NCBI GenBank assembly: GCA_048013815.1
Contig: CM106586.1
Location: forward strand, 20,770,001 to 20,834,000
Direction of reading: 5' to 3'
Length of the DNA stretch: 64,000 bases
Source: Setoptus koraiensis
Taxonomy: Eukaryota > Animalia > Arthropoda
In this document: positions 1-64,000 of the stretch, one piece after another
How positions within the stretch are numbered: position 1 is the stretch's first letter
Layout of the letters: each line of letters opens with the position of its first letter
Notes under the pieces: model-generated
Databases searched by the model: none
Seen by the model: the letters and a program-made list of their open reading frames with translations, nothing else
Told to the model about the DNA's origin: nothing
Program-made: the position numbers and the translations under genes

Positions 1-67
1 CAATGGCTCCACTGGCAGGCCATGATTCAATTTGGACAACGATCGCCCGCCAAGATAACATTTGATG

Positions 68-188
68 AGGATGTTCAGTGGATATTCGCTGGCTGTTCAG
101 TGGATATTCGCTTGCTGTTCGCCGGCTATTCGCTGGCTGTTCGGTGGATATTCGGTGGCTATTCGGTGGCTATTCGGTGGATATCTGG
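68..188. repeat. 11-bp minisatellite, about 11 degenerate units (consensus TGG[A/C]T[A/G]TTCG[C/G])
   Basis: Read directly: tggatattcgc tggctgttcag tggatattcgc ttgctgttcgc cggctattcgc tggctgttcgg tggatattcgg tggctattcgg tggctattcgg tggatatctgg. Confidence 0.85.
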
Positions 189-917
189 TCGACGCGGCCA
201 AGTGAGGGCCACCTACCGCCAGAGCCTGAGTGGGGTCAGAGCTGGGTCTAGGCACGGGCCAAAGTGTGGGCCAAGACGCGTAAAAGCACACGCAAAGGCA
301 CGAACAAACGCGCTAGCCACGCTGCGGGCCAAAGTGTTGGCCTCGAGGGGCCCCAATGGCAGCGATTTTTATCTGTGTGCTTGGCCTAGTTATGATGATG
401 ATAGTTATGCCGAGACAAGCCTATTTAGCATGTTGGATCGGCCCGGCCTGGTCCGGCCCGAATTGTTACGCAACAAACAAGCATCGATGCCCGAACTGTG
501 CAGGGCACCAACAGTGATTAAGTGTAACGGCTTGTAACAATTTCAAGTTGGGCCCTTTCTCCAAAAAACACATGCCTTGTCCATATTGGCTCAAAAGTGA
601 CTCAAAAGCGCTTCTTGGCGCACTCTTTCCAATTGAGAACACACCAAAGCTTGCCGGATGCTCTCATGTTTCGCATGTTTCACTGCTGGTACTACCCAAT
701 CGGTAGCACTAAGCTAGTGGTCCTAAGGAGCAAAAGTGCAAGTTGCGCTGAAATCAATTCCGTGGACTTTATTATTTATTTATTACCAGATATCGCTTTG
801 CCGAGCCCATGCAATATCCAGTTTTAGTTAGCAACTGTGTGCTAACTGCCTGCGAGTGTGCCCAATCAACTGATTGCTTTCGTCCGACATCACATGAAAT
901 CGGATTATACTTATCAC

Positions 918-978
918 ATCGCTTCGCTTCGCATCGCATCAAATCGCATCGCTTCGCATCGCATCAAATCGCATCGCA
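918..978. repeat. (A/T)TCGC pentamer microsatellite with interspersed ATCAA units
   Basis: atcgc ttcgc ttcgc atcgc atcaa atcgc atcgc ttcgc atcgc atcaa atcgc atcgc. Confidence 0.8.
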
Positions 979-2576
979 TGATGCAGTGTGATGAAACAGA
1001 TGAAATAGACTCACTACTCGTGAGTCACTAGTGACCAGGGATAAAAATAATAATTACAATCACGGCAACAAAACAGCGGATAACAGCAACGGAGGCGGCT
1101 CACAATGAGACGCAATTCTCTCACAGTAGACACAATGGGACTCTCGCAGTAGAGTCTATACTGACAATAGTGTGGGCATTGTGCACTCACAAATTTGACT
1201 CATCGCTCGGCTCGGGCCCCACTGCCAGTCCCGACGTGAAGGCGCCCTCTCGTGGGCGCGGCAAGATCGCTATTTCGTCGGTATGTGGCGTAACAAGTCT
1301 ACTGGCAGCACTGCACTGGTGCCAGTTCTCGGACAATGTGGGCCCATGTGGTGTCAGCCTGGCATCGCAAATATCGGGCAAGTTGTCAACAAATGGCCAC
1401 AACATGGCCACATTTCGCTCTGGCTCGCCACGCTGATGATATTCGTGCGTGAATATCGGCACACAATCGATGAATGTGGGGGGCCAAGCGCACTTTTGCG
1501 CTTGGCCAATGTTTGTTAGTGCATTCATATTGCTGTTAGCGGTGCTGCTGAGTGTCGTAACGATCGGTGGGCCTAATTGCACCTAATAGATAGATGCTAA
1601 TGGTGGGCCAGTTTGACAGTGTGCCCAAATGCGAGTGTTGCCCAAAATAAATCTCACGCACGCAGTGTGGCCGGCCCGGCCGGCCAACAGTGACGGCTTC
1701 GATGGGCTTTTATTCATCTGCTAATGATTATTATGGTTTATTCGGTTGGTCATTGACTTGCAGCGACTCTCACTCACGCCAGCCAGCGTTCGAGCTGCCG
1801 GCTTTCGAGCTGGCAATGTCCGCCACAATATAGATGGGGCAAGTGGGCGGCCCGCCGCCACATACTGATTTTATGGCGGCGCACAGCGAAGTAATGGCCC
1901 GTAGCGGACGCTCACTACGTCTGTAACAGTTATTGTGGCAAATGCCCGCGACAACAACGACAGCGGCAACAACGGCGACAACAACAACAACGGCGACATC
2001 AACAACGGCAACAACAACAACGGCAACAACAACAATGGCATACGACGATAATAATGATGATGATAATAATGAAGCTCGCGACTGATAGTGATCAACAACA
2101 TGTGCAGCCACTGACCAGCGCTGACCCAAATTTAAACTCGGGCCGGCCCGCCTCGGCCAGCATAATGGTGGTCATATTTGTTTGTGTGCCTGTCACTGGC
2201 ACGCTCAAACCACGGCCAGAGCGCTGTCGGTGTTGGACGCATTTGTGCACTTTCGCCACTCTGCCGGCTCACATTCGCTGCAGCCTCTCGCGGCGCTTGT
2301 AACGGGACGACCGTTCACCTGATCTCTATGATGTTGCCATGCTCTCTCACTGTCTATAGCTGGCATCTTTCAACGTTTTGGCCGTATCGTAAAATGATGC
2401 CGGGCTCGTGAACTGGAGCGACCGATGACCGGTGCTGATAGCCGCGCACTCCGTGCACCGCAATGTAATTTGATTTGTTGGTTGCGCACAGCAAACGCGG
2501 CCCGTCGGGCACTGTTAGGCGCAGGTGTTCCCATCTGTGCCGATTGGCACGCATGTGGGTGCACTCTGGTCACTGT

Positions 2577-2620
2577 TGGCTCAGCGCACTGACCAGGCCA
2601 CTGGTCAGTGCGCTGAGCCA
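2577..2620. repeat. Perfect 20-bp inverted repeat (hairpin) with 4-nt loop
   Basis: TGGCTCAGCGCACTGACCAG-gcca-CTGGTCAGTGCGCTGAGCCA. Confidence 0.9.
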
Positions 2621-3348
2621 GGCTGTGCCAATCAACGACCACTGGACGCAAACATTGGCACGCTAATGTTTGTGCCGCTCGCAAGCCAACGGTTTACTGT
2701 TCGAGTGGCCTGCACACACGCACACACACAACGCACACACACAGCACACAACGCACACACACAGCACACAACGCACAGACACACGGCACATGATGCGCCA
2801 GGGATCGGTGAACCAGAAATGACCAGTGCTGGTCACTGTGCGTGTGTGTGCCTCGGAATGCGTACGTTTTGCAGCAGTTGTGCGCATGCAACAATAATAA
2901 TTCTTTGTTTGCCTGTTGCTTGCAATTCCGTCGAATTCACTTTCCGTCGGAGAATCCCTGTCATTATTTTATTATTATCACTTGCCTGCATCACAGTGCA
3001 CGCGCCGTTGCCAGTGTACAAACTGGGTTTTGCAGACAACATCATATTAGCATAATATATCCATTATTACATTGTATTACATTGATATATTACATTGTAT
3101 CGCTCCGTTTTAATCGGCCACAATTGTTGTTGTAATCATTGTTTTGCACCAATTAACGCGTTGTCCTGGCACTAATTACAAACGCTCAACGATCCACCAA
3201 CTAGCACAAGCAACACACCTAGCCCGAGCACAATATTGTTAACTGTATCCGACAAATGACCACATTCATATATATCATCATCAACTGGACATTGGCACAA
3301 TAAATACTATAATACCCAATCATAAAATCACCTTGTTACACTTAGGCA

Positions 3349-5709
3349 ATGGCGCTCAACCACGACAACGACGACTCCACCTACAAGGAAATCGACGATC
3401 TCGATACCTACGACAACGACCACAATGACCGCAACCATAACCCTGATGCCAGCGACATCGAACTGGAGCACGAGTACGAGGAACACCAAGAGTCTGCATT
3501 GTTTCGCTCAAACGAGATCAGCAGCAACGAGGATGCCTCGTCTACGGCGGTGGCAGCCAACGACGACAGTCTGCCCGAATCTAATATCACCAATCAGTCG
3601 CAAAATTCAAAAGATGACGACATCAACAATGACACTGCCACCCTGTTGCTCGAAAACGTTGTCTCTAGTATTGGTAGCAGCAGCGGAGCCAACAGCAAAG
3701 GAAGCAGTTGTAGGCAGTCCAACACAGCAACAGAGGGAGTACTTAGTAATTTAAATCTCAACGGACTTATTGGATTACAACGCAAAAAGAAAAAGAAACA
3801 ACAACAACATCAACACCTATTTAGTAATGTCACTAATCAAGACAAAAATCGAAAGAGTTCCTCATCGTCCTCTTGCTCCGACAGAGATCACAATAGCTCG
3901 AAGAAGAGCAGCAACAATTACTTGAATACTGGTATCTCTAGCGGTTGCTGTGATGCAGTGGATGCCACACCCAACAACAATCAACAATCACAACCATTAC
4001 CACCAACACCAACCTCTAATGGGGCCAGAACTAATCAAACTGTGTCTGCTGAGAGTATCACCACACAAACTACGACTGCCTACACTGATAATATGAAGCC
4101 ATACGCTGACAAAATTGCCGAAGGCAAGGCCGCTCTAGAAAAGAGAGACTACTCAAATGCCATATTAATATTCACTGATTGTGTTGAGATGAACTCCAAC
4201 GATTACCTTCTATACGGTTATAGATCGAAGGCTTTCTTTAAGCAAGGCCAATATCAACAGTCCCTATGGGATGCCAACAAAGCCAGAGATCTAAATCCAC
4301 AATGGACGGAGGCTTATTATAGGCAAGCGCTGTCTTTGTTTCACTTAAACAAACACGCGGATAGTCTTGCCACTTTCGCTTTTGCTCTGTCACAAGACCC
4401 AGATAACACGCGCATTTTGGGGAGCCTCATTCAAACTGCCAGACAGTCGGACATTGGAACAAACTTTGAGCTTGAATATTTGCAGCTAGAAAGGAGAAAT
4501 CTACAGAAAAATCCTTTCGTTGTTATGTCCGTCATTGGACATGAGCTACTCAGTTGTCATCATTATGGTCAAGCAATTATAATATTGGAGGCCGCTCTCA
4601 AGATTGGCTCCACTTCACAACGAATGAATGGAGCAGTTCGATCGGCCTTAAGCTCAGCTTATTGGTCATTGAAAAAATACGATAAATCTATCGAATATAT
4701 GCAAGAGGACTTGGAGACACAAATACTCATGAGAGATTTCAATGGACAGTGTAGAGTGTTTGGCAATCTTGGTTTTGCCTATTATACTTTGAAGAATTAT
4801 GAAGAAAGTCTCAAGGCTCATAGGAAACAGCTCGAGTTGGCAATGAAAATCACAGGCAATGCCCAGCAGGCGATTATAGCCTTAAATGCACTTGGCCATA
4901 TCCATGTCTCGCTAAATGATCTCAACAGTGCCCTACTTAGCCATACTAGATGCTTACAATTAATTAAGCAACAGCAACATGTTGCTGGCGATAACAACAG
5001 TGCGCTGAGTCGCGAATTGACTTGTGTGGGCCACATATACACCCTGATGGGACAATATGACAAAGCTGAAGAATATCATTCTGAATTGACCAGCGCCAGC
5101 TTGATTAGTCGCCATGAGGAATGTCAAACTAACCTTGTTATGGCCAATTCAAACATGGCGTTCTTGGCTATAAAGAACAAAAAATACGAAGAGGCCAGAA
5201 CCTATCATGAGCAGGTAATCAAGATGGCACAGAGATTGGGAGGCAGACAAGGTAAAATCTATGAAATGAGAGCTTCCGGTGGTTTGGGTCACACGTTCAG
5301 ATTGACAAACAGATTCCTAGAGGCAGAGAAGTGCTTCCAAAGGCAGCTGGACTTGGCGTCAGAAACTGGTGATAGAACAGGTAAAAGTCAGGCCTTGTGC
5401 AATCTTGGCATGATAGCGCAGCAAAACAATGACTTTTCTCGAGCTTCTAAATCGTTCAGTGAAAACTTAGCCTTAGTTGAGGATGATCCCCATCTGAGCG
5501 CCTATGCAAACAGTTATATGGCTAGTGTATATTATTCGAAGAGAGAATATGAAAAAGCTATACAATTTTACAAAAAATCTCACACATTATTCAAGACATT
5601 TGAATGTTGTTCGCAAGAGGCAGCCACTATTAGTGTTAACATATTACAAGCTTATGAATTGGAGGGTAAAATAGATAATGGCAGCTGGCGCCAGACTAAA
5701 CAATATTAA
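3349..5709 (+). CDS. TTC28: TPR-repeat protein, TTC28-like (N-terminal TPR region only), 786 aa, intronless
   Basis: Motifs FVVMSVIGHELL..., ILEAALKIGSTS..GAVRSALSSAYWSL, YMQEDL, CRVFGNLGFAYY, ALNALGHIH resemble the TTC28 TPR array. The first ~240 aa are low-complexity. Confidence 0.8.
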   Translation: MALNHDNDDSTYKEIDDLDTYDNDHNDRNHNPDASDIELEHEYEEHQESALFRSNEISSNEDASSTAVAANDDSLPESNITNQSQNSKDDDINNDTATLLLENVVSSIGSSSGANSKGSSCRQSNTATEGVLSNLNLNGLIGLQRKKKKKQQQHQHLFSNVTNQDKNRKSSSSSSCSDRDHNSSKKSSNNYLNTGISSGCCDAVDATPNNNQQSQPLPPTPTSNGARTNQTVSAESITTQTTTAYTDNMKPYADKIAEGKAALEKRDYSNAILIFTDCVEMNSNDYLLYGYRSKAFFKQGQYQQSLWDANKARDLNPQWTEAYYRQALSLFHLNKHADSLATFAFALSQDPDNTRILGSLIQTARQSDIGTNFELEYLQLERRNLQKNPFVVMSVIGHELLSCHHYGQAIIILEAALKIGSTSQRMNGAVRSALSSAYWSLKKYDKSIEYMQEDLETQILMRDFNGQCRVFGNLGFAYYTLKNYEESLKAHRKQLELAMKITGNAQQAIIALNALGHIHVSLNDLNSALLSHTRCLQLIKQQQHVAGDNNSALSRELTCVGHIYTLMGQYDKAEEYHSELTSASLISRHEECQTNLVMANSNMAFLAIKNKKYEEARTYHEQVIKMAQRLGGRQGKIYEMRASGGLGHTFRLTNRFLEAEKCFQRQLDLASETGDRTGKSQALCNLGMIAQQNNDFSRASKSFSENLALVEDDPHLSAYANSYMASVYYSKREYEKAIQFYKKSHTLFKTFECCSQEAATISVNILQAYELEGKIDNGSWRQTKQY

Positions 5710-5848
5710 TACTTTTATATCATACAACTATTATTAATTTATTTTTTATTAATAAATTGCTCCAAGAAAGGCAAAATAAATTATATATCTCAAGAGAAAA
5801 CATTAATGGTAGACTTGTCGTTCATCGAAAGCTAATTTTATCCTAAGC

Positions 5849-7702
5849 TCATTTATCGAATAGGTCGGAAGTGAGTGCGAAGATACTTTGAATCAGATCT
5901 AGGCGGCATAAGGCCACATTTGAATCTGGTTTCATCATATCAAGATCCGAAGCTTCTCGGTTTGCGGACTTGTTTTGATCACTGACTTCTTTCTGATGCA
6001 TCTTCAAATCGCCTATATTCAAAGAAATGGCGCTCCTTAAAGGATTCAAAAATGTTTGTATGTTACGCTTACTCATGAAATCTTTTTTCTGGTCTGTTAT
6101 GTTAGGTGCTTCGTTGGATAATTTGAGAAATCTCAAGAAATTCAAGGTGGCTAGAATCAATTCATAGCTCTCTAGTACATCTGTCTGGTGAGCTTCAGGT
6201 AAGCAAGCTTGAGCGCATTCGTGTAGGAAGTCGTTTAGGTTGTCGTCAGCTAAAGCCAAAAAACGTTGTTCGATTCTAGATTTTCTTCTCGGAGGCGGAT
6301 ATGTACCAAGACCATTGCCTACATAACCTAAAGAATATAATTCTGATTCATTAGATTGGGTCTCTGTTGTTGCACAACTTTCAGATTTCATTTCCTTCAA
6401 CTCTCTCATGTAATCTTGATGTGCTTCAATGAAATATCTCCTATACAAATCGACGCACGCTCCGCGAATACCTGCACTCATATTTGGTTGCTTCACTATA
6501 GACTTAAGTAGTCTATATCTGCATTCTTGATTTAAACAATCGCATAATTTTGTGAATAGTGTGAAGGAGAATTTTCGCAACGCTGCAGTTGGGCAGAATA
6601 CCATTATCTTGAATAGTTGCTGGTCCAAGAGAGAATCATCTAGGATATCGAGAAAATTTGAATCTAGCGACTCCTTTGGTATGAATCTGAGCAAAGCTTC
6701 CAAAAGGTTTAGTCCTTTCTCGTACACGAAACGTTCCGTTTTATCCAACAGAGCCAATATCAATGGCAAGTGTCTGATGAGTGTATGCTCAGGTGTGTAA
6801 ACCGGCGGGACAAATCTTATATAATTTTGTTGATCTTGATTGTAAACTAAATTGATGCAGTGATGAATGTAGGAAGCGCTGGCTAGCGAAACAAGTATTT
6901 CGTCTTTTGAAAAAATTCCCATCTCCTCGCTTTCTTGAAGGCGTTGAATCCAATCATCTTGTTCTTTTTTGCTGTATATCAGTGAATAGATGTCAGGCCT
7001 GAATCGAACTAGAATCCTCAGACACTTTACGGCAATAGAGCGTAGATCTGACGTATTGTTTATATCCAGGAATACTAAAGGGTAGTTTATGAGACTCAAA
7101 ATAGTCTTGACAGGTCCAAAATGGCATCTTCTTGCGTCCTCAATCTCGATGAAGTCTTCGACAAAGCCTATCAATAGTGGGAGGACCTCTATAAAACGTT
7201 TAGTGGAGGGAAGATCTATATTGTTTATGTGACTTAATAGAACACTGAGAGTCCACAGCAAATTCTCACAGCGCGGGCTGGGATATTTCATACGGAAGAG
7301 TGCACCCTCTAGAGGTCTTATCATAGCTCTGAATACATTATCATCATCATTGGATGGATTGATCTCTGATAATAAACTGATGAGGACCTCCTTGGGGTTG
7401 CAATTTCTATCAATGGATATTCTACAGAGCATCTTTTCGCAACCTTCAAACACTCTGAATCTGAATTGATTTAATCCACGCAATCGTTTGCATATCAATG
7501 GTATTAAATCCCACATGAATTCCGAGTCTTGGCTCAAACGTTGCAAAGTATCTTCATGATAGAAGACGTGTAAGGCCTCCTTGATTTTATATTTGTCCAG
7601 ATAGAATCCTATCTGATTAATAGGACCATCTCCAGGATCGGGAGCTGGCTGTTCGCGGTTCCTGTGTACGATATGTGTATGAATAGGCATTGTAGCTGAC
7701 AT
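5849..7702 (-). CDS. GLMN: Glomulin (YAP-binding/ALF4/glomulin family); start uncertain (ATG 7702, or an upstream exon via the ttacag acceptor near 7711)
   Basis: LFKIMVFCPTAALRKFSFTLF...ECRYRLLKSIV and TDVLESYELILATLNFLRFL resemble glomulin (LFKVMTLCPIETLRKKS..., TDLLQNSDRIMASLNLLRYL). Confidence 0.75.
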   Translation of the reverse strand: MSATMPIHTHIVHRNREQPAPDPGDGPINQIGFYLDKYKIKEALHVFYHEDTLQRLSQDSEFMWDLIPLICKRLRGLNQFRFRVFEGCEKMLCRISIDRNCNPKEVLISLLSEINPSNDDDNVFRAMIRPLEGALFRMKYPSPRCENLLWTLSVLLSHINNIDLPSTKRFIEVLPLLIGFVEDFIEIEDARRCHFGPVKTILSLINYPLVFLDINNTSDLRSIAVKCLRILVRFRPDIYSLIYSKKEQDDWIQRLQESEEMGIFSKDEILVSLASASYIHHCINLVYNQDQQNYIRFVPPVYTPEHTLIRHLPLILALLDKTERFVYEKGLNLLEALLRFIPKESLDSNFLDILDDSLLDQQLFKIMVFCPTAALRKFSFTLFTKLCDCLNQECRYRLLKSIVKQPNMSAGIRGACVDLYRRYFIEAHQDYMRELKEMKSESCATTETQSNESELYSLGYVGNGLGTYPPPRRKSRIEQRFLALADDNLNDFLHECAQACLPEAHQTDVLESYELILATLNFLRFLKLSNEAPNITDQKKDFMSKRNIQTFLNPLRSAISLNIGDLKMHQKEVSDQNKSANREASDLDMMKPDSNVALCRLDLIQSIFALTSDLFDK

Positions 7703-8552
7703 GGCAGGATACTGTAAGTAGAACAAACTATTATACTAGTGGTATACCAGCACTCTAGTCTAACTACTAAAGATAAATTGTAAATTGTCAATGAGATTGA
7801 CTGTAATTATTATCTTTCTTATAGACGGAATAGTAAACTGAGGCCAAGTAAATGTCTGACAATATTGGGATGATAAGTGAGCAATAGTCCGCTTATGCTC
7901 AGAGCTAGAGAGATTTCTTCTTATTCTATACAATGTTTCTGTACAATGTATTATAGTAGAGAAAATAGTGTTTGGTCAAGCGACGGGAATTTCAAATTCA
8001 ATTAGTGAAACGGATCCTTATATCACAAAAAAATATAGATAGGTCCGCATATGATTTGAAACAGGCGCAGATTACTACTGTACTAGAGCATGCGTATCCG
8101 ACTCTGACACTGTATTTCCAGCGTTTTCATTGCAAATTAGTAATGTTGGCTGGGTGAAATTAATTGATCATCATTGCAATTAAAGTGGCAAGCATGACAA
8201 TATGCAAATTTGATGGATAATGAGGGTCAGATGAAAATAATTACGCAGTGTATGGTCCGAGGAATGTTGCATGTTCGTCACAACGTGGTGAGCGAGCAGA
8301 AGATGAGAATTGTGAGAAAAACAACATAAATAACGCACGCATATATGGAGGGAAGTTTGAACATGAAAAATATTAAGTTATGCAGCGCCGATAATACGAA
8401 TCTCAAGATGCTTCTCCCCTCTTGTCTCCGTGGTCTACGAAAACTCTCTAACAAGCGAGATGAAAGTGAATGATACTAAAAGGACACGAGTGGCTTAATA
8501 TTAAAAGAATTTTTTATTAAAAAGGTGAGAGATGTGACACAAGGGTAATATT

Positions 8553-9275
8553 TTAGCCCATTCTTGCCCTCAGCGATTCGGCTATCATTCTGATAAATTT
8601 GACTATTGCGCTTTGTTCTACCACTTGGGCATATTTTGTTCTCATAGACATGGCTTCATCGGTCAGTTGAGCCGGGGACTTCTTTATAGAGGGAACCTTC
8701 TCTTCAACGTAATCGAGTGTCTGGCACGCCAGTTGGTCGGCTTTGCCAACTAAAGTCACAAGTGGCAGAGGGGTAAATTAAAAGAATTGAGAAACGGTTA
8801 GATAAGTGGTTGAATTAGTGAATGATCGCGACAGGCATGCTCTGATGTACTTACGAGGCTCTTGAAATTTCGAGACAATTGGCTGAACTGATCCCCAAAT
8901 ATAGTGTGCCCACTGCTCGGCTCTGGACATTACCTCGCCAACAGTGACGTGAGACTGCTTCAATTTGTCATAGTGACTATGACTAACATGGACAGCCATG
9001 TTGACGATGGGAATTTGATTGACACGATCGACAATAGTGGGCCTTCTCTGCCTTGAGTGAGCGTCGCCAGAGTCTTGATGGTTGGATGATTGTTCTTGTG
9101 TTGCCATCTCGTTAGATGATTGCGATAGTTCCTCTGAGGTGTGCGTTGATTCGAGGTTTGCTGTCTCGTGATGATGGGCTTGCTGATCTGATTCTTCTGG
9201 TTCTAGATATTGTTGTTCTTTAAGTTCTTCCAAGTACCTGGGCTTTTGGTGATATTGATGGTCAAAATTTTCCAT
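8553..9275 (-). CDS. Short perilipin (PAT-domain) protein, 2 exons (9275-8855, 8749-8553), about 206 aa
   Basis: IVDRVNQIPIV...YDKLKQSH, then after a phase-1 GTAAGT...TTAG intron EPLGKADQLACQTLDYVEEKVPSIKK, the PAT-domain signature. Confidence 0.8.
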
Positions 9276-11611
9276 GAATCAAACGATGGGCGTTTACTTC
9301 CAGTCTCGTTCTTATTACGCTACTTCGAAACCTTTCCTAAACTGAGAATTCAGATTAGTCTGTTGTTGATTTTCTCTTTCCTTGTTTCTTCTAATCAACT
9401 GCGCGCTGTAGAATGGCTACGACAAAACTCAGTATGCTGTTTCGTGCACTTCTTCAAGTTTACTACGATGTCAAATAGTGATTATAAACTTTCACCTTTG
9501 GTTGAGTATAAATTTGCTTATTTATCCAACTATAAGAGTGAGTCATTGAGTTGTGTGTGCAGTAAAGATAGTTAGGCAACTAGCTATGGTGGTGTTTTCT
9601 CAACAACAGCAACAACATGTACTGGATGTAGGGAATGCGCTGAGTCAATTTAACATTTAATAATGATCGCCTTTGAAAAGGTTGTTGAGTCTTTTTATAC
9701 AGGCGATGCGGAGTTGCTGAAATAACTTCTCAACTGACTTAAAACCTACTAAATATACAAACACACACACGATCTCGCACACCGACAAACAGACAAACAG
9801 CGTTTAGGAATTATTATACGGCCACTATCACTGCTACCATAGATGTAGTTGAACAACTAGATGTAATTCATCGTCGAAGAAATATCTCGAACTTTAGTGA
9901 ACATGTGATAAACTAATGTTATACCACTGCTAACCAATATGAATATTAGTCCCGGCATGAAACAAGTGCTTTATTGCACTAGGTTTTGGCACTAGTACTA
10001 GTACAGTAGCGCGGCTAGATCCATGTGTGTTACTTATCGAGCTCTATAACCTCTCTCGAGAAGCCAGTTTAGCATGGTTGGAGGAGTGAGCAAACGTGTT
10101 ATCGATGTTGTTGTTGTTGTTGTTTAGAGAGTGTCTTGATGGTGGGGTATAAACTTTCACAAACAGAGTTTGCTGTCAGCTATAAATTGAATTAATGAAG
10201 CTACATTGGTGATGGCGACCAACAACAAACACACTTGTCATGGCCCCTTACATTATCTATCATCTATTAGAGCTATCGATAGTGAAGATACGCCACTAAT
10301 TGTACCTGTTTCTCTAACTCGCTAACATTTTAATGCACACAGAACAACAACAAATCGTCTGTTGTCATTTCTTTTGATAACCAGACACACAGCTAAAGCA
10401 ACGAGTGTCGATGAAAGTTATTTTGGAATATCTCTATTGTCAATGGTATAGTCATTATCATCATGTGACCTCCACCATGAATATAAGACGATGAGGTACT
10501 ATCCTTCTTATGCAATAAGCATCAATCATCTCGTTGATTGCGCCTCATCATTTTCTCTCCATTGCTTTCTCAGGCATGCCTACCCGGCATGAATTGACTT
10601 GTGCGTGGCTTGCTAATTGTAAACTGCCCTCACGTTCGTCAATGTGTGATGAGTGACATTTTGTAAAGTGACATTTTATAGTTACTAATTGATTTCAAGT
10701 TGACCACAGGATTCATATGCTTGCAAAACCAATCGGTATGGAGTAATTACTAAACTACCTGTTGGAATATAATTAAGAATTGTGAGTCGTGCTTCTTGCA
10801 AATAAAAATGCTGTCCCCTCCCGCATCATGAGCCTTGCCACACAATAAACTCGCAAAAAAAGAAAACTAATAATTTGCCCACAATGCCAGACAATGTGGT
10901 GTTTTGTGCACAGACTCATTACGCCGCCGGCCGGCCACACACTCGGTGTAATGCGACTAGCTGATGTAATGCCCAAACGACATCATAAACCGCATTTAGT
11001 ATACCGCCGACACGCCCTCTAATCTCGGTACAGCAGCGCGGATTGATATCATCTAATTAGTAGGCCCGTACGTGGAGCCAGGCCGCAACAAAGAGCAAGG
11101 GGTTACAGCACAACTGTTGCGAATTGGATGACCGATGATCTTAATTGATCATCTTCGCCCCCTGACCAAGTACACTTCTGCCTTGAAAGCCACATTTGCC
11201 CCCACCCTGTTGGTAACGGATCTCATTATCATTTTACAGGCATCACAAATATTTATCGGCATATATTTGATTGCAGAGCTAGGACCTCTTTATTCACGTC
11301 ATATTCGCAAATTCGTTTTGTTAGAATCGGCCCAGTATATATTCATACTGAACGTGAGGCCGTATATCTACCGCTACAACCCCTCCTTCTACCGCACCGG
11401 CCCGCTCGTTCATCGCAACACACTACCGTCGCTGCCCGAGGTATTTGCACTCACAAGCTTGTCAGCTTGTCGGCGAGACACTGATTAGTTTTATTCCCAA
11501 CATCATTGTTATTATTCATCCCATTACATTGTTTATTATTATTGTTACTATCTGTAACTCACATCCGCCACCAATTCATTTATTAATTGTTGAATTATCA
11601 TACCTGTCGTC

Positions 11612-20277: not shown

Positions 20278-21699
20278 TCATTTATATTTGAGGCGTTTGA
20301 AATCATATTCTCTCTTGAGGGCGTCACGTTTGTTAGTTAAGAGTACCCTGGTTTTCACTAAATCATCTACTTCTTCTTGAAGAGTCATAATTTGGTCCAA
20401 CTTCCTTTTACGGCAGTTTTGTGCAGCCACCTTATTTTTACCTCTCCTCCTGATGTCTCTTACAAGGGATATTTCTGTTTCTGTTAGATCCATTTTGGCT
20501 AGACGGTCATTGAACTGCTCAATTGATAGATTGACAATTTCGTCGTACGATATGGGGATTTTGGCATCTTTAATACGCATACAATCTTTATTGCTTATTG
20601 ATTGTGTGTCATCGTCTTGAGGGGCCGGCGAATAATAGTTGGCAGTTATTTGCTGCTGAGGAGATGTGGTCAGTTGCTGCTGCTGGACTATCTCATGTTG
20701 TAGTTGGTGTTGGTGTTGTTGTTGCTGTTGCTGGTGCTGTTGCTGTTGAATTTGTTGTAGCGACCCGGGCTGATAATGCTGAGGTTGTAACTGGGTCGTA
20801 TATTGCTGCTGCTGTTGCATTTGTTGGATATGCGGCATAGAGCCAGACTGATACTGGCTATGCAACTGGGCATGAGTGACATATTGTTGCTGCTGATATT
20901 GGGGCTCCAACTGGGCATGGCTGGTATATAGCTGCGGCTGTTGTTGTATTTGGGCTTGCAATTGCGATTGCTGTTGCTGAACGGGCATTTCTGGGATGTA
21001 CGACGACAAAAATACGGGCTGCGATTGTTGGTCATCGTGATTAGTGGCCGGTTGACTTGATACTATTGAGCCGCTCGAATCTGGAATGGGATCGACAGAG
21101 TTGAGTAGATTATCGCCATTAGTCAGTTCGTTTTGCAACGAAGATTGTGCGATGGAGGGCCGATTGAACGAGCTGAAGTCGTGGTGGTGATGTTCATGTT
21201 GATTTAGATGGGCGCCATTTGCCAGTATTTGCTCGTTGCTTTGCACTAGATTGGCGGCGGCGCTCGGCGAATGAATGAAATTTGTGTTTGGGATGAGATA
21301 CGAATTCATTTGATGAAACGAGTGACCACCAAAAGCGGACGCGTTGACAGCGGGTGCCTCGAGAAAGGTCCATTGCTGCTGTTGTTGTTGTTGTTGGTCG
21401 TGATTATTTACATTTGTGGTCGTAGTGTCGTGAAGGTGATTGGTGGAATTGTGGTGATAGAGCTGATGATGATGGTGCTGATAATTGATGCCAGCCGATG
21501 AGTTCGGCGAGAAGGACGCCGATTGGAGATGCTGGGTATGTTGTTGCTTGTGGTTCAACATGTTGAAAGTTGGTGCTGGTTGGTGGTGCTGGTGTTTCGA
21601 TGCTTGGATATTATTATCCGTTGCGGCGAGCGCCTCTTGTTTTGGCGAAGGGCTCGCTGACGGCACTGAAACAGGTAAATGGTGCACCACTAATTCCAT
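20278..21699 (-). CDS. cnc: Cap'n'collar (CNC/Nrf2-family) bZIP transcription factor, 473 aa, Q/H-rich N-terminus
   Basis: KIPISYDEIVNLSIEQFND...LVRDIRRRGKNKVAAQNCRKRKLDQI is the CNC-bZIP signature. An in-frame TAG lies 4 codons upstream of ATG 21699. Confidence 0.9.
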   Translation of the reverse strand: MELVVHHLPVSVPSASPSPKQEALAATDNNIQASKHQHHQPAPTFNMLNHKQQHTQHLQSASFSPNSSAGINYQHHHHQLYHHNSTNHLHDTTTTNVNNHDQQQQQQQQWTFLEAPAVNASAFGGHSFHQMNSYLIPNTNFIHSPSAAANLVQSNEQILANGAHLNQHEHHHHDFSSFNRPSIAQSSLQNELTNGDNLLNSVDPIPDSSGSIVSSQPATNHDDQQSQPVFLSSYIPEMPVQQQQSQLQAQIQQQPQLYTSHAQLEPQYQQQQYVTHAQLHSQYQSGSMPHIQQMQQQQQYTTQLQPQHYQPGSLQQIQQQQHQQQQQQHQHQLQHEIVQQQQLTTSPQQQITANYYSPAPQDDDTQSISNKDCMRIKDAKIPISYDEIVNLSIEQFNDRLAKMDLTETEISLVRDIRRRGKNKVAAQNCRKRKLDQIMTLQEEVDDLVKTRVLLTNKRDALKREYDFKRLKYK

Positions 21700-21891
21700 A
21701 CTAATGGACTACTGTGATTGCGGTGACTGTTGTGCCAAAGTGGCGTGTAGCGTGTGGTATTGTGTCAAGTCAAGAGGGCTAATAGCAGCTCAAATTAGAG
21801 GATGCTGCTCGAATATGTCGCTGATATCTGTTCTATTGTCATTGCTGTATCATGGATGGTTGTGTATGATAGTCCTCATTTTGTTCATTGT

Positions 21892-21893
21892 AG

Positions 21894-21934
<41 letters not shown>

Positions 21935-21946
21935 GCTGTTGTTGTT
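21892..21946. repeat. (GTT)n microsatellite
   Basis: Read directly. Confidence 0.9.
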
Positions 21947-23976
21947 GTCACAACAAGTGGTTGCGGTAGCGGTTGTGCTGTGGTCGTGTCTACGAATAAT
22001 AATGAGTTTGCATTTACAACACACTAAAATATATATCTATAATTTGAAACGTATTAGTGAGTTCTGTTGTCACTACTTATTGCCAAGTGTGTGTACATTA
22101 AATGTTTGTTTGTGAAAAATTCTTATTATTATTAGTGTCATATACGACCAGCACTGCTGTCAGCCCGCGATACAGCTAGTGTGGTAGTAGTGGCGGCGGT
22201 TGTGGTGGCGGTGGTGGTTGGCTCATCGCAACAAGGCAACCCATGTAACATAGCCCATGTATACAGAGCCCTGCGAACAAACGACAATAATTAGACGCTA
22301 AATTAGTTATGTGTCCGGTTGGTTTTGTGCGATATTAGACCATCGCTAATCATCGCTACTGCCACTCTGACTGCGCCACTACGCTAAATCATACAACGGC
22401 CCGGCCTGGCTCGACTCGGCTCGGTTTGGCCCGGCTGGATGGCTGTTTCACTGACAATTGTGAGTTTTGGCATAACGTTAGACAAATTATAGACAGATAT
22501 AGATTTGGAAAAGCAAAGCGAGTGATACAAGTAAAACTGAACGGGCTGTGCCGAAATTTGTGACTGTGGCACAAAGCGTCGCGCATCGATCCCATTTCGC
22601 CACACGAATGTTCGGCGCTGTGCGGCGCCAAACTGTCAAATGTCAAATGTGCCCGGCACACGCAGACAGAAATCGGTGCGCACCCGGCCGTGTAAGTGGC
22701 AACAACAACAACATCGCCACCAGAGATGGATAGATACAGCAATTGTATAATGATGTCCCTGTGTGTGTCGACAGTCGACTGACCTATAGCAGTATCGGCA
22801 CCATCGTACTGTTTGCCTATTAGCTGTAGCTGCAGCAGCAACAGCTCAATTTTGACCAATCATTCTCGTCTTCGCCAGCCTGGTGAGTCAGTTGTAACTT
22901 GTGTTGTGACTTCAATTTCGCCCGGCAAACAAGTCGAATATCCAGCAAATATCACTCGCTCTCTCTAACGCTGCCCGCTAACAAACCCTGGTGGCGATAC
23001 TCACGCTTGCGACAACTGTTGTGTCCTTCATTATCTCGCTCGAGCCGCGAGCCGCGAACCGCGAGCCTCGAGCCGACCGGCAATCGGTGCCCGCTGTCAG
23101 TTGCGACGCAAGCAACACGTTGAGTATCTTCGGCGATCGTGGCCTCCCATCGGCGTCGACAAATCTGTGCACGGGGCCTCCATTTTGCAAATTCTGACGC
23201 CTTCGTCACCGGCACTTACGTGGGCACGTATGCAGATAAAGGGCACGTCGAGCTGCCGTTGCGATCGCCGTTGCGATCGTTGGTGCGGTCGATGTTGTTG
23301 CGATCGCTGTTGCGGTCGATGCTGGTGTGATGCCCGTTGTTGTTGTCGCTGTTGTTGGCACCACAAGTTGTGGAAGTGCCCTAATGGTCCGATTGTCGCA
23401 TAGTTCAGCGGTTGCTGTCGCCGTCGTGCCCCTGAGCTGGCCGCTGCAGGGCCAAGTCGCACGATCAAGCGGCCATTTTGAGCAACAAGGCGCCAGCAAA
23501 ACAATGGTGATTGGTAAAAGTCGATTGGCGCATCGACGGTCAGCGAGTCAATTTAGCCACACCATTACACACTGGATGATGACGCTCGATCGAGCTTTAA
23601 TTGGTGGCGCGACCGAGATGCCATCATTGCGATTAGCGATTCATTAGCAGCCACCGTTATTTATTCTTGTTCAATTGACTTCATATGCTGTACATTATGA
23701 TAATTATATAATGCATTGCGTCATGTTTATTATTTGCATCAGCTATGAGGGCGACAATGAGCGACAATGAGCGACAATCATTAAGAGTGACACGATTGAA
23801 AGTGACAACCCCAAAAATAGACACACACTTGACTGGGTTGATGAACTGGCAACGGTGAACCCAATCAGACTATTTCCACCTCATCGCTATAAGCAAGCAT
23901 CTCGCTATATTCGCGTTTGCTACATAATCATAATCAATTAGACTGCACGGCTGCTGTCGCCATTGTCGCCGTTGTT

Positions 23977-23980
23977 ATCG

Positions 23981-24030
<50 letters not shown>
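23977..24030. repeat. (GTT)n microsatellite
   Basis: Read directly. Confidence 0.9.
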
Positions 24031-24032
<2 letters not shown>

Positions 24033-25201
24033 CGCTGCTGATGGCGTTTACAACAACAGCGACAGGTGACGTCACTGAAAACTATCACCAAATTAACTAG
24101 AGTACTCTTCATCATTAGTTACCGTTGACTGGTTGCACAGTTACAGTTGTATACATTTCCATATATTGTGTTTTGGGCATGATTGTAGACTTTGTGATGA
24201 TTGTAGACCACACATCTTTATTGTAATCACAGTTTACATGATCCACTTAATGATTTTCGTCTCGCCGCTGTTGTGCCCACCGAACACATCTATACTCAAA
24301 CAAAGAGCAACAAGTGAACCAGTGTGCTCCAATGAGCAGCATCTTCACATTGTTTAATGGCCGAATGGGTGATTGTCCAACAGCAACGCTCATCATGACA
24401 AACTGGTTTTTCTACAGCCCCCTCTTTCTTACGCAATTGTGTGAGCACTTGATCAACTGTCAAACGCTTAATCACTGCTAATTCACTTGCCCAGACAACC
24501 AACATCTTTTTACACTTGTCATTTACCTCTAGTGGGCTACACATCGCTCAATACATCACAGCCAATCACACAATAGAAACCAATTCAAACTATCCGGCAT
24601 CAATCGTAATCTAAACAAAGATATTTTGCTATTGCACCAACACACACAAATGCAACACAGTGAACAGTGTCCAACAGTTTTAACAGGTAAATTACGTCAA
24701 ATAAACACTGTCACACACATGTATATCAGCGTATAAGCGTATCCACGTCCGAAGAACATGCTACAGAAGTGACATCAGTGGCAAATCGTCAATAATAAAA
24801 CACAAGTCAGCAAGCTAGTGATATACGAAAATACAAGCAACATTGACAAAAACGGTCCACTAAACGGGATTTGATGAAACGGCCAAATCAAATGTTCAAA
24901 TGACGCAAACGAGCCTCTCGCTTTCTTCATTAGAGGTCACCAAATTAATTGTGATACTACTCATCTCACTTGTAACACAAATAAATTGCGGCGGAAAAGG
25001 AAAAGGGGGCGGCAGCGGTAAGTTGTCCAATATTGATTAATTTTCATTTATCTGCATATAATGGCTTATTATAGTTGGCCGTTGTGCACTTGTTATGGCT
25101 TATTTTACAAGTTTCTCTTGGCTGCCCGCTATAATAACATAAAACCATCCTAATAATGTAATGATGGCTGTCCTAACCGACGGCTCAACTTTATTTATAA
25201 A

Positions 25202-25269
25202 CGGCTGCACCCAAATACCCGGCTGCACCCAAATATACGGCTGCAAACAAATATACGGCTGCAAACAAC
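25202..25269. repeat. 18-bp tandem repeat, about 4 units (CGGCTGCA[C/A][C/A]CAAATA[C/T][C/A])
   Basis: cggctgcacccaaatacc cggctgcacccaaatata cggctgcaaacaaatata cggctgcaaacaac. Confidence 0.85.
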
Positions 25270-25635
25270 AACTGGCGCTTAAATAGGGGGACACATCATA
25301 ATACAAACACATGTTGGGGGACCCAAACAAGGCATGATTATGTTGCTTCATTTTGCCCTTCCACTCACGAGAGCTTTCAATCTAGTACCATTGCATGCTG
25401 CTTTTGTGCATTACGCACTCAATAGTTTAAAACTCATCTGACGCTTTGTCGATCCGATTCTTGCCTCTGTATCGGACGAGCTTTATCTGTTGGGCCTCAT
25501 TGAATGCTGCAACCAATCCTCAACTATCTAATTGCTTCTTCCCGACTCACTCACGCTCATGCGACCACCCTAAACACCAATCAATCCCTAGATAATGCGC
25601 CTAACTAATCGTCAATGTTTTTTCCGCATCATAGT

Positions 25636-27469
25636 GCCCATTTACATGCCCATCCCTATACCGGTGCCCATGCCCGTGGGCCCGCACCACGGTGGCGGAG
25701 GCAAACCGAGTTACGGTGGTGGTGGCGGCGGAGGCAGCGGCGGCGGCGGCGGAGGTGGCGAGGTGAGAAAAATTTATGTTTTGCAAGCAATACCTCAGCA
25801 ACACACCAACAGGGGTATGAAGGGCGGCGGTGTGATGCATCCGCACGTGCACCCGAACCCGGTCATGGTGCAAGCGCAACCCCAACCGCCGGCCTCGTAC
25901 GAGCCGCCCGTGGTTAGACATCGTGCGCCAACACACCAGGCCAAGAAGGTACCGGGTGGGTATAGCCACGGCGACGAGGGCGGATTGTCGGAGTATGGCA
26001 GTAAAACACAGAAGAATCTTATAGATAGCCAGTTGAAAATATTGCCCATAATAGTTATACCGCCAATAGCGCCAATGGGACCCATTCAGCTGCCACAAGT
26101 TCAAACTAAGTATCACAGTGGACACAGTGCTGCAGCGCCAGTGCCCAAAATGACACTGACGCCCCAGTTTAATAATTATGTTTTGGCGCCCAAGAGCTCG
26201 CCGTCGAACAGCAACCAGTTTGTCGATGATTTTGTGCCGCCCAACATAGCGCCCTTTACCGACGCAAAGAGCTTTGCCGATTATGGCGGCAGCACGGGCG
26301 GCACCCATTTCAAGCAGACCATTGGGGCCCGAAGTCGACGACGCAGTCACATTGTGCCCCCGTCGCAGGATATGAGCAACGACGGCTACAATCAGCGACC
26401 GCAACGAACCAACAACAGACCAACTGGCGATTATGATTCCATCCAGAGTCAAATAGACGAGCCACCGATAAGCAAGGCGAGCAATTACGGCCCTCGTCAA
26501 TTCTTGTCGCCGAAACAAATATCTGTGAGGCGCACCAGGCAGCAGCAGCAACAGAGACAATTCGCTAGAGGCTCGGCCACCAAGTCGCGCCGCATCACCA
26601 GGCCCCAATTGGGCGCCAAATCTGAGGAGTTCGACGAGCCGAGTCAGCAGCATCAGGACTTTTTCGACGACGACATTGAGCAAGATCTGGACGGTTATCG
26701 GCAGTCGCGAAGCGGCGCCAGGGGCGCCCAGTACAACAGCGATCAGGCACAGTTTGAACAATCTTCTAACGGTGCATTCAATCAGCAACAACAGCAAGAA
26801 AATGTGGCCTCATACACAGAACCGAGACAACAAGTTGCTCAATTGGAACCACCGATCTTCAATGATTACGACGACATTCGTCCAAACAGACTGCAGTCGT
26901 CCGACGATAACGCCTACAGCGCCACTCATCACGCCAGACAACAACAATCCACCAATTCGGCCCGCTACATGGGCAATCAATTTTCTGGCATTAATTTCGA
27001 TATTCAAGACAATTCGGACGTCGCTCTGAGCTCGGCCTCGATGCGCAACAATGCAAGAAATCAGAGATATCAGCAACATTGGACGAGGACTCGTCAGCCG
27101 TCGCCATTTTACGATGACACCAGTGACTCTTATGACTCCGGTGCCTCTGTCATTGATGAACTGCGGGGTCTGGCCTCGGTGAAATCAATGTCGTTCGCCA
27201 ATTTCACCACCGCAACCAGCAACAGCACCACAAATGACACGCTGACAAACAGTACAATCAGCGCTAATCATGATCACAACACCAAACTCACTAGTATTAT
27301 CCTAATGCCAATTAAACAACTGACCCAACTCAATCTGAATCACAATAATAGATCGTCTACATTTCCCAATGTAAAGCACACTAAATCAAATGATGCAGCG
27401 AAGAAAACAAAATACAGCAATGTAAACAGTAGGCAGCATCATACAGAAAGAGGCTCTTTAAAAATTTGA
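25636..27469 (+). CDS. Pro/Gly/Gln-rich low-complexity hypothetical protein (about 610 aa), probably the last exon of a secreted or cuticular protein; upstream exon not identified
   Basis: 624-codon ORF with GC-rich, coding-like composition. A likely acceptor ttttttccgcatcatag| lies near 25635. It contains PIPIPVPMP, poly-G and IIVIPPIAP. Confidence 0.6.
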
Positions 27470-28314
27470 ACAATGCCAGAGATAAAGACACTCGAGGGAG
27501 CATCATTATCTGCATGCTAGATTCATCGCCAAAAACAGTCAAAAACATGCATAGTTTTACCACTTTTACTGTTACAGTTATTATATTTGTGACAATTATT
27601 GTTTTGCTTTTACACCAACCGTATATGTAGACCTAAACAAAATCAATTAAACATTTAATGGGTCTAGTGCTCTACAAACAACACAATCAACATGCCACTA
27701 TGGCGAGGGTGCCAGAGGGAGCGCTAAATGGAATAACAACAAGAATCAAGTTTTCAGTAGTAGATGTAATTGATTTTTGAGTGATGATGCCCTTCAAACA
27801 AACTTGTAAGCTTGTTTGCAGCTTGCTAGCAGCTTGTCTGAGATGATTTATGGATCCATTTATGGATTTTCAACTGTCTAATCGTTGTGAATGACAGTCT
27901 TACTACAAGTGTATAACCATGGAACAGTGACATTATGCAACATTGAGATAAATTAATTGTTTTAATCAATCAACAACACAAATGAATTCTCTGGTCTTCC
28001 GAGCTGAAAATAAATGTCAGTGTTCACATTGCGACTATTGTTGACCTTATTTATCGCATCACTCGTCTCAAAACTTCTTTGGACTACATGGTCTAGTCAA
28101 CGGTGCTAGTACATTGTTATTATTATTATTAATATTATTGCAAGAATCACTAGTTACGCCTCGTTAGGTCAAGCCTGTGCCAGGTTATTGACTTGTTAGT
28201 AGATTTAGACGGCTTTGGCCGCAATTGACGAGTCAAGTATTCTTTTCAACAGGTTTACTTTGTTTTGTGAATTCACGTTAAAATTACATGATTTTAGTTC
28301 GATGATGTCATCCA

Positions 28315-30398
28315 TCAGACAGACTCTTCTTCGGACTCGTCTCTAGTCTCCTTCTTTTTGTGGCCCTCCTTAGCGCATCGCTTAAAATTGTCCCAATAAT
28401 TTTGGTCGTTTAGTTTAGAATGATCTCTACAATTCTCTGGACCTAATGTGTGTATCATGGCATAATCTAAACAGGTAATATTTCCGTCACCATCACAATC
28501 ATACAAATATCTTTTGTCTACGTTTTTGTGAACTATCCCCATATAATTGATAACGGTATCCACAGCGCACTCTAATTCGTTGGCACAGTCCTCAAAAGCT
28601 AGCATAGGAAAAATAAGTCATCATAACAATTGATTGATCAATAAATAGAGCCGAACAAACGCATCTCATCTACGAATATAAATTGAAATATGAATTGTAG
28701 AGCTTACCTAAATGGTCGTTGGTGTTGTTGCCTGGCGCGTCTCCTCTCCCCCAATATTCTCTGGTCAATTTGAATGGTCCACAATGATATTGATCTTGAC
28801 CGCGAGTGACGCAACGCAAATCTTGGTCGCATCCAGTCGAGGCCTATCGTCGATGAAACACAAAGATCATTATAATTATTATTAGATTTGTATATAAATA
28901 ATATTTTAGGTGCAACTTAATCGCTTTTAAGAGTCCAGGTAACTATGTCTCAGTTGATTATACTCACAACACATATGCAACGAAGACAATCATCGTTGAG
29001 TCCGACATCGGACAGCTCCTCAATTATCGGCTTGGATCGGGGCTGGCTCAACTGCACAGGAGTTGTTTGTTTCTTGGTCGCGCTCGACTTCTTGAAGTCC
29101 ATTCTCTTTGGGCTTTCCGGATTCTTAGTCAGGTGTATGACCTCGTTGGATTGACTGCCAGAGGTGTCGGTCTTTTCCGGATCACCAGATTCTGACGTGT
29201 CGTCATTATCATTGGAATTACCACTGTCATCATTACCGTTACTATCATTGTCTGATGATGTCGAGTCCTCATTACTGTTGCTGTCCTTGTCATCATTAGC
29301 TTTATTTGTCTCTTGTTGTTTTGGTTCTGATTTACTTGTTTGCGGCGGGGTCTGCTTAGGCTTGTTGGCAAGCATCTGATTATTTGCATTTGAGTTGGTG
29401 CTTGTAGCTGTACCGGTGGACTGACCATTTAATCTAGAAGTGAATGTTTGAGCGGCTTGCTGGGGTGTCAAGAATTGTTGGGGATAATTTGTCATTTGTT
29501 GAGGCTGAGTGGTCAATAATTGACTGGCCAACTGATTGGGGGCAGACACAAATGGCGACTGGTATATGTTCTGTTGAAGTTGCTGAAGCTGCTGAAGTCG
29601 TTGCTGCTGTTTTTGTAGTTGCTGCTGCAATTGATGCTGCAGTTGCAGTTGTTGTTGTTGTTGCTGCTGCTGTTGTTGCATTTGTTGAATTTGCTGTATT
29701 GATCCGGGCTGGTAGTGGGGCTGCAATTGAGCCTGGCTCGTGTATTGTTGCTGCTGTTGCATTTGGGTTTGAGTTTGGGGTTGCAGCTGAGATGGCTGTT
29801 GCTGAACGGGTATTTCTGGGATATAAGAAGACAAAAATATGGGCTGCAGTTGTTGGTCGTCTTGATTGATAGCCGGCTGACTCGATATTGTTGAGCCACT
29901 CGAGTCTGGAATAGAATTGACAGAGTTGAGTATATTATCGCTATTTGACAATTCGTTTTGCAACGAAGATTGTACGACGGAGGGCCGACTGAACGAGCTG
30001 AAATCAGGGCTATTCTGATTTGTCAGAAGATGCCCGCTCGTCATTAGATTGGCGCTTGGCGAATGGATGAAATTTGTACTTGGAATGAGATACGAATTCA
30101 TTGAATGAAATGAATGGCCACCAAAACTGGATGGACTTACAGCGGGTGTCTCGAGGAAGGTCCATTGCGGATTGTTTGATAATGTTTGTTCATGATTATT
30201 TACATTTGTCTTGGTATCGTGCATGTGAATTTGTTGTTGATGATTGATACTGTCGGTTGAAGTTGGCGAAAAAGAAGCTGCTGGCTGCTTATTTAGCAAA
30301 TTGAATGATGATTGCTTAGATTGTTGCTCGCTTAAAGCAATTAGCGGCGGCGGGCTTGCTGGCACTAGAACAGGTTGATGATACAACATCAGTTCCAT
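28315..30398 (-). CDS. i-type (destabilase-family) lysozyme preceded in the same reading frame by a CNC-derived Q-rich region and an S/N/D-rich linker; exons 30398(or further 5')-28968, 28843-28708, 28598-28315
   Basis: The splice product reads NDDCLRCICV|ASTGCDQDLRCVTRGQDQYHCGPFKLTREYW...DHL|AFEDCANELECAVDTVINYM...DCDGDGNITCLDYAMIHTLGPENC, with canonical GTGAGT..TAG and GTAAGC..TAG introns. The lysozyme call is strong; the 5' structure is less certain. Confidence 0.72.
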
Positions 30399-31299
30399 GA
30401 TACGATTAATGGGCGACTGGTGGGCCAATGTCTCCAGCGATGGATCGTTGAGGTCAAGAGAGGAATTGTTGTTTATCACACTGGAGCTGGCCACAGGATT
30501 GTTGCTGTTGTTATTATCATTGTTAGTACGATAAATGTGTATTATTCTTGATTGAGTTAATTTAGGATCATGGCTGTACAATAAAAGTATACAAGTTATC
30601 AATAATTTGGCACTTGGAGCTAGTCTGTTATAAGTATATTTATAAATTTTACATTTATTCATACAATTTATTGTGACTATTTTAGTTTTCTTCTTCTTTG
30701 AATATTCCATTTGGATAGTAGTTGCTGCGGACACAGGCTCATAATGTAACCATGAATATACATGACGATTGTTAAACATAGTGTTGATGTACAATTAATC
30801 AATGATGATTAACATCACTGGATACAACAAGCTGATTCTGATTGTTGATTATGCAATAACCAAAGTAAACTATCTGGGCTGATGAACTCTCTCATCGTGA
30901 CACAACATCAATAATCTAGCCAACGCAAAATCCAAAGAAAGAATGATGTTCTTTCTTTTTGTTTTCTAATAAAATCGTTTGCTCGAACGGAGACAAAACC
31001 TTCATCAAACGAACGATGAATGCCCTTATTCGAGACAAAGAAACAACATATTACTTTCTATTCACTGACTGCTGTGTAACTCAATCTTGTAAAGATCATC
31101 CTCTGAGAGACTATCTCGTAAATCTTACAATCGCTTACAATTGAACCCATGCCAAAATCTAGAATGCTCTGATAGTTTTAAGCAAATTGTTGTAGCTCAA
31201 TACATCGAAGAATCCTCCGCTTGACGACGACGATGACAACAACAACTATTACGGTGACAAAAGCGGTTCGTAATGAATATAATAATGTCGCTACATTGT

Positions 31300-31329
<30 letters not shown>
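31300..31329. repeat. (CT)n microsatellite
   Basis: Read directly. Confidence 0.9.
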
Positions 31330-31331
<2 letters not shown>

Positions 31332-31551
31332 GAGACCTGTTGTTGTGACTGCCGCTGTTGATGTTCTTGTGGATAGTAGTTGTTGTCGCTGCAGAGATGC
31401 ACCAGAGGAAGCAACAGATGTAATCACTTCCTAAAAGGTGACAATTTCCTCTTTCTCAGTCAGTCAGCCAGTGTCGTCCAAAGGAAGGTGACGATTCTAG
31501 ATCGCCTTTGAATTGCTCGGTTGCCTGGTGAGCTTACATTAAAATTATCCA

Positions 31552-33270
31552 TCAGGATCCAGTGTACGTCAGGTGATGATTGTATTGGAAAATGTGCCTC
31601 TCAAACAGCCTCGATATTGACAATAATTTTCTATCTTGAAATTGACCTGATATTAGCTGTAGACCAATAGGCAGACCAGCCGAGCTTATAGTAACGGGAA
31701 GATGAATGGAGGGCAACCCAGCTAGATTGGCCGGAATCAAACAATAGTCTTCAGCAAATAGTTTGTTTTCGTCTTGTTTGCGCAACCATTCAATGTTCTT
31801 CGTGGCCGTGGTGGGTGTTGATGGTACTAGAATCACATCTACTCCTCTGTTATTATCACTATTATTGCTATTATTATTATCATTATTATGATTGAAAGCT
31901 CTAACAAAATCTTGATAGACTAATTGGCGCACTTTCAACGCTTGAAAATAGTACTTTTGCTTATTATCGCCATGGAGAAAATAATTGCCTAGTAAGATTC
32001 GCTTTTTCACCTCTGAATTGAATCCTTGATCTCTATTCAATTTATACCACTCGTCACGATCGAAGGCATTGTTATTGTGTGTTTTTGATAGAGCCGATCT
32101 ATCACTAAAACCATATCTAACACCATCGTAGCATGACATATTGGAGGCCACTTCGCAGCTGCTCAGTATTGTATAACATTCAGTCGAATGTATGATATTA
32201 GGTGTGGATATCCGGACAATATCAAATATTGTGCCGAAATCGCTACCTATTAATTTTATAGTGTTTTCCCAGAGTGAACAGACCTCTTGGGATAATTCTC
32301 CACATCTACTGAACTCATCCGGTATGCCTATTCTTATTTTCCTCCCATTCAAATTTCCCATCTCCAGCACATTACTATAGTCATACTGTTCACAGTGACT
32401 ACCATTGACGCCCATTCGAGCTTTGTCCAAATCCAACGAGGTCAAGTCATTTTCGTCGGCACCCACCATGTGCTCGAATATCACCTCGACATCGTCAACA
32501 TGCCTCGCCAATATACTGACGGTATCCAATGAATGTGCCAGAGGTATTAAACCAAATCGCGATATAATCCCATAGGAAGGTTTAAAACCGACAACCCCCA
32601 CCATACTGGCTGGATGACGATTTGAGCCGCCAGTATCTGTACCGATGGCACCAAACACCGATCCGGTGGCCACAGCTACGGCGCTACCCGTGGAGCTTCC
32701 TCCCGCCATGTACCATGTTTCAGGAGCATCCAAATTGAATTGATTATCACTGGCGATAGTCTCGGTTGACTTGCCGTCTGGCTCTTTTAACTGAGCCATG
32801 CTTTTGAAATGCGGCTGACCAAAAGATCCCCAAGGATTGGCCGTGGGACCATAGTGAGATGTGACACTACTAGAGCCCATAGCGAACTCGTCCAAGTTTG
32901 TTTTGCCCAGCATAATTGCACCAGAATTGTTGCACAGCTTATCGACTATTGTGGCGTCATAGGGCGGATAGTAATTGGCCAACATTTTAGATCCGCACGA
33001 GGTGAGAATATTCTTGGTGCAGAAATTATCCTTTATTGCGATGGGAATGCCGTTCAAGAGGGTTCCTTTTGTACTAGGTTCATGATGATCCAAGGTTTGA
33101 GCCTTTTCCAAGGCCAAATCTTTATTTATTGTAATGAAGGCATTCAAATATTTTGTTTCGCTGGCTATCCTGAGACATTCTTTACATAATCGTGTGGCAG
33201 TGATCTCTTTCTGACGCAGTAGTTTGCTCACATCTCTGATGCACAAACTGGCTAGAGTGTTGCCATTCAT
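31552..33270 (-). CDS. QRSL1: Mitochondrial glutamyl-tRNA(Gln) amidotransferase subunit A (amidase signature), 572 aa, intronless
   Basis: IAIKDNF, GKTNLDEFAMGS, GGSSTGSA, GTDTGGS, GFKPSYG, SRFGLIPL, SNMSCYDGVRYG, EVKKRILLGNYFL, PANLAGLPSI. Confidence 0.95.
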   Translation of the reverse strand: MNGNTLASLCIRDVSKLLRQKEITATRLCKECLRIASETKYLNAFITINKDLALEKAQTLDHHEPSTKGTLLNGIPIAIKDNFCTKNILTSCGSKMLANYYPPYDATIVDKLCNNSGAIMLGKTNLDEFAMGSSSVTSHYGPTANPWGSFGQPHFKSMAQLKEPDGKSTETIASDNQFNLDAPETWYMAGGSSTGSAVAVATGSVFGAIGTDTGGSNRHPASMVGVVGFKPSYGIISRFGLIPLAHSLDTVSILARHVDDVEVIFEHMVGADENDLTSLDLDKARMGVNGSHCEQYDYSNVLEMGNLNGRKIRIGIPDEFSRCGELSQEVCSLWENTIKLIGSDFGTIFDIVRISTPNIIHSTECYTILSSCEVASNMSCYDGVRYGFSDRSALSKTHNNNAFDRDEWYKLNRDQGFNSEVKKRILLGNYFLHGDNKQKYYFQALKVRQLVYQDFVRAFNHNNDNNNSNNSDNNRGVDVILVPSTPTTATKNIEWLRKQDENKLFAEDYCLIPANLAGLPSIHLPVTISSAGLPIGLQLISGQFQDRKLLSISRLFERHIFQYNHHLTYTGS

Positions 33271-34351
33271 TGTTTGTTACATGGGCTAATAATTTTTGTA
33301 TTTTTCAACAATGAAAGTTAATAATATTGACTAATAAACATCAAACCTCAGCAACTTTGCTATTATGATAGCAAAGTTGTATTTGTGAAATAACGTTTTC
33401 AGTGGAAGTTTCCCATTCAACCGCCCGCGTCAGCTGACTCACTGTAACACGTGATAGTTGTTGTGTCTTGTTTATGTATGGTTTCATCTAACAAGGACGC
33501 CAACAACGGCAGGTTATTGAACTCTACCAAGTACCGTTACATTTGCTTGATTATCAGAGTTAATATCAGCGATAAAAATCACTTGCAATAACTGTAACTA
33601 ACAAACTGACAATCTTGTGAATCAACTCTCGAAAATAGCGTGACTCTCAAGCATACAATACGCTAGCCAGACAATGATAAGCCACCATGAACCAAGCATA
33701 TTCTTCTGTTGATAGCAGCTAGTAATATAAGTATTTTACTTCTAACAAGACAGGACAAACGATGAAATAAGATGTTGTTTTTACAATTACAATGTGTTGG
33801 GTCTTAGTCAGATAGACTCTGGTGATAGAATCTAATATTCAAATATGTTGACCAATGCTTCACAGCTCGCTGTAACAAACCATCATGTTTAGCCGAGACC
33901 TCTTAATCACCTATCTGACAATATTCATTGTGGACACGGCCTGCCGGGCTGTCTCCATCTCAATGGTATTCATCAACAAATTTATTCTTATTGACGCTAT
34001 TTTGGGTGACGAATTAACCGTTTTTATACTCTATTCAAATGCATGTTCTCATCAGTCATACTAGTCGCTCAATCATCTCACGACGACTGCACTCGAATTA
34101 ATCAACCGCTAATCTATATTCTCTTTAACCCAGCCATTTTTGTGTACCATCGAAAGGAGCGTCTAATCGCATCATTACACATGTCGGTACCCATTCATTT
34201 TGTGTGGAGCCCGAACTCACATTTCCGGTCGGTGAACATTTTTTCCTTCCTCATGTCTTGTTGCTGATCTACTAGAACATGGCTTTGGAGTTTGAAATAG
34301 CATTAATGAAAGCATTGTCATTAACGAGTTTTCGAATCGTTTACAACAGAC

Positions 34352-35010
34352 TATCTAGAATGCCTCAATCAAGTTGAGAAGACTATTACCAGGGTCGAGA
34401 CGGCATATCACACACAGATGATCGCATCCGAGCATTCATATCAGTGTTTCTTGGGTCGTCTCAATATCCCAGCCATATGCTACTGTTCCTCGATCAGCAC
34501 GAGCTCAAAATGGACACAATGCTAACTGCCTGTATCTCCCAGCTCAAGCGATTCCCTGTTAGAGTCCACGACTCCTTCAGTTTAAGTAAAGGCAATACAA
34601 TAGGTGTCTGCTCTGAAATATTTCAACACACATCAGCTGGAATTTAATCTGCAACGTAACCCTCAATGTCAGCGTTTGAGACGATGGTGAAGGAGCCCAG
34701 TCAAGATTGATTTTTTGGCTGGAGTTCAAGAAAAATACCGACCAACCAACCAGAAAAATACCTGACAGTATGGGCATGCTAAGATGCGCGACAGCGCTGA
34801 TAACTTGGATGATAATAATTCTAATGACGATCTCGATGATAGTATAGTCGCCAATACACAGCATCAAGGGCGACATTGGCTGCAATTATCCATCGGAGAA
34901 CATGTTCTTCCCTACAATGCATGTATGACTGTTTACCAAGCGATAAGACAATTTAGTAACTTAGCGGATAATGGCGACGGTTTGCATAATGAAGATCCGG
35001 ATATACTTCT
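34352..35010 (+). pseudogene. TRIP12: Fragment of a TRIP12-like HECT E3 ligase gene, with stops and frameshifts
   Basis: Collinear pieces LECLNQV, RIRAFISVFLGS, CISQLKRFPVRVHD, SALKYFNTHQLEFNLQRNP..W*RSPVKIDFLA, and RHWLQLSIGEHVLPYNACMTVYQAIRQFS resemble the TRIP12 middle region ([59 protein letters not shown]). Confidence 0.85.
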
Positions 35011-35262
35011 CAACTTCTCTACACATCATCATAAACAGTGCAGGTACACGTAGAGAAGATGTCCGCCAGCAAATTTGAGTCTATCCAGCAACAAAATGGA
35101 ATAACTTGATTTACTTGACACTTTAATCAATGAAACTGAGCGCTAACATAATATTATCAATAATCTGGTAATGATATGAAATTAAAACGGTTGATGAACA
35201 TTGCATTCATTTATTTTTTTTTTGTGCCACAATAGATATGGTCACGTATGGCCACTATACTA

Positions 35263-35849
35263 ACAAGGTAAGGGTCACAACTGTCACACCCAGATTTGGT
35301 TCTAATGTACCAAAACGTGTTCAGCTCAATGCCCTGAACAAGAATCGGTGTCGGCTTTTCCCGACTTTTTCCTGGTTCGCGAGATATTCTGGTTTTTCTG
35401 GTGCTTAGGGGGCGCCACGCTCTATGGGAAAATGCATGTAAATCTGTGCGCGCACTATTTTATGCAATCTTCGCTCTTCTATCTTGGCTCTTCTTTCTTG
35501 TGTCTTTACACACCTTCTTCCTGCGCATTATCTAACTCTATCGCATGCAGGGAAGAAGGGTTATGTAACAGTGATAAAATCTTCGAATAAAATATATAAT
35601 ATGATAGCAGTAGTGATAGGCAAGTAACATGTGCGCGCACTAATAGTGCAAAAGCGTGCGCGCACAGATTTTGCATGCATTTTCCCATAGAGAGTGGCGC
35701 CCCCTAAGCACCAGAAAAACCAGAATATCTCGCGAACCAGGAAAAAGTCGGGAAAAGCCGACACCGATTCTTGTTCAGGGCATTGAGCTGAACACGTTTT
35801 GGTACATTAGAACCAAATCTGGGTGTGACAGTTGTGACCCTTACCTTGT
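35263..35849. mobile_element. Non-autonomous foldback/MITE-like element with ~193-bp near-perfect terminal inverted repeats and a ~200-bp spacer
   Basis: 35263-35455 is the reverse complement of 35656-35849, identical over about 155 bp and then 2 small differences. No clean target-site duplication is visible. Confidence 0.8.
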
Positions 35850-36166
35850 AAGCGGGTGCTTGAACAAATGATCGTCCTAGGTGCTTGTCTATAAACTCGT
35901 GGCGCAAGTCCGAAGAATCTTTAGACAAATGATGTGTTAATGTCTCTAATAAGTTATATTTAATAGATACAACAAGGAAGTAATTAATGTAATATTGGTG
36001 AGTATTCTTAGAACACAAACGCTCATATATATAGAGTTATTATTAAATAATGATGATATCAGCACAATAATAACTCTATATCGCATGATGGCTAAGAGTG
36101 TATAAAATGTATTTCTTGCCAGGATAAAGATGCTCAAATAGATTGAATAAAGAACAGTTGTTGATA

Positions 36167-39100
36167 TCATGCATTAATCTTGATGTCGTCACGGCAAAAA
36201 TAACTTCTCATTAGATAGGTCATGGTTCCATAAGTTCCACTCGGAGGACTATCATACAATCTTTGACAAATTTCGGCCGCTCCACCGCATGGTATCACAG
36301 GCGGCCCGCCATCTAAAGGGGCACAACAACGAGTAGAGTTACCTTTATTTCTTCGTTGCTCATTCAGATATATTTCATGGGCATTACGAACAATTTGCTC
36401 GATTTCTATTATCTGACCAAGCTCATTGACTATATTGTTTTCAACCATAAGAGTTAATACCATCAGCGCTTCCACCATTAATTGTCGGTATTCTGGTTGG
36501 GGTACACTAGTTAGTACTTGCTCCACCTGAAGTGCGAACTTCAATTCACCTGAAGTCATCTCTCTTGTCAGTTGATTCATGAGTACACGACCGTTAATAC
36601 TAATACCATGACACCTTTCAAGTAGAGACCAAACTCTCGGATAGAACCCGACTGGTACTCTATTGAGAGCTCCGTCTAAGCGTCGTCTGCGCAACCACTG
36701 ACCTTCTCGATCGTTTTCGCTTTCATAATCTTCTACCTCTTGATGACCAGACTCGAATAGATTTGATGCCGTGGACAAGAATCTGCTACGTATGCTCACC
36801 ATAGATTTAACAACTTGATTTTTTTCAATGTTGTAGTCTAGAGATAGACCTGATCTTAGATGTTTGACATCAAATTCACGCCCACTCAATATGTGATGCA
36901 ACAGAGTCTTCACTTCGAATGGACTCAAATTCAACAAATGATCACTGGCCTCATCGCCAGAGCATTTTAAAGATCGGCCTAACTCAGATGCCATAACCTG
37001 AATTATCAAACCAACTCTTAGACGCAACATCTCAGAGAAAAGTCTTGGCTCTGTCCTTATGAATATACCTAGGTAGACCAACATTTCTTGGGTCAACATG
37101 GCAGTACTTTGATCTCCACCATGGGCCCTACTAATGTGGGCCCTGAGATCCTTTGAGGTCATAGGACGGCTGATAGTGTATTCATAGTGAGGCGGCATGC
37201 CAACTGTCACTTGTTTCTGCCTAACGAGTAAATCCGTCAATGATTTGGCCAAATCTTCTACATGTTTATCCAGTATGCCAGCAATGTGACGCACGAGAGC
37301 CCATTTCTTCTGTTTGCATGCCTTTTCATACATGTCTTTCACCATGTCATTCACCGAAACAGATGCTGATGTACCCAAATCTTCATCAGTCAATGTCATT
37401 CTCCAGTTCATTCCTTTGTTGTAAACAAGATAATGTAAGAGATCGCCTTGCTCATCCAAGGATTCTGCATCTTTAAACATTTGTATTATGTCTTCGTCGC
37501 TCACATTCTCATCAATCTGTAAATCAGAGAGTTTCGAACGATTTTCGTTTGGACTTGACGGGTTTGGACTTGAATTTGTGACTAGTAGACTGGGAGGACG
37601 AGGTGACAATCTTTCGGGCAAATGTCGCCTTTCAATCAGGTAAGCATCATCTGAGCTATGCTCGGGTTCCTCTGCAACAAAAGACGATAATGAGATATCA
37701 TTGGCTGATCTGTTGTAGTTAGTCCTGAGACCATTATCTAGACTGCTCATATCCATGATATTGTGGCTCGAAACTGAAGTTGGTAGTCCTCGCCACCTCT
37801 CATCTTTTGCATATTGATCACGTAGCTGAGCCAATTCTGGATCGAATTGATCTACTTGAATAGATCGAGATCTTTTTATAATACCAGCCAACCCGAGGGT
37901 TCTAGTTTTCATAGTCTTGCTGTGACTTGAGGTTTTTCTTAGTGGTTTCATAGGTTTTTTCTTCTTATCCGCTTCTTGCTTCAGATAATCTTTGACGCTA
38001 GCTCCAAGTCCATCGGGATCGCCCTCCTCAATGTTGCTAAGGAAACTTAAATCTGTGATGCAAGATGTGCTTAGAAAATCAGCAAACGTACCAAGTGCAA
38101 CTCTGGTATCATTTATGTAACCGCTCTTGATCTTTCTCAAAGTAGTTAGCATGGACATGGGAATCCTATCATGTTCTTGATCAATGACGTCCTTTCCTAG
38201 CCTCAAGACGACTACTGGCCGTCCAAGGATTCTCCATGATTGTTTGAGGAAGGCTATTTCGTTTTTGAGACTATCGAATAGAAGGTCGACATCAGATGCA
38301 ACGTAATAACGTTGCGGGTCAGCGAATTGAGGCGTAAACGCAAGGGTTCTGTCTTCGAATTTGTAGAGCTTCGACGTACTCAACAGTCCAACATCAAGTG
38401 ATTTACGTCCTGATAAATTCAATTTTTTATGCTTTCCTAGAAATGAGTATAGATGACTTAGAACCCCCGCCGGATGTATTTCAATTGAGTCTACTTGATC
38501 CGCCATCTGAACTATGATATCATGATGACGCAGTTTTTCTTGAATCTGGGTATCTTCCGCCAGAATAACTACTTGCACAACAACATCTGGTCTCTTGTTC
38601 GCTCCTAGACGACGATTCAATGGATCTAGCTCGCCAACGGCGATAAATCCCTCAAGTAGGAGTCGTGATATTATATATAAGGATTGAGCCCACATAAATG
38701 GTAGTTGTCCAATAGGCACGCGATCTTGGCTATGAGGATCTTTGTATTCCAACTCAACCTTCTCGGCCGTGACAGTGTACTGTTCTGGAACTAGCTTAAT
38801 TCCGTCATCGCGTTTGATCAAAATTTTATCCAATTGTTCGGCATATTGTTCAGCCGCCTCGATATCTCCAAAGAAGCATGCATCTAGAATAAGATAACAG
38901 AAGAACAATGGCCATTCACATTCAATATTTTCAAACACTTTTAGTTCCCAGGGTTCATAGTATAGTCGCGTTGGATCTTCTCTGGCTGTTCTGTACCCAT
39001 CACGTAAAAATCTTTTGCATCCATAGCGCCCACCAAGCTTTGTGATAATAGTTTTTCTAGTTAATTCAATCAATTCTGCATCTTCGACAGCAAATGCGGG

Positions 39101-39910
39101 AAATCCAATTACTGGTAAAAGTGCGGCATCTACTTCTTTTGAGTTACTTTCTCTAGGTAACATAGATTGAAGAACAGCATGACATTTTTGTGAATTGTCA
39201 GGTAATACATGTATAACAGAAGATGGACCCCCTCGGCCACCAAATAGATCTAGTTCGTTCATTGCCTCCAAGGCTGCTTTGGCCAAACCTATAGATGAGC
39301 CATTTAGCTCAGGTAGTCCATGATTAGTTTTGTCTCCTCTCTCCCAGATTCCGTAGTCTGGAACACAATAAGATAGCTCAATGTAGAAGACTAAATTTTG
39401 AATAAACGCCACTTCGTCTAAATTGAATATTATCTGCAAACCACTAGCTGTCATCTGTGCTAGTATCAAGAGGTACAAACTTGTGGCGTCTAATTGAAGA
39501 TGTCCCCAATCGGCATCACCAACCACCGTTGATATGGTAGAAGCCGAGTATTTGGCGTGCAATGCATCTGAAGGTGATTGAGTTTCCTTGAATTTCTCAA
39601 CCTTGTCAACTTGACGTATCATGGCCATCAATAGACCTCTCATTAGTTTGACGCAACTTTGTTCCAATTCGTAAGTTTTGGCCCGATCTTCGTCTAAATC
39701 AGCGTTCTTCTTATAAGCCATAGAGAGGCCCCAGACAGCGAGTATAGAGTAGACATTGTCGCGTACCCAAGCATGATCATTAGTAGTTGTTGTGGGTAAC
39801 AGACCGGAGACTGGATTTTGATGGTCTAGGATTGTCCTGTATACTATCCTTTGATAATAGTCTAGCCTTTGGCCAGAGTTGCTTCTACTTCTCATCTTCT
39901 TGCTAGTCAT
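36167..39910 (-). CDS. PHKA: Phosphorylase b kinase regulatory subunit alpha, 1247 aa, intronless
   Basis: RSRSNSGQRLDYY, ILDHQNPVSGLLP, HAWVRDNVYSILAVWGL, WGHLQLDATS, DYGIWERGDKTNHGLPELN, RFLRDGY, ECEWPLF, WLRRRRLDGALNRVP, LYDSPPSGTYGTMTYL. Confidence 0.96.
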   Translation of the reverse strand: MTSKKMRSRSNSGQRLDYYQRIVYRTILDHQNPVSGLLPTTTTNDHAWVRDNVYSILAVWGLSMAYKKNADLDEDRAKTYELEQSCVKLMRGLLMAMIRQVDKVEKFKETQSPSDALHAKYSASTISTVVGDADWGHLQLDATSLYLLILAQMTASGLQIIFNLDEVAFIQNLVFYIELSYCVPDYGIWERGDKTNHGLPELNGSSIGLAKAALEAMNELDLFGGRGGPSSVIHVLPDNSQKCHAVLQSMLPRESNSKEVDAALLPVIGFPAFAVEDAELIELTRKTIITKLGGRYGCKRFLRDGYRTAREDPTRLYYEPWELKVFENIECEWPLFFCYLILDACFFGDIEAAEQYAEQLDKILIKRDDGIKLVPEQYTVTAEKVELEYKDPHSQDRVPIGQLPFMWAQSLYIISRLLLEGFIAVGELDPLNRRLGANKRPDVVVQVVILAEDTQIQEKLRHHDIIVQMADQVDSIEIHPAGVLSHLYSFLGKHKKLNLSGRKSLDVGLLSTSKLYKFEDRTLAFTPQFADPQRYYVASDVDLLFDSLKNEIAFLKQSWRILGRPVVVLRLGKDVIDQEHDRIPMSMLTTLRKIKSGYINDTRVALGTFADFLSTSCITDLSFLSNIEEGDPDGLGASVKDYLKQEADKKKKPMKPLRKTSSHSKTMKTRTLGLAGIIKRSRSIQVDQFDPELAQLRDQYAKDERWRGLPTSVSSHNIMDMSSLDNGLRTNYNRSANDISLSSFVAEEPEHSSDDAYLIERRHLPERLSPRPPSLLVTNSSPNPSSPNENRSKLSDLQIDENVSDEDIIQMFKDAESLDEQGDLLHYLVYNKGMNWRMTLTDEDLGTSASVSVNDMVKDMYEKACKQKKWALVRHIAGILDKHVEDLAKSLTDLLVRQKQVTVGMPPHYEYTISRPMTSKDLRAHISRAHGGDQSTAMLTQEMLVYLGIFIRTEPRLFSEMLRLRVGLIIQVMASELGRSLKCSGDEASDHLLNLSPFEVKTLLHHILSGREFDVKHLRSGLSLDYNIEKNQVVKSMVSIRSRFLSTASNLFESGHQEVEDYESENDREGQWLRRRRLDGALNRVPVGFYPRVWSLLERCHGISINGRVLMNQLTREMTSGELKFALQVEQVLTSVPQPEYRQLMVEALMVLTLMVENNIVNELGQIIEIEQIVRNAHEIYLNEQRRNKGNSTRCCAPLDGGPPVIPCGGAAEICQRLYDSPPSGTYGTMTYLMRSYFCRDDIKINA

Positions 39911-41825
39911 ATCATTCGAGCTGATATTTCTATTGTTTGATTTGAAGGCTAAATTTGTTAAAATCTAAAAGGATACAAACAGATAATATCTAAGGAAATG
40001 CTCATTATTTGGTTTCGCCGTATATAGTGTGTGTCATCTAGAGGAAAGACGGCACGATGTTAATTATGGTGATACTGTATTGATAGGGGGTCTGATGAAA
40101 CCAGCTTTCAAAAGACAAACAATCTATACTTGAGTTACTTTTTAATAATAATTAATTAGCAATCATTAAATTTTGCCGGTCCAATATGTAGATTAGAGTT
40201 GACGACCAATAGACTCTATAGATGATGATAATATTTCAAAACAGTGTTTGTGATAAAAAAAGATGATCAACAAGTTACAGCTTTGTACAATATAATTAAG
40301 TATGCTTATGGCATGGCACTAATAGCAAACAATCATATATTGATATCGACTTGATTTCTTGTTATCTGTACAACAATGTAAAGGAAGTGATAATAATATA
40401 ATAGTAATACATAGAGATATGATACTATGTTAGATAAATATATATATAGCGACCATATAACATTATGACACTGGCGTCAATAGTTTTGTGGGCGTCTACG
40501 GACACCGGCGGACTGGAGCGGGCCGATCACGGGTCTATTATTTGTGTGCATGTGCTTGTGCTGAGATACTTGAGGCTCCGAGATCGCGGTCGAGATGTTT
40601 CATCATATTTTCTCCTTGTATCGTACCGACGGATGACGTTCGTTGCAGTTAGTCAACATCATAGGATTTTGTCACCATTTTTGTTGTGAATGATCTAATT
40701 ACATAAATTTACTTGTCCACTTGTGACTGTTTCTCCACCAAGCCTGCATTGGCTAGACCCGGCCGGATGAGCCCGTTGTCGGCACGCCCACGGATTAGTC
40801 ATAATGCGAGCGCATCGAGTCGCTGGGGACAAAGTCGAATTTATTACTATTGTGTGAGTGCGCCTCCGTTAGACACAGACCGTGTGACACAATGCAAGAT
40901 GCACGACAATTGTAAACAATCTTTGCATCCACAAATCTGCAGTTTGCGTGTGTCTCGGCAGCGATGCCAGTCCTGCTGTGCTGCTGATGTTAGTGTACGT
41001 GCCAATCAGCGTGCTCACACACATACGGGAATAGCAGTAGCGCACAAATAATGCAGGGTCCCCCTGATTTCATCGAAACGTCAAGTCACCGAGCACTCAC
41101 TTCACCTAAAATTACGCTGCACCTAAACGCACTTTTTACACTTGTAGCTAACATGCAATTCATCTAAAATTTAATCGAACTACGTCTGAAAATCTATTCG
41201 ATTTCATCGATCCACACATGAATTGCAAGGAGACAATTGCGAAGGGCGCAGACTATTAGCGGAAAATTTAAAACTACAAAACTATTCGTTCATAAGCCAT
41301 CTCTTTAGCAAGCCAATCTGGTCCACGAGAGTTTGAGAGCACCACCAAAAAATGATCATTCCCGAGGGCTAGGAGTCCAATGAGTGGGGTTGAGACAGGC
41401 CTCGCTAACGTGCACAAGCAGACGGTATTCACGCGCAAATCGACAAAATCAAACATTTCGATTAGCGCTCTCTAAATGAAGTGCAATCTGGTGGAATTGT
41501 TCATGAACGAATAATGGCTAGTACACTGTAGAATGTGCGCGCAAACAAACGATAACGTTCGATGTGGAGTGCAATGATTTGCGAAAAGCATGTTCTAAAT
41601 TCCGTCCCCCCACGTTGCGGCACAGCAGCGCACCAACGTGCCGAGGCACGATTGCGTTGGTGAGATTTTTATTATTTTTCTCGAATCTCAATATCATATT
41701 TATCAATGATCTCTCACAACGAAAGGCGACCATTCCATTTTGGTAGCATCCGCGGACACGAGACGCCCATCTTGTCCTCTGCCATCAATCATATCAATAG
41801 CTAGAATATTTTTACTTTAGAAGCC

Positions 41826-44603
41826 ATGTCTATAAATTCCCTCAAGATACGGGGCATCAGAAGTTTCGGGCCCAAACTCAATGATACTCAAACGATTGAA
41901 TTTCATCCACTCACGCTCATATTGGGCAAAAATGGATCAGGCAAAACCACTGTGATAGAGGCCCTGAAATACATCACCTCCGGAACCGAGCCACCTCACT
42001 CCGAATCAAGGAGAAACTTCGTCCATGATCCCAGAATATCCAAGCTTACTAGAGTCACTGCCTCCATTCAGCTAGAAATGACAACTATAAACAAAAAATC
42101 TGCCAAGGCTATTAGAGAAATCAAGCTCGACTCACAGGCCAAGGGAACGCCAACTGTAACGTCGTACTTTGAAATCGGGGGCGAATGCCACGGTGTCAAC
42201 AAGCAAGATGACTGGGGCAAAACAATTGCCAATCAGCTAGGCATACCAAATCTAGCAGTGCTCAACTATATTCTATTCTGCCACCAAGACAGCGCCAACT
42301 GGTTTCTTGGCGATGCAGCTGATGTCAAACAGAAATTCGATGACATCCTCGACTGCCAGGTGTACAAGAGAGCACTAAAATATATAAAAGATTACAGGAA
42401 GAAACTTCATGCTCACCTTCAGACCATTTACGCAAACATTGCCACATCCACTGTGTATGTGATGAACAAGACAAAAACTCGTGATGAAATCGAATCTTAT
42501 CGACAACAAAAGAAGTTGAATGACCAGAAAATAGACGAAATAAACAAAAAAATAGAAGGTCTCAACTCTAAACTTTTGGCGTTAAAGATAGAGAAGAAAG
42601 AGATAGAAGCGCTTATCATCGACAAATCGAATCTCGAGAGAGATGTAGCCAATCTTCAGCGAGAAATCACCACACGTAAGAGTGATCTCGGACAAAATTT
42701 TATCTGCCCAACATCCAAATCGAACATTGACTTGAAAAAAGAATACGACCAATTTGCGAGCAACATTGCAGAACAGAAAAAATCTTTGGAACAGCATAAG
42801 GACTCTGAATTGAACTTGAAGAGGGAGAGGATTTCTCTTTCTAACGAGATAACGTGCCTCGAAAAGATTGTGAGAGAACACGAAATAAAAGAAGAGATTC
42901 TAGTTAAAGAACGCGAATCTCTTATAGAGCGCTTCCAGGAAGCTGGATTGGAGTTAACCGATGATAATCCCTTGAGCGGACTTTCCAAACTAAAAGACAA
43001 GTTGGCCATCTGTAAGGAACAAAATGAAACGAACAAAAGTCTTGAAGATGACGCAAGCAGAGATCTAAAGGCTAAATCAATGAAATATGATTCCGCCTTA
43101 CACGATATCAAATTGAAAAAGAAGTCGCTAGGTTTTTTAGATGGTCGTTTAATAGAGCTCAAGAAGACATCCACTAACACTGACGAGAAGCTCAATCCAT
43201 TGAAAAAAGTTTTTGACAATCTGGACGATATGGAATCGGTTGTATCGGTGATGATGGAAGTTGAATTAGCAGGAAAATTGGATTGTCTAGTTACGGATTC
43301 GAAAAATATCCTGAGGGGAGTTTTCTCGTCGAACGAAGAGCAAATAAAACGTCTCGATCTCGAGGTGAAGGAAGCCAAAGCAGAAATCACGGCATCGGAA
43401 GCCGATTCAACTAGTTTGAAAAACGATGTTGAAGAAGCTGAGAAAATGTTCACCCAAGCTAGGGAGAAACTAAAAGCCTCATCTAATCAGCTGAATAACG
43501 TGTCGTGGATCCTACGAGATATGGAAAGAAAGGTCAGTATCTATGATGCTGACCGTCAGGTGATACTTAAAGTTGATTTGCCTGGAAGGCGGCAAAGAAT
43601 CGATTTGCAGAAAAAAGCTTTGGAGGAAACGGTGAATACTCTCGAAAGTTTATCCCCAAAAATTCTTGAGCTTTATAGAACGGTTGAAAGCTCAAAGTCA
43701 AGATTCAATATACTAAGAGAAAACAAAAAAATTAGAGATATAGAAGTTGAAGTCCTAGGAATCAAAACTAGAGTGGAAGATATGGACTTGGAGTTACGTG
43801 GAATGAGGCTCTTGACGACAGTAGTTGAGGAAGTAGATTCTTTAGAACGCATCAAAGCAGAGGATATGATGGCTAAAAGTAAGTGCGAGGGCTCAAACAA
43901 AGAAATAAAGGAAAATATAAATCGTTCTAATAAGTCTCTTGAAGACCCCAAGCTACAAAAAGCACATACGAACAAAGCGAAACTATTGGGCGAAAAGGAG
44001 ATCCATGAGATGCTGATCAAAGATATGGACCTTTTGTACAAATGCTTCGATCAATCAGTCACAAGATTTCACAACGAAGTTTTAAGACAAATCAATATAG
44101 CATTAGATAATCGTTGGCGAAGAGTATACCAAGGTCAAGACGTTGAAACCATCATGCTGGTTGCTGATGAAGAGTCTCAATCGACAGCTGAGAAGCGAAA
44201 ATACAACTACCACATTGCCATGATACGGGATGGAGTTAAAATGAGGATGCGTGAAAGGAGCTCAGCTGGTCAGAAGGCTTTGGCTTCGATTATAATAAGG
44301 ATCGCTTTAGCCGAATTGTTCGCGCGAGACTTTGGAGTTCTTGCTTTCGATGAGCCTACTGCCAATCTAGACCAGGAGAATGTCGATTCATTGGCGAAGA
44401 TTATCTCTGCTCTGGTCAAGAATGGGCTGAAAAAAGGCCACAACATGCAATGGATAATAATAACTCACGACCAATCGTTTTTGAAGGCATTGGATAAGCA
44501 TTGCTCTCCATATTATTATGTGATAGAAAGAGATGTTAGCGGCTACTCTAGGATAAGACAGCACGCTAATGATTCGATCGATTCAGTTGATGAAGGAAAT
44601 TAA
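41826..44603 (+). CDS. RAD50: DNA repair protein RAD50 (shortened, 925 aa), intronless
   Basis: IRGIRSFGP, Walker A GKNGSGKTT, Q-loop FCHQ, signature SAGQK, Walker B LAFDEPTANLD, H-loop IITHD. Confidence 0.92.
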   Translation: MSINSLKIRGIRSFGPKLNDTQTIEFHPLTLILGKNGSGKTTVIEALKYITSGTEPPHSESRRNFVHDPRISKLTRVTASIQLEMTTINKKSAKAIREIKLDSQAKGTPTVTSYFEIGGECHGVNKQDDWGKTIANQLGIPNLAVLNYILFCHQDSANWFLGDAADVKQKFDDILDCQVYKRALKYIKDYRKKLHAHLQTIYANIATSTVYVMNKTKTRDEIESYRQQKKLNDQKIDEINKKIEGLNSKLLALKIEKKEIEALIIDKSNLERDVANLQREITTRKSDLGQNFICPTSKSNIDLKKEYDQFASNIAEQKKSLEQHKDSELNLKRERISLSNEITCLEKIVREHEIKEEILVKERESLIERFQEAGLELTDDNPLSGLSKLKDKLAICKEQNETNKSLEDDASRDLKAKSMKYDSALHDIKLKKKSLGFLDGRLIELKKTSTNTDEKLNPLKKVFDNLDDMESVVSVMMEVELAGKLDCLVTDSKNILRGVFSSNEEQIKRLDLEVKEAKAEITASEADSTSLKNDVEEAEKMFTQAREKLKASSNQLNNVSWILRDMERKVSIYDADRQVILKVDLPGRRQRIDLQKKALEETVNTLESLSPKILELYRTVESSKSRFNILRENKKIRDIEVEVLGIKTRVEDMDLELRGMRLLTTVVEEVDSLERIKAEDMMAKSKCEGSNKEIKENINRSNKSLEDPKLQKAHTNKAKLLGEKEIHEMLIKDMDLLYKCFDQSVTRFHNEVLRQINIALDNRWRRVYQGQDVETIMLVADEESQSTAEKRKYNYHIAMIRDGVKMRMRERSSAGQKALASIIIRIALAELFARDFGVLAFDEPTANLDQENVDSLAKIISALVKNGLKKGHNMQWIIITHDQSFLKALDKHCSPYYYVIERDVSGYSRIRQHANDSIDSVDEGN

Positions 44604-44933
44604 GTGTAGATATTATGTTTATTACACTATGATCACATGTTTTCAAATTTATAATTATTGTGGATAAAATTTTTTAGACCATATTGTGAGCCTTTCAACT
44701 TTTTTCACCTGTTCTCATTGGAAATACGCTCAACTATAGTCATCTTGTTTTGCGATCCATGACTTCCTTGGCACTCATTAAGGTGCTTGATCTTGGGGGA
44801 ATGTCTAAATATACTATAAATACTCAGACTACAACATTATCAGAGATTGCGGTTGAGCAGATCTCTCAGTTTAATCTTATTGATGCATCATAAGAATCCT
44901 GTTTGTGTTTTGAGTATTCTATTCCAAAGATGA

Positions 44934-46420
44934 TTAGTAAGCTGGGAGAGCTGGCAATGGTAGAGGTGCTGGTGCAGCAACGAGTGGGGGTCGGGCAATG
45001 ACCGGCAACGGAGCAGCCACTGGAACTTGGGCAACGATTGGTGCAGTGTGGACTACTGGTTGATGGTGAGTTGATTTAAATACTGGTGAGAAATGTGTTG
45101 TGTCGTGGGCAATCTGGTGTCCGATTTCAGTTGAGTATGACTTGACATCTGCAGGTGGAGCAGGGTGGACAGTGTGCACTGGTGCTGGTGCTGGGACAGC
45201 TGCAAGTAGAGGTGCTATAGAGTGTTAATCAATTGTCGTCATCATAATCAATTGTATGAATAAGTTTTATTTGTTGATTTGCGTAATATGCATCATTGTC
45301 AACAATCAAACAATTCATCGAATGATCAATTTTGAGTCCAATCAACATTAACAAATTAGAGCGACGAAGAGTGTAAATGGTTGTGTTACAAAGAGTTGCG
45401 ATTTTTTGTTTGTGTTGTGTGTCAATTAATCATTAAGAGTTTTTCTTTGAACAATCATTCTTTGCAACTGCCTTGATAAAAAACTGTCATCAAGAGAATC
45501 AAGAGAACATGATCGATTCTCATCGCATCATGTTCAACAATTTTTTGTTGACAATCATCAAATCATTCAATCAACAGCAGAGAATGGACATTATCGTCAT
45601 CATTACTTACCTGGTGCAACTGCAACTGGTGCTGGAGCAGCAACTGGTACTGGTGCTGGTAGTGGTGCAGCTACTGGAACTGGTGCTGGGGCAACTGCAA
45701 TTGGTGCTGGTGCGGCGTAGACTGGACGGTCGTGTCTAACCTCAGATTGGAAAGCGTATCCGTTGACATCGGCGGTCTTACCTACGACTTGGGTACCGAC
45801 TTGTTGGTGTCCGACAACTTGGTCTCCGACCTTAACTGTTTGCAAGACGGTTGTTGGGTGAGCAACGGTACCGACTGATGGTGGTTGAGGGATGAGTCTT
45901 TGGGTGTGTACAGCGGTGACTGTTGGTACGGCGGCAACTGCTGGTACGGCGGCAACGGCTGGGGCCAATGCGGGAGCAGCGACTATTTTGGTTATAATCG
46001 TAATTAATTTGTAGAAAAAGTTTATACATTTTGATTAGTTAAACTGAAATATCCAATATATGACACAGTGTAAATAGATGGTTTATGGCCTAGGTTACGA
46101 CTCTAGGTTTTGCTTACAATACGCACCAACTGCGCTACGTTTGACTCGTGGAGCTGCAGATGACAGGGCAATCAGGGCTGACAAGATCTAAATAATTCAT
46201 AGGGTATCAACAATATGTGTTTTTTGTCCAATGTGACAATGCATGACAATGAGACAAACAATTAATAAATGAAACGTTAAAATCAATGTGTATGTATGAT
46301 GTGTGATGCTATGATGCAACAAGATGAACAATTTATTCTACATGTGTCCATCTTTTCTGGTAAGACTAAGCTTGTATGTGTTTGTGTGTGATTGAGAAAA
46401 CTTACAAGTAGCTTGTACAT
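44934..46420 (-). CDS. Ala/Pro/Val-rich secreted cuticle-like protein, 4 coding exons (46420-46406, ~46187-46120, ~45984-45611, 45214-44934)
   Basis: ATGTACAAGCTACTT|gtaagt (MYKLL), ILSALIALSSA|APRVKRSAV (signal plus KR site), AAPA/AAVP repeats, canonical GT-AG introns. No R&R chitin-binding motif was recognised. Confidence 0.75.
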
Positions 46421-46568
46421 GTTGAATTGGTTTTTGGTGTTAAATTACTGAATATATGTTGCAAAAATTGATTTGTGTTTAAGACTGTTAAGGATCTTGC
46501 CTGCTTGGTTTTGTTGAGTTATGTCCGCAATACTAACGGTTTGTCGTTGTTGTGCTGTGTCTAACTTG

Positions 46569-46604
46569 ACTGATTTAAATCTTTCTCATGCAACTCTATT
46601 TATA
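46569..46604 (-). promoter_or_regulatory. TATA box (TATAAATA, 46604-46597) and arthropod initiator (TCAGT, 46573-46569) of the cuticle-like gene
   Basis: Canonical motifs about 30 nt apart, roughly 150 nt upstream of ATG 46420. Confidence 0.7.
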
Positions 46605-49600
46605 CCCTCACTCGGAGCACTTGATCAGTTAGTCGCTAATACTATTAGTATACAAAAACAACACCAACTCGTGCAATCCATCTAATGGCCTCGCCTTCTT
46701 CGGTTCACTTTACTACCACTTACGTGATTATTAGGCGAGGGTGGTTGTTCATTGCCTGTAATGGCTTGTCGTGGCTCGTAGGCCACTTGTAGCCACAAAT
46801 GAGATGGCTCAAATCGACAAAGCAAAAAAGCAAAAGAAGAAAAAGTTGGTACGTGCCACAACTGCCATTAGCAGCCAATGAACAAGTCAAGTGAACGGCA
46901 TAGCCAGATATTGTGTTAGCTAGAATACAGGCTAGCTTGGCTCACCTGGTAGATTACTCGTGTTAACGGTGTCCAACAAAACACAGCACAACACAGCACA
47001 ACACAACACAGCACAAAAGTTGGGCGAAGATTAACAACACACCGTCACTATATATTATATTTCGACTAGTTCATTAATCTAACGTCAACAACGACAACAA
47101 CTGCAACAGCAGCAAGTGGTAGGCAACTGTCTGGCGGTAACGACAGCCTTTCACTTGCAACAACAATAACAATGGCTGCAAATTGTTGTTTGATAACAAC
47201 AACAAGTGAAAGAACACTCGACAGAGAACATTCAAGGGACAGAGTGAGAGAGAGGCAAGCTGACTGTCTACTAACGCACACACTTGGTGGTGGGGATAAT
47301 ATATCAAAAGGGAGAATTTTGGGGTTACGAAGGTATTAGATGGCCAGGCAGCTTTTCAATTTGCTGTTTGTATTTGCAGGACCTGATGGAAAGAAGAAGA
47401 AGAAAAAAAAACACAAGTCAGCCATATGTATATATAGTTTTTCCATTGGCAACTTGATTATGGTCCATGAAAATATCAGCTCATGGTCCTTTTCTTCCAC
47501 ACACTCCACTGTCATTGCAACTGCTCTCTTCGTTCACAGTTCCATCTCGATCTAGTCTGCTATCCTGTGTGCTGAACGGTCGGCAATTAGGTGATTATTT
47601 TGCTGAGAAATTGTTGCCTCGTTCTCTGATATTGAGCCAGCACAATCATACGAATATTGTCAGACATCGGGTCCGTTAGAAGCCAATCTCTCTGCCTGTG
47701 TTGCTTTGTCCCGTTAGTTGGCTGTCGTGTGTTTATTATCAGGCCCGTGACGTTGTCACATCGTTTACAGCTCGCTAGAAAAGAACGGAAAGTTTCCTTT
47801 TAGCGCCAAGCTGTCTAATGAATGACTATGGCTTGTTTATTATCATTTGGCAGCCACTTTTGCTACATCATAAACAATTTCTCACATGTCAGCAAGCGTG
47901 TGAGATGATCTTGACAGCTTTGTGCGGAATTATATTCGTTGATAAGTTGGATACGATCGAACATTGTTCTTCGAATGTTTGTTCCAAGAACAATTCAGTT
48001 GTTTAAACGCCCATGTTTGGCTATAAAACCAATTTCTCTTTTCACAATAGTTTCACAGAAAAGAGAAAGATTTTACAGAATCTACCAGCGGCAGCACCAT
48101 CCAACCAACAGGTTGTTTGGTGGTGGATGTTAATTCCACAATTAAATATAGCTCGGTGTGTTTATGTGCAAACAAACAGACCATCAGTGAGATACTCAAA
48201 ATTCATTTTCATGTAAGTGTAGAACAAAACATTGTGTGTTGAAAACGTTTTCGACCATGACTGGTCATCATCACTTTACACAGGGGGCTTATTCTTGTTT
48301 ATTTCGCGCTTATGCCAACAAACAATAGCCTGGCCAAGGACAGGGCACAACTTTCTTTCTTTACTTTGGTCATATTCAAAAGTTTAAGTGCGTTAAAATA
48401 CAATGAACTGATGACTACAAAAGTTAGGAAATGTTGGCCAGTCCATTGGAATGACCGCTATCTATCACATGCTGTCTTGGCTTTTAGAGGAAAACAAACA
48501 CAATAGATCTTTGCCGGCACTGAAACAGACGAAAGAAAAGAAAAAATAAAGAACCCTCTCCCTTGAGTCACGAGATTGACTGATGAACAACTACACCAAC
48601 AACAGTCCAAGTTGTTAGAGGGATGTAAGAATGTATCGAGCTTGGCCAAAAGAATTGATTTGCATGCAAATTAATCACGTTTCGTCTAGGCCAATGAGCT
48701 CGCTAATACCAATTGGCAAGCTTTATCTCTTAGTTGACGCATTTTGCCTGTGTATCGCCGTCTACATGTACCCTCAATTCAGGACATTGGCACTATATAG
48801 AACATGAACATATGAGGCCGACACTTGATACCTTGAATCAAACTTCTGTCTCACTATTTCGTCGTTATATATCTAGCTAGTTGATCAAGGAAATTCATTA
48901 TTAACCAGCGATCCATTATTATCTCCTTTTGATAAATTGATTGTTGGACCTCTAACGAAGTTGTTGTCTTATGAAATCATCGAGTTGTATGCAAAAATAA
49001 TCTTGATAACACGCAAACCATATTGCTAATGATACCAAAGAGTTAACATTACGCTAATGAGTCTATTTTATTCGCTTATCGCATCCAAATAAGTCCGATA
49101 AGTGCAACGCCCGAATTACCAGCCGAATAGATTTAAAGGTATCTATTTAAAAAATTGAACCTTGCTTGTTTTTCGAACAAATTATTATCTGTCATGATCA
49201 GGTAATGATGACTTTCAAAAGCAATATCTCATGTTGCTTTCAAATGTTCGCTCTACCTGTAAGCTTGTGTCTTTAAGTAAAACTCACATGGAAAAGAACC
49301 AACTCGGATATTTCCGAATATGATGATCATTTCATTCTGTCTAACAAAACCGCTAGTGCGTAAATCCTTCAAATTTTACACTCGATTCTGTACGCAAGAT
49401 AACAATACCAACTTGAAAAGAGAAAGAGAAATCTGAACATCTGACGGTCTGTAATCATGAATTATCCCCTTCTGAGTTTCGTTAACAAATTTTGCTCTTG
49501 ACAAGATCAAACTCCGTTGTAAACACATAAATGTTGGGAATTTAACAGTACATTCTTTATTTTATTTATCGACATTTCTTTGCACGTACCTTATCTGACG

Positions 49601-50913
49601 ATAATCTAGGCACAATCCAATCAATTCACAATAGAAATAATGAAATTATCATTATTATAATTGTAGTCTTGTGGCTGGTACAGAATGTCTCCTCCGAGGC
49701 AAATAGTTGTTTCTAGTCAACTTGAGTGGATCGAGATAAGTTAAATTGTTTATTGCGGACAATCAAACACTTGTTAGTTGTCGAATACATACTATTTATA
49801 CTTTGACTAAATCTAGTGAACACCTTTTAGCGTGAGAGTCAGAGAGGGCCATTAGCAATTTGCCTCAATCTAGACGTAAATAGAGAAAAAACAAATGCAT
49901 TATAGTTCTATAGTTTGAGCCATCATCAGAGAGCACTTAGCGCATTAATTTGGACAAAATATGCAAAAAAGAAAGAAATAATAATGTTACAAGTTACTTT
50001 AACTTCTAGTGCTGATTTGAGTACAATTTAGCCTCGAATGGCTCGTGATCAGACGTGCAATTTGCAGAAGCAGATAGAAAGGTGAGTATTGCCTGACATG
50101 GCTCTGTCTCTTTCTCTTGTTGATCCTTGAAAGGATAAATTTTTATTGATCGAACCATTACAATGCGATGGTAACGCAACTGGTGCCACTTTCTTACCAC
50201 GACTCCAGAAACAAAAACAACAACAACTACCACTTTATGTTAGACAAATGCAGTGCGATTACAGACTACACTATTTGATGATAATAGTCAAGACCAATGA
50301 CTATTGAGTATGGCTTTTAGTCAATAGCCAAACTGGCCAGAAAGATCGAGCAACACACTTGACTTATTGCCTGGCACTATTGGATTAAGATAAGGGAGAT
50401 GTGATATAATAACCATTTGTTGTTGTTTTCAATATTATCAATAAATTACTATATTACTCCCACTAGATAGATTTGAATTCTGAACATACACACCGCTAAC
50501 TCAATCAACTAGTTTAGTATAATTATCAAGTAGCAAACAACAACAACAGCAACAGCAAACACAATGAAACGTGTTGTTGTATGTTGATCAAAAAGAAGAA
50601 GCGAACTACGCTGGTCAAGGTTGTTGAGAGAGTAAGATAAAAGGCTACCACTATAACAGATAAATAATTACATTAATAAACATCTAAATGAGATAATTTC
50701 GGTCTGATGTGAAGGCTCTAATGAACTTCCATACTTACCAAGTAACGTGAATAGATCATTAGAGAGGTGCATATGTGGATAGTTCATGCAAATGTTTGAT
50801 TCACCTGTGATATATCGCACGCCATTGATGTGTCACTGCAACATTCACAATTCACCATGAATGTCACAGTTACTCGGTAATTCACACACCGTGTCTCGGC
50901 ACTGAAAATGGTA

Positions 50914-51223
50914 AAGGGTGTCCGCTAATAGAATAGTTTTTGACAACGCACACTGCGCGCACTACCTCACAGAGTGCGTTCACTGAGCGAGCTGAACTGG
51001 GGCTCGCACAGTGCTTGCGCAGGCAGGCTCCCGGTACCGCAGATAGCGGTGTTGCTCTGGCGCGCTATCTGCGGCATTGAGAGCAACACACAATTGTGCA
51101 GCACAGCTGCCATAGCGGCACACACACATGAGCGCTAGTCTCCACAGTGCATCGGGAAAAATGCATTGTGGAAGCTAGCGTAGCCTTTTTAGTTCAAAAA
51201 ATATTCTATTTGCGGACACCCTT
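50914..51223. mobile_element. 310-bp Tc1/mariner-type MITE with ~28-bp TIRs and a TA target-site duplication
   Basis: TA|AAGGGTGTCCGCTAATAGAATAGTTTTT ... AAAAAATATTCTATTTGCGGACACCCTT|TA. The terminus resembles mariner CAGGGTGTCC ends. Confidence 0.82.
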
Positions 51224-51669
51224 TATTCACTGAATATCATCATATTGTTTTGTGATTACGCAATCGATTGACTTGTTAATGTCGGGCGGCAATCTGTTTA
51301 GCAGGTCAAGTTGTATCAAGCAACAATGAATAGAAAAGACTCGCACTAATCATTGGATTGTTTTACAAGTATTCACTTGGACAAATTTTTTCTTTGCTCA
51401 ATATTTATGAACATTCCGCATCCATTAGTATCCGATGAATAAATCATGGTTGTTTGTATGCACATGTATTCACCATGGATATCGCATGAGTATTCATGAA
51501 TATTTTCAAGTGTTGAATTTCGCGCTCACAAACAACCGCAGCACAACATCACGCTGTGTGAATTCACGATGTAAAACAGAAAAGAAACATGTGATTCTTG
51601 ATTTCTTTTTTCATTTGGACTCATTCCCATTTTGATGACTTTTACTATTTAACACAATCAATAGCCAAA

Positions 51670-52770
51670 ATGGCCGAGCTGATGGAAGCAAAACAAAAGC
51701 TTCTCACTAAGCTAGGACCAAATTTTACTAGATATCTACAATTATTAGGTAAATGGTTCAGAGGCACCATAACGAAGGATGAATTTGATACAAATGCCAA
51801 ACAATTGATAAGTACAAGTTTTGTATCGGAGCATAACAAATTTTGGTTGGCCTTTTTAGATCATTGCGCAAACAAATTAAATAATTCTCAGAACATCACT
51901 AAAACAAACAATTCTCAAAATATAACAAAAACAAACAACTGTACCGATGGACTTTCAAGACACAAGGACACTAATCTCAAATTGTTTCCCAGAATAGATG
52001 AGAAGCTTATCAGATCATTGGCATCTGATGGACGCTTCATATCTATGTCATCTCCACTGTCATATCTACCATATCTGCCTACAAGCTTAGAGAGAAATCC
52101 AGATGAACCACCGAAAATGGTCAATAAACTCTCATTTTGTCACCAAGACCGATGCCTTCCTAACAAATTGATGGCCCATATGAGGATATTTGTTATAGCT
52201 TGGGAGATGGGATTGGATTCTGTGGACGACAAAGTAGCTCAACTTGTCAATTTAGCGTTACAATATTTTCTTAAGAATATTATTACCGAGGTAATATGCA
52301 GCAAGACTGCTTACAGATTGAGAGAAAACAAGTTTAGGTACGCTTTTGGTATCAAGCCTATCAATCCTTACTCAACTAGCTCAAACAAGATCTATAGAGC
52401 TAATCTGGAATATGATCCCTATCAGATAGAGGCCACAAGAACAAATAGTTCGCTCGTGGACACGTACGCATATAATGACAGTCTATTTCCTAGTAGGCTT
52501 CATGAAAATCAGGCCATATTCGAGTATGCTTGCTCTGTTTCCGAATTCGCTAGTGATAGGAAGAGGATCAAGAAAGCGGATGACATTATTAGTCATAATA
52601 ATGATGTTGTTACTGCCAACAACTGTATTAGCCGGCAGCGAAACTTGTCAGGTCACAAGTCTACCCTCTTCCATTTGTTTATGACTATGGTAACAAACAG
52701 ATGTATTATTCCCTCCCACGCATTGTATTGTGTAAATGTGGAACGTGTTATAGCAAAATTATCTATTTAA
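51670..52770 (+). CDS. TADA1: SAGA complex subunit TADA1 (Ada1), about 366 aa
   Basis: LMEAKQKLLTKLGPNFTRYLQLLGKWFRGTITKDEFD...EHNKFWLAFL (SAGA-Tad1 N-domain); AWEMGLDSV...ALQYFLKNIITEVI (histone fold); AYRLRE. Confidence 0.88.
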   Translation: MAELMEAKQKLLTKLGPNFTRYLQLLGKWFRGTITKDEFDTNAKQLISTSFVSEHNKFWLAFLDHCANKLNNSQNITKTNNSQNITKTNNCTDGLSRHKDTNLKLFPRIDEKLIRSLASDGRFISMSSPLSYLPYLPTSLERNPDEPPKMVNKLSFCHQDRCLPNKLMAHMRIFVIAWEMGLDSVDDKVAQLVNLALQYFLKNIITEVICSKTAYRLRENKFRYAFGIKPINPYSTSSNKIYRANLEYDPYQIEATRTNSSLVDTYAYNDSLFPSRLHENQAIFEYACSVSEFASDRKRIKKADDIISHNNDVVTANNCISRQRNLSGHKSTLFHLFMTMVTNRCIIPSHALYCVNVERVIAKLSI

Positions 52771-53086
52771 AAGATTTCAGTAACTTCAGTAAAATAAATG
52801 AAGCGCATTTAAAGATTACTTATAATCTATTGTTATTCCCCAATCAAGTGTTACAATGATATCTACATCTATTAAGGTTGTGGCTAACATATAGTGACTT
52901 AGTTAGCCACCATAACACTTTCTTTCGCAAATTGTCACCACTTCAGTAGAGATATATTGAAATTCTGTTGGGCGTATCGATTTTCATGTAGGACTTTTCT
53001 ATGTGCTGCATTAAATACCAACTAGACTCCCTATAGTCAATTACTGAGTGGCGGCGGTTTCTGAGAGCGAGTGAATAATTCTCAGT

Positions 53087-53467
53087 TCAAGGAGGACATT
53101 GCCACCTCTTGAATTCACGATCTTCATATGGTAATTCTCCAGAGTTTATCTTTCTATTGAATTCTTGAACCTCGCTCTTATAATAAAACGCATAGAGAGG
53201 AACTGGTAAGAAAGCAACGACAAAGAGGTGGAGAAATCTTCTAAATGGTATAGGACTTTTGGGTAGTCGGCCTTGTTTCCTCATGGCCAAGAATCTCTCA
53301 ATTGCTGGATCTTTGGCCACCTGCTGCTGAATCTGAAGAAATGGATCATTGTATTTCCTGACGTATTCGGCCTTGAGTTTATTTTTGATTTCCAATCTCC
53401 TTCTGATCCTGTCCTGTTCCTCCCAGGTTAAATCGTATTGTTTGTCGTTGTAGACATTGCCGGCCAT
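53087..53467 (-). CDS. NDUFB4: NADH:ubiquinone oxidoreductase subunit B4 (B15), 126 aa
   Basis: RRRLEIKNKLKAEYVRKYNDP...DPAIERF, a single hydrophobic helix, then KINSGELPYEDR, resembling NDUFB4 ([20 protein letters not shown]...NPALLRW). Confidence 0.85.
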   Translation of the reverse strand: MAGNVYNDKQYDLTWEEQDRIRRRLEIKNKLKAEYVRKYNDPFLQIQQQVAKDPAIERFLAMRKQGRLPKSPIPFRRFLHLFVVAFLPVPLYAFYYKSEVQEFNRKINSGELPYEDREFKRWQCPP

Positions 53468-53574
53468 ATTGAACGAACTAGATGTTCAATCCAACTGAAT
53501 AAAGATTTTGTTAGGAAAGAGGTAATAAATATTCGTCCGGCAAGAGGGCAAGGGGAGAGGATCTTTTCAGATGA

Positions 53575-64000: not shown

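Follow-up and report, generated by a model that had tools for sequence, protein, structure and literature searches.

Chimeric genes formed by partial duplication and fusion are known from Drosophila, with jingwei and Sdic as examples, and the cnc gene of the same genus has alternative 5' exons. Among i-type lysozymes, the catalytic pair of active muramidases is Glu14/Asp26 in destabilase and Glu18/Asp30 in the clam enzyme. The locus described here belongs to the tiny plant-feeding eriophyoid mite Setoptus koraiensis, whose genome measures 48.7 Mb, and lies in a window of 64,000 nucleotides, the whole stretch of DNA that was analysed. It is probably a single three-exon minus-strand gene of roughly 620-740 codons, predicted to encode a CNC/lysozyme hybrid. 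As in the jingwei/Sdic class, an intact parent (CNC) lies nearby and a partial 5' coding copy of it appears fused in frame, locally and in the same orientation. Unlike in that class, the captured segment, at about 300 codons, is long as well as disordered and is probably internal, behind 132 codons, and the partners of the predicted hybrid are odd, namely the N-terminus of a nuclear regulator and a disulphide-rich domain of secreted type. If expressed, it would offer a clean case of a new gene in which a large part of a master stress regulator is combined with an immune-type domain, in an extremely streamlined lineage, and an unrelated protein, probably a secreted one, would have taken in a long disordered transcription-factor region and kept it open for a long time (dS about 0.5-0.9).

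The gene model is built on a minus-strand ORF of 614 aa (28950..30794), lying in a frame that is stop-free from 30797 to 28952, and both other frames carry many stops. Exon 1 accounts for 609 codons of this open frame (30794-28968) and consists of four parts in the order of a 132-codon extension, a CNC-like part with a polyQ run, an acidic S/N/D-rich linker and the residues CLRCICV, after which two canonical short introns lead to the rest of the Destabilase domain. An in-frame stop at 28952 is reached if intron 1 stays unspliced. Parts of two genes share one reading frame here, each non-repetitive segment being stop-free beyond chance, and the locus is very probably a hybrid gene in which a CNC front piece and a lysozyme-like gene occupy one unbroken frame. 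The earlier note had traced the CNC-like frame through the S/N/D-rich linker to the first lysozyme exon, which was borne out by the open frame over 30797-28952. Exons were scanned, searched and aligned one by one. In the relative Aculops lycopersici introns and intergenic regions are short (medians of 170 and 538 bp, respectively) and 84% of genes are without introns (PMC7738191), so that simple compact gene models are the default in the group. The long ORF is separated from the stop of the mitochondrial GatA gene (31552) by a 5' spacer, the presumed promoter and 5'UTR (30795..31551, minus strand), which holds a (GA)n run near 31300-31330 and is strongly non-coding by codon-frame score in a version that counts stops and was judged biased.

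The parent, an intact single-exon CNC-bZIP gene encoding 473 aa, is located at 20278..21699 on the minus strand (bZIP_Maf E 4.5e-16, 59.6 bits), and its best solved-structure matches are Nrf2, NF-E2 p45, BACH1 and SKN-1. Its N-terminal ~345 residues, the first two-thirds of the protein, have a paralogue at 30398-29490 (minus strand), and a genome search detected exactly two copies of this region in the whole genome, both beginning with the same Met (MEL..., 30398 versus 21699). ORF residues 133-359 share 54% protein identity with CNC residues 1-266 (E 5e-66), the genome search returned 68% identity over 231 aa for the CNC-like part, and at the DNA level 20892-21439 and 29708-30228 are 74.7% identical, a homology also seen as repeat families D6, D8 and D9. 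The non-repetitive portion (29790..30398, minus strand) is a paralogue of CNC residues 1 to ~245, starting from the CNC-type Met, and the Q-rich continuation (29493..29789, minus strand), for which frame tests are uninformative owing to low complexity, shares homology with the polyQ region of CNC as far as ~LTTQPQQMTNY. Conserved blocks in the CNC-like part are WTFLE.PAV, FGGHSFH.MNSYLIP.TNFIHSPSA and IPDSSGS..SSQPA...FLSSYIPE.PVQQQ. In the MAFFT alignment the homology can be followed as far as CNC residue ~345-355, which leaves some 30 residues before the CNC/bZIP domain, and a profile scan of the 614-aa hybrid ORF found no match to bZIP_Maf or bZIP. The description in the earlier note of a stop-free paralogue of the CNC N-terminus from 30398 to about 29485, with homology that stops before the bZIP, is confirmed by these comparisons. 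In common with the CNC-bZIP factors (Nrf2/NF-E2/CncC/SKN-1), the hybrid possesses N-terminal ~345 residues paralogous to the mite's own CNC; unlike them, it has no CNC domain, basic region or zipper. It carries just the N-terminal region of CNC, so it is not a CNC factor.

Close to the end of the homology, acceptor-like sites (accacatctcctcag/CAG) are present in the CNC gene at 20655/20652. Together with the alternative 5' exons of Drosophila cnc, they count in favour of an arrangement already raised in the earlier note, in which the CNC-like exon would be an alternative first exon of CNC, spliced across ~9 kb to a point shortly ahead of the CNC/bZIP domain, and the lysozyme gene would be nested in the intron. 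Such an arrangement is highly improbable, since the donor G/GTACAG (GT at 29413) is of phase 1 and the acceptors are of phase 0, which would result in an out-of-frame join, and since homology runs about 10 codons beyond that acceptor. Strong donors in the ORF are found solely at 30140, 28967 and 28707, and the open, coding-like linker would be left unexplained. The ~9-kb intron would also have to contain the lysozyme exons as well as a plus-strand ORF of 624 codons, whereas the median intron in the relative measures 170 bp (PMC7738191).

The lysozyme portion of the hybrid, encoded throughout on the minus strand, begins at the end of exon 1 (28968..29030, ...SDVGLNDDCLRCICV), which supplies the first three domain cysteines and is followed by the donor GTGAGT at 28967; CLRCICV represents the initial seven residues of the Destabilase (i-type lysozyme) domain. 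Intron 1 (28844..28967, 124 nt, GT..AG, phase 0) occupies a position common to a paralogous lysozyme domain on another contig. Exon 2 (28708..28843, 136 nt, ASTGCDQDLRCVTRGQDQYHCGPFKLTREYWGRGDAPGNNTNDHL) matches Destabilase profile positions 23-47 with 17.4 bits, has all 3 Cys matched in the paralogues and aligns to residues 15-50 of the destabilase 8bbu. Intron 2 (28599..28707, 109 nt, GTAAGC..AG, phase 1) has canonical splice sites as well. Exon 3 (28315..28598, stop at 28317-28315) covers profile positions 52-116 (Destabilase E 8.4e-16), scoring 58.7 bits for PF05497 against a gathering cut-off of 26.2, and was also recovered by the genome search. It aligns with the 8bbu lysozyme at E 2.2e-5 and with the paralogue domains at 38-43% identity, with all 6 Cys aligned; 8 residues (GIVHKNVD) are inserted in it, and its tail is acidic/basic. 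Overall, 12/12 cysteines are kept, namely 3 in the tail of exon 1, 3 in exon 2 and 6 in exon 3, and each of them aligns to a paralogue cysteine. A search of both strands located a CLxCIC-coding site near the lysozyme exons at the exon-1 end alone, and the other match to the pattern in the window is an unrelated CLNCLC at 59275 with stops on both sides. Because there is no other CLxCIC site near its exons, the lysozyme domain must use the 3' end of the long ORF.

The domain agrees with PF05497 and the leech destabilase-lysozyme 8bbu in being full, with the 12-Cys framework and the motifs CGPF..YW and DCDGDG..ITC..Y. It departs from 8bbu in the 8-residue insertion, in being preceded by ~600 residues of non-lysozyme sequence, and in the T and R/G aligned by HMMER, in a short weak alignment (E 9.3), to chain positions 14 and 26, which we take to be the catalytic Glu and Asp. 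Provisionally, the usual catalytic Glu/Asp thus seem to be absent from the domain, which counts against muramidase activity and not against membership of the fold. In addition, the residue after CIC is V here and E in all five paralogue domains. The lack of the canonical catalytic residues and this difference would also be expected if the whole unit had recently become a pseudogene or were a chance arrangement without expression, which is scarcely credible given that there are no stops or frameshifts, that the GT..AG introns are intact and that 12/12 cysteines are kept despite a dS of about 0.5-0.9.

In other lysozyme genes of the genome, the CLxCIC motif is also found at the end of long low-complexity exons. 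One of them (L009, ORF 2632..6126) encodes 1164 aa with three Destabilase domains and long low-complexity spacers in between; in another (L010), a 489-aa exon ends with CLGCICE and shares the same phase-0 intron position (...CLGCICE/gtaagc...cacag/ASSNC). The hybrid resembles these multi-domain mucin-like lysozymes (the three-domain L009 gene and the L010 cluster) in the long low-complexity spacer exon ending in CLxCIC, in the phase-0 intron after CIC-E/V, present in one of their domains, and in a hydrophobic segment that lies tens of residues away from the first ATG. In contrast to them, it has a single domain and a spacer that is partly CNC-derived and Q-rich or acidic instead of T/P/S-rich; its domain identity is just 35-43%, CIC is followed by V and not E, and intron 2 is unshared.

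The openness of the frame was assessed by shuffling and simulation. Dinucleotide shuffles were stop-free in 0/5000 cases for the extension, 2/5000 for the CNC-like part and 2/5000 for the linker with the exon-1 tail, and mononucleotide shuffles left the extension stop-free in 4/20000. In drift simulations at 26.7% divergence, the CNC-like frame remained open in 17/5000 runs if half of the changes fell on the copy and in 3/5000 with three quarters of them on the copy. One frame is held through 14 gap runs of the CNC/copy homology, and the differences between CNC and copy are distributed 66/44/113 over the codon positions. These results support a CNC-like frame that was kept open rather than drifting. 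In the dN/dS comparison of the two segments, which the earlier note had put forward as a check, pairwise values ranged from 0.24 to 0.59 with three methods, and YN00 arrived at about 1; residue-level selection on the CNC-derived part is not demonstrable by dN/dS, as residue-wise free drift would give similar values. Divergence from the parent corresponds to a dS of about 0.5-0.9. The flanks exceed 1.3 and the central block stays at 0.26-0.48, a difference that hints at gene conversion from CNC, which could help keep the block open without selection.

Gene conversion of this kind and the undemonstrable residue-level constraint on the CNC-like part are both in keeping with a locus divided into two units. 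The lysozyme would then start from a linker ATG (e.g. MDFKK near 29100), or would use the acceptor-like ttcacttctag at 29434 (phase 2) with a distant signal-peptide exon, and the CNC-like frame would be a relic, a leader or a short-lived product. A division into two units is quite unlikely, however, as three independent segments share one open frame, each with p below 0.001, and conversion cannot repair the non-homologous extension and linker. No hydrophobic segment follows the internal ATGs, and 28.9-31.5 kb holds no signal-peptide exon with CLxCIC, nor any other candidate. There is no in-frame stop between the parts, so any transcript covering both encodes the fusion. The variant with acceptor 29434 and a distant first exon, offered in the earlier note, leaves two long open frames unexplained.

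The acidic S/N/D/T/K-rich linker (29031..29492, minus strand) has no homologue in CNC or the rest of the genome. Its in-frame codon score, computed over sense codons alone with a measure that yields false positives on antisense GTT/GCT-repeat ORFs, reaches +19.6 nats (0.127 per codon, the same level as in lysozyme exon 3), and its alternative open frame scores -25.7. D, N, S, T and K are encoded in the linker by mixed synonymous codons.

The upstream extension (30399..30794, minus strand, 132 codons) contains 0 stops versus 10 and 15 in the other frames, and its in-frame ATGs are located at 30779, 30710 (best context) and 30662. Coding very probably starts at one of these three, upstream of 30398, which would place the CNC-derived piece internally and not at the N-terminus. 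No paralogue of the extension was found by genome search, and comparison with the N-termini of the paralogous lysozymes gave a marginal likeness for L009 (p 0.024) and none for L010. Hydropathy analysis identified residues 62-74 (30611-30573) as the sole hydrophobic stretch of the exon-1 product, and the LLITCILLLY at 30605-30576 to which the earlier note had drawn attention is present within it. The stretch is a possible signal-peptide core, atypical in lying 17-58 residues from the candidate ATGs and in measuring just 10-11 residues, and its T-rich codons are equally readable as the pyrimidine tract of a splice site. A small intron from 30664 to 30575, by which the hydrophobic stretch would be removed, was ruled out by mismatching phases.

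Starting at the CNC-type Met 30398 would leave the product without a signal peptide and its 12-Cys domain in the cytosol. This is the situation in a variant of the preferred hybrid gene, different in start codon and location, in which the CNC promoter, leader and start would have been brought along. Its ~616-residue cytosolic or nuclear protein, possibly a decoy for the partners of CNC, would carry the transactivation/regulatory region of CNC, incapable of DNA binding, ahead of the linker and the lysozyme-like domain. Such a capture of the front end without export would accord with the common starting Met of both copies in good context (atcATGg), with the retention of FGGHSFH.MNSYLIP.TNFIHSPSA and IPDSSGS, and with a weak collinear DNA similarity 106-190 nt upstream of both ATGs, itself marginal (p about 0.016). 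It is nevertheless unlikely, because 132 stop-free upstream codons (0/5000 shuffles, three in-frame ATGs) would go unexplained, an intact 12-cysteine domain suits an oxidising compartment and not the cytosol, and promoter homology is undetectable. Upstream of both CNC-type ATGs, the protein-level local alignment scored 32, the same as the shuffled null (32); a first DNA local alignment found the AAC repeat alone, and MAFFT was uninformative.

Outside this genome, the contig of a close relative (L022, run SRR33593474) is collinear with window positions 31122-45950 at 81-86% nucleotide identity and matches the 5' spacer at about 81% identity down to 31122. The contig of this 88%-identical relative ends at the (GA)n run, 441 nt past GatA and about 330 nt short of the ORF. 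In the distant eriophyoid loci from Fragariocoptes setiger and an ENA mite contig (L023, L024), no lysozyme, CNC, Ac45 or ORF-624 homologue was found beside GatA. When the 609-aa product was run through phmmer against 1.84 billion representatives, there were 0 matches; the ESM Atlas gave no usable match to the hybrid product and NCBIfam gave none. A word search in which the query was the exon-1 product counted from the CNC-type Met (477 aa) yielded none among 8000 candidates, probably being swamped by polyQ words, and with the non-repetitive region 70-205 0/88 candidates scored; by word searches and phmmer, no relative of the shared CNC N-terminal region was detected outside this genome. Homology pipelines would probably label the locus as "truncated CNC" or as "lysozyme without signal peptide", and the hybrid would go unnoticed.

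The hybrid gene may have originated from a partial CNC duplicate. Besides the start codon, this would have taken in perhaps as much as 190 nt of leader, and its coding part would have stopped shortly ahead of the CNC/bZIP domain. The duplicate would have landed 8.7 kb upstream of CNC in the same orientation, within or ahead of a lysozyme gene's first exon, itself long and of low complexity; lysozyme genes of this genome normally bear long spacers ahead of each CLxCIC domain. Of the proposal in the earlier note that exon shuffling had created a new gene, the single CNC/lysozyme frame held up under shuffles, drift simulation, codon usage and the CLxCIC search; for the event itself, a partial duplication of the gene that was joined to a long lysozyme exon or inserted within it is a better description than classical intron-mediated exon shuffling. 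The predicted product, of roughly 700-740 residues and encoded from 30779, 30710 or 30662 down to 28315, would begin with a short basic stretch containing one hydrophobic segment, continue with about 300 residues from the N-terminal non-DNA-binding part of CNC, polyQ included, and then pass through the acidic S/N/D-rich linker and the splice junction after CLRCICV into a complete 12-cysteine Destabilase domain. The disulphide-rich domain would suggest export, with hydrophobic residues 62-74 as the putative signal-peptide core. The disordered CNC-derived piece would ride along as a spacer with residues freer to drift, and selection would purge stops and frameshifts from it, since either would deprive the product of the lysozyme-like domain that follows.

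It is very unlikely that the CNC-derived region serves instead as a working module, that is, a regulatory/transactivation copy without DNA binding that would act as a decoy for CNC partners or the degradation machinery, or would be re-used extracellularly, tethered to a non-catalytic lysozyme-like domain. If true, it would link xenobiotic/oxidative-stress signalling with a microbe-sensing domain in a mite without most detoxification genes. The stretches relevant to a module of this kind are the kept blocks FGGHSFH.MNSYLIP.TNFIHSPSA and the degron-like IPDSSGS.

The CNC-bZIP open reading frame at 20278..21699 (minus strand) carries a bZIP_Maf domain at residues 384-468, and its closest solved structures are Nrf2 (E 3e-21), NF-E2 p45, BACH1 and SKN-1; it is a true CNC-bZIP gene. 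Seven bZIP_Maf-type matches occur in the genome, among which this gene ranks fourth, the top score belonging to a 576-aa frame at C2:1099765-1100034. The paralogy proposed earlier for 30398 to about 29485 was confirmed, as residues 133-359 of a 614-aa ORF (28950..30794, minus strand) align with CNC residues 1-266 at 54% identity (E 5e-66), both alignments opening at the same Met (30398 in the copy, 21699 in the parent). The DNA of 20892-21439 matches 29708-30228 at 74.7% (repeat families D6, D8 and D9), and in a MAFFT alignment the homology continues through the polyQ stretch as far as about CNC residue 345-355. Searched in six frames, the whole genome (48.7 Mb, two contigs) yielded exactly two copies of the CNC N-terminal region. 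The earlier note placed the end of the homology just where the bZIP would begin; the long ORF is devoid of a bZIP_Maf-type domain, and the homology ends about 30 residues ahead of the one in CNC. The block IPDSSGS(I/T)(V/I)SSQPA is conserved in both copies (29900-29930 and 21080-21110, minus strand) and presumably resembles the DSGxS-type phosphodegrons of Nrf-family proteins.

The long frame is stop-free between 30797 and 28952, while each of the other two frames of the strand has 20-40 stops once the Q-rich repeat is set aside. The CNC-like frame does run into the first lysozyme exon, as claimed, with no in-frame stop between the CNC-like part and the lysozyme domain. In dinucleotide-preserving shuffles, the upstream extension (132 codons) was stop-free in 0 of 5000, and the non-repetitive CNC-like part (203 codons) and the linker with the exon-1 tail (175 codons) in 2 of 5000 each. 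Copy and parent show 223 differences over 834 aligned bases (66/44/113 by codon position), and their homology keeps one frame over 14 gap runs. When random substitutions numbering half of these differences were simulated, 17 of 5000 runs kept the CNC-like frame open; with three quarters, 3 of 5000 did. With a codon table trained on the sense codons of ten long ORFs in the window, which gives no credit for the absence of stops, the linker scored +19.6 nats in the ORF frame (0.127 per codon, equal to lysozyme exon 3) versus -25.7 for its alternative 99-codon frame, and the CNC-like and Q-rich parts were neutral. This score was falsely positive on two antisense repeat ORFs and is thus supporting evidence only. 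The linker uses mixed synonymous codons for D, N, S, T and K.

Pairwise dN/dS over the homologous part was 0.24-0.45 by NG86, LWL85 and ML and about 1 by YN00, and 0.37-0.87 in the best-aligned block. Since a constrained parent and a freely drifting copy would be expected to give about 0.5, the evidence reaches the integrity of the frame and not the residues of the copy. The central block has a lower dS than its flanks, perhaps through gene conversion or through errors of alignment. The open frames of the upstream extension and the linker cannot be put down to conversion, as neither has a homologue anywhere in the genome.

The lysozyme is encoded on the minus strand by the long-ORF end (...SDVGLNDDCLRCICV, donor GTGAGT at 28967), exon 2 (ASTGC...NDHL, 28843-28708, donor GTAAGC at 28707) and exon 3 (28598-28315); exons 2 and 3 comprise 417 nt, so the frame closes. 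Scanned singly, exon 3 matched Pfam Destabilase with 58.7 bits and exon 2 with 17.4 bits, and exon 3 also matched the leech destabilase-lysozyme 8bbu. Each of the cysteines (3 + 3 + 6) has an aligned counterpart in the other Destabilase domains of the genome, to which identity is 35-43%. Residues 14 and 26 of the 8bbu chain, which we take to be the catalytic Glu and Asp, pair with T and R/G, and the residue after CIC is V versus E in all five paralogue domains; for these reasons the domain is probably not a muramidase. Within the window, a single CLxCIC-coding site (28988) adjoins the lysozyme exons, and this obliges the domain to use the long ORF's 3' end. The only other pattern match, CLNCLC at 59275, is unrelated and has stops on either side. 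Shuffles, drift runs and the single CLxCIC site all agree with the proposed chimeric frame of CNC N-terminal copy and i-type lysozyme. At the sequence level, the hybrid open reading frame 30794-28968 is real and well delimited, and it is most likely a working chimeric gene.

The earlier note offered two alternatives, both of which are less likely. If the CNC-like exon were spliced to the CNC gene, with the lysozyme inside an intron of ~9 kb, the donor G/GTACAG (GT at 29413) would be in phase 1 versus phase 0 for the CNC acceptor-like sites 20655 and 20652, past which the homology runs on. Such an intron would also run through the lysozyme exons and over a plus-strand ORF of 624 codons; introns of the relative Aculops lycopersici have a median length of 170 bp, and 84% of its genes have none (PMC7738191). 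Were the lysozyme instead entered through an acceptor at 29434 from a distant first exon, two long open frames would go unexplained. Strong donor-like sites of the long ORF are limited to 30140, 28967 and 28707. The first, a perfect GTAAGT hexamer (minus strand, phase 0) inside the CNC-like part, encodes V-S of WTFLETPAVSPSS, a block conserved with CNC, and no in-frame partner acceptor was found for it.

Other lysozymes of this genome share this build. In the 1164-aa ORF of L009 (L009:2632-6126, G000:C1 about 10631-14125, minus strand; TTG start), long, low-complexity N/S/T-rich spacers separate three Destabilase domains, all of which read CICE after the first Cys pair; a hydrophobic segment lies ~55-75 residues into the ORF. 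In the multi-domain cluster L010 (L010:2700-5700, G000:C1 about 12735700-12738700, minus strand), some introns interrupt domains, and one of these falls at the CIC-E/A boundary, a position common with the window's gene. A 489-aa exon there leads from one domain's end through a ~400-residue T/P-rich spacer to ...CLGCICE followed by gtaagc, and the next exon opens ASSNC after a phase-0 intron, exactly at the intron 1 position of the window's gene. Judged from these loci, the family normally has a long disordered exon with CLxCIC at its end, in which the Q/S/N-rich CNC fragment could be tolerated as further spacer.

The upstream extension has in-frame ATGs at 30779, 30710 (caaATGg) and 30662. The sole hydrophobic stretch of the exon-1 product is residues 62-74 (AKLLITCILLLYS), and its best 19-residue window has a mean hydropathy of 1.16, a value that falls short of a membrane helix and is compatible with a signal-peptide core; no hydrophobic segment follows any internal in-frame ATG of the long ORF. 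A secreted hybrid with the CNC piece internal would be preferred, as the intact domain with six disulphides argues for export; translation from 30398, without a signal peptide, is less likely. In the DNA, a weak collinear similarity (p about 0.016) lies 106-190 nt upstream of both ATGs and suggests that some CNC leader was copied along with the duplicate; similarity upstream at the protein level was not significant. Just 5' of both starts (21700-21790 and 30399-30470, minus strand), the same frame reads LDL...TLA.QSP, with three in-frame stops in the CNC copy and none in the paralogue, a likeness not significant by shuffling.

No relative of the long-ORF product was found in the protein collections searched, and the more distant eriophyoid loci examined were without the CNC-like/lysozyme arrangement. 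The adjoining mitochondrial GatA amidase (31552..33270, minus strand) has Fragariocoptes setiger and Aceria tosichella as best named relatives (~50% identity), consistent with an eriophyoid mite as source, and one Logan contig reaches 88%. Over 31122-45950 the Logan contig L022 (run SRR33593474) keeps collinearity with the window, in intergenic DNA as well, at a nucleotide identity of 81-86%, and L022:1-12141 shares RAD50-like, phosphorylase-kinase beta and GatA genes with 45950-31122. Its source, by this collinearity, is a close sister species, usable for comparative tests across the whole window; the contig ends in a (GA)n run ~330 nt short of the long ORF.

Between both CNC copies and convergent with the lysozyme lies the 624-codon ORF (25595-27469, plus strand), with positive coding-frame statistics, no match in Pfam or NCBIfam and a 402-codon shadow ORF antisense to it. 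Upstream of CNC, long AAC/GTT trinucleotide runs (21895-21960 and 23975-24030, minus strand) and a GC-richer block at 22-24 kb (GC 0.49) produce numerous spurious open frames in both orientations.
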